Source of the DNA: Chloroflexota bacterium
GTDB taxonomy: Bacteria; Chloroflexota; Dehalococcoidia; Lucifugimonadales; UBA3495
Assembly (NCBI GenBank): GCA_009837355.1
Contig: VXTR01000014.1
Coordinates: forward strand, 10,560-74,559
Direction: 5' to 3'
DNA length: 64,000 bases
Part shown: piece by piece, positions 1 through 64,000 of the stretch
Position numbering within the stretch: position 1 is the stretch's first letter
Layout of the letters: each line of letters begins with the position of its first letter
Translations under genes and position numbers: made by a program
The notes under the pieces: generated by a model
What the model was told of the DNA's origin: nothing
Seen by the model: only the letters and a program-made list of their open reading frames with translations
Database searches by the model: none

Positions 1-1
1 G

Positions 2-118
2 GGCAACCCTGAGGCTTCAAGAGAGCTGCTGGTACGGGCGCGGGCCGCCTGGGCGCCTACTGCCGACGAAAGCGCCGCCGAGCTGCAGCGTTTGGCTACG
101 TCCGTGGATTGCGGCTAA
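2..118 (+). CDS. 3' end of an unidentified CDS entering from the left window edge (38 codons, stop TAA 116-118)
   Basis: The frame is open from position 2 to TAA at 116-118 ('...RELLVRARAAWAPTADESAAELQRLATSVDCG*'). It overlaps the convergent downstream gene by 4 nt. No recognisable motif. Confidence 0.25.
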   Translation, partial: GNPEASRELLVRARAAWAPTADESAAELQRLATSVDCG

Positions 119-999
119 TCGGGCACAGGCTCCGGCAGCCGGTTGAGCAGGCTTTCCAGGTTGAGAGACTGGCAAAGTTCGTCGAGATCAGGCTGCCGAA
201 CGCCGGTCCAACGCAGTTGCTCCGGCTCGGTTTCCGGCAGGGGCGCGTCCAGCCGCAGCATTGCTAATTGGCGATACAGCCGCGCGTCTTCTCGCAGCTC
301 TGTTAGCGTTCTCGCCAGATTGTCGGCTCCGCGCACTTTGACATCCCAATCGCCGGCGTCAGCAGGGATAGCGTCAATACTGCGGTAGCGGGTAAGTATG
401 GCGGCGGTGGAACGCGCGCCCCAGCGCGGGATGCCGGGTATGCCGTCGGCGGCGTCGCCCACCAACCCCAGATAATCGGGGATGGACTCCGGCGGCACGC
501 CGAATTTTTCCAGTACGCCGGCTTCGTCAATCACTTCGCCCTTGCGCCGGTCCAGCATAACGACGCGCTGGCCGGACACTACTTGCGCCAGGTCCTTGTC
601 CGGTGAGCACATCAATACCTGCTCAACTGCCGTGAATTGGGCAAAGCGGACAGCGGCAGCAGCGATGGCATCGTCGGCCTCAAACTCCTCCATCGGCCAG
701 ACCGTGAGACCGAGAGCGCACGTTATCTGTTCCGCCAGGGAGAACTGCGCCAGCAGGTCCGGCTCAACGCCGTCGCCGGTTTTGTATCCGTCAAACAGGT
801 CGTTACGAAAAGAGCGAATGACGGTGTCGAAGGCTACGCCGATGTGGGTGACGTCGGGCTGGTTGAGCAGGGCAATAAGGGATTGCGCCAGCCCGTGGGT
901 TGCCTTGACGTCCTGTCCATTGGGAGCGCTACGGCCGGGACGAGGGGAGTAATGAGCGCGGAATAACTCGTAGGTGCCGTCAACGAGATGGATTTTCAT
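115..999 (-). CDS. 5'-3' exonuclease (FEN / DNA Pol I N-terminal PIN-like nuclease family)
   Basis: 294-aa ORF. It carries 'KIHLVDGTYELFRAHY', 'EFEADDAIAAAA', 'SPDKDLAQV' and the H3TH-like 'GLVGDAADGIPGIPRWG', all typical of 5'-3' exonucleases. Confidence 0.8.
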   Translation of the reverse strand: MKIHLVDGTYELFRAHYSPRPGRSAPNGQDVKATHGLAQSLIALLNQPDVTHIGVAFDTVIRSFRNDLFDGYKTGDGVEPDLLAQFSLAEQITCALGLTVWPMEEFEADDAIAAAAVRFAQFTAVEQVLMCSPDKDLAQVVSGQRVVMLDRRKGEVIDEAGVLEKFGVPPESIPDYLGLVGDAADGIPGIPRWGARSTAAILTRYRSIDAIPADAGDWDVKVRGADNLARTLTELREDARLYRQLAMLRLDAPLPETEPEQLRWTGVRQPDLDELCQSLNLESLLNRLPEPVPD

Positions 1000-1027
1000 T
1001 GGGGATGACGTGAACTGCTTTACGGGC

Positions 1028-2605
1028 CTAGTCCAGGTAGCGATAGCCGGGCAGGGTTAGGAACTCGATGAACTCCTCCGACAGTACGATTTCGTCCAGC
1101 AGTTCGACGGCTTTATCCAGCGCGCCGGCGTTGTCCTGGCCACGCTGTTCCACCAGGGCGGCGGCTTCCTGGGCACGGGTCTGACGATACAGCTCGGCGG
1201 TAATGGGGCGTCCGTCGCTCAGCGACGCGCCGTGCCTGACCCATTGCCAGAGCTGAGAGCGGGAAATTTCGGCGGTGGCGGCGTCCTCCATCAGGCCGTA
1301 GATGGCAACGGCGCCGTTGCCCCGCGTCCAGGCGTCGATGTATTGCAGCGCGACGCTGATGTTGTTGCGTAGGCCGGCCTCGGTGATTTCGCCCTCGGGC
1401 ACTGACAGTAAATCGTCGGGAGCGATGCGTACTTCGGGGATGACGGACAGCTGGTTGTCCGTGGCAAAGGCCGACTGGAAAACGTCGAGCACGGGCGGAA
1501 CCAGGCCGGGGTGGGCGACCCACGCGCCGTCGAAGCCCTGGTCGGCCTCGCGCTGCTTGTCAGAACGCACCTGGGCAAAGGCGGCTTCGTTGGCAGCCTC
1601 GTCGTCGCGGCGGGGGATGAACGCGGACATCCCGCCCAGAGCGTGGGCACCCCGGCGGTGGCAGGTGTTGACCAGCAGGTGCGCCGCCGAGGTCAGGAAG
1701 TGCGTCGCCATGGTTACCTGCGCCCGGTCGGGAAAGACCATATCGGCGCGGTTGTTGAACACCTTGATGACGCTGAAGATGTAATCCCAGCGGCCCAGGT
1801 TCAGCCCGGCCGGTCGTTCCCGGAATTCGTAGAGGATTTCTTCCATCTCGAAGGCAGCGAGGATATGCTCAATGAGCACGGTGGGGCTGATGGTTCCTGC
1901 CGGGATGTTCAGGCGTTCCTCAGCATACTTGAACACGTCATTCCAGAGGCGGGCTTCCAGGTACGATTGGAGCTTGGGCAGGTAGTAGTAGGGCCCGGTG
2001 CCGTGGCTATGTTGGGCGACGTGGTTGTGATAGATGGTCAAGCCGAAGTCGAAGAAGCTGCCGGCGACGGGTTCGCCGTCCACCAGCAGGTGGCGTTCCA
2101 TCAGGTGGAGGCCACGGGGGCGCACGCAAAGGGTGGCAGTCTCGTCGTTCAGTTGATATTGGCGTCCGTCGGCGGCCTGGTCGCTGATGGTGCGGCGGTA
2201 GGCGTCGCGCACGTTCAGTTGACCGTCCAGCGTAGGCAGCCAGGCCGGTGAGTGGGCGTCCTCGAAGTCGGTCATATAGACCTGGGCTCCGCAGTTCAGC
2301 GCGTTGATGACCATGCGCCGGCTGGACGAGGGGCCGGTGATTTCCACGCGCCGGTTGGACAGGTCGGTCGGCGCCGGCTGCACACGCCAGTCGCCCTCGC
2401 GGACGCCGCGGGTTTCGGTCAGGAAGTCGGGGGTCGCGCCGTCGTCAATCTCAGCCTGGCGGCGGGCGCGGGCTGTCATCAGCCGGCGTCGGGTAGTCTC
2501 AAAGTTGCGGTGCAGTTCGGCGACAAATCCCAGCGCGTCGTCGGTGAGCACTTCGGCGTACTGCGCCGGAACCGGGCCGAGAATCTGGATGCTGTCAGAT
2601 GGCAT
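1028..2605 (-). CDS. aceB: malate synthase A
   Basis: The 525-aa length fits the A type. Motifs include 'RRVEITGP', 'MVINALNCGAQVYMTDFEDAHSPAW', 'YYYLPKLQSYLEARLWNDVF' and 'ATVLIE..AAFEMEEILYE'. Confidence 0.85.
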   Translation of the reverse strand: MPSDSIQILGPVPAQYAEVLTDDALGFVAELHRNFETTRRRLMTARARRQAEIDDGATPDFLTETRGVREGDWRVQPAPTDLSNRRVEITGPSSSRRMVINALNCGAQVYMTDFEDAHSPAWLPTLDGQLNVRDAYRRTISDQAADGRQYQLNDETATLCVRPRGLHLMERHLLVDGEPVAGSFFDFGLTIYHNHVAQHSHGTGPYYYLPKLQSYLEARLWNDVFKYAEERLNIPAGTISPTVLIEHILAAFEMEEILYEFRERPAGLNLGRWDYIFSVIKVFNNRADMVFPDRAQVTMATHFLTSAAHLLVNTCHRRGAHALGGMSAFIPRRDDEAANEAAFAQVRSDKQREADQGFDGAWVAHPGLVPPVLDVFQSAFATDNQLSVIPEVRIAPDDLLSVPEGEITEAGLRNNISVALQYIDAWTRGNGAVAIYGLMEDAATAEISRSQLWQWVRHGASLSDGRPITAELYRQTRAQEAAALVEQRGQDNAGALDKAVELLDEIVLSEEFIEFLTLPGYRYLD

Positions 2606-2629
2606 AGTTATTCGTCCTGCTAGTGATTG

Positions 2630-4930
2630 CTACTGTGCCGGCAAGCCCAGCTCAACCAGCCGCTGACGGCCGGCCCCGTCGATGGACAAACCCGCCGCCA
2701 CGCCGTCGCGGTACTTCCGCTCCAATTCGCGCAGCTGATAGGCCACCGGCCTCATTCCCTCGCCGCGCTGCGCTGCCGCTTCCGCCAACGTTTCGTAAGC
2801 CTGGTCCAGCGACCAGTAGAACGAAAAGAGCCAAGACAGTTCCCGCTCGTCGGTGGGCGATGGCACGTCCGCTATGTCCAGGATGGTGTTGACCACCTTG
2901 GTGTAGCGCAGGATGCCGGCCTTGTCCTGCTGGTCGCGGCCATAGTACCGCCGGTGCATCAGTTCGTGGACACGGCTGGCGTAGTCCGCCTCCCCGTAGA
3001 TGTTGACGGGCAGCCACTCGCGCAGGTCAACCACTTCGTTGCCCTCGGCGTCAAGCACGGCGACGGCCACCTCCGAGCGGAGCACGCCGTCGTACTCGAA
3101 CTTGACGGCGTTGCGGAGCAGGGCTTCCTGCAGAAGCATGGTCAGCTCCCGGGGAATCTTCACGTAACGTGAGCCTGAGGCCTCTTCGTTGCTGTCGGCG
3201 CCGACGCCGCCGGTATTGAAGGCATAGTATTGCTGGGGCATACCGCCCCAGGCCAGCTGCTGCAGCACGTGGTAGAGCAGGTTGGCGTTTTCGTCCTCAA
3301 GGCCGATGATGAAGGGGTCGGAGAAGTACTCCACGTAGGGGCGGCCGATAGCGCCGATGGCTGCGCCCATCTGCACGGCCTCGCCGTACATCAGCACGCG
3401 GATGTACTGCTCCAGACTGAGGCGGCGCAGGGGTGGTATCACCGTGTTCTGGCGCATGACCTCCTGCCAGAAAACCCGGTCGGTGCTGTCCATGGGGACG
3501 TGGACGGAGTCGGTGAGGCGGCCGCCGGTGATCTTGGAAATCAGGCCGGCCGCGCCCTTGCGCTGCAGGAGGCCGCGGCGGGACAGGATCATCCGCATAT
3601 TGCGAACCGGGTTCTCCAAGTAGTTGGGTTCCTGGCTGTCCACGTGGACGGGGACGTTTTCCAGGGTCTCGTCGGGGGTGGTTACTCCCGGAGCGCCGCG
3701 GAGCACGTCGTAGGTTATCGGGTCGTCCTCGCGGGTGAGGCCGAAGGGCACGGCGTAGAAGTTGTTCTCGGTGCCGTCGATGCCGTAGGTGATGAGAGCG
3801 CTGCTGCCGCCCTGGCGACTAGGGATTGGGGATTCCAGCGGCTGGAGCAGGACGATGTCGTCGTTCATGGGATAGACCCCTTCCTCAGGGTCATTGGGCA
3901 GGTTGAGGATGCCGGCCAGTTCGCTGTTAGCCAGTTCCACCATGATGGTCAGGGTGCTCTTGCCGTGAAGGGACGGGCCGACGGTTACCAGGGCGGTATT
4001 GGAGATGTCGCCGGTGAGGGTGCGGGTGCGGGCCATGCTGAGAGCCGCCTGGACGGCCAAGCCGTTCTTCTCCTTGACCTGGTGCATGGCGATGGACAGT
4101 GGGCCCATCTTGTGCTCACCCACGTAGTCAAAGCCGAAGTGCAGGGAGAGGCCGCGGGTGGGAGCCTTGAACACCAGTTGGGTGATGCCGGCGCCGCGCA
4201 GTTGGGTCTTGAGGCCCTCGTCCAGGCCCAGGTCGTCCATCCAGTGGGGCACCGAGACCTCCAGGATGTCGGGCGGTTCCGGCCACTGTTCCTGGGGGAG
4301 TTCGAAGGTCAGCCGGCGCCACATATAGGGCGCCTGCATATAGCGGGTGCCGAAAAGCAACTGGCGGGCGTGGTAGGAGCGGCCCGGCGCGTCGCAAATC
4401 TGGCGGTCGGTTTGCACGACATCCTCGCCGGACGCGAAGGCGGCTTCCATCTTGTCGGAGACTTGTTGGAAGACCTGGGTGAAGAGGCGCTGGTTGTCCT
4501 CTGAGAAGGCCAGGGCGTCACGGTTGCGGGTGAAGCCCTCGATGAAATACTGGGTCAGGTCGGGACGGCGGACGACGCCCAGCTGGCTGAAAAAGGCGAG
4601 GCCTCCGTTGTCCAGCCGGAACACGGTTTCGGGCCAGACCTTGCTGGAGGCGCGACCGGCGGCGTTGGCCTCGACTGCCTCGGCTTCCAAGTCGCGCGCC
4701 TGGGCCAGCAACTCGGCCTGCCGGTCGTCCGACAGGTCTTGAAAGACGGGCATCTTGTCCACAATCCACTCTTCCGAGGGGTTGTAGAGGGGACTGTCGG
4801 CGCGCTGTCCCTGCCGGGCGATGGCGCAAAGGCGGGTCAGGGCGGCTTCAAACTCGGGGACGATGTTGGGACCGGTCAAGGGCGACTTGCCATCGGGCCG
4901 GTCGGTGGAGCTCGCGGTGGGGCTGGTCAA
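2630..4930 (-). CDS. atypically long PEP-carboxykinase-like P-loop protein (ATP-type PEPCK fold, about 300-aa N-terminal extension)
   Basis: 766 aa with a TTG start and a GGAGA 7 nt upstream. 'GPSLHGKSTLT' aligns with the PEPCK kinase-1a loop GLSGTGKTTLS, and 'MNDDIVLL' with IGDDEHGW. 'FNTGGVGADS..RYVKIPRELTMLLQEALL' aligns with [24 protein letters not shown]. The assignment is by-eye motif alignment only. Confidence 0.5.
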   Translation of the reverse strand: MTSPTASSTDRPDGKSPLTGPNIVPEFEAALTRLCAIARQGQRADSPLYNPSEEWIVDKMPVFQDLSDDRQAELLAQARDLEAEAVEANAAGRASSKVWPETVFRLDNGGLAFFSQLGVVRRPDLTQYFIEGFTRNRDALAFSEDNQRLFTQVFQQVSDKMEAAFASGEDVVQTDRQICDAPGRSYHARQLLFGTRYMQAPYMWRRLTFELPQEQWPEPPDILEVSVPHWMDDLGLDEGLKTQLRGAGITQLVFKAPTRGLSLHFGFDYVGEHKMGPLSIAMHQVKEKNGLAVQAALSMARTRTLTGDISNTALVTVGPSLHGKSTLTIMVELANSELAGILNLPNDPEEGVYPMNDDIVLLQPLESPIPSRQGGSSALITYGIDGTENNFYAVPFGLTREDDPITYDVLRGAPGVTTPDETLENVPVHVDSQEPNYLENPVRNMRMILSRRGLLQRKGAAGLISKITGGRLTDSVHVPMDSTDRVFWQEVMRQNTVIPPLRRLSLEQYIRVLMYGEAVQMGAAIGAIGRPYVEYFSDPFIIGLEDENANLLYHVLQQLAWGGMPQQYYAFNTGGVGADSNEEASGSRYVKIPRELTMLLQEALLRNAVKFEYDGVLRSEVAVAVLDAEGNEVVDLREWLPVNIYGEADYASRVHELMHRRYYGRDQQDKAGILRYTKVVNTILDIADVPSPTDERELSWLFSFYWSLDQAYETLAEAAAQRGEGMRPVAYQLRELERKYRDGVAAGLSIDGAGRQRLVELGLPAQ

Positions 4931-4978
4931 GGCGTATCTCCGAAAGAGGTTTAATCTAAGGGAAAATAAGGCAGGGTT

Positions 4979-5007
4979 ATGCTACCCCTAACCGCCCGTA
5001 GTGTCAA
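4979..5007 (-). promoter_or_regulatory. candidate sigma70-type promoter for the PEPCK-like/aceB operon
   Basis: On the minus strand, TTGACA (5007-5002), a 17-nt spacer, then TAGCAT (4984-4979), about 45 nt upstream of the TTG start at 4930. Confidence 0.4.
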
Positions 5008-5085
5008 AATGGCGGGAGCGCCGGAATGGGGGTTTTCGGGACCGGGGTTTTCATCAGGTTCCTCCTGCGGTTGGTGGTGGTTGGG

Positions 5086-5358
5086 TAGCCTGCCTGAGGT
5101 CGGTTTCCGGAGTTCACTTCGGTCGTTGCCAGCCCCACGGCCGGGGGTGGTACGCAAGGGTTTATACCCTCCGAGTGGGTGAGCCTAATGAGAGCGTCCA
5201 GTTCAGAGGTAGCCACCGTTAAGATTCGCACGGGTCATTTGTTAGCCGTACACGACGCAGTGGGTAGCGCGCTGGAACAAGCGGGGTCCTGCGATTTGGG
5301 TTTGCTGACTGGTTGGTGGCCGTTGACGACCGTAGTGATGATGACCTCGTTGGCAGGC
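5086..5358. ncRNA. candidate structured RNA of unknown class (strand unresolved)
   Basis: 5086-5093 AGCCTGCC pairs with 5351-5358 GGCAGGCT, and 5095-5100 GAGGTC pairs with 5342-5347 GACCTC. Inside this, 5119-5125 CGGTCGT pairs with 5325-5331 ACGACCG and 5211-5216 GCCACC with 5314-5319 GGTGGC. Local hairpins occur at 5106-5121, 5128-5149 and 5156-5169. No credible ORF is present. The region lies in a 607-bp gene-free gap in a compact genome. Confidence 0.35.
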
Positions 5359-5389
5359 TGGGATGGATGGATTGTGATGTGCACAGGGC

Positions 5390-5419
5390 TATTATGAACG
5401 TATGTTCCGTTAGTTGTCA
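5390..5419 (-). promoter_or_regulatory. candidate sigma70-type promoter firing into the structured intergenic region
   Basis: On the minus strand, TTGACA (5419-5414), an 18-nt spacer, then CATAAT (5395-5390), inside the only AT-rich patch of the region. Confidence 0.4.
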
Positions 5420-5421
5420 AT

Positions 5422-5440
5422 AGGCCGGCGTCGCCGGTTT
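5422..5440 (+). terminator. small hairpin plus T4 (weak intrinsic-terminator-like element on the plus strand)
   Basis: CCGGC (5424-5428), a GTC loop, then GCCGG (5432-5436), followed by TTTT (5437-5440). On the minus strand it has no U-tract. Confidence 0.3.
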
Positions 5441-5454
5441 TCAGAATCAGGATT

Positions 5455-5514
5455 TTTGGGATTGGGGATGCCGCCCCGCCCCGGCTCCTAGATTCCCGCC
5501 GGCGCAAGAATGAT
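5455..5514 (+). repeat. composite element, copy L: G-rich/C-rich hairpin plus a degenerate REP-like palindrome
   Basis: TTGGGATTGGGGATGCCGCCCCGCCCCGGCTCCTAGATTCCCGCCGGCGCAAGAATGATG. It is collinear with copy R at 6084-6138, sharing the blocks TTGGG..TTGGG, GCCCC.CCCC, CT.GATTCC and GA.TGA.GATG. Confidence 0.5.
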
Positions 5515-5536
5515 GGCGGAGCAGGGCGCAGCGGTA

Positions 5537-6049
5537 TCAAGCGCGGCGTTGGGAGACGGGATGGACGTATGACCAGCCGCCGGAGGTGGTGCGGCGCCCG
5601 AGAGGAGTGTTGTCGCTGGTTTTGATGAGCTGCTCTACCGGCAGGGGCTGCGGAATCTTCTGCATCCGCATGACAATGAGCAAGTTAGTGCAGAGGCCCC
5701 GTTCTTCGAAATGGTCATCCCCAGGGAGACCGTACAAGCCCTCTTCGGTGGGTTGATACAATTCCAGTTCGCGTTCGATAAAGCTGCGTCCCTCGGCATT
5801 GATGGCGGTTTTGTCCCGCCAGCCCACGACGTCGCAGGCGTAATGAACCCGGTTCAAATCGGTAGTTATGGAGGCGTACAAGCGCACCGTATCCGATTCG
5901 CTGGGCGGATGCTCTCGGAACTTGGCGATTGCCGATTCGTGGTAAGGCTGGAGGTACAGCGGGAGGCGAGGATTTGCGCTCTGAGCGGTTACGATGTCGT
6001 CGAGCACCTCTTGGTAAATGCCGTTAATGAAGAGAGCATAATCGCGCAT
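5537..6049 (-). CDS. hypothetical protein, no family recognised
   Basis: 170-aa ORF with an ATG start, lower GC than its neighbours, and related composite repeats on both sides. No motif that I can name. Confidence 0.55.
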   Translation of the reverse strand: MRDYALFINGIYQEVLDDIVTAQSANPRLPLYLQPYHESAIAKFREHPPSESDTVRLYASITTDLNRVHYACDVVGWRDKTAINAEGRSFIERELELYQPTEEGLYGLPGDDHFEERGLCTNLLIVMRMQKIPQPLPVEQLIKTSDNTPLGRRTTSGGWSYVHPVSQRRA

Positions 6050-6074
6050 TGGGGTCTCCTAGTTTGGCCATGCA

Positions 6075-6095
6075 GGTTGGGGGTTGGGGGTTGGG
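6075..6095 (+). repeat. 3 x GGTTGGG tandem repeat (G-quadruplex-capable tract)
   Basis: The sequence ggttggg ggttggg ggttggg is read directly. It is C-rich on the transcribed minus strand, between the dCTP-deaminase-like gene and the 170-aa gene. Confidence 0.7.
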
Positions 6096-6107
6096 ACGGC
6101 CCCACCC

Positions 6108-6135
6108 CTGGATTCCGGCTTTCGCCGGAGTGACG
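6108..6135 (+). repeat. REP-like palindromic element (CTGGATTCCGGC-N4-GCCGGAgTGACG)
   Basis: It is nearly identical to the reverse complement of 30926-30953 and to 44285-44310. The inner inverted repeat is ATTCCGGC/GCCGGAGT. Confidence 0.75.
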
Positions 6136-6228
6136 ATGAAGTAGGCCGTAACCGCGTCCTTACGACGGGGTGGGAGAGCGGGGTAATCGCGATGTCTCCG
6201 ATTGGAGAGTCGGGCGGCGCTGTTGGCG

Positions 6229-7401
6229 CTAGCCGCCGTTACCTTCGAACATTGGCAACTGGCGGATCTGGACGTCGGGGGAGAAGTGCTTGCTGAGGAT
6301 GCGGCCGGCTTCTTGGTATGAGGAGCCGACTCTCGGGCCGTACCAACGGTCAGGCGGCTCCAGCATCTGCTCGAAAGCGAGGGTGCACACCATTTGTCCC
6401 GGGCCTACCATGAAAGGGACGTCATGGGCACGAACTTCCAGAACGGGCTGGATACCTCCCAACCGGCCGTTTTCGCCATAGCCGAATCCAGGGTCGAAGA
6501 AGCCGGCGTAATGAGTCCGGAGCTCGCCTTTGGCAGTTTCGTAAGCGGTCATCTCGGCGGCCAGCTGTGGGGGTATGCTCACGCTCTCTATGGAGGACAC
6601 CAGGTAAAATTCTTCGGGCTCCAAAATCAGGCTGTGGCCCCGGTCTGCGAAAACAGGTTCCCAGAAATCGCGGGGTGGGTAGCAATTGGTCAGGGACAGG
6701 TCAAGGAGGCTGCTGTTCCTCTTGGCCCGGTAACCTACGAACCCCTGCTCGGCAAGCAGATTGACGCTAAATCCAATTGAGTTGCTCTCGTCAATCTCGG
6801 ACGATTGCGCAGGTTGCCGGGTTTTGGTGAACAATATCGGATCACGCTCATGCGCGCTCCGCAAGTATCCCAACTCACACGTGGGATCGCCTTTGAACAG
6901 GCGAATTTGGTTCAAAGACAATCCCGTCTTAACCTTGACGGTGAATGACCTAGAGAACACCTCCAGGAACATACGCCCATGATAACCGTCGGCAACGTCG
7001 TCAAACCGTGGGCTGGCGTCCGTGATGACGCGGGTAAAGATATCCAGCCGGCCGGTGGAGCTCTTGGGATTAGTCTTGCCACGAATCCCGGGGGGCAGCT
7101 TAAGACCTTCGATGAGAGGGATCAGATAGGGGCGGTTCTTTTCCAGGATGGCGCCATCGCGCAGGTCCATTTCGGCGATGGCAAGGTCGGGCAACTTGTC
7201 CTCGACAGGCCCGGCGTAGGGCAGGAAACTGCTCTGCAGGACGTACGCCTTCTCGCCCAGCCTCAGGTCAAGGCTGGCCGGCTGGTAATTCTGATCGGGG
7301 ATCGTATATTCGCTGACGATGGCTCCATCCTGAACGGCTCGCCTAAGCCATTTGGTCGGCAGGATACCTCCCTTATCGATTTCGTTGATGCTTTCGAACA
7401 T
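6229..7401 (-). CDS. tandem-domain 2'-deoxycytidine 5'-triphosphate deaminase-like protein (long 'DCD' family, two dCTP-deaminase/dUTPase-fold halves)
   Basis: I take the start at ATG 7401 (MFESINE..), 7 nt after the upstream stop. In the first half, 'LDLRLGEKAY', 'GKTNPKSSTGRLDIFTRV' and 'GRMFLEVFS' align with E. coli Dcd VDVRLGN / DGRSSLARLGL / CIVLEF. The second half repeats the pattern ('ILEPEEFYLV', 'FFDPGFG', 'VLEVRAHD'). Confidence 0.7.
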   Translation of the reverse strand: MFESINEIDKGGILPTKWLRRAVQDGAIVSEYTIPDQNYQPASLDLRLGEKAYVLQSSFLPYAGPVEDKLPDLAIAEMDLRDGAILEKNRPYLIPLIEGLKLPPGIRGKTNPKSSTGRLDIFTRVITDASPRFDDVADGYHGRMFLEVFSRSFTVKVKTGLSLNQIRLFKGDPTCELGYLRSAHERDPILFTKTRQPAQSSEIDESNSIGFSVNLLAEQGFVGYRAKRNSSLLDLSLTNCYPPRDFWEPVFADRGHSLILEPEEFYLVSSIESVSIPPQLAAEMTAYETAKGELRTHYAGFFDPGFGYGENGRLGGIQPVLEVRAHDVPFMVGPGQMVCTLAFEQMLEPPDRWYGPRVGSSYQEAGRILSKHFSPDVQIRQLPMFEGNGG

Positions 7402-7408
7402 ATTGTGT

Positions 7409-7636
7409 TCAGTTTCGGGAGGGCGGCGTAAAGTACCTTGCTTCGGCAGACCGGAACTTGCCTTGGCAAGCCAAGCTGCAAAATACACCGTCAGCCAACC
7501 TGCCGGTCCCGATGCCACCACCTACATCGCTTCCGCACTCCGGGCAGGTCCGAGATTGCAAGCATGCTTCTTTATACAATCGAAGGCACTCACGCAAAGT
7601 AGCCAGGTCTTCGGACGCATCCCAATCGAATCCCAT
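7409..7636 (-). CDS. small FCS/TRASH-like zinc-ribbon protein
   Basis: 75 aa. 'CPECG-x16-FCSLAC' matches a C-x2-C...F-C-S-x2-C pattern. The gene is tightly packed, 10 nt after the upstream stop and 7 nt before the DCD-like start, and shares the lower GC of the DCD-like gene. Confidence 0.5.
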   Translation of the reverse strand: MGFDWDASEDLATLRECLRLYKEACLQSRTCPECGSDVGGGIGTGRLADGVFCSLACQGKFRSAEARYFTPPSRN

Positions 7637-7645
7637 GGCGGTCGG

Positions 7646-8611
7646 CTACTCGGGGGTTACGAGGGATTCGGCTGCTTGGCCGTTGAGGACGCGGAGGATG
7701 TTGGCGTAGGCGAAGTGGGCGGCGCGCAGGGCAGTTTCCTGGCTTTGGCCGGCCATGTGGGGCGTGATGATGACGTTGTCCAGGTCGAACAGGGGGTTTT
7801 CGGCCGGCGTTGGTTCCACTTCGAGAACGTCGAGGCCGGCGCCGGCGATTTTGCCCTCGGTGAGGGCGCGGTAGAGGGCCGCCTCGTCCACCACCGGGCC
7901 GCGACAAAGGTTGATGAAGAAGGCCGTTGATTTCATCAGGTCGAACTCGCGGTCGGACATCATGCCGCGGGTGCGACGGGTCAACGGGACGTGGAGGCTT
8001 ACAATATCGGAGGTAGCCAGCAGTTCGTCGAAACCGACGGGTTCCGCCTTGACGGCCTGCTGCACGTCTTCCGGAATGTCCTCTATGTCGTAGTAGATGG
8101 TACGGGTGTCGAAGCCGGTGAGCCGCTTGGCGACCTGGCGGCCGATGCGTCCCATGCCGATGATGCCCACGGTCTTGTCGGTTACTTCGGAGAGGTCGGT
8201 CTGGTAGAGGTCGCCCCGCCACTGGCGCTGCCTGGTGGTGGTGTCCCACTGGGCCATCAGGTTCCGGCTGATGCCAATCATCAAGGCGAGGGTTTGCTCG
8301 GACACGGAGATGGCGTTGGCGCCGCCGTTGTTGGCCACGGGGATGCCCATTTCCAGGATGGTCTCCAAGTCCATACGGTCGTAGCCGGCGCTGAGGGTCT
8401 GAATCAGCTTGACGTTGGGGCATTCGCGGAGCACCTCGGTGGTAACTTCGCTGGAGATGATGGCGTCGGCGTCGCGGCAGAGCTGGATTTGTTCGGCGGC
8501 GGGCAAGGTCCGGTCCACGACCGTAACCTCCACGTTATCGGGAGCATTGTCCAGCATCACGTCGGCGCGCGCGCCGACGCCGGTGAAATAGGCGACTTTC
8601 CATGAGGGCAT
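7646..8611 (-). CDS. D-isomer-specific 2-hydroxyacid dehydrogenase (PGDH/GyaR-like)
   Basis: 'VGIIGMGRIGRQVAKRL' is a Rossmann motif, and 'SDIVSLHVPLT..TRGM' and 'GAGLDVLEVEP' also fit. I take the start at MPSWKV (8611), which has an AAGGAG RBS. The longer ORF start at 8662 lies inside the promoter. Confidence 0.8.
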   Translation of the reverse strand: MPSWKVAYFTGVGARADVMLDNAPDNVEVTVVDRTLPAAEQIQLCRDADAIISSEVTTEVLRECPNVKLIQTLSAGYDRMDLETILEMGIPVANNGGANAISVSEQTLALMIGISRNLMAQWDTTTRQRQWRGDLYQTDLSEVTDKTVGIIGMGRIGRQVAKRLTGFDTRTIYYDIEDIPEDVQQAVKAEPVGFDELLATSDIVSLHVPLTRRTRGMMSDREFDLMKSTAFFINLCRGPVVDEAALYRALTEGKIAGAGLDVLEVEPTPAENPLFDLDNVIITPHMAGQSQETALRAAHFAYANILRVLNGQAAESLVTPE

Positions 8612-8661
8612 TTTTGTTGACTCCTTTGGGCCCTGCCTGGGAATGGCGCGCTGCAAGGGCA

Positions 8662-8689
8662 ATTATAGACGAGGGGCCGGGAGTGTCAA
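8662..8689 (-). promoter_or_regulatory. near-consensus sigma70-type promoter
   Basis: On the minus strand, TTGACA (8689-8684), a 16-nt spacer, then TATAAT (8667-8662), about 50 nt upstream of ATG 8611. Confidence 0.55.
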
Positions 8690-8806
8690 AACCACCCGCC
8701 GGGTTGCGCAACGGATAACGTTAGCCGGCTGGCAGGCTGCCGTTCACGCTGTTATGATGATGGCGCTTTCAGCGTATTCAAATCGATCGAGGAACCGGCA
8801 ACTGAC

Positions 8807-9226
8807 ATGACCCAACCATCCGATACTGACGCGCCCGCCCTGACTCCCGGCCTCATCGGCCGGCAGGAGGTGCTGGTTAGTGAACACAACGTCGCGCACC
8901 ACGTCCAGAAAATCAGCACGCCGTCCATGATTCAGGCCATGGAGCAGGCTTCTCAACTGGCCGTGCTGGACCATCTGCCGCCCGAACAATCCACCGTTGG
9001 CTTTGAGGTCAACATTCGCCACGTGGCCGGGGCCGACATCGGCGCTACCGTAGTCGCTACGGCGGAGTTGGAGCGTGTCGATGGCCGCTGGCTGTACTTC
9101 AAGGTGGAAGCGATGGACGGCGACCGCACCATCGGCGTGGGGACGCATCGCCGGGCCATCATCACGCTGCCGCCCGGCGCGAACAGCCGCGGCGGCCCCA
9201 ACGACAGCCACACCCACGGGGCGTAG
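8807..9226 (+). CDS. hotdog-fold thioesterase (fluoroacetyl-CoA-thioesterase-like)
   Basis: 139 aa. 'STPSMIQAMEQAS' and 'TVGFEVNIRHVAGADIGATVVATAELERVDGRWLYFKVEA.DG' fit the thioesterase superfamily pattern. Confidence 0.65.
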   Translation: MTQPSDTDAPALTPGLIGRQEVLVSEHNVAHHVQKISTPSMIQAMEQASQLAVLDHLPPEQSTVGFEVNIRHVAGADIGATVVATAELERVDGRWLYFKVEAMDGDRTIGVGTHRRAIITLPPGANSRGGPNDSHTHGA

Positions 9227-9277
9227 CGATTTTAAAGGGCATCAATCAAAGGGGCATCACAAAAGGAGCATCAGGCA

Positions 9278-9985
9278 ATGGAACCCATCATCCACAACGT
9301 CAAGGACTTCCCGGCCGGCGCCGTTGCGCGTCTGATCAGCGCGGACGACAACCCGAACCTGGTTACGCTGGCCTACTCGGTGATTGAGCCGGGCGGGACC
9401 AGCTCGCACCACATCCACGAGTGGGAGCACGAGGTGTATATCATCGAGGGCAGCGGCACGCTGGTGGCCGACGGCAAGGAGTATCCGGTGAAGGCCGGGG
9501 ACGCCATGTTCATCCCGCCGATGGTGGACCACGTAACGCGCAACGACGGCGGGCAGGGCGACATTCACCGCATCGAAATCAACCCGTTGTCCGCCTCGGC
9601 CGGCAACGCCCGGCCCGGCGGTTCCGAGCCCGGGGCCGGCACGCCGCCGGTCATCCGCAACCACGCCGACCTGAACGCCGAGACCGGGCACACCATGCTG
9701 GGCGGTCGGGACGGCTGCCCCAACTACCTGATGCTGTACAACGGCTACATGCAGCCGGGCGCGGTGAGCCATCCGGAAACGGGCGGCCACAACCACACCT
9801 GGGACCACACCGTGTTCATCCTGGAAGGCACGGGCACGCTGACGGTATCCGGCAAGGATTACACGGTGACGGCCGGCGACGCCGTGCTGGTGCCGCCGAA
9901 TGAGCATCACCAGTGGAAGAACGAGACGGAGGCGCCGATGCTGCGGGTAACGTTCAACGACATCGTGTCCGAGGGGCACGGCTAA
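9278..9985 (+). CDS. bicupin protein (two cupin_2 domains)
   Basis: The first cupin is 'HHIHEWEHEVYIIEGSGTL..G..Y.VKAGDAMFIPP...H'. The second is 'HNHTWDHTVFILEGTGTL..G..YTVTAGDAVLVPPNEHH'. Confidence 0.7.
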   Translation: MEPIIHNVKDFPAGAVARLISADDNPNLVTLAYSVIEPGGTSSHHIHEWEHEVYIIEGSGTLVADGKEYPVKAGDAMFIPPMVDHVTRNDGGQGDIHRIEINPLSASAGNARPGGSEPGAGTPPVIRNHADLNAETGHTMLGGRDGCPNYLMLYNGYMQPGAVSHPETGGHNHTWDHTVFILEGTGTLTVSGKDYTVTAGDAVLVPPNEHHQWKNETEAPMLRVTFNDIVSEGHG

Positions 9986-9992
9986 CCCACTG

Positions 9993-11300
<1,308 letters not shown>

Positions 11301-11302
11301 CG

Positions 11303-12043
11303 ATGACCGTGCTGACCGACACCGGCATGGCGATCCTGGCGGAGCAGGCGAAACGGCTGGCCTTGCATCTGTCCGGCCAGCAGTTGGAGCAGTTCGCCGA
11401 GTACACCAGGATGCTGGCGGCCGGCAACCGTCGGGCCAATCTGACCGCCATCACCGAGCCGGCCGAAGTGCAGGTTCGCCACTACCTTGATTCGCTGACC
11501 GCCGTGCTGGCCCGGGCTGACTGGCCCGACGGAATTCGCGTGGTTGACATTGGCGCTGGGGCAGGATTTCCTGGCGTTCCGCTGAAAATCGCTTTCCCCA
11601 GCATCAAACTGACGCTGGCGGAATCCACCGGCAAGAAGACGGCGTTTCTGGGGGAACTGGTGGAAGGGCTGGGGCTTGACGACGTGGAGGTCCTCACCGT
11701 GCGGGCCGAGGAACTGGGCCGAACCGAGGGCTACCGAGGGCAGTTTGACGTGGCCCTGGCGAGGGGCGTGGCGACGCTGCCGGCGCTGATTGAGTACGGG
11801 CTGCCGCTGCTCAAGGGACATGGGCATCTGCTGGCCTGGAAGGGCAGCGACGGGCCGGCGGAGGTCAAAGCGTCGGCCAAGGCGCTGGCGGAACTGGGCG
11901 GTGAAATCGCCGGGCTGCATTCGGTCAAGGCGCTGTCGCCGCCGCTGCCGGCGGAGCGTTGGATAGTGTCGGTGGAGAAGGTGCGACGTACGCCCGGACG
12001 CTACCCCCGTCGGGTCGGCGTGCCGGCCAAGCAGCCGCTGTGA
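11303..12043 (+). CDS. rsmG: 16S rRNA (guanine527-N7)-methyltransferase
   Basis: 'NLTAITEP.EV..RHYLDS', 'VVDIGAGAGFPG.PLKI' and 'LAES..KK..FL' fit the GidB/RsmG pattern. Confidence 0.85.
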   Translation: MTVLTDTGMAILAEQAKRLALHLSGQQLEQFAEYTRMLAAGNRRANLTAITEPAEVQVRHYLDSLTAVLARADWPDGIRVVDIGAGAGFPGVPLKIAFPSIKLTLAESTGKKTAFLGELVEGLGLDDVEVLTVRAEELGRTEGYRGQFDVALARGVATLPALIEYGLPLLKGHGHLLAWKGSDGPAEVKASAKALAELGGEIAGLHSVKALSPPLPAERWIVSVEKVRRTPGRYPRRVGVPAKQPL

Positions 12044-12055
12044 GGAGGGAACGCG

Positions 12056-13183
12056 ATGCCGCGGGCCGCTTTCATCTACGACGACGCGATGAGCCAGCAC
12101 GTGCTGCGGGCCGACCATCCCATGCGTCCCGTCCGGCTGCGGCACACCTACGAGTTGCTGGAGGCTTACGGCGCGTTTGACGGCGGCGAATCGCTGCTGG
12201 TTACGCCGAGTCTGGCGGACGAGGCCAGCGTGGGCGCGTTTCACTCGCGGGATTACATTGCTGCCGTGCGCACGTTCAGCCTGGGGTTGACCGGTTTCCA
12301 GCCGCAGCGGTTCGGGTTCGCCCAGGGCGGTGACAACCCGACCTACCCGGGTATGTACGAGGCGGCGATGCTGAGCTCCGGAGCCACGCTGACCGCCGCG
12401 CGGATGGTGGCCGACGGCGAGGTTACGGCGGCATTCAACATCAGCGGCGGGCTGCATCACGCGGCGGCGCGCAACGCCAGCGGGTTCTGCGTGTTCAACG
12501 ATCCGGTAATCGCCATCAAGTACCTGCTGGGGCGCGGGCTGCGGGTGGCCTACGTGGACATCGACGCGCACCACGGCGACGGGGTGCAGGATGCCTTCTA
12601 CGACGAGCCGCGGGTGCTGACCATATCGGTCCACGAATCGGGGAGGTATCTGTTCCCAGGCACCGGGTTTGCCGGCGAAACGGGCAGCGGGGAGGGCGCC
12701 GGCTATGCGGTCAACCTGCCACTGTATCCCTACACGGACGACGAGACGTACCTGGACGCGTTTGAAGCCGTGGTGCCGCCGCTGTTGCAGGCGTTCAATC
12801 CCGACGTGCTGTTGACGCAGTTGGGCATTGACTCCTACCACACCGACCCGCTAACGCATTTGCAGGTTACGAGCCGGGGGTTCATCGCCGCGGTGGAACG
12901 GCTGGGCGGGCTGGGCTACCCGTGGCTGGCCACGGGCGGCGGCGGGTACGACATCGGCGCGGTGGCCCGCTGCTGGACGCTGGCCTACGGCGTGATGTGC
13001 GGCGCCGAGTGGCCCGACCGCATCCCGACACCGGCAGTAGAACGGCTGGGGCGCACTGCTCTAAGGGACACAGAGATTCCTGAGATACCGGAGCATATCC
13101 GAGCTGACGCGCGGGCGCTGGCGGCGGAGAGCGTCGCCGCAATCAAGGACGCGGTGTTTCCGGTTCACGGGTTGAGGGCGTAG
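12056..13183 (+). CDS. histone-deacetylase-family protein (AcuC/acetoin-utilisation type)
   Basis: 'GGLHHAAARNASGFCVFND', 'YVDIDAHHGDGVQDAFY' and 'VLTISVHE' are present. Confidence 0.85.
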   Translation: MPRAAFIYDDAMSQHVLRADHPMRPVRLRHTYELLEAYGAFDGGESLLVTPSLADEASVGAFHSRDYIAAVRTFSLGLTGFQPQRFGFAQGGDNPTYPGMYEAAMLSSGATLTAARMVADGEVTAAFNISGGLHHAAARNASGFCVFNDPVIAIKYLLGRGLRVAYVDIDAHHGDGVQDAFYDEPRVLTISVHESGRYLFPGTGFAGETGSGEGAGYAVNLPLYPYTDDETYLDAFEAVVPPLLQAFNPDVLLTQLGIDSYHTDPLTHLQVTSRGFIAAVERLGGLGYPWLATGGGGYDIGAVARCWTLAYGVMCGAEWPDRIPTPAVERLGRTALRDTEIPEIPEHIRADARALAAESVAAIKDAVFPVHGLRA

Positions 13184-14031
13184 CCCTGCCGTCCCGGCGG
13201 CACGCAACGCACCGCAGTGGTGATGAATCCGCTGTGTGCAACCATCCGGTGGGCCGGGCGAACGCTGCGTCGGGTTACGTTCCAGCCGCGCAGCATGGTT
13301 TCGGCGGTTTCGATGCGGGCGAACCGGCCGTCGTCCTGGAGGGCCAGGACCAGTTCGTGAACCTGGAGAACAGTGGGCAGAAAGGACAGCAGGATGCCGC
13401 CGGTGTGCAGAGCGTTGGCGGCGGCGTTGAGGGCGCGCCAAGGCTCGGGCAGGTCAAGTATCACCCGGTCAACGTCGGATTCTGCGATGCCCTCCGCAAT
13501 GTCGCCGACTTTGACCTCCCACCGCGAGGTATCGGGGATGACCGACTGGACGTTGGACTTCGCTTTGGCAACGACTTCGCCGTTGATTTCGTAGGAGCAG
13601 ACCCGTCCGGAGGGGCCGACGGCGCGCAGCAGTCCGGTGGTGAGCGCGCCGGAGCCGAGGCCGGCTTCCACCACGGTGGCGCCGGGGAATATGTCGGCCA
13701 TGGACACGATGTTGCCCAGGTCCTTGGCGTAGATTACCTGCGGGCCGCGAGGCATGAGGCGCACGTAATCGCCCAGGGTGGGCCGGATGCCCAGGAGAAC
13801 GTGGCCCCGGTTGGTGGTGTACCAGCCGCCGACGGGCTGTCCGATAACGTCATCCAAAGGGATGTATCCCAGGTGGCAGTGGAACTCCTGGCCGGCGGTG
13901 AGGGTCTGCAGGTAGGCCCGGCCCTTGCGGTCGAGGAACAGGGCCAGTTCGCCGGCCTCGAAAGGGCTCACGCTGGCCTCGTCCTGAGCCTCATTGTGGC
14001 CGATGGGGTTGCTGTCGTCGGTGTCGTGCAT
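13165..14031 (-). CDS. trmI: tRNA (adenine58-N1)-methyltransferase (TrmI/GCD14 family)
   Basis: 'IYAKDLG.I..ADIFPGATVVEAGLGSGALT', 'DRVILDLPEPW' and 'RP.HRMVAHSGF' are present. Confidence 0.8.
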   Translation of the reverse strand: MHDTDDSNPIGHNEAQDEASVSPFEAGELALFLDRKGRAYLQTLTAGQEFHCHLGYIPLDDVIGQPVGGWYTTNRGHVLLGIRPTLGDYVRLMPRGPQVIYAKDLGNIVSMADIFPGATVVEAGLGSGALTTGLLRAVGPSGRVCSYEINGEVVAKAKSNVQSVIPDTSRWEVKVGDIAEGIAESDVDRVILDLPEPWRALNAAANALHTGGILLSFLPTVLQVHELVLALQDDGRFARIETAETMLRGWNVTRRSVRPAHRMVAHSGFITTAVRCVPPGRQGYALNP

Positions 14032-14052
14032 TGCTGTATTATACCGGGCGTT

Positions 14053-14451
14053 ATGATGGAACGGTTATTCACGCTGGAAGAGGCCAATGGGCTGGTGCCG
14101 TGGTTGGAAGAACGGTTTGACGCAATGTCGCCGCTGCGGGCTGAGCTGGTGGAGCGTCAGGAAACGCTGCTGTCGCTGCTGCGTCGCCGGCGCAGCAACG
14201 GCCACTCCAGCAGCGAAGGGGAGATAGCGGCGGCTGAAGGCGAAGTAACCCGGCTGACCCGGCGCTTGCAGGACGCGGTAAAGGAGATAACCGACCGGGG
14301 CATCCAGGTACGGGATATCGGCCGGGGGTTGGTGGATTTCCCGTCCAACCGTGAGGGTGAAATCGTGTACCTGTGCTGGCAGCGGGGCGAGGCCCGGATT
14401 GACTGGTGGCATCCGACGAATACGGGGTTTGCCGACCGACGGCGGCTGTGA
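14053..14451 (+). CDS. DUF2203-family protein
   Basis: The real start is MMERLFTLEEAN at 14053, inside a longer shadow ORF. 'GLVDFP....GEIVYLCWQ.GE..I.WWH....GF..RR' is the typical family signature. Confidence 0.6.
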   Translation: MMERLFTLEEANGLVPWLEERFDAMSPLRAELVERQETLLSLLRRRRSNGHSSSEGEIAAAEGEVTRLTRRLQDAVKEITDRGIQVRDIGRGLVDFPSNREGEIVYLCWQRGEARIDWWHPTNTGFADRRRL

Positions 14452-14479
14452 TACGCCGGAAGCTGTCTGGAAGGGGACT

Positions 14480-15220
14480 TCAGCGGCCTCTAATCTCCGC
14501 CAGGGCGGCGCGGATTTCGTCGGCGTGGACGGCGTAGAAGGTGCCAACCACCGTGCCGCCGGCCTCCGCTGCGCGCGCCGCCGCCCGCACCATGCCGATT
14601 ACCTCGCCCTGCGTATTGAGCACCGGGCCGCCACTGTCGCCGGGGTCGATGGCGGCGTCCATCTCCAGGTTGCGCCCGTAGCTGTCGGGGCCGAAGTTGG
14701 TTATCTGGGAAAGGATGCCGGCGTTGGCCTTGGGCGACCCCACCGTCCCTTCGCGCTTGACGCCGCTGCCGGAGTAGCCCAGCGCCAGCAGCGGCTTGGC
14801 GATGTCGTCGATGCTGGCGTCGCCCAGAGACAGCGGATCTGCGAACGGCGCCAGCTGGGCCTGGTCCGTATCGTAGTGGAGCAGGGCTACGTCCCGCCGT
14901 TGGTCCACACCGACGACCGTCGCGTTGAGCACCGAAGCGGACGCCTGACGCACCAGCACTTGCTCGCGTCCCTCCACCACGTGGGCCGCCGTGACGATAT
15001 AGCCCGGCTCGAGCAGCCAGCCGGTGCCGTGCTGCCGGTTGGTGGGGTCGATGTAGAACACCGACGGACGGGTTTCATGGTACAGGCGGTTCAGGTCCGG
15101 CGCGGCGGAGGATGCCACTGCGGTTGCTACGGCCTGCTCAGCCCGTACTTCCAGTTGAGCGCCGGTGGGCGCGCAGGCGGCAATCGCCAGCGCTGCCACC
15201 GTCGCCAACGCCCGCATCAT
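14480..15220 (-). CDS. secreted/lipoprotein trypsin-like serine protease (S1 family, no PDZ)
   Basis: The signal with lipobox is 'ALAIAAC'. The catalytic triad context is 'TAAHVV', 'DVALL' and 'GDSGGPVL'. Confidence 0.7.
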   Translation of the reverse strand: MMRALATVAALAIAACAPTGAQLEVRAEQAVATAVASSAAPDLNRLYHETRPSVFYIDPTNRQHGTGWLLEPGYIVTAAHVVEGREQVLVRQASASVLNATVVGVDQRRDVALLHYDTDQAQLAPFADPLSLGDASIDDIAKPLLALGYSGSGVKREGTVGSPKANAGILSQITNFGPDSYGRNLEMDAAIDPGDSGGPVLNTQGEVIGMVRAAARAAEAGGTVVGTFYAVHADEIRAALAEIRGR

Positions 15221-15234
15221 GGGGACAGGGATCT

Positions 15235-16734
15235 TCAGATGAACCGGGCCTGGGCGCGGGCCTCATCGGCGTAGTCGATATAGACGGTGATGACCTCGCT
15301 GAAGAAGTCCACGGCCTCGACGCCCTGCTCGCGCTGGCCGACGCCGGAGGCTTTGAGGCCGCCGAAGGGCAGGTGAACCTCGCCGCCCAGGGTCGGGGCG
15401 TTGACGTGAACCATGCCGGCGTCCACGGTGTTGATGTAGCGGAATGCGCGGGGGATGTCGCGGGTGTACACCGAAGAGGACAGGCCGAACTTGACGCTGT
15501 TGGAAATCTCCACGGCGTGTTCCAAATCGCGGGCGCGGAACACGGTGAGCACCGGGCCGAAAATCTCCTCGCGAGCGATGCGCATATCGGGGGTTACGTC
15601 GGTGAAGATGGTGGGTTCCACGTACCAGCCTTCATCGTAGATGCCGCCGGCCAGGGTGCGGCCGCCGAAGGCCACCGTCGCGCCCTCGTCGCGGCCCACG
15701 GCGATGTAGTCGCTGACGGTGCGCTGCTGGGATTCGCTGGACAGGGGGCTGACGTCGATGCCGTCCTCGATGCCGTCGCCAATGGTTAGTTTGGAGGTGC
15801 GTTCAATCAGCTCGGCCATGAACTGGTCGTACACGCCGTCCTCGACGATGACGCGGCTGGTGGCGGTGCAGCGCTGTCCGGTGGAGCCGAAGGCGCCCTG
15901 CACGATGCCGCCCAGGGCTTTGTCCAGGTCGGCGTCGGCCAGCAGGATGACGGCGTTCTTGCCGCCCATTTCGGCCTGCACCTTTTTGAGCAGGGACGCG
16001 CCGCGGGTGTAGATCTCGGTGCACAAATAATAAATAAAAAAAAAAAAGATGCCGGCGACGTCCGGCGACTCCACCAGGGCGTTGCCGACGCTGCCGCCGG
16101 GGCCGGTAATCAGGTTGAGGACGCCGGGCGGCACGCCGGCTTCCTCAAACACCTCGGTGAGTTTGACGGCGCACAGGGGCGTGCTGGAGGCCGGCTTGAA
16201 GATGATGGCGTTGCCGCAAATCAGGGCCGGCGCCATCTTCCAGGCGGGTATGGCGATGGGGAAGTTCCACGGGGTGATGATGCCCACGACGCCCAGGGGC
16301 CGGCGCACGGTGTAGGCGACGGTGTTGGGCAGCTCGGACGGGGTAGTGTAGCCGAACATCCGGCGTCCCTCGCCGGCGGCGTACTCCATGATGTTCATGG
16401 CCCGCTTGACCTCGCCGCGGGCGTCGGGCAGGGGTTTGCCCTCCTCCTCGGTGATGGTGCGGGCGATTTCCTCGGCGCGGCGTTCCATTATCTCCAGCGC
16501 CTTGAACAGCACCTGGGCGCGGACGGGGGCCGGCGTGTCGGCCCAGCCGGGGGCAGCCTCGGCAGCGGCGGCCACAGCGCGCAGCGTGTCCTCCGGGTTG
16601 GACAGCTGGAAGTGTCCCAGGAGGCGGTCCTTATGGGCGGGGTTATAGACGGGGTAGGTGCGCCCGGAGTCGGAGGGCGTCCATTCCCCGTTGATGAAGT
16701 TGTGGTGAGTCTGCACGGCGTTGGTAGTAGTCAT
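15235..16734 (-). CDS. NAD(P)-dependent aldehyde dehydrogenase carrying an anomalous A/T-only patch in place of the F-T-G-S motif
   Basis: I take the start at MTTTNAV (16734). 'FINGEW', 'ITPWNFP', 'EMGGKNA', '[13 protein letters not shown]' and 'EEIFGPVL' are intact. The expected 'I-SFTGSxxxG' is replaced by '[10 protein letters not shown]'. Confidence 0.8.
16025..16047. other. 23-nt A/T-only tract including a 12-nt homopolymer (A12 on plus, T12 in the mRNA sense)
   Basis: aaataataaataaaaaaaaaaaa is read directly. It is flanked by coding sequence above 65% GC and is in frame. Confidence 0.95.
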
Positions 16735-16924
16735 GGCAGTTTGAGCGCTCCTGAAAGCGATAGCGTGCGTCCGCGTCGGGCGGAGTGTGAGTGCATGGCA
16801 GAATACTACCGGAGGGGGCGGCCGGCAAGCGGTCTGATTAGCTCGCGCCGGGCCGCTTGTGCCTGACGACGTAAACGCTAAACTGGTATCTTCCAGGTAA
16901 GCCTGTAGCTCAGAGAGACGATGA

Positions 16925-17635
16925 ATGCCACACCCCCTCGCAACCGCGCTCCGCCAGGCCCTGGCCGACAACGGAGACTCCGCCAAAGCCGAGGGCATGC
17001 GCCGGTACATGAAATCGGAGATGCCCTACCGCGGCGTTCAGACTCCCCTGCTGCGGCGAATATGCCGGGACCTATTGCTCAGCCACCCTATCGAGGAGAA
17101 GGACGTGTGGTACGGGGTTGTCCTGGACTTATGGAGAAGAGCCGAATACCGGGAGGAACGCTACGCGGCCCTGGAACTCGCCGGCGCCAAACCCCACGAG
17201 CCCTTCCGTACCCTCGATACACTGCCTCTCTGGGAAGAGCTAGTCGTCACAGGCGCTTGGTGGGACTATGTCGATGGCATAGCCTCTCACCGACTCCGCG
17301 AACTCCTGGAGAGATTCCCCTCTGAAATGGCCCGTGAAATGCGGCGCTGGAGTCGGGACGCGGATAAGTGGAAACGTCGCTCCGCCATCATCTGCCAGCT
17401 CAACCGCAAGGAGCAGACTGACGTCACCCTCCTGTTCGACTGCATCGACCCCAATCTCGCTGATCCCGACTTCTTCATCCGCAAAGGCATTGGGTGGGCC
17501 CTTCGCTCCCTGGCCTGGACCGACCTGGACACTGTCGAGTCCTACATAGCTCGCAACGAAGGCCGTGTCAGCCCGCTGAGCCGTCGAGAGGCCCTGAAGA
17601 ACGCCGAGAAGATTCGCAGTGGAAGAGGGCGGTAG
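16925..17635 (+). CDS. DNA alkylation repair protein (AlkD-like HEAT-repeat family)
   Basis: 'AEGMRRYMKSEMPYRGV', 'EERYAALEL', 'WWDYVD', 'WKRRSAII' and 'FIRKGIGWALR' are present. Confidence 0.75.
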   Translation: MPHPLATALRQALADNGDSAKAEGMRRYMKSEMPYRGVQTPLLRRICRDLLLSHPIEEKDVWYGVVLDLWRRAEYREERYAALELAGAKPHEPFRTLDTLPLWEELVVTGAWWDYVDGIASHRLRELLERFPSEMAREMRRWSRDADKWKRRSAIICQLNRKEQTDVTLLFDCIDPNLADPDFFIRKGIGWALRSLAWTDLDTVESYIARNEGRVSPLSRREALKNAEKIRSGRGR

Positions 17636-17718
17636 GGCCTGGCGGCCCAGATGCCAGCGGTTTTCCCGGAAGGGGTTTGCCCGCGTTGTTTTAGCGTCCG
17701 CATCAGTTAGATACGGTT

Positions 17719-18561
17719 CTACGCCAACACGACGTTATCAATCAGGCGCACCGAGCCTAGCCGCACTGCTGTTGCTAGCATTACCCGCTGGGCGTCGTCC
17801 GCCGCCTCTACAGGGGCCATAGTATTTGCGTCCACTATGCTGACGTAATCTATTGCGGACAGCTGGGGCTCGGACTGCAGGATGGAGCGGGCGGCGGCTT
17901 GCAGGAGGCTGGCGTTGCGTTCGCCGGCTTGCCATTGGGACTCGGCGGCTTGGAGTGCGCGGTACACTACGGGGGCGGCGGCACGCTGCTCCGGCGTCAG
18001 GTAGGCGTTGCGGCTGCTCAGGGCCAGGCCGTCGGGCTCGCGGATGGTGGGCATGGTTACCACGTGGACGCCCAGGTTGAGGTCGTCGTTCATCTTGCGG
18101 ATTACCGCCACCTGCTGGCCGTCTTTTTGGCCAAAGTAGGCCCGGTCGGGTCGGGTGATGGTGAACAGCTTGGCGACCACGGTGGCGACGCCGCGAAAGT
18201 GGCCCGGGCGGGCCGCACCTTCCATCCCCTCGGCTACTGCGCCGGGTTCAATCCAGGTGTCGAAGCCGTCGGGATAGACTTCGGACGGCGGCGGCGCGAA
18301 TACCAGGTCAGCGCCCTGGGCCGCGAGCAGTTCCAGGTCGCGCTCGAAGCTGCGCGGGTAGGTAGAAAAGTCTTCGTTGGCGCCGAACTGGGTCGGGTTG
18401 ACGAATATGGAGGCGGCCATGGTGACGTTGTCGGCGCGCGCTTGCCGGGTCAGCGACAGATGCCCTTCGTGCAGAGCGCCCATGGTTGGCACCAGGCCGA
18501 TGGGACGGGGAGTCGCCCGGCAGGCGGCGGACATTTCGGCGCAGGTAGTGATGACTTGCAT
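17719..18561 (-). CDS. panC: pantoate--beta-alanine ligase
   Basis: 'GLVPTMGALHEGHLSL', 'ASIFVNPTQF', 'FRGVATVV.KLF', 'YFGQKD.QQ' and 'GLALSSRN' are present. Confidence 0.9.
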   Translation of the reverse strand: MQVITTCAEMSAACRATPRPIGLVPTMGALHEGHLSLTRQARADNVTMAASIFVNPTQFGANEDFSTYPRSFERDLELLAAQGADLVFAPPPSEVYPDGFDTWIEPGAVAEGMEGAARPGHFRGVATVVAKLFTITRPDRAYFGQKDGQQVAVIRKMNDDLNLGVHVVTMPTIREPDGLALSSRNAYLTPEQRAAAPVVYRALQAAESQWQAGERNASLLQAAARSILQSEPQLSAIDYVSIVDANTMAPVEAADDAQRVMLATAVRLGSVRLIDNVVLA

Positions 18562-18576
18562 AGGGACTTGGTGGGA

Positions 18577-20280
18577 TTATTCCGGCGGGAACAGCTCGTC
18601 GATTTCCCGCTGCATACGATCGGCGTCGTTTTCCGCCAACGATGCCAGTCCGGCCGGCGCGCCGGCAATGGCCATATCGGCGTAGAACGACTCGTCGTAA
18701 TCGCGGGGGCGGACCACCACCGGCATCGGGACGGCGTGGCCGAACACCAGCGCCTGCTGCTTGCCGTCCAGACGGGACAGGACACCCCGCAGCTGGCCGG
18801 CGTCCCGCGCGCCCATGAGGACGGCGTTCATGTCCCGGTCGTCGTTGAGGGCGCAGGAGAGGCGGGTTCCCAGCTGGCTCATCACCTCGGAGTCGATGCC
18901 GCTGGGCCGCTGGTCAACAATCATCAGCGTTACGTTGTACTTGCGCAGCTCGCGGGCGATGGAACCGAAAATGGTCTGCGAGGCCACTTCCGGCGTCAGG
19001 AACTTGTGGGCTTCTTCGATGAATATGACCAGCGGGCGCGGCTCGTCGCCCTGGCCGCCGTCGGCGAGTTCCTTGCGCCGCACCCAGGTCTCGTGGATGC
19101 GCCGGGTCAGCAGGTTGCTGACCAAGACGTAGGCGGCGGTGTTGCGCCCATACTGCCCGAATTCCAGCACCACGTGATTGCCGTGTTGCAGGTTTTCGAT
19201 GATGCCGCCGGCGCTGCCGCTGCCCTCGCCCTGGTCGGCCAGGAACCCGAAGCGACCCCACGCCGACAGCCGGCGATGCAGCGTTTGCAGGGCGGCCAGG
19301 TTCACGCCGATTTCGTTGGCCAACTCGCCCACGTCGGCGCCGCTCAACGGCAGGAACGAACGCAGCCACTGGCCGCTGCCGTAGTGACGCTCCAGGTTCC
19401 ACGCCGTCGCAGCCGCCACTTCCGACAGGTTCAGCAAGTCTCGCAGTACCTCGATGTCGGCCGGCTCAATCTCGTCGTAGCCGATGCGCACCACGCCGTC
19501 CGGCGTGATGCCGCGACGCCGGCTGCTGGCCTCGTCCAGGGTGAAGGTAACCACTCGGCTGGGGAAGAGCTGCTTGAGTCCCTTGACCTGACGGCGGCGG
19601 TCGTTGTCCTGCCCCTGCCAGCCGTACTCGCTCTCCATGTCGAATACCAGCGACACGGCGTCGCCATCCTTGACCAGGCCGGCCAGCAGCATCCGGGCCA
19701 GGAAGGTCTTGCCCGACCCCGACGCGCCGAACACGCCCACCGAGCGTTTTGCCAGTTCCTCCAGATCCAGACGTACGGACGCCGCCTCCATGCCCTGGGG
19801 TGAACCGAGGGCAAAGGCCGTCTCCCGTTGGACGCTGAACACCGCGTCGATGTCCGCCTGAGATGCCGCGTACACCGGGGCGAAGTGCTCGGGTATGGTT
19901 TTGGCCGCTTCCGACGCAGCCATGCCGCTGCCTTCGGTTGGCGCGGTCATGCTGGGCATCACCGACAACTGACCGTAGGCCATGGTGCCGGCCATCACGT
20001 CGGTTATCAGTCCGTCGGCGCTTTCGGCAGTACCCCTGACCGGTGGGAAATGGCGCAGGCTGTCGTCCACGGCGCGCAATTCCAGGTCGGTTACCACGCC
20101 GAAGTACCGCTGACGTCGGCCCTGGACCGTCACGAAGGAGCCTACGGCGATGTCCTCCACCGAGGCGCCGGCGTCCAGCCGCACGTCCAGCCCCCGGGAC
20201 AGCGACCCGCCGACCACCAAGCCCAGGCGGCGCAAGCTGGCGGAAAGGTATCCGTCGCCAATGCCGTTGCCCAGCGTCAT
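18577..20280 (-). CDS. HerA-like (FtsK/HerA superfamily, DUF87-type) ATPase with an N-terminal HAS-barrel-like region
   Basis: Walker A is 'GVFGASGSGKTFLARML' and Walker B is 'LVIFIEEAHKF'. 'MIVDQRPSGIDSEVMSQLGTRLSCALNDDRD' is also present. The ATG at 20280 overlaps the upstream stop (ATGA). Confidence 0.8.
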   Translation of the reverse strand: MTLGNGIGDGYLSASLRRLGLVVGGSLSRGLDVRLDAGASVEDIAVGSFVTVQGRRQRYFGVVTDLELRAVDDSLRHFPPVRGTAESADGLITDVMAGTMAYGQLSVMPSMTAPTEGSGMAASEAAKTIPEHFAPVYAASQADIDAVFSVQRETAFALGSPQGMEAASVRLDLEELAKRSVGVFGASGSGKTFLARMLLAGLVKDGDAVSLVFDMESEYGWQGQDNDRRRQVKGLKQLFPSRVVTFTLDEASSRRRGITPDGVVRIGYDEIEPADIEVLRDLLNLSEVAAATAWNLERHYGSGQWLRSFLPLSGADVGELANEIGVNLAALQTLHRRLSAWGRFGFLADQGEGSGSAGGIIENLQHGNHVVLEFGQYGRNTAAYVLVSNLLTRRIHETWVRRKELADGGQGDEPRPLVIFIEEAHKFLTPEVASQTIFGSIARELRKYNVTLMIVDQRPSGIDSEVMSQLGTRLSCALNDDRDMNAVLMGARDAGQLRGVLSRLDGKQQALVFGHAVPMPVVVRPRDYDESFYADMAIAGAPAGLASLAENDADRMQREIDELFPPE

Positions 20281-20870
20281 ATCGCCATCTCGCGCAGCAA
20301 AGCCTGCAGACGCTGGGGTTCGCTGGACAACTCCGCAGCTAAGGTTCGGCCGACGCGCAGCAGGAACTCCCTAGCGTCCGACGCTGCGCCGGCCGCCAGG
20401 CGCAGGAAACCGGCCAACGCCGAATCCGCGCCCGGAGAGCGGTCGGCCAGCAGCAGACGCAGGCAGCCGAGTTGGCCGGCGAACTGAGCCGTTTCGCTGG
20501 GGTCGCAGACGAACACAAAGGCGTGCAGGTTTGGCGGCTGCGCCGGCAGACCCTGCCGGATAACCGGCCCGGCGCGATGTCCAACTATGGTAGCGGTGAA
20601 CCTGGTGGTCAGCATGGCCGACAGCTGGGGATTGGCGGCGTAGATTTCATCTTCCGACTCCAGACCGGCTCCTCGCGGCGCCAGCGGACGGCTGGGGTCC
20701 AGCGGCTCGTTGCGGATTTCCCGAACGACCGCATACACCGGCGGCGAGCCGATGCGCAGCAACGACCCCAGAGGCGGCGCGGAGTGCAGTCGATAGCACT
20801 GCGCCTCCACCCGCTCCGTATGCGAAACGGTTACCTCGCCGACCCGACGCCCTGCCTGCGTGTCCGTCAT
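20277..20870 (-). CDS. small partner protein resembling a stand-alone HerA N-terminal (HAS) barrel plus a helical tail
   Basis: I take the start at ATG 20870 (MTDTQAG..), because the GTG at 20915 coincides with a -10 box. 'LGSLLRIGSPPVYAVVREIRNE' parallels HerA 'VGSFVTVQGRRQRYFGVVTDLELR', and '..LPAQPPNLHAFVFVCDPSE' parallels 'IPEHFAPVYAASQAD'. The stop overlaps the HerA start. Confidence 0.5.
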   Translation of the reverse strand: MTDTQAGRRVGEVTVSHTERVEAQCYRLHSAPPLGSLLRIGSPPVYAVVREIRNEPLDPSRPLAPRGAGLESEDEIYAANPQLSAMLTTRFTATIVGHRAGPVIRQGLPAQPPNLHAFVFVCDPSETAQFAGQLGCLRLLLADRSPGADSALAGFLRLAAGAASDAREFLLRVGRTLAAELSSEPQRLQALLREMAI

Positions 20871-20905
20871 CTCGTCCAATCCGCGCCAGTCAAGTTGCGC
20901 TGCTG

Positions 20906-20915
20906 ATTGTAGCAC
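20906..20915 (-). promoter_or_regulatory. extended -10 element GTGCTACAAT (minus strand)
   Basis: The plus-strand text attgtagcac is the reverse complement of GTGCTACAAT. The same 10-mer occurs on the plus strand at 20959-20968. Confidence 0.35.
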
Positions 20916-20939
20916 GCAGCCGAACGCTGCGCCCTCTGC

Positions 20940-20968
20940 TTGCTAGGGACGGACGACGGTGCTACAAT
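20940..20968 (+). promoter_or_regulatory. candidate promoter of tRNA-Asn
   Basis: TTGCTA (20940-20945), a 17-nt spacer, then TACAAT (20963-20968) with an upstream TG. It lies 37 nt before the tRNA 5' end. Confidence 0.45.
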
Positions 20969-21004
20969 CAATACCCGTCGCCGCTGTCCAGGCGACGTTA
21001 CCGT

Positions 21005-21079
21005 TCCCCTGTAGCTCAGCGGTAGAGCGGGCGGCTGTTAACCGCTAGGTCGTAGGTTCGAATCCTACCAGGGGAGCCA
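21005..21079 (+). tRNA. tRNA-Asn: tRNA-Asn (anticodon GTT), CCA encoded
   Basis: The acceptor TCCCCTG pairs with CAGGGGA. The D arm is GCTC-AGCGGTA-GAGC and the anticodon stem-loop is GGCGG-CTGTTAA-CCGCT. The T arm is GTAGG-TTCGAAT-CCTAC, followed by discriminator G and CCA. Confidence 0.92.
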
Positions 21080-21090
21080 TCTCACAACGA

Positions 21091-21115
21091 CCCGGCTGAT
21101 GTGGGCCGGGGTTTT
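21091..21115 (+). terminator. intrinsic terminator after tRNA-Asn
   Basis: CCCGGC (21091-96), an 8-nt loop, then GCCGGG (21105-10), followed by GTTTT. Confidence 0.6.
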
Positions 21116-21215
21116 CCGTGTTAAGCGTGCCCATTTCGTTACCCGGCCGCTGGCGACTGTGATACGATTATTCATTGAGGATACTGTCAAGTTCATCGTT
21201 CTCAGGAGAGATCTC

Positions 21216-23585
21216 ATGCGTATATCTATAGCCAGATTGATTGCCCTTGCGGGGTTGCTCGTCCTGCTCCCCCTGATTATCGTCGCCTGCGGCGGCGACT
21301 CCGGCGACGGCAGCGCGATCGCACCCCAAACTGAACAGTCCGGAACCGGCACGGGCGCCGGCGACTCATCCGCCGAACCTTTCCGCATCGGCGTCATGGA
21401 ATCCCTCACCGGCCCCGGCGAAACCTACGGCAACGTAGCCCTGCAAGCCAAGCAGTTGGCCGCTGACGAAATCAACGCCGCCGGCGGCATCAACGGGCGG
21501 ATGCTGGAACTGATTGCCGAAGACTCCAAGTGTTCGGCGCAGGATGCCATCACCGCCTATAACAAGCTCACCGACGTGGACGGGGTGAAGATAATCCTGG
21601 GCACCTCCTGCAGCGGGGCCATGCTGGGGGCAGCGCCCCTGGCCGAGGCCGACGGCGTGATTCTCTTCTCGGGGCTGGCCACCAATCCGGATATCGCCGA
21701 CGCCGGTGATTACATCTTCCGCACCTCCATGAACGACCTCCAGCTGGGCATCGACACCGGCGAGGTAATCTGGGCCGACGGCCACCGACGACTGGCTACC
21801 ATCACCGAGACCACCGACTACGCTGAGGGCGTGCGCCGCACCACCGCCGAACACTTCGTCTCCCTGGGTGGCGAGATTGTGGCCGAGGAACGCTACGCTT
21901 CGGACATCACGGACTTCCGCAGCCAGATCACCAAGATGATCGGAGCCAACCCCGACGCCATTCACGTCGCCTCCCAGTCCGAGTTTTCCGGCGGCACAAT
22001 CGTGAAGCAGATTCGGGAACTGGGCTACGCCGGGCCTCTCTACTCCGAGATCGTGCCCGTGGGCGCCACCGCGCTGGAAGTGGCCGGCGACGCTGCCACC
22101 GGCCTCAAGGCTATCACTGCCGAGCTGGACCCGAATAACCCCAAGGCCGTGGAGGTTCTGACCAACTTCCGCGCCCGCTACGACTACATCACACTGCCCT
22201 GGTACCTGGGCTCCGCCTACGACGACGTGTACATCGCCGCCGAGTGCCTGAAGCAGACGAACGACGACCAGGACGCCGACGGTTTCCGGGACTGCATGTA
22301 CGGCATCACCTGGAACGGGGCTATTGGAGAAGGGTACAGTTTTGACGCCAAGGGCGAAGTTGTGGGCCTCTCCAACGCGGTGGTGGTGGTGCTGCCCCTG
22401 GCGGAGCGCACCGACGACAACCAGGGCTACCGCATCCTGGGGCAGGCCGGCAGCGATGCCGCCGTCGGGGTCGCGCCCATCGCCGCCATGTCAGGGTCCG
22501 ACGAACCCTTCCGCATCGGCGCGATGGATGCCTTGACCGGCGTCGGCGAGTCCTACGGCAACCCGATTGTCCAGGCCAAGCAAATGGCGGTGGAGGAAAT
22601 CAACGCTGCCGGGGGCATCAACGGCCGTATGCTGGAACTGATCGCCGAAGACTCCAAGTGCAACGCCCAGGACGCCATCACCGCCTACAACAAGCTGACC
22701 GATGTTGACGGCGTCAGGATCATTCTCGGCACCACCTGCAGCGGCGCGATGCTGGGTGCGGCTCCCCTGGCCGAAAACGAGGGCGTCATCATGCTCTCAG
22801 CCTCTGCGACCAGCCCCGACATCATGGGCGCGGGCGACTACATCTTCCGCACGGCCATCAACGATGACCAGTTGGGCATCGACACCGGCAACACCATCCA
22901 CGTTGACGGACACCATGACCTGGCGACCATCACCGAGGCCACGGACTACGCCGAGGGCGCGCGCCGCACCACGGTGGCTCGCTTCGAGGAACTGGGCGGC
23001 CACGTGGTGGCGTCCGAGAGCTATGCCAGCGACATCACCGATTTCCGCACTCAGCTCACCAAGCTGATCAACGCGGAACCGGACGCGGTGTACCTGGCTT
23101 CCCAAGGCGAGTTCTCCGGAGGAACCATCATCAAGCAGTTGCGCGAACTCGGCTTCGATGGCCCCATTTACACCGAATCGGTGAACACCGGGCCCGAGGC
23201 GTTGAGCATCGCCGGCGAGGCCGCCACCGGGATGAAAGCCATCATCCCCCTCGGCCTCACCAACCGGGGCGAGCAGTTCCTCAAGGACTTCGAGGCGCAC
23301 TTCGGACACGTCGCCACCCAGCCCTGGTTCCAGGCTTCGGCATACGACGACGTGTACCTGGCCGCCGCGTGTCTCGCCCAAACCGGCGACGACCAGGACG
23401 CGGACGGTTTCCGGGACTGCATGTACGACATCACCTTCAGCGGAGCCATCGGCGACGGCTACAGCTTCGATGAGTATGGTGAGGTGGTCGGGCTGGGCAA
23501 CGCGGTCGTCCAGATCCTGCCTCTGTCCGAGCGCACGGACGACAACCTGGGTTACGTTTCGCTGGGCCAGGCGCCCACTCCCTGA
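21216..23585 (+). CDS. lipoprotein with two tandem LivJ/type-I periplasmic-binding (branched-chain amino-acid SBP) domains
   Basis: ATG 21216 has an AGGAGAG RBS. The signal with lipobox is 'LIIVAC'. Each half begins 'EPFRIG.M..LTG.GE.YGN' and contains 'EINAAGGINGRMLELIAEDSKC.AQDAITAYNKLTDVDGV.IILGT.CSGAMLGAAPLAE'. Confidence 0.85.
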   Translation: MRISIARLIALAGLLVLLPLIIVACGGDSGDGSAIAPQTEQSGTGTGAGDSSAEPFRIGVMESLTGPGETYGNVALQAKQLAADEINAAGGINGRMLELIAEDSKCSAQDAITAYNKLTDVDGVKIILGTSCSGAMLGAAPLAEADGVILFSGLATNPDIADAGDYIFRTSMNDLQLGIDTGEVIWADGHRRLATITETTDYAEGVRRTTAEHFVSLGGEIVAEERYASDITDFRSQITKMIGANPDAIHVASQSEFSGGTIVKQIRELGYAGPLYSEIVPVGATALEVAGDAATGLKAITAELDPNNPKAVEVLTNFRARYDYITLPWYLGSAYDDVYIAAECLKQTNDDQDADGFRDCMYGITWNGAIGEGYSFDAKGEVVGLSNAVVVVLPLAERTDDNQGYRILGQAGSDAAVGVAPIAAMSGSDEPFRIGAMDALTGVGESYGNPIVQAKQMAVEEINAAGGINGRMLELIAEDSKCNAQDAITAYNKLTDVDGVRIILGTTCSGAMLGAAPLAENEGVIMLSASATSPDIMGAGDYIFRTAINDDQLGIDTGNTIHVDGHHDLATITEATDYAEGARRTTVARFEELGGHVVASESYASDITDFRTQLTKLINAEPDAVYLASQGEFSGGTIIKQLRELGFDGPIYTESVNTGPEALSIAGEAATGMKAIIPLGLTNRGEQFLKDFEAHFGHVATQPWFQASAYDDVYLAAACLAQTGDDQDADGFRDCMYDITFSGAIGDGYSFDEYGEVVGLGNAVVQILPLSERTDDNLGYVSLGQAPTP
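21375..22502 (+). repeat. intragenic tandem duplication, unit 1 (1128 bp)
   Basis: The unit starts at gaacctttccgcatcggc, with its counterpart at 22503. Some stretches (for example 21478-21640 against 22606-22768) are about 85% identical at the nucleotide level by eye. Confidence 0.8.
22503..23582 (+). repeat. intragenic tandem duplication, unit 2
   Basis: The unit starts at gaacccttccgcatcggc. The protein is collinear with unit 1 through to the 'DADGFRDCMY.IT..GAIG.GYSFD..GEVVGL.NAVV..LPL.ERTDDN.GY' ending. Confidence 0.8.
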
Positions 23586-23608
23586 TCTCGGCGCTCGTAT
23601 CCGGAGAC

Positions 23609-23641
23609 GGGGCCGGTCGTTGATGGCGACCGGCCCCTTTA
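23609..23641 (+). terminator. strong hairpin plus T-tract directly after the SBP gene (attenuator or mRNA-stability element)
   Basis: GGGGCCGGTCG (23609-19), the loop ttgatgg, then CGACCGGCCCC (23627-37), followed by TTTAT. Confidence 0.6.
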
Positions 23642-23694
23642 TGGTAATATGCGCGCGGTTATCATCGGCTACCGGCTGCCGTGAGGATACAATC

Positions 23695-25077
23695 TTGTCC
23701 AGTCAGCGCGAAACCGCACGCGGATTCCCCGCCCGGTTCAACATCCCCGGCACCCGTGTGTTGGCCCTGGTCTTAGCCACGGCCGTGGTTGCCTACCTGG
23801 CCTGGAAAATCGGGCAGTCGCCTCCACAGGCCCTGCAATTCGCCTTCAACGGCATCGCAGTGGGGGCGGTGTACGCGCTGCTGGCCATGGGCTTCACGCT
23901 GGTGTACAGCACCGTCTGGTTCTTTGACCTCTACTACGGCGCGGCGGCGGCCTTGGGCGCCTACGGGGTGTTCTACCTCCGTACTGCCACGGCCCTGGGC
24001 AGCCGCGCTGACGTCAACAACGTATATGTCAACGCCGTGTTCGCCGCCGTAGTAGGTGGTGTCGTCGCCTGGGTTCTTTATACCTTACTGCACCCACGGC
24101 TGCGCGGCCGATTTACTCCGAACACGATTGGCGTGGCGAGTGGCCTGCTGGGAGGGGGAGCCGGAGCGTACACCGGCATAGTCCTCGCATTCCCTGAGAA
24201 CCTCCACCTGACCTTGAGCCCCGCCATCGGCGTTGTGGTGGCGGCGGCGGCCATCGTTGTCCCGTTCTGGGCGGTTCAGACTTTCGTTCCCAACATTCGC
24301 CTTTCGCGTTTTACCGCCATCGCCGGGCTGCCTGCCGTCGTCATCGGCGCATGGTGCGGCTACCTTACCGCCGGCGCTCCCGGCGCGGGTCTCTACCTCA
24401 GCTGGGCCGTGTCGTGTCTGCTGGCCGGATGCGTCGGTCTCGCCCTGTATCGCGGCCTCTACATGTACATGCGCGAGCGGGCGCGTTCGCCCCTCATCAT
24501 GCTGGTGGCGTCGCTGGGTATCCTGCTGGCCGTCGCCGCGTTCATCGTTATCGTTTTCGAGGCCGCTCCTCGTCCGTTGCCCACCGCCTTCGGCAGCGAG
24601 ACGTGGAAGATTGCCGGCGCTCGCATCAAGGGCTTCAATATCTTCGCCATCGGGGTAGCCCTGGCCGGTTTCGCCATTCTGTGGCTGCTACTGAAGCAGA
24701 CCTCGTTCGGACGCGCCGTCCGCGCTATTGGCGACGACGAGGAAGTCTCCAAGGTGGTGGGCATCAATACCACCGTAATCATAGCCGGGGTCTTCTTCAT
24801 CGGCGCGATGTACGCCGCCCTGGCCGGCATCCTCACCGGGCACGACACCGCGGTGCAGCCGCGCATGGGCCTGCTGCTGTTGCTCAAGGGCTGGATCGCC
24901 TCCGTAGTTGGGGGCATCGGCAACCTCTACGGAGCAATCGTCGGCGGGTTCGTCCTGGGCGTTGTCGAGCAATTCGGCATCTGGGACCTGGCCGGGGAAT
25001 GGAAAGACGCCATCGCCTTTGTGCTGTTGATACTGTTCCTGTCCTTCTGGCCCCAGGGCCTGCTGCCGCGGAGGTGA
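23695..25077 (+). CDS. livH: branched-chain amino-acid ABC permease (LivH family) with extra transmembrane insert
   Basis: 'GIAVGAVYALLAMGFTLVYS', 'SFGRAVRAIGDDEEVSKVVGIN' and 'G.GNLYGAIVGGFVLGV.E' are present. The start is uncertain. I prefer TTG 23695 with a GAGGA RBS, because ATG 23623 sits in the loop of the preceding hairpin. Confidence 0.75.
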   Translation: MSSQRETARGFPARFNIPGTRVLALVLATAVVAYLAWKIGQSPPQALQFAFNGIAVGAVYALLAMGFTLVYSTVWFFDLYYGAAAALGAYGVFYLRTATALGSRADVNNVYVNAVFAAVVGGVVAWVLYTLLHPRLRGRFTPNTIGVASGLLGGGAGAYTGIVLAFPENLHLTLSPAIGVVVAAAAIVVPFWAVQTFVPNIRLSRFTAIAGLPAVVIGAWCGYLTAGAPGAGLYLSWAVSCLLAGCVGLALYRGLYMYMRERARSPLIMLVASLGILLAVAAFIVIVFEAAPRPLPTAFGSETWKIAGARIKGFNIFAIGVALAGFAILWLLLKQTSFGRAVRAIGDDEEVSKVVGINTTVIIAGVFFIGAMYAALAGILTGHDTAVQPRMGLLLLLKGWIASVVGGIGNLYGAIVGGFVLGVVEQFGIWDLAGEWKDAIAFVLLILFLSFWPQGLLPRR

Positions 25078-25081
25078 TGCT

Positions 25082-26137
25082 TTGCCGGTGGACATGCAAC
25101 GCATCCGGGAGCTGCCCGCCCTGGTGCGCAACCCCCGCGAGATGGCTCGGCACGCCCGGAGCAATGTCGAACTGTGGGCCAACATCCTGGTCATCGGAGG
25201 GGCCATCGCGTTCATGCTGTGGCAAGGCGCCGGTTTCGCCGTCATCGTGGGCACGGTATTCGCCATCTGGGCCATCCTGTCCGTCAGCCTGAACCTGGTG
25301 GTGGGATTCACGGGCCTGCTCTCCGTGGGGCATATCGGCTTCTTCGGCGTCGGGGCCTACACCATGGCCATTCTGACCTCCAGCCCGGAATACGAGCAGC
25401 TGCGCACCGAGGCCATCCCCACCTTTGGCTGGCCCTTCTTCGCTGCGCTTCCGGTGTGCGCTCTCCTCGCCGGTCTGGCCGCCATCATCGTTGGCATCGT
25501 ATTCAACCGTTTCCGGGACGACATTTTCGTGCTGGTATCCTTCGGCTTCGCCATCATCTCCTTCAACGTCTTTCTCAACTGGCGGGCGGTTACCCGCGGG
25601 GCTTTCGGCATCCACGAAATTGCCCGTCCGGAAATCGGTGACTGGAGATTCGACGGCGATGTTGAGTTTCTGCTGCTCTGCCTGGCGTTCCTCGCCGTGG
25701 TCATGCTGATTTCCTGGTTCGTCGTATCATCATCCTTCGGGCGCGTACTGACCGCCATCCGTGAGGACGAGCAGGCCATCGAGGTGTTTGGATACCAGGC
25801 CACCCACTACAAGCTGGCCGTGTGGGTAATCTCCGCCATGATGGCCGGCATCGCCGGCGGCTTGTTCAGCAGCTGGACCACTTTCATCGACCCCAACTCC
25901 TTCATCCTGCTGGAGTCGGTGCTGCTGGTGGCCATCGTGATTCTCGGTGGGCTGGCAACCATTTGGGGTTCCCTGCTGGGCGCAATGGCCTTCGTCCTGC
26001 TGGAGGAGGGGATGCGTTTCATCCCGTTCCTGCCCACCGAGTATATCGGCCAGGCCCGGCAGGTCGTCCTCGGCATTTTGTTGGTGCTGCTGATGCTGTT
26101 CCGGCCCCAGGGCCTGGTCGGGAGGTATCGATTGTGA
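25082..26137 (+). CDS. livM: branched-chain amino-acid ABC permease (LivM family)
   Basis: 'LNLVVGFTGLLSVGHIGFFGVGAY', 'SSFGRVLTAIREDEQA' and 'LFRPQGLVG' are present. Confidence 0.85.
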   Translation: MPVDMQRIRELPALVRNPREMARHARSNVELWANILVIGGAIAFMLWQGAGFAVIVGTVFAIWAILSVSLNLVVGFTGLLSVGHIGFFGVGAYTMAILTSSPEYEQLRTEAIPTFGWPFFAALPVCALLAGLAAIIVGIVFNRFRDDIFVLVSFGFAIISFNVFLNWRAVTRGAFGIHEIARPEIGDWRFDGDVEFLLLCLAFLAVVMLISWFVVSSSFGRVLTAIREDEQAIEVFGYQATHYKLAVWVISAMMAGIAGGLFSSWTTFIDPNSFILLESVLLVAIVILGGLATIWGSLLGAMAFVLLEEGMRFIPFLPTEYIGQARQVVLGILLVLLMLFRPQGLVGRYRL

Positions 26138-26892
26138 CATCCTCGCGCTCCGGCCAAACGGACTATGTCCTGCAGACCGAGGCTATCTCCAAGCACTTCG
26201 GCGCCGTGCGGGCCGTTGACGAGCTGACCCTGGCCATCCCAAGGCAGGGCACCACCAGCATCGTCGGCCCCAACGGTTCCGGCAAGTCCACCCTGGTGAA
26301 CCTGCTCAGCGGCGTGCTGCCCCTGGATGGGGGCATGGTCATCATCGACGGCGCCGGCCTGCGCGTGGTCAAGGCGCACGAGACGCCCGACCACGGCCTG
26401 ACCCGCACCTTCCAGGAAGTGCGCCTCTTCGACCAGATAACCGTTTGGGACAACATCATGGTCGTGCTTACCGAGCGGCGTCTGTTCCCGGCTCTTTTCG
26501 AGCGCGCCCGTCCGGCCACTCGGCAGAAAGCCCGGGACATCCTGGAACAGGTTGGCATGTGGGACAAGCGGGACTCGCTGGCCCAGGATTTGTCATACGG
26601 CCAGCGCAAGCTGGTGGAGATTGGCCGCGCCCTGGCCATGAACGTCAACACCTACCTTATGGACGAGCCGTTCGCCGGCCTCTTTCCCCAGATGATTGAG
26701 CGGGTCAAGGCCATTATGAAGCAGATGCGCACAGACGGGCACACCATCGTCTTCATATCCCATAACATGGAGATAGTGCGCGAACTCTCTGACCGCATCA
26801 TAGTGCTGGACAGCGGCGCCCTGCTCGCCGCCGGAGAGGTCGAACCCGTGTTGAACAGCGAAGAAGTCATCGAGGCGTACCTGGGCGCGTAA
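26134..26892 (+). CDS. livG: branched-chain amino-acid ABC ATPase (LivG family)
   Basis: GTG 26134 overlaps the livM stop (GTGA). 'GPNGSGKSTL', 'LSYGQRKLVEIGRAL', 'YLMDEPFAG' and the C-terminal 'VIEAYLG' are present. Confidence 0.9.
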   Translation: MTSSRSGQTDYVLQTEAISKHFGAVRAVDELTLAIPRQGTTSIVGPNGSGKSTLVNLLSGVLPLDGGMVIIDGAGLRVVKAHETPDHGLTRTFQEVRLFDQITVWDNIMVVLTERRLFPALFERARPATRQKARDILEQVGMWDKRDSLAQDLSYGQRKLVEIGRALAMNVNTYLMDEPFAGLFPQMIERVKAIMKQMRTDGHTIVFISHNMEIVRELSDRIIVLDSGALLAAGEVEPVLNSEEVIEAYLGA

Positions 26893-26904
26893 CTCCAGAC
26901 TGCC

Positions 26905-27648
26905 ATGACCACCGCCCGACATAGCCACGACAACCCGCCGCTCCTGGAGTTGGTCAACGTATCCGTGTCCTACGGCGCCGTCCACGCCCTGGACGACGTT
27001 TCCATGGGGATTCGCCAGGGCGAAGTGGTGGCCGTCATGGGGCCCAACGGCGCGGGCAAGTCCACCGTACTGAAAGCCGTGATGGGCCTGGCTCCCGTCG
27101 TAGCAGGAACCGTCTATTGGCGTCAGCAGCCCCTGGCCGCCGAGACGCACGAAATCGTCAAAGAAGGCATCGCTTTCGTGCCCCAGGGCCGGCGCGTGTT
27201 CACCCACCTGTCCATCGCCGAAAACCTGGAAATGGGCTGCATTTATCTGAACGACCGGGCCGAAAAGGCCCGCCGCCTCGATTCGGTTATGGAGCTGTTC
27301 CCCATCCTCCACGAAAAGCGCGGCGATCTGGCCAGCCAGATGTCCGGTGGCCAGCAGCAGATGCTGGCCCTGGGCCGGGGGCTGATGGCCTCGCCCGAAC
27401 TGCTGCTGCTGGACGAGCCAACCCTGGGCCTGGCTCCCATCATCGTCCGGGAGGTATTCCAGAAGGTGGCTGAAATCAGCGACTGGCTCAACACCACCAT
27501 CGTCGTCGTGGAACACAACATCAAGGGCGTCCTGGACATCGTCGACCGGGCCTACGTCCTGGACAAAGGCGCCGTGGTTCACAATGGGACGCCCCAATCC
27601 ATCCGAGACACCGATATATTGACGCAGGTATTCCTGGGCAGCGCGTGA
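26905..27648 (+). CDS. livF: branched-chain amino-acid ABC ATPase (LivF family)
   Basis: 'GPNGAGKSTV', 'MSGGQQQMLALGRGL' and 'LLLDEPTLGLAP' are present. Confidence 0.9.
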   Translation: MTTARHSHDNPPLLELVNVSVSYGAVHALDDVSMGIRQGEVVAVMGPNGAGKSTVLKAVMGLAPVVAGTVYWRQQPLAAETHEIVKEGIAFVPQGRRVFTHLSIAENLEMGCIYLNDRAEKARRLDSVMELFPILHEKRGDLASQMSGGQQQMLALGRGLMASPELLLLDEPTLGLAPIIVREVFQKVAEISDWLNTTIVVVEHNIKGVLDIVDRAYVLDKGAVVHNGTPQSIRDTDILTQVFLGSA

Positions 27649-27716
27649 CGGCGCAGGACAAATCCTCGAGCTTACCCGGCTTTGGCACAAGGCCGCTCAG
27701 GCCCCGTGGAGGTCCA

Positions 27717-28616
27717 CTAGCGGCGGCGTACCAACAGGTAAACCAACACGGCCAGTACGGCGAGCAAAACTGCTATCAAGCCGACTTCAACAATTGAGAC
27801 CCTTCCCCAAGCGCCGATTTGAAATCCGCGGTTTAACCAGGAAACTGTCGTCGGTTCAATCCGGTTTTCCCGCTCCACTATCAGCACTTCGCCGATGCTG
27901 ACCCCGTCTCCCGGCTGAATGCAATTCATCGAGCCAGCAAACCGGACGGTTCCTGCCTCCATCGCCTTCAACTGCCATTCCACGTACTCCGGGTCAAGCT
28001 CGCGGGTCTCCGCGACATTCGCCGACCCATCTCCCGACATGTCGAGATGCCAGGTGCGCGGCTCCGTTCCAGCGCCCACAAACCAAGCGGAGAATTCACC
28101 ACCCACTGCCACCACGGATTCCCTCACGCTCAGCCGAGTCGAGCAAAAATCTGCAATTTCCTCGGTCGCAGAACTGGTAGCCGTTTCAGGCTCAGCCGGC
28201 AATACCGTTAATGTCAATGTGTCAGTCCCGTTGCCGGGCTTCTCACAGGCCATGCCGGCTGTGAATGTCACCTGACCTTCCCTTTCGCCAACGACGGTCC
28301 ATTCAACCAGATTGCCTTCCGTCTCTATCTCCCGGGCACTCCGCAACGCTACTGAACCCGTACCGTCAACTTTTAGATCCCACCCGTCCGGCGCCACACC
28401 CACGCCCCATATCCAGAGGTGCATTGTTTCGCCGAGTTTCAATTCCTGCTCTTCGACGCTCACAGAGACCAGACAAGAATCGGCGCCCTGCTCCGGAGTA
28501 ACATCCTGTGCCGACACGGACGCCGCGAATAGAGTCAGCAAGACGGTCAAGGCCAAAAGCACAAGCGTTGAAACGACCTTGAATCCGGCCAGGTCAGCCA
28601 TTCGACGAATCCCCAC
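27717..28616 (-). CDS. membrane-anchored hypothetical protein with two repeated ~100-aa Cys-pair (beta-sandwich-like) modules
   Basis: It has an N-terminal signal/TM and a C-terminal TM followed by RRR. The modules 'DSCLVSV...GMACEKPGNG' and 'DFCSTRLSV...SMNCIQPGDG' are collinear. GC is lower than in the neighbours. Confidence 0.55.
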   Translation of the reverse strand: MGIRRMADLAGFKVVSTLVLLALTVLLTLFAASVSAQDVTPEQGADSCLVSVSVEEQELKLGETMHLWIWGVGVAPDGWDLKVDGTGSVALRSAREIETEGNLVEWTVVGEREGQVTFTAGMACEKPGNGTDTLTLTVLPAEPETATSSATEEIADFCSTRLSVRESVVAVGGEFSAWFVGAGTEPRTWHLDMSGDGSANVAETRELDPEYVEWQLKAMEAGTVRFAGSMNCIQPGDGVSIGEVLIVERENRIEPTTVSWLNRGFQIGAWGRVSIVEVGLIAVLLAVLAVLVYLLVRRR

Positions 28617-28625
28617 TCCGGGAAT

Positions 28626-28660
28626 TTAACGAAAAAGGCCGCGCCCTGGGCCGCGGCCTT
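28626..28660 (-). terminator. intrinsic terminator after the NHL-repeat gene
   Basis: On the minus strand, AAGGCCGCG, an 8-nt loop, then CGCGGCCTT, followed by TTTCGTT. Confidence 0.6.
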
Positions 28661-28690
28661 CCTCTCGTTGCCGTGCTAGTATCAGGGTAA

Positions 28691-29743
28691 TCAGAGTTCG
28701 CCGGCAAACATGGCGGTCTGCTTGGTGAACACCTGCACGCGGTGGCGGGCGCACTCCAGCACGAAGACGTGGCCGTCGTCGTCCACTTCCACGGCGATGG
28801 GGCCCTGGAAAGCACCCTCCCGTTCTGAGAGGTTAAGGGCGCGGTCCCGAGCTTGCACGATGGTCGGATCGAGGTACACGCGCTCAGCGCCCCACTTGGA
28901 GAGGCCGGCCTGCCCGCGCATGGCGGTGATGTAGCCGCCGTCGGCGCGGAAGACCTGGACCCGGTCGTTCTTGTAGTCGGTGACGAAGATGTGTCCATCT
29001 TTGTCCACGGCCACGCCGGTGGGCCGGTTGAACTGGCCATCACCATCGCCGGACTCGCCGAACTTCATCAGGAACGTGCCGTCGGGAGCGAACTTCTGGA
29101 TTCGGTCGTTCCGCCAGTCCGCCACGTACACGTCGCCGTTGTGGTCAATCTCAATGCCCCAGGGCAGGTTGAACTGGCCGTCGCCATCGCCGAGGCCGCC
29201 CCAGCCGAACTGGTACTTGCCGTCCCTGGTGAACACCGAAACCCGGTGGTTCCGGCTTTCCACCATGTACAGGTTGTCGTTCTTGTCGAAGGCCAACCCG
29301 GCCGGGCGGTTGATTTCGCCGGGCGCGCCGCCGGGGATACCCCACATACCGACCCAGTTGCCATGCTCCTGGTCGTAGATGGAGACCCGGTTCAGCCACT
29401 CGTCGGACACGTAGGCCAACCCGTTGCTGTCCAGGGCCACCGAAGTGGGCCACATGAACGCGCCGTTGGGGGTGGTCTCGTCGGCGTCTTCCGGCGGTAT
29501 CTTCTGCCCGAACTCGGCGACCACTTCCTCTTCGTCGGGATGGAACACCGTAACCCGCTTGCACGGGAAGAAGGCCGGCGTCTCGGTGCCCCGGCTCAGC
29601 ACGTACAGCAGGTCGTTCTCGTCGCGAGTAATCGCCACGGGATTGAAGAAGCCGTTGCCGCTGCGCACTTCCTGCCGCCCGATGGTGTGGCTGTACTGGA
29701 AGGTTACCGGCGCAATGTCAATCTGCGTAACCATTTTCCTCAC
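28691..29743 (-). CDS. NHL-repeat beta-propeller protein
   Basis: About six repeats of the pattern 'G.G.G.F..P.G.A.D..G..YV.D..N.R.Q.F' are present. Confidence 0.75.
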   Translation of the reverse strand: MRKMVTQIDIAPVTFQYSHTIGRQEVRSGNGFFNPVAITRDENDLLYVLSRGTETPAFFPCKRVTVFHPDEEEVVAEFGQKIPPEDADETTPNGAFMWPTSVALDSNGLAYVSDEWLNRVSIYDQEHGNWVGMWGIPGGAPGEINRPAGLAFDKNDNLYMVESRNHRVSVFTRDGKYQFGWGGLGDGDGQFNLPWGIEIDHNGDVYVADWRNDRIQKFAPDGTFLMKFGESGDGDGQFNRPTGVAVDKDGHIFVTDYKNDRVQVFRADGGYITAMRGQAGLSKWGAERVYLDPTIVQARDRALNLSEREGAFQGPIAVEVDDDGHVFVLECARHRVQVFTKQTAMFAGEL

Positions 29744-29765
29744 CTTTGTGGCCGGTAGCCGGCGG

Positions 29766-30902
29766 CTACTTGATGAAGTCGAACTGCTCGAACTCGCCCT
29801 GGAGGACGGCCTTGTCGTCCAGGCCCAGCCATTTATCCAGGATAGTGGCGTAGGTGCTGCGGAAGTCGTTGTTCCAACGCAGGTCGCCCTCGTCCAGCTT
29901 GTCCGGCTCCAGCGAGGGGTACTCGCCGTAGAGGCCGCCCTTGACGGCGTCGCCCATCACGAAGGCAACGCTGCCCGAACCGTGGTCGGTGCCGGAGCCG
30001 TTCTCCTGTACGCGGCGACCGAACTCGGTGAACAGCAGAATCACCACTTCCTGGTTGGCGTCGTGCTCTTTGAGGTCCTGGTACAGGTCGTTGGTCGCGC
30101 GGGAAACCTCGCCCCACAGCTTGGCGAAGGACGTGGGCTGGTTGGCGTGGGTGTCAAAGGCGCCGGGGTTCAGGCCGGTGTACAGCACCCGCGTGCCGAA
30201 GCCGGCGGTGTGGACCTGGGCGACGTTCTTCACCCACTGGGAGAACATATCGCCGCCGTACTCAATGCTGGAGGAATAGATCTCGGGGGCCGTCCGCAGG
30301 ATGTCGGCGCCCTTCAAGGCGTCCAGACCGGTCTGGGACAGGTAGTCGTTGATGGGGCCGGAGCCGACCATGGGGGAGTACATCCGGGAGAAAATGTCCA
30401 GAGCGTCGGCCCGCTGGTCTTCGCCGTCAATGCCGGTGAGTACGCCGTAGGTCTCCAGGTTGCCCACGGAGGCGACGGACACGCCGGGAGCGGCCAGGGC
30501 GCGGGGAAGGCCACGGCCGAAGTTCACGGCGGTCAGCACGTTTTCCTTGTTGGGGTCAAGGTCCTGGATGGCGCGGCCCAGCCAGCCCTCGGTGGACATC
30601 TTAGTGGGCTCAGCCGTGTGCCAGATGTCCATGGAGCGGAAGTGGGAGCGGATGGGATTGGGATAGCCGATGCCCTGGATGACGGCAACCTTGCCCTCAT
30701 CGTACAGGTCCTTGATCGGAGCCATCGCCGGGTGGAACCCGACTTTGTCGTCAATCGCCAGGACTTCTTCCGGTTCCACCTTCAGGTGGGGGCGGTAGTC
30801 CTTGTACAGCGGGTCGCTGTAAGGGATGATGGTGTTCAGCGCGTCGTAAGCGCCGGACATTTGCAGTACCACCAGCACCGGGTCTTTCTTGGTTGCCGTC
30901 AC
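29766..30902 (-). CDS. DUF1501-family (sulfatase-like) protein
   Basis: 'VLQMSGAYDALNT', 'FHPAM', 'IQGIGYPNP.RSHF.S..IW', 'TEFGRR..ENGSGTDHG' and the partner gene order are typical of the family. Confidence 0.8.
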   Translation of the reverse strand: MTATKKDPVLVVLQMSGAYDALNTIIPYSDPLYKDYRPHLKVEPEEVLAIDDKVGFHPAMAPIKDLYDEGKVAVIQGIGYPNPIRSHFRSMDIWHTAEPTKMSTEGWLGRAIQDLDPNKENVLTAVNFGRGLPRALAAPGVSVASVGNLETYGVLTGIDGEDQRADALDIFSRMYSPMVGSGPINDYLSQTGLDALKGADILRTAPEIYSSSIEYGGDMFSQWVKNVAQVHTAGFGTRVLYTGLNPGAFDTHANQPTSFAKLWGEVSRATNDLYQDLKEHDANQEVVILLFTEFGRRVQENGSGTDHGSGSVAFVMGDAVKGGLYGEYPSLEPDKLDEGDLRWNNDFRSTYATILDKWLGLDDKAVLQGEFEQFDFIK

Positions 30903-30925
30903 GATTCTTTCCTCCAGTTTTGAGC

Positions 30926-30953
30926 CGTCATTCCGGCTAAAGCCGGAATCCAG
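30926..30953 (-). repeat. REP-like palindromic element (plus strand reads CGTCATTCCGGCTAAAGCCGGAATCCAG)
   Basis: It has a perfect inverted repeat ATTCCGGC/GCCGGAAT and lies in the 64-nt spacer between the DUF1800 and DUF1501 genes. Confidence 0.75.
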
Positions 30954-30966
30954 TGTTGCGCAAAGG

Positions 30967-32379
30967 CTAGGCGTAGATGTATTCCTTGGTGGCGACGATC
31001 ATTTGCAGCAGTTCGCTGACGCGGTCGGCGAACTCGGCGGTGTCCGTGTGCAGGGTGCCGTGCTTGGCCATGCCGGCCGCCAGCATCTGCCTAGTTTCGT
31101 CGGCCAGCTCGTAATGACCCAACAGTCGGCAGGTGTCGTCAACCATGTCTTCCGGCGCAATTACCGGCCCGCGGTTGGCCAATTCCTCCACGATGCCCCT
31201 GACGCCGGGCTGCTTCACGTCGCCCACGAAGTCGGCGGTGAAGTTGATGCGATGCACCAGCGTGCCGCCGTCAATCCACTCGCGGCCGGTATGCCAGCCT
31301 TCCACCGAGGGCGGGTTGAAAATCTCCTGGCCCATGTGCTTCATCTCATCAAAGATGAACTCGAAGCCGGGTTTGGGTTCAGTCCAGTCACCCACCAGTC
31401 GGAGGGTGCCGATAACGGTTTCAATGGGGCTCTTGACCCGCTGGAACCGGGCGTTCTTGAAGGCGTCGGAGCGGAACAGCACCCGCAACATGGACTTGAT
31501 GTTATAGCCGGAGCGGAAGTACTCGTCCTCCAGCATCTTGATGGTGTCCATGTCCCGGGGCGGCGTTTCCATCCAGGCCGGCACCTGGGCTTCGTCGGCG
31601 ACGAAGTAGCTGTACAGGTGGCGGGAGATGAAGCGCGCAGTCGCCGGCTGCTTGGCGATGATGTCAACGATGTCCTCGCCGTTGAAGTTGCCGGTTTCGC
31701 CGAGGAAGGTCTTGTCGCCCTCGTCGTGGTCGTCCGGGTTATAGACGAACTTGGCGGCGTAGCGTCCGTAGGGCTGTCCCGGCACGTTGTTGGCAATGGT
31801 CCAGCCAGTGAAGGCGCGGGCGCATTCTTTCACGTCGTCTTCGGTGTAGTTGAACTCGCCGTCCATGCCGACGCCCATGGAGAACAACTCCAGCAGTTCC
31901 CGGCCGTAGTTCTCGTTGATGGCGCCCTTGTGGCTCAGGCAGTTGTCCAGGAAGAAAATCATGGCCGGGTCTTTGGAAATTTCCAGCAGCAGGTCGCGGA
32001 AGCTGCCCATACCATACTGGCGAAACATCTCGATTTCGTCGTAGGACGTGGGGTAGCTCTGGGTCTTGCTGTCGGCGGTGCAGAGGATGCCGTGCCAGAA
32101 CAGGCACATTTTCTCTTCCAACTGGTTCCTGGAATTGATGAAGCGGAAGGCCACGTATTCGGGCAACCCCCGCGTATGGTGGCTCCACTCGATGAAGCAC
32201 CGCTCCGCGAGGTCCAGGTCCATCCCGTTGTCGTTCACCTCCGGGTTCAACAGCTCGTCAACGGTCGCCTCGTAGCCTTTGGCCGCGCGAGCCTCCAGCT
32301 CAGCGTACTGAGCGCCAAAACCGGCCCGACGCATCAGGTGGGCCATTAATGCGATGTCATGGTTATCATTTGCCATCAA
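30967..32379 (-). CDS. DUF1800-family protein
   Basis: 'HLMRRAGFG', 'FWHG.L' and 'NENYGRELLELFS.G' are present. It lies immediately upstream of a DUF1501 gene, the classical pair. Confidence 0.8.
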   Translation of the reverse strand: MMANDNHDIALMAHLMRRAGFGAQYAELEARAAKGYEATVDELLNPEVNDNGMDLDLAERCFIEWSHHTRGLPEYVAFRFINSRNQLEEKMCLFWHGILCTADSKTQSYPTSYDEIEMFRQYGMGSFRDLLLEISKDPAMIFFLDNCLSHKGAINENYGRELLELFSMGVGMDGEFNYTEDDVKECARAFTGWTIANNVPGQPYGRYAAKFVYNPDDHDEGDKTFLGETGNFNGEDIVDIIAKQPATARFISRHLYSYFVADEAQVPAWMETPPRDMDTIKMLEDEYFRSGYNIKSMLRVLFRSDAFKNARFQRVKSPIETVIGTLRLVGDWTEPKPGFEFIFDEMKHMGQEIFNPPSVEGWHTGREWIDGGTLVHRINFTADFVGDVKQPGVRGIVEELANRGPVIAPEDMVDDTCRLLGHYELADETRQMLAAGMAKHGTLHTDTAEFADRVSELLQMIVATKEYIYA

Positions 32380-32428
32380 AAAAGACCTCCTCGACTTGAA
32401 TTAACAAATCGTCATCGTCATCCTACCA

Positions 32429-32458
32429 TTAAGCGCATCAACCCTCAACCTCTATAAT
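32429..32458 (+). promoter_or_regulatory. candidate promoter for the acyl-CoA-dehydrogenase-family gene
   Basis: TTAAGC (32429-34), an 18-nt spacer, then TATAAT (32453-58), 33 nt upstream of ATG 32491. Confidence 0.4.
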
Positions 32459-32490
32459 GCCCCTCAATATTCTAACCTCGGAGTTCCTCT

Positions 32491-33657
32491 ATGCCCGCCG
32501 ACCTGGTTGCCATTGCAGAAAGCCTGGTTCCCGAAATACGGGCCAACCTCGAACGCATCGACACCGAGTGTCGACTGCCCACCGAACTGGCCGCCAAAAT
32601 GGCTCGGCACAACCTCTTCGGCCTCTACGTCCCCAAAGCCCTCAGCGGCCCGGAGCTTGACCCCCTGACCGCCTTTCGCGTAGTGGAAACTATCGGCCGC
32701 ACCGACGGTTCCGCCGGCTGGTGCGTCTTCAACGGCACCGCCCTCACCGCCGCCGTCGCTCGCCTGGCCCCGGACGCCGCGCTGGAACTCTTTGGCGACC
32801 CGCCGGAAATCCTCGGCTCCGGTTCCGCTCGGCCCGAAGGCACCGCCACCGTTGCCGAGGGCGGCTACATCATCAACGGACGTTGGAACTACCTCAGCGG
32901 CATCGACCACTCCACAACGCTGTTTCTGAACTGCCGCCTGCTGGACGCCAACGGCGCGCCGATGTTGAACAACGACGGCAGCCCACAGATGCGCACGGTT
33001 GTCGTGCCCGTAGCATCTGGAACCGTCATCGACAACTGGACCACCCTGGGAATGCGCGGCACCGCCAGCAACGACTGCGAGTACGTCAACGTGTTCGTGC
33101 CGGCCCATCACACCTACGCCCGCGGCGATTCGGCCTACTACGACGGGCCACTCTACAATCCGCCGCAGAACTCCCTCCTGCTCAGCTGGACTCTCTCCGC
33201 CGCCAACGCACTGGGCATGGCTCGCGGCGCTCTGGACGCCTTCCACAACCTCGCCACCGGCGCCGGCAGCACCAATTCGCCAACCCTGCTGCGGGACCGC
33301 GCCTACGTCCAGATTGCCGTGGGCGAATGCGAGGCCATCCACGACGCCGCGCGCACTTTTGTGATGGACGCCGTCGGCGGGATGTGGGACGCCCAGGTCA
33401 ACGGGCTGCCGGACCTTGCCGACCGCGCCTTGCGAGCCCGTCTGGCTGTCACCCACGCCATTCGCCGCTCCGTGGACGTGGTGGACCGGCTGTTCAACGT
33501 GGCCGGCACCAACGCCATTCACCGCGCTACCGGCATCGAGCGGTTCTTTCGCGACCTGCACGCTGGGGGCCAGCACATCTCCGGCCTGCCCAACAACTAC
33601 GAGTACGCCGGGCAGGTGATGCTGGGGGCGAACGTTACTCCTTCGCTCTATACGTGA
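32491..33657 (+). CDS. acyl-CoA dehydrogenase-family flavoprotein (possibly monooxygenase-type)
   Basis: 388 aa. 'GWCVFNG', 'W..LGMRGT.SND' and C-terminal helical 'RF.RD......H' features fit the ACAD fold. Confidence 0.75.
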   Translation: MPADLVAIAESLVPEIRANLERIDTECRLPTELAAKMARHNLFGLYVPKALSGPELDPLTAFRVVETIGRTDGSAGWCVFNGTALTAAVARLAPDAALELFGDPPEILGSGSARPEGTATVAEGGYIINGRWNYLSGIDHSTTLFLNCRLLDANGAPMLNNDGSPQMRTVVVPVASGTVIDNWTTLGMRGTASNDCEYVNVFVPAHHTYARGDSAYYDGPLYNPPQNSLLLSWTLSAANALGMARGALDAFHNLATGAGSTNSPTLLRDRAYVQIAVGECEAIHDAARTFVMDAVGGMWDAQVNGLPDLADRALRARLAVTHAIRRSVDVVDRLFNVAGTNAIHRATGIERFFRDLHAGGQHISGLPNNYEYAGQVMLGANVTPSLYT

Positions 33658-33660
33658 AGG

Positions 33661-34335
33661 CTATACCGGGAAAATCTTCCGATAAATCCCCGGCGACCCC
33701 TCACCGTGCACCATGTGCGGCCTCACCTCGTGGGTCCACACGGGCGTCTCTATTCGGCTCCAGTTCTGCCACGGCTCGCTTTCGGCCACGGCCAGCGACT
33801 CCATCTCGTGCACGGTGCAGTATTTCGGCTCGCCCATTATCGCCTGGAAACGCCGCGCCCGGATGTAACCCGGTATGTCCAGGGCCATCGGCAGACGCTC
33901 ATTGTTGTAGGCCCGATTCCACGCCTCCTCCAGGTGTTCCGGGATTGACATCCGGCCCACCAACAGCAGCGGCGACATACCGGCCTGCGCCGTCTCCTCG
34001 GACAGCTCAGCGGGATGCACCCGCTGATACAGGTTGCGGATGTACTCCGTGCCAATCACGCTGGGTGACATCCGCTGCGACCATTCGGTAGGTTCCCTCA
34101 GCCACTTCTGCCACTCTTCCGAGTGCCAGGCTTCGTAGGACTCGAGCTCATACACCGCCAGGTACTTAGGCCCGCCTTGCACCGCCTCGTACCGCGCCGC
34201 GTCCAGCACGCCCGGAATGGACAGGCGTTCCGGGATGTGCTCTTCGTTGTACCAGCGGTTGTACTCTTCGTCGTGCTCCGGGGCCACGTCGCTGTACACC
34301 AGCAGCAGCCCGTCGCCTTTCTTATTCGCCGCCAT
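33661..34335 (-). CDS. tandem ferredoxin-like (EthD/Dabb-like) domain protein
   Basis: I take the start at MAANKKG (34335). Two collinear halves are 'LLLVYSDVAPEHDEEYNRWYNEEHIPERLSIPGVLDAARYEAV.GGPKYLAVYELES' and 'LLLVGRMSIPEHLEEAWNRAYNNERLPMALDIPGYIRARRFQAI.GEPKYCTVHEMES'. Confidence 0.5.
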   Translation of the reverse strand: MAANKKGDGLLLVYSDVAPEHDEEYNRWYNEEHIPERLSIPGVLDAARYEAVQGGPKYLAVYELESYEAWHSEEWQKWLREPTEWSQRMSPSVIGTEYIRNLYQRVHPAELSEETAQAGMSPLLLVGRMSIPEHLEEAWNRAYNNERLPMALDIPGYIRARRFQAIMGEPKYCTVHEMESLAVAESEPWQNWSRIETPVWTHEVRPHMVHGEGSPGIYRKIFPV

Positions 34336-34390
34336 GAATCCCCCGTTTCCGGTGTCAAATTGCACTGGGGGGAGTATATCACGGCGGCTA

Positions 34391-34418
34391 TTGACATCCG
34401 GCGGCATTCTGCTATTAT
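34391..34418 (+). promoter_or_regulatory. candidate promoter of the Fur-family/metal-uptake operon, with an overlapping imperfect palindrome
   Basis: TTGACA (34391-96), a 16-nt spacer, then TATTAT (34413-18). It is followed by ATTCGCtttcGCAAAT, a possible operator. Confidence 0.45.
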
Positions 34419-34456
34419 TCGCTTTCGCAAATCACTGCAATAACGGTGAATGGCGT

Positions 34457-34885
34457 ATGTCTGGACACGAAACCGCAATTACTCGCCTTCGTTCGGAAGG
34501 TTATCGCATGACGCCCCAGCGCCTCTCGGTACTGGACATCGTAGCCGCCCGCACGGGCCACATCGGCGCCGACGAAGTGTGGAACCTGGCCAAGGAGCAG
34601 CATCCATACGTTGACTTGGCCACCATCTACCGCACCCTGCAGCTGCTCAAGCGCGTCGGCGTCGTTACTGAGGTCATCATCGGCAACAAGCTCCATTTCG
34701 AGCTGGCCGACCAGCACAACCGCCACAACCACATGGTCTGCTCGACGTGCGACGGGGTGCAGACCCTGAGTCCAGACTACCTGGCTGAGTTCAGCCAGCG
34801 CCTGGAACAGGAATTCGGGTTCACGCCCGACCTGGACAACATCACCATTGGCGGGCTGTGCTCCAGCTGCCAGCCCCCGGGCTGA
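34457..34885 (+). CDS. Fur-family metalloregulator (Zur-like)
   Basis: 'MTPQRL.VL', 'ATIYRTL', 'H.HH..C..CG' ('HNHMVCSTCDG') and a C-terminal 'CSSC' are present. Confidence 0.85.
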   Translation: MSGHETAITRLRSEGYRMTPQRLSVLDIVAARTGHIGADEVWNLAKEQHPYVDLATIYRTLQLLKRVGVVTEVIIGNKLHFELADQHNRHNHMVCSTCDGVQTLSPDYLAEFSQRLEQEFGFTPDLDNITIGGLCSSCQPPG

Positions 34886-34954
34886 CCGGCAGACCCCGAC
34901 CAACCTACTTTGTACCGAACTACGTACCGCTTTTTTCGCCCTGAAGGAGGGCAA

Positions 34955-35986
34955 ATGATGTTTATTACAAAATCTTGCATAACGATCCTGCTCATTTTGG
35001 TGGCCGTGGCTGCCATCGCCTGCGCCGGTCAGGAGCCGGCGGCCGCGCCGGCCCCGGACCAATCAGCATCGGGCCAGCTCAACGTGGCAGCCACCGTTTC
35101 GCCCATCACCAGCATCGTGGAGAACATCGGCGGAACCCGCATCAGCCTGCAGGGCGTCGTGCCGGAGGGCGTCAACTCCCACACCTTTGAGCCGGCGCCC
35201 TCGGTGGCGGTCACGCTCGCCGGCGCGGACCTGATTTTCCTCAACGGCCTTTTCCTGGAGGAACCCACGCTGGAGATGGCCAAGGCCAACCTGAAGCCTG
35301 GCGCCTCCATCGTCAGCCTGGGCGAGCAGACCATCACCCGCGAGCAGTGGCAGTTCGACTTCTCCTTCCCCGAGGAGGACGGGCATCCCAATCCTCACCT
35401 GTGGCCCGACCCTATCCTGGCGCTGCGCTACGCGGAGATTGTCCGGGATAACCTGGTCGCCAGGGACGCGGCCAACGCGGATTACTACCGCGCCAACTAT
35501 GACGCCTTCGCCGAGCGCATCGCCACAGTGGACGAAGCCGTCAAGACGATGATCCCCACCATCCCGGTGGAGAACCGCAAACTGCTTACCTACCATGACT
35601 CCTGGGCGTACTTCGCCGACCGCTACGGCCTCACCGTCATCGGCGCGGTGCAGCCCTCCGATTTCTCCGAGCCGTCGGCCCGGGACGTCGCCAACCTCAT
35701 CACCCAGATCAGCGAAGAAGGCATCCCTGCCGTGTTCGGCTCGGAGGTCTTCCCCAGCGACGTGATGCAGACCATCGCCGCGGAGTCCGGAGCCGAATAT
35801 ATCGACGAACTCTCCGACGACGACCTGCCCGGCGCACCCGGCGACCCCGACCACAGCTACCTGGGTCTGGAAGTCACCAACCTGCGCATTATGATTCCGG
35901 CCCTGGGCGGAGACGCGTCGGCGTTGGACAACGTGGACATATCGCCGGTCTTTGACGGCGAGTCCAATGCCGTTTATCCTCAATAG
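34955..35986 (+). CDS. metal ABC transporter substrate-binding lipoprotein (TroA/ZnuA family)
   Basis: ATG 34955 has a GAAGGAGG RBS. The lipobox is 'AAIACAG'. 'SHTFEP.P', 'DGHPNPHLW.DP' and 'YHDSWAYFA.RYGL' are present. Confidence 0.85.
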   Translation: MMFITKSCITILLILVAVAAIACAGQEPAAAPAPDQSASGQLNVAATVSPITSIVENIGGTRISLQGVVPEGVNSHTFEPAPSVAVTLAGADLIFLNGLFLEEPTLEMAKANLKPGASIVSLGEQTITREQWQFDFSFPEEDGHPNPHLWPDPILALRYAEIVRDNLVARDAANADYYRANYDAFAERIATVDEAVKTMIPTIPVENRKLLTYHDSWAYFADRYGLTVIGAVQPSDFSEPSARDVANLITQISEEGIPAVFGSEVFPSDVMQTIAAESGAEYIDELSDDDLPGAPGDPDHSYLGLEVTNLRIMIPALGGDASALDNVDISPVFDGESNAVYPQ

Positions 35987-35988
35987 CC

Positions 35989-36939
35989 ATGCTGCACCCA
36001 CCCGAACTAGCCCACCTCCATCGGCCCGACCCCAACGCGCGCCCGGTGGTGGAGTTGCAGGGCGTAACCGCCGGCTACAACGGTTCGCGCGTCCTGCAGG
36101 ACGTTGACCTGCGGGTAATGCCCGGAGATTTTGTCGGCCTCCTCGGCCCCAGCGGTTCCGGCAAGACCACTCTGCTGCGCACCGTCCTGGGCGCCGCCCA
36201 GGTTCAAGCCGGCGACGTGCGCGTGTACGATAAACCCGTCCGCAGCCGCCGCAACCGCGCCGGCTACGTGCCCCAGCTGGAAACCATCGACTGGAACTTT
36301 CCGGTTACCGTGGAAGAAGCGGTGATGATGGGACGCACCATGTCCAACGCTCTGTTCCCCTGGTTTCGCAAGCAGGAGCGGGAACTGGCCTACGACATGA
36401 TGGAACGGTTGGGAATCGCCAGCCTGGCCAAACGGCATATCCGCCAGTTGTCCGGCGGCCAGCAGCAGCGCGTATTCCTGGCCCGCGCGTTGGTAAGCAG
36501 CCCGGAACTGCTGCTGCTGGACGAGCCCACTTCCGGCGTGGACGTGAAAACCAGGGACGACGTGATGCACCTGCTCCACGACCTCAACCACGCTGGCGTT
36601 ACTATCATCCTCACCACCCATGAGATTAACGCTGTCGCTGTTCACCTGCCCCGTATCGTCTGCCTCAACGGTTCCATCGTTGCCGACGGTCCCCCACACC
36701 GTGTCATCGCGCCGCACATTCTGCGCGAGGTGTACGGCGCCGAGATGCCCGTCATCCAGTACCAGGGGATGACCATGGTCGCCGAAAGCGCTCACTTCTG
36801 GATCGACCGCAACGGCGACGACGCCGAACCCCTGGCCACCGTCCCGGACGACAGCCACCGCCAGCCGGTGATCTCCCACGTCCACACCGCGCCCGACAAC
36901 GTTCCCGCTCACCATCACCACCAGGACGAGAACGACTGA
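35989..36939 (+). CDS. metal ABC transporter ATPase (ZnuC/TroB family) with a ~65-aa His-containing C-terminal extension
   Basis: 'GPSGSGKTTL', 'LSGGQQQRVFLARAL' and 'LLLDEPTSGVD' are present. The tail reads '..SHRQPVISHVHTAPDNVPAHHHHQDEND'. Confidence 0.9.
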   Translation: MLHPPELAHLHRPDPNARPVVELQGVTAGYNGSRVLQDVDLRVMPGDFVGLLGPSGSGKTTLLRTVLGAAQVQAGDVRVYDKPVRSRRNRAGYVPQLETIDWNFPVTVEEAVMMGRTMSNALFPWFRKQERELAYDMMERLGIASLAKRHIRQLSGGQQQRVFLARALVSSPELLLLDEPTSGVDVKTRDDVMHLLHDLNHAGVTIILTTHEINAVAVHLPRIVCLNGSIVADGPPHRVIAPHILREVYGAEMPVIQYQGMTMVAESAHFWIDRNGDDAEPLATVPDDSHRQPVISHVHTAPDNVPAHHHHQDEND

Positions 36940-37818
36940 ATGCTTCTTGAACCCTTTGAGTTCGGCTTCTTCGTGCGCGCAATCATCGCCGCCTGCCTGG
37001 TGGGGGGACTGTGCGGGCTGATGGGCGTCTATATCGTCCTGCGCGGTATGTCCTACATTGGGCATGGTCTGTCCCACGCCATCTTCGGCGGCGCGGTGGT
37101 CAGCTGGATTATGTCCATCAACTTCTTCGTCGGCGCCACCCTCTGGGGGTTTCTGTCGGCATTGCTCATCGCCTGGACCACTCGCAAGAACCCTATCGGT
37201 TCCGATGCCGCCATCGGCATCATCACCACCGCCAGCTTCGCCCTGGGCATCGCCATCATCAGCCGCTCCCAGAGCTTCACCCGCGACTTTGAGGCGTCCC
37301 TGTGGGGCAGCGTGCTCGGCGTGGACAACGAGGAACTTATTGCCATCGCGGTAGTCGCCGCCATCGTCGCCATCGTGTTCTTCGTAGCCTACAAGCTGTT
37401 CCTCTTCGCGACCTTCGACCCGGACGTAGCCCAGTTCTACGGGGTGCCGACGGCCTGGGTTGACACGCTGTTTTCGCTGCTGTTGGCGGGAACCATCGTG
37501 GTGTCCATGCAAGTGTTGGGCGTAACCATGATTGCCGCGGCGGTGGTGATACCGCCCATCGTAGCCCGGCTGCTCACGGACAGTTTCCGCAAGATGGCCT
37601 TGCTTTCGACGGGAATCGGCGTAATCTGCGCCGTGGCGGGTATCTACATAAGCTACTTTGTTGATGTATCATCGGGAGCCAGTGTCGTACTGATTTCGGC
37701 GACGTTATTCGTCGCAGTCCTGGCCTGGTCAAAAATCCGCAGCCGCTGGCCTGGAAGCACTCAGTCCGCCGCCAGCCTCTCCCAACTGCCCCGCGAATCC
37801 GGTGGCGCAATCGACTAG
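36940..37818 (+). CDS. metal ABC transporter permease (ZnuB/TroC family)
   Basis: 'MSYIGHGLSHAIFGG' is present with multiple TM segments. The start abuts the ATPase stop (TGAATG). Confidence 0.9.
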   Translation: MLLEPFEFGFFVRAIIAACLVGGLCGLMGVYIVLRGMSYIGHGLSHAIFGGAVVSWIMSINFFVGATLWGFLSALLIAWTTRKNPIGSDAAIGIITTASFALGIAIISRSQSFTRDFEASLWGSVLGVDNEELIAIAVVAAIVAIVFFVAYKLFLFATFDPDVAQFYGVPTAWVDTLFSLLLAGTIVVSMQVLGVTMIAAAVVIPPIVARLLTDSFRKMALLSTGIGVICAVAGIYISYFVDVSSGASVVLISATLFVAVLAWSKIRSRWPGSTQSAASLSQLPRESGGAID

Positions 37819-37848
37819 CCTTCATTCTCACGGCCACAGGAGGACACT

Positions 37849-39360
37849 ATGGCTCACGCGCACCATCATCACGCTGCCCCCGACGTAACGGAGGGCCGCA
37901 CCGGGTTCCGACGGGGCGCCGCCTTCGTAGTTGGCGGCCTGTCCAGCGGGCACGGCGTTTTCCATTCCATCCAACAGAGCTTCATCGTGGTGCTGCCCGA
38001 AGTACGCAACGTGCTTTTGGGCGGTGATACTCTCGCCGGGAACCTTGCCGTTACCAGCATCCAAACTACTCGTGAAATTGCCTCAGGCGTGGTGGCGCTG
38101 CCCGGCGGCGTCTTGACCGACGCGCTGCGCCGTTACTGGGGCTGGGTAATGGCGGTCTGCATGGCCCTGTTCGGCGTCGGCTGGCTGCTGATGGCCGCCG
38201 CCGGCTGGCAAGTACCCGGCTCAACCTGGGTCGCCGGCAGCGAGCCGGCAGCCACGTCCACGGCGCTGAATCCGGTGGGATATACGCTGCTGCTAATCGG
38301 CATGGCGGTGGTAGCCATCGCCGCCTCCGTTTGGCACCTGCCGGCCATGGCCGCCCTGTCGTCCCACTTCACCCACCGGAGAGGCACGGTGCTGACCTTC
38401 CACGGCGTGGGCGGCAACATCGGCGACGTAATTGGCCCCGTACTCACCGGCATCCTGTTGTTGTCTCTGGCGTGGCAGTCCATTATCACCATCTACGCCG
38501 CCGTGCCCATCTTCCTGACGTTCCTGGTGTTCTGGGCCTTCCGGGACATCGGACAGCGGGCGCAGGCTGCGGTGGAGGAAAAAGCCGTCAGCACCATGCA
38601 GACCCAGATTGCCGAAACCAAATTGCTGGTTCGCAATCCTCGGGTGTGGGGCATCACAGTGGTGGCCGGTCTGCGGGGAATGGCCTACATTGGATTCATT
38701 ACCGTCCTGCCACTCTACCTGACCGACGTGTTGGGGTTGAAGACGGAAAGTGGGGCAAAAGGTTTTGAAAACTTCTTTTCAGACTTCCTCAGCAGTACCG
38801 GCTTGCGGGGCTTACTCATCGGCCTCCTGGTGTTCGTCGGCATTTTCGCCAGCCCGGTAATGGGCTACCTGTCCGACCGATTCGGGCGCAAAATTATCCT
38901 GGTGCCAGGGATGCTGTTCCTTGCCGTGGTGACACTGCTGATGGCGCCATTCGGCACCAACCTGGCGTTGATGACCGTCCTGCTGGCCGCTCTGGGGCTG
39001 TTCCTGTACAGCGACCAACCCATCCTGACGGCGGCGGCGATGGATATCGTGCGCGAGGGGACGGCAGCCACCACGTTGGGGCTGCTGTCGACCTCCCGGT
39101 TCATCCTCAGCGCCGCGTCGCCCATCATCGCCGCCTGGCTGTACACCGAGAACGCTTCATACCTCTTCTACTACACCGCCGTACTGTACGTGGCCGCCGC
39201 CATAATTCTGGCCATGATTCGGCTGCCGCAACCGGGTCCCGTCGAAGATCACCATGATGACCACGGCGGGCATGGCCATGGCGATCACGGCCATCATGAC
39301 GACCACGGCCATGACGATCATGGTCACGGTCACGACGACCACGGGCATCGCCACCACTAG
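37849..39360 (+). CDS. MFS transporter with His-rich N- and C-termini, last gene of the metal-uptake cluster
   Basis: About 12 TM segments and 'GYLSDRFGRK'. The N-terminus is 'MAHAHHHHA' and the C-terminus is 'DHHDDHGGHGHGDHGHHDDHGHDDHGHGHDDHGHRHH'. An AGGAGGA RBS precedes the start. Confidence 0.8.
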   Translation: MAHAHHHHAAPDVTEGRTGFRRGAAFVVGGLSSGHGVFHSIQQSFIVVLPEVRNVLLGGDTLAGNLAVTSIQTTREIASGVVALPGGVLTDALRRYWGWVMAVCMALFGVGWLLMAAAGWQVPGSTWVAGSEPAATSTALNPVGYTLLLIGMAVVAIAASVWHLPAMAALSSHFTHRRGTVLTFHGVGGNIGDVIGPVLTGILLLSLAWQSIITIYAAVPIFLTFLVFWAFRDIGQRAQAAVEEKAVSTMQTQIAETKLLVRNPRVWGITVVAGLRGMAYIGFITVLPLYLTDVLGLKTESGAKGFENFFSDFLSSTGLRGLLIGLLVFVGIFASPVMGYLSDRFGRKIILVPGMLFLAVVTLLMAPFGTNLALMTVLLAALGLFLYSDQPILTAAAMDIVREGTAATTLGLLSTSRFILSAASPIIAAWLYTENASYLFYYTAVLYVAAAIILAMIRLPQPGPVEDHHDDHGGHGHGDHGHHDDHGHDDHGHGHDDHGHRHH

Positions 39361-39388
39361 GCTCCGCCCGGAGGGTTAGCAACAACAT

Positions 39389-39414
39389 AGGGGCGACCCT
39401 TGAGGGTCGCCCCT
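39389..39414. terminator. GC-rich hairpin between convergent genes
   Basis: AGGGGCGACCC, the loop ttga, then GGGTCGCCCCT. Confidence 0.55.
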
Positions 39415-39439
39415 ATTCAGTTCCGGCTCCGTAACGAGG

Positions 39440-39799
39440 CTAGGCTTCGTTCTGCGTGGTCTGGCTGCCCTTCACCGTGATGGTGATGTGGGACATGGCG
39501 GTCTCCCGGGAGCCGTGCCAGTGGTCTTCGCCGGCGGGGATGACGGCCACATCGCCCTCGGTAACCGTAACTTCCTCGTCACGGGTGGCGACGATGCCGG
39601 TGCCCTCGGTGACGATGAGAATCTGGTCGCCGCTGTGGGTGTGGAACTTGTTGCGCACGCCGGCGCCGAAGTGAACGATGCCAAAGTTAAAGTTGTTGCT
39701 GTCGTCGGGATCCAGGATCGCCTGACGCCCCACCGGGCCGGTGAACAGGGGGGCCGTGCCTTCGGTGCGCTCGACTGCCGACATCTTTACGACTTTCAT
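39440..39799 (-). CDS. cupin-domain protein
   Basis: 119 aa. 'HTHSGDQILIVTEGTGIV......V.EGDVAVIPAGEDHWHG' is present. Confidence 0.75.
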   Translation of the reverse strand: MKVVKMSAVERTEGTAPLFTGPVGRQAILDPDDSNNFNFGIVHFGAGVRNKFHTHSGDQILIVTEGTGIVATRDEEVTVTEGDVAVIPAGEDHWHGSRETAMSHITITVKGSQTTQNEA

Positions 39800-39991
39800 G
39801 GGTTCAGTTTGCCTCCAGGTAGTTTGCGGGTCTGAAATTGCCGGTTCAATGATAACCCGCGCCGCTTACGCCGTCCAGAGCGTGTTGACCCGCCGGGGCG
39901 GCCACCGTTTCCGGCTCATAGCATGGACATTGCCGATTTGACAAGCTCCGCTTTCGTAGTTAGCTTGCGCAGCACCGGTTGAGGAGGCAAC

Positions 39992-41362
39992 ATGACCACA
40001 ACGATTTACGACGCTGAACGCCGCGACATTTCCATCGCCGTGGGCGGCGATGCCATGATTACCCGCCGGATGCGCGCCTTCCAGGAACCCCGCTTCCTCA
40101 AGCTGGTGGACATCCTTCGCAACGCCGATGTCTCCCTGGTCAACCTGGAGATGCTGTTCCACGACTACGAGAGCACTTGGCAGTGGAGCCGCAACACCTA
40201 CACCCGCTCCGACCCTCGCAACCTGGACGAGCTGAAGTGGATGGGCATCGACGCCGTTACCACCGCCAACAACCACTCCTTCGACTTTTCCGAGGGCGGT
40301 TTCCTGACCACCCTGGAACACTGCCGGGAGGTTGACCTGCCCCACGCCGGCGGCGGCCGCAACCTGGACGAGGCCCGTTCTCCCGCCTACGTGGATTCTG
40401 CCCGGGGCCGCGTCGCAGTGATGAGCGCCACCAGCACCTTCAGCGATACCTCCCGGGCCGGCGCCGGGCGCCCGGATTTCGCCGGCCGGCCGGGGGTCAA
40501 CGCCCTGCGCCACGACGTTACCCATCACGTGCAGCAGGACGTATTTGACGCGCTGCGGAAGGCCAACCTGGAGCTGGGCTATGAGGAGGAACACGCCTTC
40601 CTCCGTCACTTCGGTTTCCGGGGCGACGAAAAAGAGCTGGACGCCGACGCCGAAATCGATTTCCTCGACCACAAGTTCATACTGGACGAGACCTTCGCCG
40701 TCCGCACCGCGCTGAACGAGGAAGACCGGCTGGGCATCGGCAACTGGATTCGGGGCGCGCAGACGCAGTCGGACTGGCAGGTCTATGGAGTCCACTGCCA
40801 CGAGAGCGGGCCCGAGGGTGACTTCCACGGCCATTCCCGGCTGTCGCCGCCCCACTTCCTGGTGGACTTCGCTCACTGGGCCATCGACCAGGGCTGCGCC
40901 GCCTTCGTGGGCCACGGCCCCCACTTCCTGCGCGGCATCGAGATTTACAAGGACCGGCCCATCTTCTACAGCCTGGGCAACTTCATCTTCCAGAACGAGA
41001 GCGTGCTGTGGCTGCCCCACGAGGCTTACCGCCGCTTCGGGCTGGACTTCAACAGCACTCCCGGCGACTACCTGGACACCCGCTCCGGCAGCGGCACTCG
41101 CGCCTTCGCTGCCGACCCGGTGTTCTGGCAAAGCGTGGTGGCCGTGTGCAACTACGCCGGCGGCGACCTGAAGGAGGTTATCCTGCATCCCATCGACATG
41201 GGCTTTGGCCGCTCCATCCCCCAGCGAGGGCGTCCGGTGCTGGCCGAAGAGCCCATCGCCCGGCAGACCTTGCAGTGGCTGCAGGATGTTTCCCGTCCCT
41301 TCGGCACCGAAATCGCCGTCGAGGAAGCGGACGGTGACGTGGTCGGCGTGATTCGGGTCTAG
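39992..41362 (+). CDS. CapA/PgsA-family metallophosphoesterase-like protein
   Basis: 'ISIAVGGDAMITRR', 'D....NLE', 'V.TANNHS.D' and 'V.G.H.HE' fit the family pattern. Confidence 0.65.
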   Translation: MTTTIYDAERRDISIAVGGDAMITRRMRAFQEPRFLKLVDILRNADVSLVNLEMLFHDYESTWQWSRNTYTRSDPRNLDELKWMGIDAVTTANNHSFDFSEGGFLTTLEHCREVDLPHAGGGRNLDEARSPAYVDSARGRVAVMSATSTFSDTSRAGAGRPDFAGRPGVNALRHDVTHHVQQDVFDALRKANLELGYEEEHAFLRHFGFRGDEKELDADAEIDFLDHKFILDETFAVRTALNEEDRLGIGNWIRGAQTQSDWQVYGVHCHESGPEGDFHGHSRLSPPHFLVDFAHWAIDQGCAAFVGHGPHFLRGIEIYKDRPIFYSLGNFIFQNESVLWLPHEAYRRFGLDFNSTPGDYLDTRSGSGTRAFAADPVFWQSVVAVCNYAGGDLKEVILHPIDMGFGRSIPQRGRPVLAEEPIARQTLQWLQDVSRPFGTEIAVEEADGDVVGVIRV

Positions 41363-41476
41363 GGCATCCAACGGGCCAGCCTTCGTTGACACTGCCGATG
41401 CCGGCCCGTACACTGCAACGCCGATTGTCCCCCGCTCGCCCGGTAGGGCGTCCCTTTGCCCGCAGGAGGTATCCCG

Positions 41477-41719
41477 ATGAGTTTTGACCTGTACGAAAAG
41501 GGAACGAAAGTAGAAGCCGTCGCCGACTTCGAGGTTCGCGAAGTCATGGCCTCCCCAGTCGGTTCTTCCGTCCGCAGCATCTCCACCGGCGACCTGGGCG
41601 AAGTCCGCGAAAAGCGCACCATTGGCCCCGCCACCTGGCTCATCGTCTATTTTGACAGCGTCAAGCGCCAAATCAACATCGACGACACCAATATCGGCAA
41701 CATCAAGCCCGCCGACTGA
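41477..41719 (+). CDS. small hypothetical protein
   Basis: 80 aa from ATG 41477, preceded by an AGGAGG RBS. No recognisable motif. Confidence 0.4.
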   Translation: MSFDLYEKGTKVEAVADFEVREVMASPVGSSVRSISTGDLGEVREKRTIGPATWLIVYFDSVKRQINIDDTNIGNIKPAD

Positions 41720-41746
41720 TTCATCTGACCCTCGGAGAGCCCCGCC

Positions 41747-42472
41747 ATGCCCAGCGACGCCATTGCGCAGGTCAACACCCTCGCCTTCGATATGTTCGGC
41801 ACCGTGCTGGACCTGGACGGCAGCCTGTCCGGCCCCGCCGGGCGCTTCCTGCAAGAGCACGGCTCAGCGGTAACGGGCGAGGCGTTCTGGCTGACCTGGC
41901 GGGGACGCCAGCGCATTGAGCAGTATCAGGACAACCTGTTCATGCTGGGGCACAGCGGCTACCGGGAAACCTGCCGCCGCTCCTTCATCTACTGTCTGCG
42001 GATGCACGGCGTGTCCTTCGATTGCGCCGACGTTGCCGACTTCATGCGCGTGTACGACGACATCCGGCCCTTCGACGACGCCGTGGCCGGACTGCGGCGT
42101 CTGGCCGACAGCGGACGGTTCCGCCTAGTCGCCCTCTCCAACGGCGAGCAGTCGTACCTGGAACACCTGGTTGACCATAACATCGGCGTACCATTCAACG
42201 ACGTCATCTCCGTGGAAAAGGCCGGCGCCTTCAAGCCCCACCCGGCAGTGTATCGTACCGCCGCCCGCATCCTAGACAAAGCGCCCGGCGAGATTATGAT
42301 GGTCGCCGCTCATTCTTTCGACATCACCGGCGCCCGGGCCTGCGGCTACCGCGGCGCTTACGTGAACCGCTACAACCTGCCCAACGAAGAATCGCCGTAC
42401 CTCCCCGACTTTGAGGTAGCCGACTTCAACCGGCTGGCCGACCGACTGCTTTCATCCGGGGACGGCACGTAG
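41747..42472 (+). CDS. haloacid dehalogenase type II / HAD-superfamily hydrolase
   Basis: 'LAFDMFGTVLD' (DxxGT), 'LSNG' and 'FKPHP.VY' are present. Confidence 0.8.
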   Translation: MPSDAIAQVNTLAFDMFGTVLDLDGSLSGPAGRFLQEHGSAVTGEAFWLTWRGRQRIEQYQDNLFMLGHSGYRETCRRSFIYCLRMHGVSFDCADVADFMRVYDDIRPFDDAVAGLRRLADSGRFRLVALSNGEQSYLEHLVDHNIGVPFNDVISVEKAGAFKPHPAVYRTAARILDKAPGEIMMVAAHSFDITGARACGYRGAYVNRYNLPNEESPYLPDFEVADFNRLADRLLSSGDGT

Positions 42473-42477
42473 CAACC

Positions 42478-43713
42478 ATGGCCGCCGTAGCCGCTGCCCG
42501 TCGGCTCCGCGCCTTTTCCGCTCTCCGCCACCGGGACTTCCGGTGGTTCTTTCTGAACATCGGCGTCCAGTCCTTCGGCCAGGGCATCCAATTCCTCGGC
42601 ATCGGCTGGCTCATCCTGGACCTGTCCGGAGAGAAAACCGCCCTGGGGCTGGCGGTCAGCATCTTCGGCGTGTCCAACCTGTTCTTCACCTTCGCCGGCG
42701 GGGTCATCGCCGACCGGGTTGACCGCAAGCTGTTTCTGATTATCTGCGTCCTCGGCAACAGCGTGGTAACTCTCACCCTGGCCGTCCTCGCGCTGTCCGG
42801 CCACGCCCAGATGTGGCACGTGTACACCGTGGTGTTTATCCTGGGCGGCCTGATGGCCGTGCAGATGCCGGCCCGGTTCGCCCTGGCCGCCGACCTGGTG
42901 CCCCGCGAGGACATGATGAACGCCGTCGCGCTGCACACGTCCGTCGGCCAGATTGGCAACATGCTGGGCCCTTTGGTCGGCGGCTGGGCCATCGACCACA
43001 TCGACACCTGGGCCGCCATCATGATTAACGGCTCCAGCTACCTGGTGGGCATCGCTTTTTTGCTGATGATAGCCAAACCACCCACCATGACCAGACGCAA
43101 CTCGTCGCCGGTCAGTGATCTAATCGGAGGGTTCTCACACGCGGTTCGCACGCCCATGGCCGCCGTCTTGATCCTCATGTCCGCTTCCTTCGGTTTCTTC
43201 GGTATGGCTTATATGCAGGTGGTTGTGGGTTTCACCCAGGAATTTCTCAAGCTGAACGGCACGCAGACCGGCATATTTATGATGTGCCGCGGCGGCGGCG
43301 CCTTCCTCGGCTCGATGGTCGTCGCCAGCTGGGGAGATCGCAAGAGCAAAGGGCTCCTGATGTACCTGGAGGTAACCCTATGCTGTGTCGGCCTGATTGT
43401 CATGGCCTGGACACCTTGGTTCTGGGCCGGTTGTATTCTCGTGGCCATGGTCGGTTCCACCAGCATCGGCGGTTTCTGGCCGGTATCAAGCTCCCTGATG
43501 CAACTGACCACCGCGCCCGATATGCGGGGCCGCATGATGTCCATGATGCAGTTGGCGCCGGTGTTCCACTTCCTGGGCGCATGGCCCCTCACCTGGCTGG
43601 CCCAGCTCTACGGCTGGTCGGCTGCCATCACCAGCGGCGCGGCAGTCTTGCTGGTCATCTCCGTAGCCGGGTGGCTCTATCGCCCCATGGTGCGGCGGAT
43701 GAACGAAATCTAA
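42478..43713 (+). CDS. MFS transporter
   Basis: 411 aa, about 12 TM segments, 'GGVIADRVDRK'. Confidence 0.85.
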   Translation: MAAVAAARRLRAFSALRHRDFRWFFLNIGVQSFGQGIQFLGIGWLILDLSGEKTALGLAVSIFGVSNLFFTFAGGVIADRVDRKLFLIICVLGNSVVTLTLAVLALSGHAQMWHVYTVVFILGGLMAVQMPARFALAADLVPREDMMNAVALHTSVGQIGNMLGPLVGGWAIDHIDTWAAIMINGSSYLVGIAFLLMIAKPPTMTRRNSSPVSDLIGGFSHAVRTPMAAVLILMSASFGFFGMAYMQVVVGFTQEFLKLNGTQTGIFMMCRGGGAFLGSMVVASWGDRKSKGLLMYLEVTLCCVGLIVMAWTPWFWAGCILVAMVGSTSIGGFWPVSSSLMQLTTAPDMRGRMMSMMQLAPVFHFLGAWPLTWLAQLYGWSAAITSGAAVLLVISVAGWLYRPMVRRMNEI

Positions 43714-43821
43714 GCCGCCACCGATTGACGGCGCAAAACCGACACATCCTTGCCCGGTAGCATCAACTATCGTATATTAACCGGCAACAGGCGCCCATCT
43801 TACTCAACAAGGAGCAGCAAC

Positions 43822-44271
43822 ATGGTTAAACCCAAGCAAGTCGGCCACCTCGTCATCAACGTCTCCGACGTTGCGGCATCCACCAAGTTCTACACCGAAA
43901 TCCTCGGGTTTGAGATCGCGGTATCCCGGCCCACCGCCACCTTCCTGACCTGCGGCGAGATTCACCACGACCTGGCCCTGTTCCAGGCGTCCGATGATTC
44001 CCCGGCCACCCGCAAGGGCAACATCGGCCTCAACCACTTCGCCGTGCAGGTTGAAGACTTCGACTCCCTGCGCGACCTCTACCACACCCTGCTGGAACAC
44101 GACGTGAAGGTGGATCGCACCACCGACCACGGCATGACCGGCAGCGTCTATTTCGAGGATCCCGACGGCAACGGTATCGAGTTCTACTACGACAAGTTCG
44201 ACAGCCCCGCCGACGGCCTGGCCGAAATGCGCCGGGAGGGCAGGGAAAACACCGTCCTGGTCATCGACTAA
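43822..44271 (+). CDS. VOC/glyoxalase-family protein (extradiol-dioxygenase-like)
   Basis: ATG 43822 has an AAGGAG RBS. 'VGHLVINVSD....FY...LGF', 'HHDLAL', 'GLNHFA..V' and 'YFEDPDGN.IE' are present. Confidence 0.8.
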   Translation: MVKPKQVGHLVINVSDVAASTKFYTEILGFEIAVSRPTATFLTCGEIHHDLALFQASDDSPATRKGNIGLNHFAVQVEDFDSLRDLYHTLLEHDVKVDRTTDHGMTGSVYFEDPDGNGIEFYYDKFDSPADGLAEMRREGRENTVLVID

Positions 44272-44284
44272 CCCCCACGTCATT

Positions 44285-44310
44285 CTGGATTCCGGCGGGA
44301 GCCGGAATGA
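44285..44310 (+). repeat. REP-like palindromic element (CTGGATTCCGGC-GGGA-GCCGGAATGA)
   Basis: It has the same core as 6108-6135 and 30926-30953. Confidence 0.75.
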
Positions 44311-44314
44311 AAAG

Positions 44315-44337
44315 GGGGCGGGTTTGAAACCCGCCCC
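44315..44337. terminator. hairpin GGGGCGGG-TTTGAAA-CCCGCCCC between convergent genes
   Basis: It is a perfect 8-bp GC stem. The same hairpin family recurs at 61422-61444. Confidence 0.55.
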
Positions 44338-44365
44338 TCCTTCATGCTAGTAGGAGCCGACGGGT

Positions 44366-45331
44366 TCAACGGGCCGATGTTCCATTTTCCTCGCCGGGCG
44401 GGTCCAGCTGGCCGAGGATGTCCGCAAGGGCGCCTTCGATGTTGGGCGAAAGCTCAATGGGTTCCTCAAAGGCCAGGAAACTGTGGTCCCGGCGCACTCG
44501 CTCGATGTACCGACGCGCTTCATCGTTCCGCTCCGCCACCCGTTCCAGGGACTCCTGCAATCGGGTGGCTTCCTCTTCATAGCGAGGCCGCAGGTCGGAG
44601 AGGTCTATGTCCAGCGAGTACAAGGCCCGCAGCCGGCGCATGATGTCGTAAAAGGCCCGGTGGTCGGTGGTGATGCCCAGCTGGCCCCCGCTGCTCCCGC
44701 TGAAGGGAAACATCGGCGCCATTGCGCCCACCCGCACCATCTCCACGTCGGGATGGTCGTAGTGGGCGAGGCTGACCATGGCCATGCCAACGGTCGGCCC
44801 CTGCCGCTGCTGGGAGCCGTAGCTGGAAAACAGCATCCCGTGCCGCCGCATCTCGTCGGCCATAGACGCCTTGCTGTACACGCATGAAATCCGGCGTTCC
44901 TCGTCGGGAGGCGCCGGGCCGTTGTACCCTTCCACGGCGGCCACCTTGGGATTGCCCAGCGCAGCCACCGCTTCAAAGAACGCCTGGCCGTAGAGGTCGA
45001 TGCGATACCACGGCTCAATGCCCAGGAAGATTACCAGCCCGTCGCCGGCGTCCCAGAAACCGTTGTCCCACTGCATGGGACGGCTGGGCAGGCCGTCGTC
45101 GAAAGCCGCCCGGGGGCGATAAAGGTCGTGGGTGCCGGCAACCTGGAAGGGGAAACACATCCGCGAGATTTCGTCCGTCATGCGGCCAATCCGCCGCGCC
45201 GACAGCTTGTCAATCAGCCATCGGGGCATACCGCTGGATATGTTCCCGCCGTCAGACCACTGACGACGCCAGCCGGCGATAACTACCCGAGTTTCGGGCG
45301 TTTCGTCCAACGCAATCAGTGGTTCCGCCAT
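44366..45331 (-). CDS. PAC2-family-like protein (tentative)
   Basis: 321 aa. The N-terminal 'RVVIAGWRRQWSDGGNIS' resembles the PAC2 'GW.DAG' motif, and the C-terminus looks like a coiled coil. The call is weak and by eye. Confidence 0.4.
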   Translation of the reverse strand: MAEPLIALDETPETRVVIAGWRRQWSDGGNISSGMPRWLIDKLSARRIGRMTDEISRMCFPFQVAGTHDLYRPRAAFDDGLPSRPMQWDNGFWDAGDGLVIFLGIEPWYRIDLYGQAFFEAVAALGNPKVAAVEGYNGPAPPDEERRISCVYSKASMADEMRRHGMLFSSYGSQQRQGPTVGMAMVSLAHYDHPDVEMVRVGAMAPMFPFSGSSGGQLGITTDHRAFYDIMRRLRALYSLDIDLSDLRPRYEEEATRLQESLERVAERNDEARRYIERVRRDHSFLAFEEPIELSPNIEGALADILGQLDPPGEENGTSAR

Positions 45332-45359
45332 AGCAGTTCAATCCCTCCGCGCGGCCCGA

Positions 45360-46139
45360 CTAAATCAGCTGGGCCGGGGTAAAGATTCCGTCCATGTCCG
45401 CCTCGGTTGCTGGGGTCTGCGCCGGCTGACCCAGGTTGGTGTCCATGAACCAGTACACCTGCTTCAGGTGATGGGTGCTGTGGCTCAGGATGATGTTGAG
45501 CAGTTCCAGCACCGTAACCTCGCCGCCGTAATGCGCCGGCACTACCCGGTCAAACCCTTCGGTGTCGCCGCTGTGCAGGAACGCGACGAGAGCGTCGGCG
45601 ACGCCGCAGGCGTAGTCGGCGATTTCCTGCGGTTTCTGCAGGTGGGCCAGGCTCTCCCGGCACGCCCGCATGTCGTCGGAGCTCATGGATCCCCGCGTCC
45701 GGCTGGTGTAGGCCAGCTCCGGGAACGACACGATGTGAACCAGCGTATCCCGCAGCATTTCGGGCCGCCACTGCACCGGTTGCGCCAGCTGCTCTACACT
45801 CAGTTCCAACGTCGCTCGGACAGCAGCTTCCAGGATCAGGCGGTACTTGTCCGCCAGCCAGGCCGTCTTGCCCGACAGGTCGATGGGCGCGTCCTCCAGC
45901 CCCAGGGCCGGAATCAGCTTCTTCGGGTAGTACCCGATGATGACCTCGGTACCGTCGATGATGGTGACGGGCGCGGACAGGACGCCGCGGGCTTTCAGGT
46001 CTTCGCGGGCTGCGTCGTCGGTGAGCAGGTCGTGGTGTTCATACTGAACACCGTTGGACGCCAGGAATTCCTCAAGCGTCCGGCAGCTGAATCAACCAGG
46101 GTTGGTATAAACGTGGACTTCTCTCGTTGCGGTGGTCAT
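45360..46139 (-). CDS. glutaredoxin/NrdH-like domain (U-x-x-C) fused to a DinB/YfiT-like domain; candidate selenoprotein read through an in-frame UGA
   Basis: ATG 46139 has a GGGAGA RBS 7 nt upstream. The conceptual product is 'MTTATREVHVYTNPG-U-FSCRTLEEFLASNGVQYEHHDLLTDDAAREDLKARGVLSAPVTIIDGTEVIIGYYPKKL...' and runs in frame into the DinB ORF listed at 45360..45809. No ATG/GTG/TTG occurs for 94 codons after the TGA. A hairpin lies 11 nt downstream of the TGA. Confidence 0.6.
46056..46081 (-). promoter_or_regulatory. candidate bacterial SECIS-like hairpin
   Basis: In the mRNA, GGACGCU pairs with GGCGUCC (7 bp including one G-U). A UG bulge follows, then an upper stem AGG/CCU and the loop AAUU. 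The hairpin begins 11 nt after the UGA. Confidence 0.4.
46092..46094 (-). other. in-frame TGA at the position of the first Cys of the Grx CxxC motif (candidate Sec codon)
   Basis: Reverse complement read codon by codon: ..AAC CCT GGT TGA TTC AGC TGC CGG.. Confidence 0.6.
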
Positions 46140-46174
46140 TGTCTTGTCTCCCTTGTCTGGTGGATGTGGACGAG

Positions 46175-47713
46175 TTACTCGCCGGCGCGCAGCCAGTCGG
46201 CTTTACGCTCGGCAATCATAATGGTGGTGCAGTTGGTGTTGGCGCGGATGCAGTCGGGCATTACCGAGGCATCGGCGACGTGCAGGTTTTCCAGTCCGTA
46301 CACCCGGCAGTGCTGGTCAACCACCGCCATGGGGTCGTCGGCCGTGCCAATCTTGCAGGTGCCGGAGATGTGCTGCGACGTGCTCACGGTGCGCTTCAGC
46401 CAGCCGTTCAGCGCCTCGTCGCTCTCCAGGTCGGCCGGCAGCGGGTCCAGCAGCTCGTCGGCCACGTCCCGGTAGTGCTCGCTGTCCAGCAGGTTCACGC
46501 ACAGGCGCACTGCCTCGCGCATCCGTGACAGGTCGAACTCCTCCTGGAAGTAGTTGTAGTTCAGCGACACCTGCTCGTGGGGGTCGGTGCTGGCCAGTTG
46601 CAGGTGGCCGGAACCCACCGCCAGTTCCAGGATGCAGGTGAACCGGATTCCTTCGGCCTCCAGCGGGTCGCCGGCAATGGGCGACGAGAAGGACGATTGC
46701 ATAATCTGGATGTCGTTGCGCAGGTGGCTGCCGCTGGCGGTGTAGCGCAGGGCGACCTGGGAACGGGGGGCCGACGGGTCCAGCGGGAAGTCGTCCCTAA
46801 CCTTGACCGGAACGCGAATGTTGGGATGGTCTCGCAGGTTCTGGCCCACGCCGGGCAGCTCGTGCACCACCGGAATGCCCATCTCACGCAGGTGCTCCGC
46901 CGGGCCAACGCCGGAGAGCATCAAGAGTTGCGGCGAGCCGATGGACCCCGAGCTGAGGATGATGTCATCCCCTTCTACCGTGAACACGTCCCCGCCGCTT
47001 TCCACTTCGACTCCCACGGCCTTCTTGCCCTCAAAAACGATGCGGCGGCAGGTTACGTTAGGCCGGATGGTCAGGTTCAGGCGATGCCGAGCCTCGCGCA
47101 GGTAGGTGATGGACGTGCTCATCCGCACGCCGTTGGGGTTGTTCATGGGAATGGGGCCGACGCCGCCGGACTCGGGATGGTTCATGTCCGGGTCGTCGGG
47201 GTAGCCGGCCGCCCGGCAGGCGTTCCAGAAAGCCACCTGCGCCGGCAGCCAATCCTCGCGGCGGTGGCGGCGCACCGGAATGGGGCCGCTATTGCCGTGA
47301 AAGTCGTCGGTAATGTCGGTGTCGGTTTCCAGCTTGCGGAAGTAGGGCAGGCAGTCGGTGAACTTCCACTCGTCGTTGCCCAGGGCCGCCCAGGCGTCGT
47401 AGTCCTCCGGCACGCCCCGCAGCAGCACCTGCCCGTTGATGGCCGACGAGCCGCCCACTACCCTGCCTCTGGGCACCGGCATGGGGTTGGCCTGGCCCGG
47501 ATTGTTCGCCCAGAAGGTCCAGTTGTGCGGCGCGTTCACCGCCGAGGCCGTCTGGTCGTAGCCGTACTTCAGGTCATCCGGGTACAGTTCAAAATCGGGG
47601 TAGTCCGGCCCTGCTTCCAGCACCAGCACGGAGCGTTGCGGGTCTTCAGACAACCGAGCCGCCATGGTGCAGCCGGCCGAACCGGCCCCGATGATGATTA
47701 CGTCGTACTTCAT
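46175..47713 (-). CDS. GMC-family FAD oxidoreductase (choline-dehydrogenase-like)
   Basis: 'YDVIIIGAGSAGCTMAARLSE', 'GGSSAINGQV' and 'H.SGTCKIG' are present, with a C-terminal active-site region. Confidence 0.9.
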   Translation of the reverse strand: MKYDVIIIGAGSAGCTMAARLSEDPQRSVLVLEAGPDYPDFELYPDDLKYGYDQTASAVNAPHNWTFWANNPGQANPMPVPRGRVVGGSSAINGQVLLRGVPEDYDAWAALGNDEWKFTDCLPYFRKLETDTDITDDFHGNSGPIPVRRHRREDWLPAQVAFWNACRAAGYPDDPDMNHPESGGVGPIPMNNPNGVRMSTSITYLREARHRLNLTIRPNVTCRRIVFEGKKAVGVEVESGGDVFTVEGDDIILSSGSIGSPQLLMLSGVGPAEHLREMGIPVVHELPGVGQNLRDHPNIRVPVKVRDDFPLDPSAPRSQVALRYTASGSHLRNDIQIMQSSFSSPIAGDPLEAEGIRFTCILELAVGSGHLQLASTDPHEQVSLNYNYFQEEFDLSRMREAVRLCVNLLDSEHYRDVADELLDPLPADLESDEALNGWLKRTVSTSQHISGTCKIGTADDPMAVVDQHCRVYGLENLHVADASVMPDCIRANTNCTTIMIAERKADWLRAGE

Positions 47714-47854
47714 TGACGGGTCTCCTGAATTAAGTATCCTGATTTACAGTTGCGGAATCTCACTACGCCGGATTATCGCCCGTAACGGCGTCTCTGGCAA
47801 GTGGCGAAGGGCAACCCGGCCGGAGTGATAAAATACTTGGCGCAATATCCCACC

Positions 47855-48358
47855 ATGTGGAGCCGTTACATGAGTTTGTCATCCGAAACCCGCGCCCTCA
47901 AAATCGCCTCCTACGGCACCGCTTACGAAACCCTCATCGACGGACTCAAAGCGTTTCCTACCGAAATGTGGGACTTCCGCGATGAGTGCGGCTGCTGGAG
48001 CATCCGTGAGCACCTGGTGCACATCGCCGACAGCGAGGTCAACAGCTACGTCCGCTGCCGCCGCTTCATCGCCGAGCCGGGTGAGCCGCTGATGGCCTAC
48101 GACGAAAACGGCTGGGCCGACGCCCTGGGCTACGAAAACCGCGACCCTGCGGAGGCCATCGAGCTGTTCCGCCTGCTCCGCCAGCAGACCCACACCCTCA
48201 TCAAGTCCCTGCCCGAATCCGCTTGGGCCAACACCTGCTACCATCCCGAGAACGGGGACATGACCCTGGACGACTGGCTGATGGTGTATGAAGCTCACAT
48301 CCCTGAACACCTGCAGTACATGCGGGAAAACTACGACGCCTGGCGCGCCGCTTCCTGA
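47855..48358 (+). CDS. DinB-family protein
   Basis: 'WSIREHLVHIADSE' and 'YEAHIPEHL' are His-containing helices typical of DinB. The start is uncertain (47855 or 47870). Confidence 0.7.
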   Translation: MWSRYMSLSSETRALKIASYGTAYETLIDGLKAFPTEMWDFRDECGCWSIREHLVHIADSEVNSYVRCRRFIAEPGEPLMAYDENGWADALGYENRDPAEAIELFRLLRQQTHTLIKSLPESAWANTCYHPENGDMTLDDWLMVYEAHIPEHLQYMRENYDAWRAAS

Positions 48359-48421
48359 TTCGCCAACCCGTTCCAATTACGTTATACTGCCGCCATCACC
48401 GCCACAACGAGGAGATTTGCC

Positions 48422-49606
48422 ATGCAGTTCGGCCTGCTTTACGAATGTCAGCGTCCCTTCCAGGGCACTGAGATCGATTGGAACGCCCTTTACAAAGAAA
48501 CCCTGGAACAGTGCGAATTGGCCGACCAGGTTGGCTTCGATAACCTCTGGTTCGTTGAGCACCACTTCCTCACCGGCTTCTCCGGCTCGCCTTCCCAGGA
48601 CGCCATGTTCGGCGCCCTCAGTCGCATCACCAAGAACATCCGCATCGGCTACGGCGTCTGCATCCTGCCCTACCACCACCCCGTCCGCGTCGCCGAGCGG
48701 GTCGCCCTGCTGGACCAGCTGACAGACGGGCGCGTGGAGGTGGGCACCGGACGCTCCAACGCCTACGAGCAGACCGGCCTGGGCATCGACCCTCGCGACA
48801 CTCGCAGCCTGTGGAGCGAATCCATCAGCATGCTGCCCAAAATCTGGACCTCCGACGAGTACGAGTACGAGGGCGAGCACTGGAGCGTGCCCAAGCGCCG
48901 GGTCCTGCCCAAGCCCTTCCAGCAGCCGCATCCGCGCCTGTACCTGGCCTGCACCTCCGAGGACAGCTTCCGCTTGGCCGCCCAGAAGGGCATCGGCGTG
49001 CTGTCGTCGGCATCCTACGCTGTGGAAGTGCTGAAGGAGAAAGTCCAGATTTATCGGGACGCCCTGAAAGACTGCGAACCCGTCGGCGAATTCGTCACCG
49101 AGTTCTGGGGCAACAACGTCCATGGCTTCTGCGACGACGATGACGACTACGCCAAGGAACTGGCCGCCGAGTCCATGAAGACTTTCTTCGGCCCCGACAA
49201 GCCCTACATCGCCGGCCGCATCGGAGCCTACGAAGAACTGCTGGAAGCCTGGGGCGGTGTGCCCGACCACCTGACCGCAGACTTCAGCCGCTGGCTGCGC
49301 CAGTCTGACGAGGAACACCAGCAGCTCGCGGAGGAGGTTGGCCTCTCCCTGGACGCCGGCCCCGGCGCGGCTCGCGCTGCCATCGCCCAGCTGGACGGCA
49401 AGACCCTCTCCGACCGCGGCGTCATCATCGCCGGCAACCCGGAGTCCTGCATCAAGACCTGCCAGATGTACGAAGACATCGGCGTGGACCAGGTCATGCT
49501 TATCATGCAGACCGAGACCATCCCCCACGAAAAGGTGATGAAGTCCATCGAGAAGTTCGGCAAGGAGGTCATCCCGGCCTTCCGCAACGGCAACGGCGCC
49601 AAGTAA
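48422..49606 (+). CDS. LLM-class (luciferase-like) flavin-dependent oxidoreductase
   Basis: 'MQFGLLYE', 'GFDNLWFVEHHF' and 'LDQL..GR.E.G.G' are present. Confidence 0.85.
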   Translation: MQFGLLYECQRPFQGTEIDWNALYKETLEQCELADQVGFDNLWFVEHHFLTGFSGSPSQDAMFGALSRITKNIRIGYGVCILPYHHPVRVAERVALLDQLTDGRVEVGTGRSNAYEQTGLGIDPRDTRSLWSESISMLPKIWTSDEYEYEGEHWSVPKRRVLPKPFQQPHPRLYLACTSEDSFRLAAQKGIGVLSSASYAVEVLKEKVQIYRDALKDCEPVGEFVTEFWGNNVHGFCDDDDDYAKELAAESMKTFFGPDKPYIAGRIGAYEELLEAWGGVPDHLTADFSRWLRQSDEEHQQLAEEVGLSLDAGPGAARAAIAQLDGKTLSDRGVIIAGNPESCIKTCQMYEDIGVDQVMLIMQTETIPHEKVMKSIEKFGKEVIPAFRNGNGAK

Positions 49607-49675
49607 CCGCGCCCACTCCACCGACGGCATTGTAGGGGCGAATGCTGATTCGCCCCTACTTTTGGTTAACGAACG

Positions 49676-50617
49676 ATGACATCTCAACCGCCCGTCAAGT
49701 TCAACGTCCGCATCAACCAGTACCGCTACGGGTACGCCGACCTGCAGCGGGTGTGGCTGGAAGCCGACCGCCTGGGGTACTATTCTGCCAGCCTGTTCGA
49801 CCTGCTCAACACGGACGCGCTGGAATGCTGGACGACGCTAACCGCGCTGCTGGCCCAGACGCAGAGCATCCGTGCCGTCCCCATGGTGTTGGCCAATCCC
49901 TACCGGCATCCGGCTCTGCTGGCCAAGATGGCGGCCACCCTGGACGTCATCAGCGGCGGACGCATAACGCTGGGTATCGGCGCCGGGGGCAGCGGCAGCG
50001 ACACCCGGGCCAGCGGGCTGCCCTGGGCGTCAACTCGCCAGCGGTGCGCGATGCTCGAGGAATCCGTAAGCCTTATCCGACGGCTGTGGACGGAACCGTC
50101 GGTGGATTTTGAGGGAGGGTTTTACCGGGTCGCCGGGGCTTCCATCCAGCCCAAACCGGTGCAGCAGCCGACGCCGCCCATCCTGGTAGGCGGCCACGGC
50201 CGTCGCTACGTCCTGCCCGCCATCGGGCGCAGCGGGGACATCGCCAACGTGGGCAACAACGACACCCTGGACGACCATCGCCGGCACCAGGGCATCGTCC
50301 ACAGGGCTGCGGAAGCCGCCGGCCGCGACCCGTCCGCCATCGAGTGGACGCACAACGGCGATTGCGTCATCGCGGCGACGCAGCGGGAATACGACGCGCT
50401 GGTCGCCCGGCTGGCCGAGCGGGCGGGAATGCCCGTCGCCGAATACCGGGCGCGACGGCTGCACAACACCCTGTCGGGCACGCCGGAGCAGGTGGCGGAG
50501 CGCATCAGCGAGTACGTGGAGTTCGGCATCCGCTACTTCTTCGTAGTTTTTCCCGACCCGGCGCCGTCGGAGACGCTGGGGCTGTTTGCTGAGGAGGTGA
50601 TGGCCCGGTTCAACTGA
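49676..50617 (+). CDS. LLM-class F420/flavin-dependent oxidoreductase
   Basis: 'A..LGYYSASLFD', 'LAKMAATLDVISGGRITLGIGAG' and 'PPILVGG' are present. Confidence 0.85.
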   Translation: MTSQPPVKFNVRINQYRYGYADLQRVWLEADRLGYYSASLFDLLNTDALECWTTLTALLAQTQSIRAVPMVLANPYRHPALLAKMAATLDVISGGRITLGIGAGGSGSDTRASGLPWASTRQRCAMLEESVSLIRRLWTEPSVDFEGGFYRVAGASIQPKPVQQPTPPILVGGHGRRYVLPAIGRSGDIANVGNNDTLDDHRRHQGIVHRAAEAAGRDPSAIEWTHNGDCVIAATQREYDALVARLAERAGMPVAEYRARRLHNTLSGTPEQVAERISEYVEFGIRYFFVVFPDPAPSETLGLFAEEVMARFN

Positions 50618-51923
50618 CTGCCGGGTGCTCGCCTTGCTGGGACGGCGACAAGCGGGGCGGGCCGAGCCTCCAGTACAGTCCGGCGCCGACTATGCTGCCA
50701 ACCGCCGCTACCACGAAAATGGGGATGTGCATCGCCAGCACAGGGTCGAAGCTGCTGATATACCCGACGGCGGGGAGCAGGCCGGATGCTGCGATGTGCT
50801 CGATGAAGAACGACGTTACGAGGATGGCCCCAAAACTGCGCCGACCGAAATAGACGCCAATCGCGGCGATGGCCGGAGCGGTGGCCATCCCAGAGGCGAC
50901 GCCCAGCAAGACGGCCGTTTCCAGCAACACCGGCCCGAATCCCGCCAGCAACAGGCCTATCCCAACCGCTTGGGCCAGAGATGCCGCGAAGAGCACATAC
51001 CGGACGGGAAGGCGATAGCTCGCCAACCCGCCGACCAGGATGCCGGCGGTTGACGCGTACTCTTTGTAGGTACCAAACTTATCGATGGCTTCGAGGGTGG
51101 CGCCGCCCGGCGAGATGGCAAAGTAAGCGTAAACGTTGGCGGTCGAAGCGGCGGCGGCAACGCAAGCGCCGGCGGCCATCAGCATCCAGAACCGACCCGA
51201 GCGCATGGCTTCCCGCCAAGAGTAGTTCGGAAAGCTGCCGTCCGGCGCTGGCGCCAACCCATCGGGATGTTCTCCCCAGTCCTCGGGGCGGTTGCGCACC
51301 AGGCGCGCCAACAGGAACGCCACCACGACTATCGCCGCGCCGAATACTGCTGTCACCAACCACCAACTGGATACCGCAAGCAGTACGGGTAGAACGCCAC
51401 CGACGACGGCCTTGCTGAGCGCCACTGCAAACAGCATCAAGGCCAACGCCAACCCCAGCCGTTCGCGAAACCAGTTGTTCAGGGTCGTTATCGCCGGCAC
51501 GTAGGCGCCAATGAGCGCCAGGGCGGCGATTCCGGCGAATGCAACCTGCACAATGCCGCTAATCGGAAGGGCCGCCGACAGCACGGCCAGTCCCACCAGG
51601 GGCAACCCGACTTGCGCCATTCGCCTCGGCCCTAATCGGTCCACACCTCGGCCGGCGATAAACAGGGACAGCAACCAGCCGATCGCGGCTACAGCAATCA
51701 CGACGGCATTCCAGGGTGGGCCAATCCCGACATGGTCCACAGCCCGGCTGGCCCAGGCCGCGTTGGTCAATGCGCCGCCCATTTCCCGGCCGACGATGAC
51801 TATCAGCGCAGCGACGACGACCAGCCGCCAGCCGTAGAACACTCCGCCGGCATTATCGCTGCGGACGAACTCCGACAGCCAACTGGTCATCCCACGCCGG
51901 GCGTCATCTTCGCCGGGAGCCAT
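50610..51923 (-). CDS. MFS transporter (OFA-like)
   Basis: I take the start at MAPGEDD (51923). The longer ORF would overlap the upstream gene by 110 nt. 'FYGWRLVVVA' and about 12 TM segments are present. Confidence 0.75.
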   Translation of the reverse strand: MAPGEDDARRGMTSWLSEFVRSDNAGGVFYGWRLVVVAALIVIVGREMGGALTNAAWASRAVDHVGIGPPWNAVVIAVAAIGWLLSLFIAGRGVDRLGPRRMAQVGLPLVGLAVLSAALPISGIVQVAFAGIAALALIGAYVPAITTLNNWFRERLGLALALMLFAVALSKAVVGGVLPVLLAVSSWWLVTAVFGAAIVVVAFLLARLVRNRPEDWGEHPDGLAPAPDGSFPNYSWREAMRSGRFWMLMAAGACVAAAASTANVYAYFAISPGGATLEAIDKFGTYKEYASTAGILVGGLASYRLPVRYVLFAASLAQAVGIGLLLAGFGPVLLETAVLLGVASGMATAPAIAAIGVYFGRRSFGAILVTSFFIEHIAASGLLPAVGYISSFDPVLAMHIPIFVVAAVGSIVGAGLYWRLGPPRLSPSQQGEHPAVS

Positions 51924-51933
51924 CAATCGTAGT

Positions 51934-51964
51934 CCCCGTTCAATCCATAGCCCCCGTTCAATCC
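51934..51964. repeat. two copies of CCCCGTTCAATCC, 18-bp period, in the junction between the two MFS genes
   Basis: Copies at 51934-51946 and 51952-51964 are read directly. The second overlaps the upstream gene's stop codon. Confidence 0.7.
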
Positions 51965-53373
51965 GACGCTCCTGCTCCCCGGGCCACCAACCGCCGCACG
52001 TCCGCCTGTCGTCGCTGGGTCGCCGAGAGTCGCGGGTTCCCCAGCAGCAGGAACATGAATGAGCCAACCGCGCTGACGATGGCGATGGTGGCGAACGGGA
52101 GCGTGTACGTACCCGTGACGCTGTCCCGCATCCAGGCGATGTAGGGTACCACCACTATGAACATGATATTCATCGGTATCATGGAGATACCCGTAATCCG
52201 CGCGAAGCTGACCCGCCCGAAATACACCCCTCGTATCGATGTCGTCAGCGGCGTCCGCCCGCCGAATCCCATGCCCATCAGGATGGCGAACAGGAAAAAC
52301 AGCGGCAGCGTATCAGCGAACAGCAGCACTCCGATGGCGATGGATTGCAGGAACGAAAAGGCAAAAATCGCAATGCGTATCGGTATCCGATCTCCCACCA
52401 TCCCACCAATCACCATGAACGCCGTGGATACCGCCGTCTGCACCGATATCACCAGCCCCACCTGCACCAGGTCAAACCCTCGCTCCACCATCACCAACCC
52501 CAGGTAGGTCATCACGCTGATGATGATGATTGACGAACTGGCGTGTCCCATGGTGATGAGCCAGAATGTCCGCGTCCTGACCGCTTCCTGCCAGGTATAT
52601 TCCGGCGCGGTGGCGCCGCCTCCGTTGGCCGAGCGGCGCGGCCCCGATGCCGCAACTGTCGTCGGGTCTATGCCGTCGGGATGCTGGTCGTGGTCCTCTG
52701 GCCGGTTGCGCACCAGCCAGGCCAGCGGTAAGGCAGCCACTAGCGCTACCGCTCCTGCCACCAGGGCGGTGTTCTGCCAGCCCAGGCGACCCGGTATTTC
52801 GGCGGCGGCCTGCGCGTCCCAGCCCATCATCCAGGCCATCAGCGGAACGATTATCACGCCGCCCAAGCCGAACCCCAGCATAGGTATCGACATCGCCGTG
52901 GAACGCCTGCGCCGGAACCAGTTATTCAATGCGGCGTTGGCCGGCAGCCATGAACCCAATCCCCCGCCCAAGCTGATTACGACGAAGGAGACGTAGAACA
53001 TCCACAGGTTCGCCGTCCGGCTGAACAGCAGGAACCCCAGCCCAAATATCACCAGGCCGATGAACACCATCCGGCGCGGGCCCAGCTTGTCCACCCCCCA
53101 GCCGGCAATCGGCCCCATCACCGTCCCCTCAACCCGCGTCAGCGTGAACGCCCAGGACAACTGGGTAGGCGTCCATCCGAAGTGTCCCTGCAGCACCGGC
53201 ATCCAAAGGGAAAGGGCCTGGAACAGTGGCACCGTCCCGATGACCATGATGACGGCCCCGATGAGCGCCAGCCACCACCCGTAGAATATTCCCCGGGCCA
53301 GGCGCACCGGGTGAGCCAGCTCACGTGCCTGTAACAACCGCCTGCTCCATACCAAGACTACGACAATCGCCAA
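51958..53373 (-). CDS. MFS transporter (OFA-like), paralogue of the downstream gene
   Basis: 'FYGWWLALIGA' and about 12 TM segments are present. The TTG start at 53373 is uncertain. Confidence 0.75.
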   Translation of the reverse strand: MAIVVVLVWSRRLLQARELAHPVRLARGIFYGWWLALIGAVIMVIGTVPLFQALSLWMPVLQGHFGWTPTQLSWAFTLTRVEGTVMGPIAGWGVDKLGPRRMVFIGLVIFGLGFLLFSRTANLWMFYVSFVVISLGGGLGSWLPANAALNNWFRRRRSTAMSIPMLGFGLGGVIIVPLMAWMMGWDAQAAAEIPGRLGWQNTALVAGAVALVAALPLAWLVRNRPEDHDQHPDGIDPTTVAASGPRRSANGGGATAPEYTWQEAVRTRTFWLITMGHASSSIIIISVMTYLGLVMVERGFDLVQVGLVISVQTAVSTAFMVIGGMVGDRIPIRIAIFAFSFLQSIAIGVLLFADTLPLFFLFAILMGMGFGGRTPLTTSIRGVYFGRVSFARITGISMIPMNIMFIVVVPYIAWMRDSVTGTYTLPFATIAIVSAVGSFMFLLLGNPRLSATQRRQADVRRLVARGAGASD

Positions 53374-53526
53374 TCCTCACCGCGATTTCATCAAGCATCG
53401 CTGAACATTATACTATCCCCAACCTCATATTCGTGTTTCAAACCATTCACACTGGCGAGCAATCAAAATCCCCTCTCCCATGGCGGGAGAAGGGAAAGGT
53501 GAGCCAGGGCCGGGAGCGACCGGGCC

Positions 53527-54540
53527 CTACTCGTACAAATGGCAGGCCGTCGTGTGCCCTGCCTCATACTGCCTCAGTACCGGCACGTCTGACGAGCATC
53601 GTTCCAGTACGAACGGGCAGCGCGGATGAAATGCGCAGCCTCCTGGCGGGTTCAACGGCGACGGCACTTCGCCCGTCAGCACTATCTCCTCCCGCTGCTG
53701 CCTGGGATGAGCCGGCAGCGAGGCCGATATCAGCGCCTTGGTGTACGGGTGCTGCGCGTTGGTGAACAGCTCTATTGGCGGCGCCTCTTCCACGATTTTG
53801 CCCAGGTACATCACCCCGACCATGTGGCTCATGTAACGAACCGTCGCCAGATTGTGCGCAATGAGCAGGTAGCTCAACTCGTAGGTGGCCTGCAACTCTT
53901 TCAGCAGGTTCAGAATCTGCGCCCGGATTGACACGTCCAGCGCCGATACCGGCTCGTCCAGCACTATCAGCTTGGGCCGTGTCGATAGCGCCCGGGCAAT
54001 GGCGATACGCTGCCGCTGCCCGCCGCTGAACTCATGGGGATAACGCTCTCCGTGGAACGGGTGCAGCCCCACCACTTGCAGCAACTCCTGTACCTGCGAC
54101 TGCACTGCGGAGCGGCTCAGCTTCTGGTGCGTAATCAGCGGTTCCGAAATAATCTGGTCAACCCGCATTCGGGGATTTAGTGAGCTCCACGGGTCTTGAA
54201 ACACCGCCTGCACCGACGAACGGAAGTTGCGCCGCTCCGCTCCGGAAAACTGGTGCATCGGCCGGCTGTCGAAGTAAATGCTGCCCTCGGTGGGCTGGTC
54301 CGCCATCAGCAGCATCCGGCTGGTGGTGGTCTTGCCGCAGCCCGACTCTCCCACCAGGCTGTAGGTCTGGCCGGGCATGATGTTGATGGAGATGCCGTCC
54401 ACCGCCTTGACCGTGCCCGTCCGTTTCCGCAGCAGGTTGCCGCGATACACGGGGAAGTGTCGGCGGATTCCCTCCAGTCGCACCAGGGCGTCTTCGCCGG
54501 CCGTCTGTGTCCCCTCCATTGCTATGGCAGTTGCAGCCAT
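53527..54540 (-). CDS. peptide/nickel ABC transporter ATPase (DppF/OppF type)
   Basis: I take the start at MAATAIAM (54540), 1 nt after the upstream stop. 'GESGCGKTTT', 'FSGGQRQRIAIARAL' and 'IVLDEPVSALD' are present, with a C-terminal 'GCAFHPRC'. Confidence 0.9.
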   Translation of the reverse strand: MAATAIAMEGTQTAGEDALVRLEGIRRHFPVYRGNLLRKRTGTVKAVDGISINIMPGQTYSLVGESGCGKTTTSRMLLMADQPTEGSIYFDSRPMHQFSGAERRNFRSSVQAVFQDPWSSLNPRMRVDQIISEPLITHQKLSRSAVQSQVQELLQVVGLHPFHGERYPHEFSGGQRQRIAIARALSTRPKLIVLDEPVSALDVSIRAQILNLLKELQATYELSYLLIAHNLATVRYMSHMVGVMYLGKIVEEAPPIELFTNAQHPYTKALISASLPAHPRQQREEIVLTGEVPSPLNPPGGCAFHPRCPFVLERCSSDVPVLRQYEAGHTTACHLYE

Positions 54541-54541
54541 C

Positions 54542-55507
54542 TTATTCAGACCTCCAGCAGCGTGAAGTATGGCCCGGCGCCACGGTGAACTCGTCGGGGT
54601 ATTCCAGGCACCTCTCCCAGGCGTGCGGGCAGCGCGGCGCAAAAGAACATCCCTCCGGCAGCGCGTCCAGCGACGGCGGTTGCCCCTCGATGGACGGCAG
54701 CGTATCTACGTCGGTATCCAGGTCCGGCACCGACTGCAGCAGCGCTTCGGTGTACGGATGGGCCGGACTATCGAACATGTCCTCCACGTCGGACTGCTCC
54801 ACGATGCGCCCCGCGTACATCACCGCCACCCGGTCGCACATCCGCGCCACAATCCCGAAGTCGTGGGTGATGAATATGATTGCCGCTCCCGTTTCTGCCT
54901 GGATGTCCTTCAACAGCCTCAGATACTGCAATTGGATGGTGGCGTCAAGGGAGGTCGTCGGCTCGTCGGCAATCAGCAGGTTGGGCGCGCGGGCAATCGA
55001 AATCGCTCCCACCACGCGCTGGCGCATACCGCCGCTCATCTGGTGGGGGAAGTTGGCCAGCCGCTCTTCGGCGGCCGGTATCCGTACGTTGGCCAGCAAA
55101 TCCACCGCCCGCTGGCGCAGTGAACGCTTCGGCTCGTCATATTCCAGCCGCAGCGTTTCAACCAGCTGGTCGCCCACCGTGAAAACCGGGTTCAGCGAGG
55201 TCAGCGGGTCCTGCATCACCATGCAGATTCCCGACCCTCGAATATCCCGCATCTCGCCCCGGCTCTTTTCCAGCAGGTTCTCGCCCAGGTAGTTGATGGC
55301 GCCCCCCACGATTCGACCGGGGTGCGGCACCATCCCCAGGATAGACCAGGCCGTCATGCTCTTGCCGGAGCCGGATTCTCCGACGATGCCCAGCGTTTCG
55401 CCACGCTTCAACTCAAAGTTGATTCCGTCCACCGCCTTCACTACCCCGGTACGGGTGAAGAAGTGGGTCTGCAGATCCTGCACTTGCAGGATAACGTCGT
55501 TAGTCAT
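54542..55507 (-). CDS. peptide/nickel ABC transporter ATPase (DppD/OppD type)
   Basis: 'GESGSGKS', 'MSGGMRQRVVGAI', 'LIADEPTTSLD' and a C-terminal 'GCSFAPRC' are present. Confidence 0.9.
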   Translation of the reverse strand: MTNDVILQVQDLQTHFFTRTGVVKAVDGINFELKRGETLGIVGESGSGKSMTAWSILGMVPHPGRIVGGAINYLGENLLEKSRGEMRDIRGSGICMVMQDPLTSLNPVFTVGDQLVETLRLEYDEPKRSLRQRAVDLLANVRIPAAEERLANFPHQMSGGMRQRVVGAISIARAPNLLIADEPTTSLDATIQLQYLRLLKDIQAETGAAIIFITHDFGIVARMCDRVAVMYAGRIVEQSDVEDMFDSPAHPYTEALLQSVPDLDTDVDTLPSIEGQPPSLDALPEGCSFAPRCPHAWERCLEYPDEFTVAPGHTSRCWRSE

Positions 55508-55635
55508 TTAGCACCTGTCGTTGGCGACACAGCAGCAGCGTCTGCCGCTGCGGTGGAGCTGTATGCTGCTCCGGTCGAGAGGCCAGCGAGCGGCCGCCTC
55601 TCCGGATGCGTCCGACGCATGGCGTCTTGTAGCGA

Positions 55636-56517
55636 CTAACGCGCCCGTCGCAGCTTGGGGTCGAGATAATCCCGGAGCCAGTCGCCGAAGAAATTGAACG
55701 CCAGCACCACGACGGTTATCGCGACGCCGGGAAACAGCGACAGCCACCACACGTCGAGGATTACCTCCTGTCCTTCGGCCACCATTATACCCCAAGCCGG
55801 CGCGCCCGGAGACAATCCCAATCCCAGAAAACTCAGCGCCGCTTCCAGCAGAATGATTTGCCCCACCATCAGGCTGGTAACCACCATCAGCGTGTTGGCC
55901 ACGTTGGGGAAGATGTGCCGCCACAGGATGACCGGAGCCTTCACCCCCGTAATCCGAGCCAGCGTAACGAAGTCATACCCCTTCACCGTCAGCACGTCCC
56001 CACGAATCATCCGCGCAAATCTCGCCCACACCGTCAAGAGCACGGCCAGGATAATCGCCACCGGGCCGGGCTGCATGATTACCACCACCACCAGGGCCAG
56101 CAGAATCGTCGGAAACCCCAGGGCGGCGTCGGTAATCCGCATCAGCAGCGCGTCAATCCAACCGCCCCAATACCCGGACACCAGGCCGACTACCGTGCCG
56201 ATAACGGCTCCCAAGGCCAGGGCAATTACACTGATTTGCGCCGTGGTGCGCGCGCCGTAGATTAGCCGGCTCAGCATATCCCGCCCCAGCACGTCGGTGC
56301 CCAGCAGGTGTTCGCTGGACTCAAAGGGCGCTTGCTTGCTGTTGATGACATTCAGGCTGGTCGGGTCATATGGAGCCAGCCAGTGCGCGAACGCCGCGCA
56401 CACCAGCATCATCAGTAGCACCACCATGGGCAGCCACGGTAGACGCTTTTCAGCAATGCGCTGCCGCCAGCTCAGTTGTGGCTGAGCGAGTTCCAGCACC
56501 AGGTCGGTGGTTGCCAT
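55636..56517 (-). CDS. peptide ABC transporter permease (DppC/OppC type), set 1
   Basis: 'LLGTDVLGRDMLSRLIYGAR' and the EAA-loop region 'EAALSFLGLG' are present. Confidence 0.9.
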   Translation of the reverse strand: MATTDLVLELAQPQLSWRQRIAEKRLPWLPMVVLLMMLVCAAFAHWLAPYDPTSLNVINSKQAPFESSEHLLGTDVLGRDMLSRLIYGARTTAQISVIALALGAVIGTVVGLVSGYWGGWIDALLMRITDAALGFPTILLALVVVVIMQPGPVAIILAVLLTVWARFARMIRGDVLTVKGYDFVTLARITGVKAPVILWRHIFPNVANTLMVVTSLMVGQIILLEAALSFLGLGLSPGAPAWGIMVAEGQEVILDVWWLSLFPGVAITVVVLAFNFFGDWLRDYLDPKLRRAR

Positions 56518-56542
56518 ACCGTGCGCTCCTGCCTTGTCCCGG

Positions 56543-57460
56543 CTAGTGCCTGATTCTAGGATCGGCGTACACGTAGAGGATGTCCACGACCAGCGCCGTC
56601 AGTATGTAGAAGAACGCCGACGCCATCACCGCCGCCTGCACTACCGGGAAGTTGCGCTGCAGCACGCCGTCCAGCATCAACCGCCCGAGGCCGGGCACGG
56701 CAAACACCTGCTCCACCACGATTGCGCCGTTCAGCAACCCGGCCAGGCTGATGCCGCTGAACGTCATAATCGGGATGAGGGCGTTGCGCAGCGCGTGCTT
56801 CCACACCACCAAGCCGTCCTGCAACCCCTTGATGCGCGCAAAACGAACGTAATCGCTGTCCAGCACTTCCAGCATACTGGAGCGTCCCAGCCGCATGATG
56901 CCGGCCATGATGGACCAGGCCAGCACGAAAGACGGAAGGATATAGTTTTCGGGGCCCTCCAAGCCGTAGGTCGGCAGCACTTTGAGGATGGCCCCAAACA
57001 GCAGGATGAGCATGATTGCCACCCAGAACTGGGGCGCCGCCATGCCCAGCACGGCGAATAACTTGCCTGTCTTATCAAACACCGAATCGCGTTTCACCGC
57101 CGAGAGAATGCCCAGGGGAACGCCGATTATAATTGCCAGCGCCATCCCCGCTGCCGCCAGCTTCAATGTGGCCGGCAGCCGTTCCAGCAGCAGGTCGCGG
57201 GTCGGCCGGCGGTCCCGAATGGAAAGGCCGAAGTCGCCCTGCACCGCGCCGCGCAGAAAGATGAAGTACTGCTCCGACAGCGACTTGTCCAGTCCGAGCT
57301 GCTTGCGCACCCGTTCGTAATCGGTCTTGCTGGACGCTTCCGGCGGCAGCAGCACCAACGCCGGGTCTCCGGTCAACCGAGTCGCCAGGAACACCAGCAA
57401 ACTGATGACCAACAGGGTGAAGATGCCCTGCATGACTCGTATCGCAATAAACTGCCACAT
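56543..57460 (-). CDS. peptide ABC transporter permease (DppB/OppB type), set 1
   Basis: 'GDPA..LL', 'LGLDKSL..QY' and 'DYVRFARIKGL' are present. Confidence 0.9.
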   Translation of the reverse strand: MWQFIAIRVMQGIFTLLVISLLVFLATRLTGDPALVLLPPEASSKTDYERVRKQLGLDKSLSEQYFIFLRGAVQGDFGLSIRDRRPTRDLLLERLPATLKLAAAGMALAIIIGVPLGILSAVKRDSVFDKTGKLFAVLGMAAPQFWVAIMLILLFGAILKVLPTYGLEGPENYILPSFVLAWSIMAGIMRLGRSSMLEVLDSDYVRFARIKGLQDGLVVWKHALRNALIPIMTFSGISLAGLLNGAIVVEQVFAVPGLGRLMLDGVLQRNFPVVQAAVMASAFFYILTALVVDILYVYADPRIRH

Positions 57461-57472
57461 TGTGCTTTATCA

Positions 57473-57552
57473 GCATTCCGCCGCGTTTCGTCATTCCTGC
57501 TGGATTTTGCCATTCCCGCCGGCTGTTGTCATTCCTGAGCCGGCGGGAAATC
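57473..57552. repeat. cluster of nested REP-like units (four CATTCC cores; palindrome TTCCCGCCGGCT...AGCCGGCGGGAA)
   Basis: CATTCC occurs at 57474, 57491, 57511 and 57530. The cluster lies in the SBP-permease spacer of peptide-transporter set 1. Confidence 0.65.
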
Positions 57553-57559
57553 AAAGCCG

Positions 57560-59281
57560 TCAGTTCAGCTTCATCGTCCACAAGGCGGTCTGGTAAGCCA
57601 CCACGGGCCAGGGTTCCCATTCGGCGATGCGGGGGCCAACGCCCCAGGGCAGGTTCACGTAGCCGGTGCCGAACTCATAGTGTTCTTCCCGGAGAATCTT
57701 GTAGGCTTCGTTGAAGGCCTCCTGACGGAGGGCGGGGTCAACCACCGACAAGACATCCTTGGCAATCTTGATCAGATCGTCGCGTCGGCCGCCCAGGTGG
57801 GCGCCGCCTTCGGGGTTGCCGTAAACCGCGTTGGTGATGCTGCCGCCGTCCCACCGGGTTTCGTTGGCCCGGACAATGACCTTGCCGTCCAACTGCCGGT
57901 CGAACCAGCGCTCGCGGACGGTGGCCGCCTCGCCGACTATCACGTCAACGTCAATGCCCAGGTTCTTCTCCCACATATCGGCAATCAGCTGGGCCTGCTC
58001 GGGCAGGAACGGCACGTCGCCAGCCTTCCAGGTGTGCACTTCCAGGGTGCCAAAGCCGTCGCCGTCGGGGTAACCGGCGTCGGCCATCAGCTGTTGCGCC
58101 AACTCGGGGTCATAGGGGAACGGATCCAGCTCCTCGCTGTAGCCCAGGGCGTTGGGCGTGGCCCAGTTCCAGCCCTTGGAGACCGCCGCTTGGGGGCCGT
58201 AGAGCTGGTTGATGATGAGGTCCTTATCGATGGCATAGTCCAGGGCATGCCGCACTTCCTTCTTGTGGCAGGGGAATTGCTCTTCCCAGCAGCCGGGCAG
58301 CAGGATCCAGATGTAGGAAGATTCCTGCGACCAAATCATGCGGCCGCCGCCATCCTCGACCTGGTCCTTGACGGCCAGGTTAGCCTCGACCACGTCGGCG
58401 TCCCCGGCTCGGAGAGCGGCGACGCGGGTGGCGACTTCAGGCACCAGGCGCATGTCCAGGGTCTGGAAGGACGGGCCGCGCTCGGGCAGGAAGTAATCTT
58501 CGAAGCGTTCCAGGAGAATCTGCTCGCTGATAACGTGCTTTTCCAACCGGAAGGGGCCGGCGCCTACGGGGTCATCGTTGTAACCATCCTGTCCCAAGCT
58601 CTCAAAGTGGTTTTTGGGGAGCAGCACTCCGGCGATCCCGAAGCTGAGGTCGGAGATGAAGAAGGGGAAGAAGGCCTTGGGGGAGGCGTGAGTCACCCGC
58701 AGCGTGTCGGGTCCCGTGGCCTCGATGCTGGCGGTATCGGCCGCCTCGGCCTGCACGCTGGGGCTGATGGATTCGGTGACGGCTTCCGGGCCAAAAGTGA
58801 ACTCCATGGTGAACATGGCGTCGTCGATGGTCAGGGGGTCGCCGTTGTGGAAGACAATGCCATCCCGCAGGGTTAGATCCCAGGAGAGGCCGTCCTCGGA
58901 CACGGACCAGTCGGTAAGTACGCCGGGGACCATTTCCAGGTTCTCATTGCCGTTAATCCAGAAGGCGTGCATCTGGCGGCCGTAGGTGGCGGTTTCGCCC
59001 ACGCCGTCGCGCGGGGTAAACAGCTCCGTGGCCCACACCGCGTTCATCAACGTAACCTTGCCGCCGGTTTCTTCCGTCATCGCGCCGGAAGGAGCTTCGG
59101 TGGGTTGCGCCGGAGCGGCTGGCACGGCAGTAGCCTCAGGAGCCGACGGCGCCGACGTAGCAGCCGCGGGAGCCGCGGTATCTGCATCTTCTGCGGGGCC
59201 GCCACAAGCCCCAATGGCAAGCAGCAGCAGGATGGCCATCATAATCAGCAGTGATTTTGCGCCCAATTTCCGATGCAACAT
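57560..59281 (-). CDS. peptide ABC transporter substrate-binding lipoprotein (family 5), set 1
   Basis: I take the start at MLHRKLG (59281), which has a GGAGGA RBS. The lipobox is 'AIGACGG' and the overall family-5 SBP architecture is present. Confidence 0.85.
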   Translation of the reverse strand: MLHRKLGAKSLLIMMAILLLLAIGACGGPAEDADTAAPAAATSAPSAPEATAVPAAPAQPTEAPSGAMTEETGGKVTLMNAVWATELFTPRDGVGETATYGRQMHAFWINGNENLEMVPGVLTDWSVSEDGLSWDLTLRDGIVFHNGDPLTIDDAMFTMEFTFGPEAVTESISPSVQAEAADTASIEATGPDTLRVTHASPKAFFPFFISDLSFGIAGVLLPKNHFESLGQDGYNDDPVGAGPFRLEKHVISEQILLERFEDYFLPERGPSFQTLDMRLVPEVATRVAALRAGDADVVEANLAVKDQVEDGGGRMIWSQESSYIWILLPGCWEEQFPCHKKEVRHALDYAIDKDLIINQLYGPQAAVSKGWNWATPNALGYSEELDPFPYDPELAQQLMADAGYPDGDGFGTLEVHTWKAGDVPFLPEQAQLIADMWEKNLGIDVDVIVGEAATVRERWFDRQLDGKVIVRANETRWDGGSITNAVYGNPEGGAHLGGRRDDLIKIAKDVLSVVDPALRQEAFNEAYKILREEHYEFGTGYVNLPWGVGPRIAEWEPWPVVAYQTALWTMKLN

Positions 59282-59350
59282 AGTGGATTCCTCCATACTA
59301 GCGGCGTGTGAAGGCGTTTTCATCAACCGAACTGCGGCTGCATGGGCGCG

Positions 59351-59379
59351 ACATTAGCATATCGCCAATACGCCGTCAA
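59351..59379 (-). promoter_or_regulatory. candidate promoter of peptide-transporter set 1
   Basis: On the minus strand, TTGACG (59379-74), a 17-nt spacer, then TAATGT (59356-51). Confidence 0.45.
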
Positions 59380-59419
59380 CAATCCGTCGCTCTCCGCGGA
59401 GTTTGGGACGCTCCAGCCA

Positions 59420-59460
59420 ATATAAAAGCGCCGGGGCGGCGCATTACGTCGCCCCGGCGC
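59420..59460 (-). terminator. strong intrinsic terminator after peptide-transporter set 2
   Basis: On the minus strand, GCGCCGGGGCG, an 11-nt loop, then CGCCCCGGCGC (11-bp stem), followed by TTTTATATT. Confidence 0.7.
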
Positions 59461-59482
59461 GGATTGTGACGTGATCCGGCAG

Positions 59483-60367
59483 CTAACCAGCGCGTCGCAG
59501 GCGTGGGTCCAGATAGTCTCTCAGCCAGTCGCCGAAGAAGTTGAACGCCATCACCACTACGGTAATCAGGATGCCGGGGAAGAGCGCAATCCACCACGCC
59601 TGAGTGAGGAACTCGCGGCCCTCAGCTACCAGGATGCCCCAGGCGGGGTCGCCCGGCCGCAGGCCCAGACCGAGGAAGCTCAGCGACGCCTCCAGCAGGA
59701 TCACCTGGCCAACGCTGACGCTGGTAAGCACCATCAGGGTATTGATGACATTGGGGAAAAGGTGCCGCCAGACAATCATTCCGGACGATACGCCGTAGAT
59801 TTGCGCGAGCACTACGAAATCCCGGTCGCGTATGGCCAACACTTCGCCGCGAATCATGCGGGCGAAGCGAGCCCATTGCGTGGCGGCAATGGCAATCATC
59901 ACGTTCCACACGCCCGTGCCCAAGTAGGTGACAATGAGCAGGGCCACCAGGATGGACGGGAACCCCAGCACGGCGTCAGTGATGCGCATGAGCACCGAAT
60001 CGACCCACCGACCCGAATAGCCGGACACCAAGCCCACCACGGTTCCGGCCAGGATGGCCACCACCATGGAGGGCGCGGTTACCTGCAGCATGGTGCGCGC
60101 GCCGTAGATGAGCCGGCTCAACATATCCTTGCCCAATCGGTCGGTGCCGAGGATGTGGTCGGCGCTCTGGAAGGGCGGCTGCAGCTTGTTGATTACGTCG
60201 TTGTCACGTGGGTCGTGGGGCGCAACCAGGTTGGCAAAGATAGCGCAGAAGAGAATGACGACCAGAATCGTGATAGGAACCCACGGTAAGCGGGCTTCCT
60301 GGATGCGCCGGCGCAGACTGGCCGGCGTTCGGTCATCAGCAACCAGAATGGCGTTGTCGGATGCCAT
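59483..60367 (-). CDS. peptide ABC transporter permease (DppC/OppC type), set 2
   Basis: It is a paralogue of 55636..56517 ('ILGTDRLGKDMLSRLIYGAR', 'EASLSFLGLG'). Confidence 0.9.
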   Translation of the reverse strand: MASDNAILVADDRTPASLRRRIQEARLPWVPITILVVILFCAIFANLVAPHDPRDNDVINKLQPPFQSADHILGTDRLGKDMLSRLIYGARTMLQVTAPSMVVAILAGTVVGLVSGYSGRWVDSVLMRITDAVLGFPSILVALLIVTYLGTGVWNVMIAIAATQWARFARMIRGEVLAIRDRDFVVLAQIYGVSSGMIVWRHLFPNVINTLMVLTSVSVGQVILLEASLSFLGLGLRPGDPAWGILVAEGREFLTQAWWIALFPGILITVVVMAFNFFGDWLRDYLDPRLRRAG

Positions 60368-60380
60368 TCCGTCCTCCCTT

Positions 60381-61346
60381 TTAGTTGGGCCTTACGCGGG
60401 GGTCCGCGTAGCCGTACAGGATGTCAACAATTAGCGCGGTGAGGATGTAGGCCGCGCCGGATACCATGATCGCCCCCTCCACCTGCGGGAAATTGTTGGA
60501 GAGCACGCCCTCAAGAAGCATCAAGCCCACGCCGGGCCAGGCAAACACCACTTCCACCACCACCGAGCCGTTGAGTAGGCCGGCCAGGCTGATACCACCG
60601 AACGTAATGACCGGGATGAGAGCGTTGCGCGCCGCGTGCTTCCAGATGACCACCCGGTCGCTCATGCCTTTTACCTGGGCGAACTTCACGTAGTCGCTGT
60701 CCAGGACTTCCAGCATGGCGGAGCGGGCCAGGCGCATGATGGCGGCGATGATGGCCAAGGCCAGTACGAAAGCCGGCAAGATGAGGTGGTGAATCATATT
60801 GGGTATCTGCGACCAGGAGGGGAACCATCCGGTGGTATCGCCGCGGCCAAAGGCCGGCAGCCAGCCCCAATAGCCGGCGAAAAGGATGATGAGCATGATG
60901 GCAACCCAGAACTGCGGGGCAGCCATCCCGAAGATGGCAAAAGTCTTGCAGACTTTGTCCAGAACGGTGTCGCGTTTAACTGCCGATAAGATACCCAGCG
61001 GGACGCCTATGACGATGGCAAGCACCATACCCGCCAGGGCCAGGTGAACGGTCGCCGGGATGCGTTCCAGCAGTATGTCCCTCACCGGGCGGCGCGCGGT
61101 GAAAGAGTTGCCGAAATCGAGCTGCACGGCCTTGTAGAGGAAGTTGGCGTACTGGATGATAAAAGGCTTGTCCAGGCCGTAGGCCTTCTTCTGGGCTTCG
61201 TACACCGCCTCGTCGTGGTCGTTGGAGATGGGCAACAGGAAGCGCGCCGGGTCGCCGGTCAGGTGAACGCTGCCGAAAACGACGAAGCTCAGCGCCACCA
61301 GGGTGACGAAGCCTTCCATCAAGCGACGGGCGATGTAAACGGTCAT
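60381..61346 (-). CDS. peptide ABC transporter permease (DppB/OppB type), set 2
   Basis: It is a paralogue of 56543..57460 ('DYVKFAQVKGM'). Confidence 0.9.
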   Translation of the reverse strand: MTVYIARRLMEGFVTLVALSFVVFGSVHLTGDPARFLLPISNDHDEAVYEAQKKAYGLDKPFIIQYANFLYKAVQLDFGNSFTARRPVRDILLERIPATVHLALAGMVLAIVIGVPLGILSAVKRDTVLDKVCKTFAIFGMAAPQFWVAIMLIILFAGYWGWLPAFGRGDTTGWFPSWSQIPNMIHHLILPAFVLALAIIAAIMRLARSAMLEVLDSDYVKFAQVKGMSDRVVIWKHAARNALIPVITFGGISLAGLLNGSVVVEVVFAWPGVGLMLLEGVLSNNFPQVEGAIMVSGAAYILTALIVDILYGYADPRVRPN

Positions 61347-61421
61347 CTGAACAAACCCGCTAGAGGGGGATTATCTAACAGAGAGTATAGCGTTAAATCA
61401 ACGGGAATCGGAGTAGCGGTA

Positions 61422-61444
61422 GGGGCGGGTTTATCACCCGCCCC
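61422..61444 (-). promoter_or_regulatory. intercistronic hairpin GGGGCGGG-N7-CCCGCCCC after the SBP gene of set 2
   Basis: The plus strand reads GGGGCGGGTTTATCACCCGCCCC. It is the same family as 44315-44337. Confidence 0.5.
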
Positions 61445-61477
61445 TGGAATTGCGGTCGTTACCTGGAGGAAGCCGGG

Positions 61478-63277
61478 CTACTTGAGCTTCAGCGTCCAGA
61501 TGGCGGTAACGTAGGGCACCAGGCTCCATGGCTCGTAAGAGGCCACGTCGGAGCCGAGACCCCAGGGAACGTTGGTGTTGAAGCCGTCGCCCCAGTAGGT
61601 CTGGTCCTGCAGATAGTCGTACATTTCGTTGTACGAGGCGGCCCTGGTGGCGGGATTGAGGTCGGAGAGGCCCTGCTCCACTATCGGGGTGGTGGTGCTG
61701 GCCCAGGGTTCGTTCTCGTAGTTGTCCACGGCGCGCCAGGCGATGGCCGGGTTCAGGTAGCCGCCCTGGGTGATGGAGGTGCCGTCGAAGCGGGCCTCGT
61801 TGGTACGCACCAGGACGTCGCCGGGGAACTCCCGGTTGTTCCACTGCTGGCGGGTTGCGGCGGCATCGCCGACCACTACCTCAACGTCCCAACCCAGTTC
61901 GTCCCAGAAGTCCTTGTAGAGCTGCGCCAAGTCGGGGAGCAGGGGCAGGTCGCCGGCTTCCCAAGTGTAGACCTTGAAGGAAATCTGCTCGCCGTTGGCG
62001 TCGGTGCCGTCGCTGCCGTCGGCGCCGCCGTAGCCGATGGACATCAGCAGCTCTTTGGCCTTGGCCACGTCGTAGGGACGCGGGCGCAGGTTCTCGCCCC
62101 AGCCCAGGGAGTTGGGCGTGACGTGGGACCAGCTGTCCATGTTCACCGATTCCGGAGTGTAGAGTCCGTTGGCGATTTCATCCTTGTTGATGGCGTACTC
62201 AGCAGCCTGCCGCGCCTCAACCGGGAAGCACCAGAGAGACTCGTCCCAGCAGTCCACGTACACCACCCAGTTGTAGGAGGATTCCTTCTGCCAGGCGATG
62301 CCGGCGCCGTCGATACCCTCGATGTCGCCAATCATGTTGATGTTGGCTTCAATCAGCTGGGCGTCGCCGCTGCGCAGGGCAGCCAGGCGGGCCGCCGGCT
62401 CGGGGACCAGTTCCATAGTCAGCGTGTCGAAGGTTACGCTGCGGTCTTCGGAGTAGCCATTGGTCGTGGTCCAGAAGAAGTCATCGAACTTCTCGAAGGA
62501 ATACCGCTGCTCGTGGATGGTTTCGTCCATGTTGACCATCATTGAGCCGATGCCGATGGGGTCGTCCTCATAGCCCTCGAAGCCGGTGGCTCCGGTGCGG
62601 GCTCGCATGGCGGCCTCGGGAACAATCATCGCGTCCGCACCCTGGGCATTTTCGGACCAGTTGAAGGCGAAGTCCAGGCGGACGGTGTTGAACACTACCT
62701 GAACCTGGTCGTCGCCAGGCCCCTTCAGCACCTGGTCAACCCGCTCGGCGAAGGCAACGTCGCGCGGCTCATAGTAGGCGGCGGCCAGGAGACTGGCGGC
62801 CTCTTCGCCCATCCGGCTGTCCAGGTTGAAGAACACGTCATCACGGGTGATGACGCTGCCGTCGTGGGCCATAATGGTGCCGTCGTTGACGGTAAAGGTC
62901 CAAGTCAGACCGTCTTCGCTGACGGACCACTCCTTGGCGACTGCCGGGGTCAGCTCACTGCCGCCACCGCCGCCAACCATGGCTACCTGGAAGATGCGCT
63001 GGAACTTGAGGTCTTCACCTTCGGTGAGGAAGGGGTCGAACTTGCCGTTTCCGATGTTGGTAACCAGCAGGTTCACGTGGCCGCCGCTGGATTCGGCCAT
63101 CATGGCTTCACCGGTGGCCTCGGGCATTGCGGTAGGCGCCGTCGAGGCTGCGCCACCGTCGCCGGAACTCGCGGCCGGCTCGTCGGACGCGCCGCCACAA
63201 GCTACCGCTCCGATAAGCCCGGCGGCCAGGGCCAAAGCCAGCAGGAGCCGGACGCTAAGAAAACGTTTCAATGCCAT
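61478..63277 (-). CDS. peptide ABC transporter substrate-binding lipoprotein (family 5), set 2
   Basis: 599 aa, lipobox 'GAVACGG', family-5 SBP architecture. Confidence 0.85.
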   Translation of the reverse strand: MALKRFLSVRLLLALALAAGLIGAVACGGASDEPAASSGDGGAASTAPTAMPEATGEAMMAESSGGHVNLLVTNIGNGKFDPFLTEGEDLKFQRIFQVAMVGGGGGSELTPAVAKEWSVSEDGLTWTFTVNDGTIMAHDGSVITRDDVFFNLDSRMGEEAASLLAAAYYEPRDVAFAERVDQVLKGPGDDQVQVVFNTVRLDFAFNWSENAQGADAMIVPEAAMRARTGATGFEGYEDDPIGIGSMMVNMDETIHEQRYSFEKFDDFFWTTTNGYSEDRSVTFDTLTMELVPEPAARLAALRSGDAQLIEANINMIGDIEGIDGAGIAWQKESSYNWVVYVDCWDESLWCFPVEARQAAEYAINKDEIANGLYTPESVNMDSWSHVTPNSLGWGENLRPRPYDVAKAKELLMSIGYGGADGSDGTDANGEQISFKVYTWEAGDLPLLPDLAQLYKDFWDELGWDVEVVVGDAAATRQQWNNREFPGDVLVRTNEARFDGTSITQGGYLNPAIAWRAVDNYENEPWASTTTPIVEQGLSDLNPATRAASYNEMYDYLQDQTYWGDGFNTNVPWGLGSDVASYEPWSLVPYVTAIWTLKLK

Positions 63278-63360
63278 TATCTGGACTCTCCTCCATTGAG
63301 TGATTCACGTTGGCAGGTACCGGCGCTTCCGGCCGGCCAACCTGTTGCGGATAACGCAAG

Positions 63361-63390
63361 ATTAAACAGGCGGTATCGCCATTTTGTCAA
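63361..63390 (-). promoter_or_regulatory. candidate promoter of peptide-transporter set 2
   Basis: On the minus strand, TTGACA (63390-85), an 18-nt spacer, then TTTAAT (63366-61), about 85 nt upstream of ATG 63277. Confidence 0.5.
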
Positions 63391-63562
63391 GGGCAACTTA
63401 CGAAAACTAGGGCTGTGCAAAACTCGGGTGGGCACCTAAGGATCGACGTTATCCGTCGCCAAGATAGCATGAATCCGTAAGCGGTGCTTGCGGCAACGGC
63501 GCCGACGGAAATTAGGAATGGACTATAATGGAGTCCATCCAGGGCACCATGTGGCACCCAGT

Positions 63563-64000
63563 ATGATTTTGGTCGGTTCTCAAACTTGGCTGTCGTTACG
63601 ACGAAAAGCTGCCAAAGTGTCCCAGTTCGTCGCGACGATTAGCCTCCCGACTTGGAACGACATTCTGCTCAGGTTGCCCTTGGTAGTGGCCTTCGTGGTT
63701 CTGCCGATTGCGGTTTTGCTTCTGATCAAAGCGGAACCCATTGGCGCTCTCGCGATTTCCACGGGTTCGGTCACGTTCCTTGGTGCCCTGCTGGGTGCCC
63801 AGTCCGCTGTTGCAGCACTCACACTTGCCGTGATGCTTTTTGTGATGCAGGCCGTGAGTGCCAGAAGAGATGTCGACGACAGGGTCTATTCCGAGTATGT
63901 CCGACGGTCAAGGGTAAAGCCTATCTTTTGGTGCAGTATAGGTGCCGTTGCTTTCACCGGAGCGGTTCTGATTGTGGAGAGGGTGGTTGACGACGCCGGT
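63563..64000 (+). CDS. 5' part of a membrane-protein gene running off the right edge
   Basis: The frame is open from ATG 63563 to the window end (146 codons). It is absent from the ORF track, presumably because it has no stop in the window. Hydrophobic TM-like segments include 'LPLVVAFVVLPIAVLLLI', 'GALAISTGSVTFLGALLGA' and 'AALTLAVMLFVM'. The region has lower GC. Confidence 0.4.
   Translation, partial: MILVGSQTWLSLRRKAAKVSQFVATISLPTWNDILLRLPLVVAFVVLPIAVLLLIKAEPIGALAISTGSVTFLGALLGAQSAVAALTLAVMLFVMQAVSARRDVDDRVYSEYVRRSRVKPIFWCSIGAVAFTGAVLIVERVVDDAG

Follow-up and report, generated by a model that had tools for sequence, protein, structure and literature searches.

On two-colour sequencing machines the four bases are told apart by two dyes, A being seen in both, C in one and T in the other, while G is dark (PMC11140927). 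It follows from this coding that two signals emitted together are read in a defined manner: C together with T is called A, G leaves any accompanying base X as it is, and A prevails over whatever it is combined with. The poly-G artefact of these machines has the same root cause as the anomaly described here, namely the use of G as the dark state (PMC11140927); in our case, on the other hand, dark G's of the native sequence are overwritten, C plus T becomes A, and the product is A/T-rich. Mixed (polyclonal) clusters, in which likewise two templates share one cluster and the mixture is called, are a second related phenomenon (Kircher et al., 2011, PMC3163567). The second template that we propose, however, would derive from the same molecule by truncation and would not be an unrelated neighbour, so that the flanks would be clean and the event would recur at the same genomic site, with an outcome made deterministic by the two-colour coding. 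Limited literature searches for a description of this exact artefact returned general accounts of mixed clusters only (PMC3163567).

The Illumina P5 adapter has the sequence AATGATACGGCGACCACCGAGATCTACAC (PMC7331155). In its grafted form it consists of ten T's (T10) followed by AATGATACGGCGACCACCGAGA, dU and CTACAC, the complement of which is GTGTAGATCTCGGTGGTCGCCGTATCATT (PMC13584795); the T10 spacer thus lies on the 5′ side of the P5 oligos attached to the surface (PMC11123353, PMC13584795), and a read running off the adapter is expected to continue into A's. Contamination of contigs by adapter read-through has in common with our locus the adapter itself, the strand logic, the start of an A-run after the 29 nt of the reverse complement of P5 (P5-rc) and an A-run in the usual length range of 10–13 nt. 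Ordinary contamination, however, is a literal copy of the adapter, usually found at a contig end and preceded by index and read-primer segments, whereas here the adapter is merged with the gene, internal, in register and visible as substitutions only.

A 12-nt homopolymer in a coding region is the usual substrate of phase variation. The present locus resembles the phase-variation loci of host-adapted bacteria only in having such a homopolymer within an ORF; in contrast with them, its tract shows neither conservation nor length polymorphism, is wrongly placed within the gene and appears to have a technical origin.

The aldehyde dehydrogenase gene and its A/T block

The window, i.e., the whole stretch of 64,000 nt that was analysed, contains an aldehyde dehydrogenase (ALDH) gene whose product matches the Aldedh profile over its full length (positions 1–461 of 461, E = 4.7e-163). 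The catalytic strings quoted in the original prediction are indeed present in the protein: GQRCTA and EMGGKN are invariant in an ALDH alignment of 20 sequences, and EEIFGPVL also occurs in the window protein. Sequence, profile score and motif strings confirm that an A/T-only patch sits inside an otherwise intact ALDH.

On the plus strand, positions 16021–16050 read gcacAAATAATAAATAAAAAAAAAAAAgat. The pure A/T run extends over 23 nt (16025–16047) and terminates in twelve A's (A12). As had been noticed, it is the sole run of such size: elsewhere in the window, which has 63.3% GC, A/T runs reach at most 9 nt and homopolymers of A or T at most 6 nt, and the chance expectation for A/T runs of at least 23 nt is about 4e-6. 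The patch replaces S-F-T-G-S-T-E-I-G, so that the F-T-G-S-x-x-x-G motif of the cofactor site is absent from the window ALDH, which has FFFFIYYLC instead. Frame and length are unchanged, a claim borne out by the lack of indels with respect to the orthologues.

The limits of the patch had to be redrawn. While the A/T run was correctly recognised, the altered block comprises 16014–16046, two substitutions outside the A/T run (16014 G>T and 16015 G>C) having been overlooked. Similarly, the loss of the motif stands, but ten residues change and not nine, namely S230F, T232F, G233F, S234I, T235Y, E236Y, I237L, G238C, D240E, and L241I. Except for these ten residues at 230–241, the window ALDH is identical to MYD47007.1, the canonical protein of the same population, which is present in NCBI, ENA and Logan. 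GenBank lists the patched protein under MXZ90120.1, and one contig alone, 78,691 bp in length, encodes it; since the protein is deposited, the patch belongs to the public record and is no product of the preparation of the window. The coordinates of the individual features are collected in Table 1.

Table 1. Features of the ALDH gene and of the altered block (window coordinates).
Feature	Position	Strand	Basis or remark
Intact, in-frame gene of the aldehyde dehydrogenase (499 aa)	15235..16734	-	Pfam PF00171, alignment with 19 orthologues, residue differences
Block with 21 substitutions, very probably corrupted	16014..16046		Mismatch lists against the spanning same-population contigs L084, L085 and L089
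GTGTAGATCTCGGTG, identical over 15 nt to the reverse-complemented 3′ end of Illumina P5	16007..16021	+	Proposed mispriming site
CACAAATAATAAAT, equal to native CCGATTTCGGTGCT summed in two colours with the last 14 nt of P5-rc, GTCGCCGTATCATT	16022..16035	+	14/14 predicted
A12, poly-A overlay on native GCCGGTGAAGGA	16036..16047	+	Putative read-through of the T10 spacer; 16047 is a native A

Several ways of generating the block were considered and rejected. C-to-T deamination is unable to yield it, as already argued in the original prediction, and the substitution list contains many transversions. Gene conversion from a local donor was discarded, since all other A/T runs of the window are 9 nt long or shorter. 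By what is generally known of DGR systems, adenine mutagenesis of this type would have the wrong direction, the changes running here from every base towards A/T. Finally, a shifted alignment, in which the window C-T-E-I is placed on the native S-T-E-I (25 nt for 13 nt, plus a 12-nt deletion), was abandoned because the in-place model presented below fits exactly. Scans of the window for tRNAs, Rfam families and tandem repeats gave nothing bearing on the patch.

The locus in relatives and in same-population assemblies

The closest database proteins are 94% identical to the window ALDH and of equal length. In the alignment of 20 sequences, G-I-S-F-T-G-S-T-E-I-G-T-[D/E/G] is found in every orthologue without any indel, and the orthologue DNA at the motif reads TCC TTC ACC GGC AGC ACC GAR ATC GGC. 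Among reference genomes and metagenomes, [I/V]SFTGSTE[I/V]GT is encoded in all the 78 related loci in which the motif segment could be located, and the longest homopolymer in this 36-nt segment is 3 nt. The A/T patch, whose conservation in orthologues had been named as an argument against both an artefact and a pseudogene, is shared by none of the 78.

Among solved structures, the best match to the canonical allele is the E. coli succinate-semialdehyde dehydrogenase GabD (PDB 3jz4, E = 5.5e-108, end to end). The two have in common LSFTGSTEIG, the catalytic Cys region, and the EMGGKN/ELGG region; compared with GabD, the window version lacks the motif, apparently only through the artefact. From its sequence, the gene itself, with the canonical SFTGSTEIG, is a normal NAD(P)-dependent aldehyde dehydrogenase and presumably functional. 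Going by related database records, the host is a sponge-associated Dehalococcoidia (Chloroflexota) symbiont.

These comparisons bear on the suggestion that the T12/A12 tract constitutes a slipped-strand contingency locus, toggling the ALDH on and off via +1 or -1 frameshifts. A 12-nt homopolymer placed inside a coding region and unique in the window invites this reading, but the tract is absent from the five spanning same-population loci described below as well as from the 78 related ones, where homopolymers at the site do not exceed 3 nt. Furthermore, the essential cofactor-binding motif is replaced, so that the in-frame state would already be defective, and the A-run can be accounted for by read-through of the T10 spacer. 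The probability that the tract acts as a contingency device is, in our opinion, practically nil.

The neighbouring genes, for a protease and a pantoate ligase, led to the same population in public data. The contigs spanning the site are canonical at five loci belonging to three independent assemblies, i.e., NCBI GCA_009841575.1 (VXLO01000003.1), the ENA assembly of SAMN12347672, and Logan SRR9841447, all reading TCC TTC ACC GGC AGC ACC GAA ATC GGC. They differ from the window at 23–24 positions over ~21 kb, 21 of which fall within 16014–16046. The lesion is therefore not reproduced in NCBI, ENA or Logan, and the patched protein occurs on one contig only. The canonical FTGS-encoding sequence, which the original prediction expected reads to show in the case of an artefact, is in substance what these three assemblies contain. 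Outside the block, the comparison of the window with other samples, with the divergent strain L220 and the edge of contig L218 set aside, reveals no more than four SNPs, dispersed over the sequence, and an indel of 18 nt, and no further mismatch cluster was seen in the 49,234 window positions compared with public contigs.

A separate assembly of SAMN12347679 yields contigs (L086, L090, and L213) which are 100% identical to the window over 4480–16013 and 16047–49360, L086 matching up to 16013 and L090 from 16047 onwards. This assembly breaks at the patch, inside the P5-like 15-mer: L090 ends with ...GGCACCG and L086 begins with GACCTCTACAC, and both contig ends at the break carry canonical sequence. 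The native sequence expected at the locus in Ircinia DNA is TCCTTCACCGGCAGCACCGAAATCGGCACCGACCTC.

The possibility that the ALDH motif is truly replaced in the sample population, making the gene a cryptic pseudogene or the enzyme inactive, has to be weighed against these data. Such an allele would have gathered 21 substitutions in 33 nt, as compared to 0 in the other ~45 kb aligned with same-sample contigs (4480–49360), from a window that offers no A/T-rich donor sequence. It is true that the frame is kept, that the patched sequence stands in a deposited MAG (MXZ90120.1) and that the break in the matching-sample assembly could reflect two alleles; nevertheless, the site is canonical at both contig ends of this break, in all the other assemblies and in the 78 relatives, and the substitutions are predicted exactly by the adapter and the two-colour coding (see below). 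With a lesion private to one assembly and wholly explained by a model of mixed signals, the pseudogene reading becomes exceedingly improbable. MXZ90120.1, having ten wrong residues in the cofactor-binding site, is unfit as evidence of a degenerate ALDH. Of the three options that the original prediction had offered without choosing among them, it is the artefact that is favoured by the canonical spanning contigs and by the fit to the dye union.

The block as a dye-channel union of gene and P5 sequences

An adapter-derived 15-mer adjoins the A/T run; it had escaped notice in the earlier description and is key to the mechanism. The native sequence at 16007–16021, GTGTAGAGGTCGGTG, shares 13 of its 15 positions with the 3′ end of P5, including all of the 7 nt that pair with the P5 3′ terminus. 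The substitutions 16014 G>T and 16015 G>C convert GTGTAGAGGTCGGTG into GTGTAGATCTCGGTG. The resulting 15 nt are the longest adapter match in the window, compared with a maximum of 14 nt in 200 simulated windows, and this value drops to 10 nt after repair. The A12 tract, in turn, starts at 16036, that is, 29 nt after 16007, where P5-rc ends. Literal adapter is limited to 15 of these 29 nt: the following 14 nt (CACAAATAATAAAT) match the adapter at 5 of 14 positions and the gene at 4 of 14 (counted by eye).

We modelled the region as the channel-wise OR of the native sequence and a strand carrying P5-rc and then eleven A's (A11), starting from 16007. This model gives 0 mismatches with the window over 66 positions, reproducing all the 21 substitutions and predicting none falsely. 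In the overlay proper (16007–16047), 41 of 41 positions equal the dye union; every base of this interval equals the dye-channel sum of the true gene sequence and P5-rc with at least 11 A's. Between 16022 and 16035, all six {C,T} pairs are called A and every {G,X} pair is called X, and the bases of CACAAATAATAAAT that match neither gene nor adapter are all A and all located at {C,T} pairs. Since this middle segment of 14 nt was not used in framing the hypothesis, it represents an independent test, for which the probability of a chance compatibility with a fixed 14-mer overlay is P = 7.6e-6.

As to the controls, an overlay with A11 or A12 leaves 0 mismatches and one with A10 a single mismatch, at 16046, while offsets of 1 to 6 nt in either direction produce 15–23 mismatches. 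Among the 24 base-to-channel assignments, a fit with 0 mismatches is obtained only with the two that amount to the real chemistry, and the next best leaves 9. The minimum reached in 10,000 shuffles of P5-rc is 7 mismatches; overlaying P7-rc leaves 9 and poly-A alone 12. Mixing in a four-colour style, with one of the two bases (native or adapter) called at each position, was rejected as well, as it explains only 8 of the 14 middle positions.

An exact 15-nt match to P5-rc with an A-run at the correct 14-nt offset would also be left by plain adapter contamination or by an in-silico chimera, i.e., by an adapter read spliced into the contig with its signals unmixed, and adapter plus poly-A is common among public contigs. 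Metagenome contigs were scanned for the 15-mer followed by 14 nt and A10, which returned at least 120 matches, 83 of which, in 80 loci, were examined. Among the matches listed, the literal tail GTCGCCGTATCATT is present in 60 of 83, the A-runs directly after P5-rc measure 10–26 nt, and 80 of 83 lie at most 200 nt from a contig end. In viral contigs (IMG/VR) the literal tail accompanies 98 of 98 matches. Overall, the A-run following P5-rc or P7-rc in public contigs is most often 10 nt long and frequently 11–13 nt. True contaminants therefore carry GTCGCCGTATCATT or near variants of it, unlike the 14 nt found here between the 15-mer and the A-run, and are mostly positioned at contig ends, whereas the patch is 16 kb into the window with true sequence on both sides. 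Moreover, the block preserves length, consists of substitutions only and goes back to native sequence in register, and the long shared k-mers on which a join in a de Bruijn graph depends are absent here. Contamination with unmixed signals is accordingly quite improbable.

A length-preserving change private to one record might instead have arisen after assembly, by polishing, gap filling or a file error unrelated to the chemistry, and the contig break in the independent assembly is a place where a gap filler might act. However, the 41/41 fit is specific to the real chemistry and points to the optical stage, and we know of no software process that yields the dye-channel union of a native sequence and an adapter. 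We consider corruption or editing of this kind very improbable.

As this case illustrates, an error of adapter origin can escape adapter screening, only 15 literal bases being left, and mimic an in-frame mutation. The dye-union test provides a simple means of recognising such blocks.

Internal mispriming as a proposed origin

The patch is, with high probability, a base-calling artefact arising from the overlaid signals of the gene and of P5-rc/poly-A, which was then assembled into the deposited MAG contig. The register of the overlay is that of the native 13/15 near-match, the sequence upstream of 16007 is undisturbed, and the native sequence resumes in register. Taken together, these features argue against an unrelated neighbouring cluster and against an in-silico chimera. 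The probable cause is that the grafted P5 oligo primed wrongly at this internal site.

In the mechanism that we propose, the surface oligo 5′-T10-P5-3′ would misprime on the internal P5-like site during bridge amplification. The product would be a truncated amplicon belonging to the same cluster, which would keep the P7/Read-2 end and in which T10-P5 would be joined straight onto the gene. Up to the site, full-length and truncated strands would give an identical signal in Read 2; past it, the truncated strands would add P5-rc and then the A's of the spacer, the full-length strands would add the gene, and the instrument would call the union of both dye signals. Clean gene sequence would be back once the truncated strands end at the spacer. 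Read 1, on the other hand, would be unaffected, as the Read-1 primer site would be missing from the truncated strands. By recurring in every such cluster, the event would let identical wrong k-mers accumulate, and the assembler may have kept the artefact path in one sample.

Several points count against this reading. The T10 spacer predicts 10 A's, and 11 are needed; the 11th A (16046) may result from a weak lagging signal called A over a dark native G. In addition, clean reads should account for about half of the coverage at the site, or more, and yet the artefact path was assembled.

Mispriming would in any case demand more than a suitable sequence. A second, equally P5-like site at 43881–43895 (CACCAAGTTCTACAC) displays no anomaly in the assembly, which indicates that a near-match to P5 is insufficient by itself. 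The model also requires a two-colour sequencing machine (NextSeq, MiniSeq or NovaSeq), and the present dataset may have come from a NextSeq 500. A sister study from the same laboratory employed NextSeq 500, HiSeq 4000, and NovaSeq instruments, together with seqpurge and metaSPAdes.

Whether this patch stands alone is a matter on which we can offer only a tentative view: it is conceivable, if somewhat doubtful, that it is one instance of a systematic class of errors, hitherto undescribed as far as we found. If so, sites resembling the 3′ ends of flow-cell oligos would be misprimed, and two-colour reads would gain in-register, length-preserving, A/T-enriched blocks, which could go unnoticed in adapter screening, persist through assembly and end up in protein databases as plausible in-frame variants. 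Were the phenomenon general, public MAGs could be searched by computer for dye-union blocks and corrected. The biological weight of the locus itself is low, the ALDH of the symbiont being ordinary and, by all indications, intact; what it offers is a correction to the database entry MXZ90120.1 and an example of how such an error can pass for a mutation.

Two scans of IMG/VR with the expected IUPAC signature retrieved literal adapters only, and no second OR-degraded instance. About 15 IMG/VR contigs, on the other hand, have genomic sequence fused straight to literal P5-rc and A10–15, without an index or read-primer segment in between; this direct connection of genomic sequence and P5-rc is the junction expected from internal P5 priming.

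Adapter sequence in public viral contigs

The literal 29-nt reverse complement of the Illumina flow-cell oligo P5 (P5-rc), followed by A10-15, was found at an internal position in about 15 public IMG/VR contigs, five of which are listed in the table. In these contigs genomic-looking sequence abuts the insertion on both sides, and the index/read-primer segment is absent beside it. Such internal P5-rc and A-runs in deposited viral genomes are probably adapter-mediated chimeric joins. In the window itself, a second site resembling the P5 3′ end was detected on the plus strand; no anomaly is seen in the assembly at this position.

Features located in the window and in the IMG/VR contigs
Feature	Sequence	Positions	Strand	Remark
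HerA-like ATPase (HAS-barrel / DUF87)	window	18577-20280	-	567 aa
MFS transporter gene	window	37849-39360	+	
Second site resembling P5 3′ end	window	43881-43895	+	CACCAAGTTCTACAC, 2 mismatches, 3′ heptamer perfect
Internal P5-rc + A-run	L233	5141-5179		
Internal P5-rc + A-run	L238	6738-6776		
Internal P5-rc + A-run	L241	13132-13170		
Internal P5-rc + A-run	L280	600-638		
Internal P5-rc + A-run	L318	2630-2668		

The aldehyde dehydrogenase (ALDH) family and its neighbourhood

An orthologue of the window ALDH from a Geodia barretti entry (P0019), deposited as 'alpha-ketoglutaric semialdehyde dehydrogenase', is locally scrambled over a stretch of about 25 aa (VRTAQHRCVHRAPPAGSGGHHYSLE; columns ~138-162 of alignment A1), where all the other aligned members share one common sequence. 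This stretch looks like a compensated double frameshift, which would make P0019 a further public ALDH record with an error in its sequence.

The interval that separates the ALDH gene from pantoate ligase forms a small island whose position is conserved and whose gene content varies. In the relative L081 (a 3.7-Mb contig; 7149-9900, compared with 16925-17635 of the window) it holds a tandem duplication of a small-gene set, which contains AF2212-like and PIN-domain (toxin-antitoxin-like) pairs; instead of this set, the window population carries one DNA-alkylation-repair (PF08713) gene. The HerA-like ATPase gene is adjoined on its upstream side by an unannotated gene for a 197-aa protein, and the pair keeps the same arrangement in the relatives L081 and L083.

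MFS transporter tail and base composition

At its C-terminal end the MFS transporter has a His/Asp-rich tail (…HGHGDHGHHDDHGHDDHGHGHDDHGHRHH), for which an imperfect 18/36-nt repeat at 39274-39348 (+) codes. Within this repeat, 18 nt (6 aa) are absent in the other-sample contigs L215, L216, L217, and L219, so that the protein measures 497 aa in these contigs vs. 503 aa in the window; the difference looks like a real repeat-length polymorphism. A Fur/ZnuA/ABC metal-uptake cluster adjoins the transporter gene, and the tail is possibly metal-binding.

In the composition profile, a strong negative AT skew (-0.267) is observed at 24001-26000. Since this segment overlaps the plus-strand branched-chain amino-acid ABC permease genes (BPD_transp_2), the skew can probably be attributed to T-rich hydrophobic codons and not to an unusual feature.
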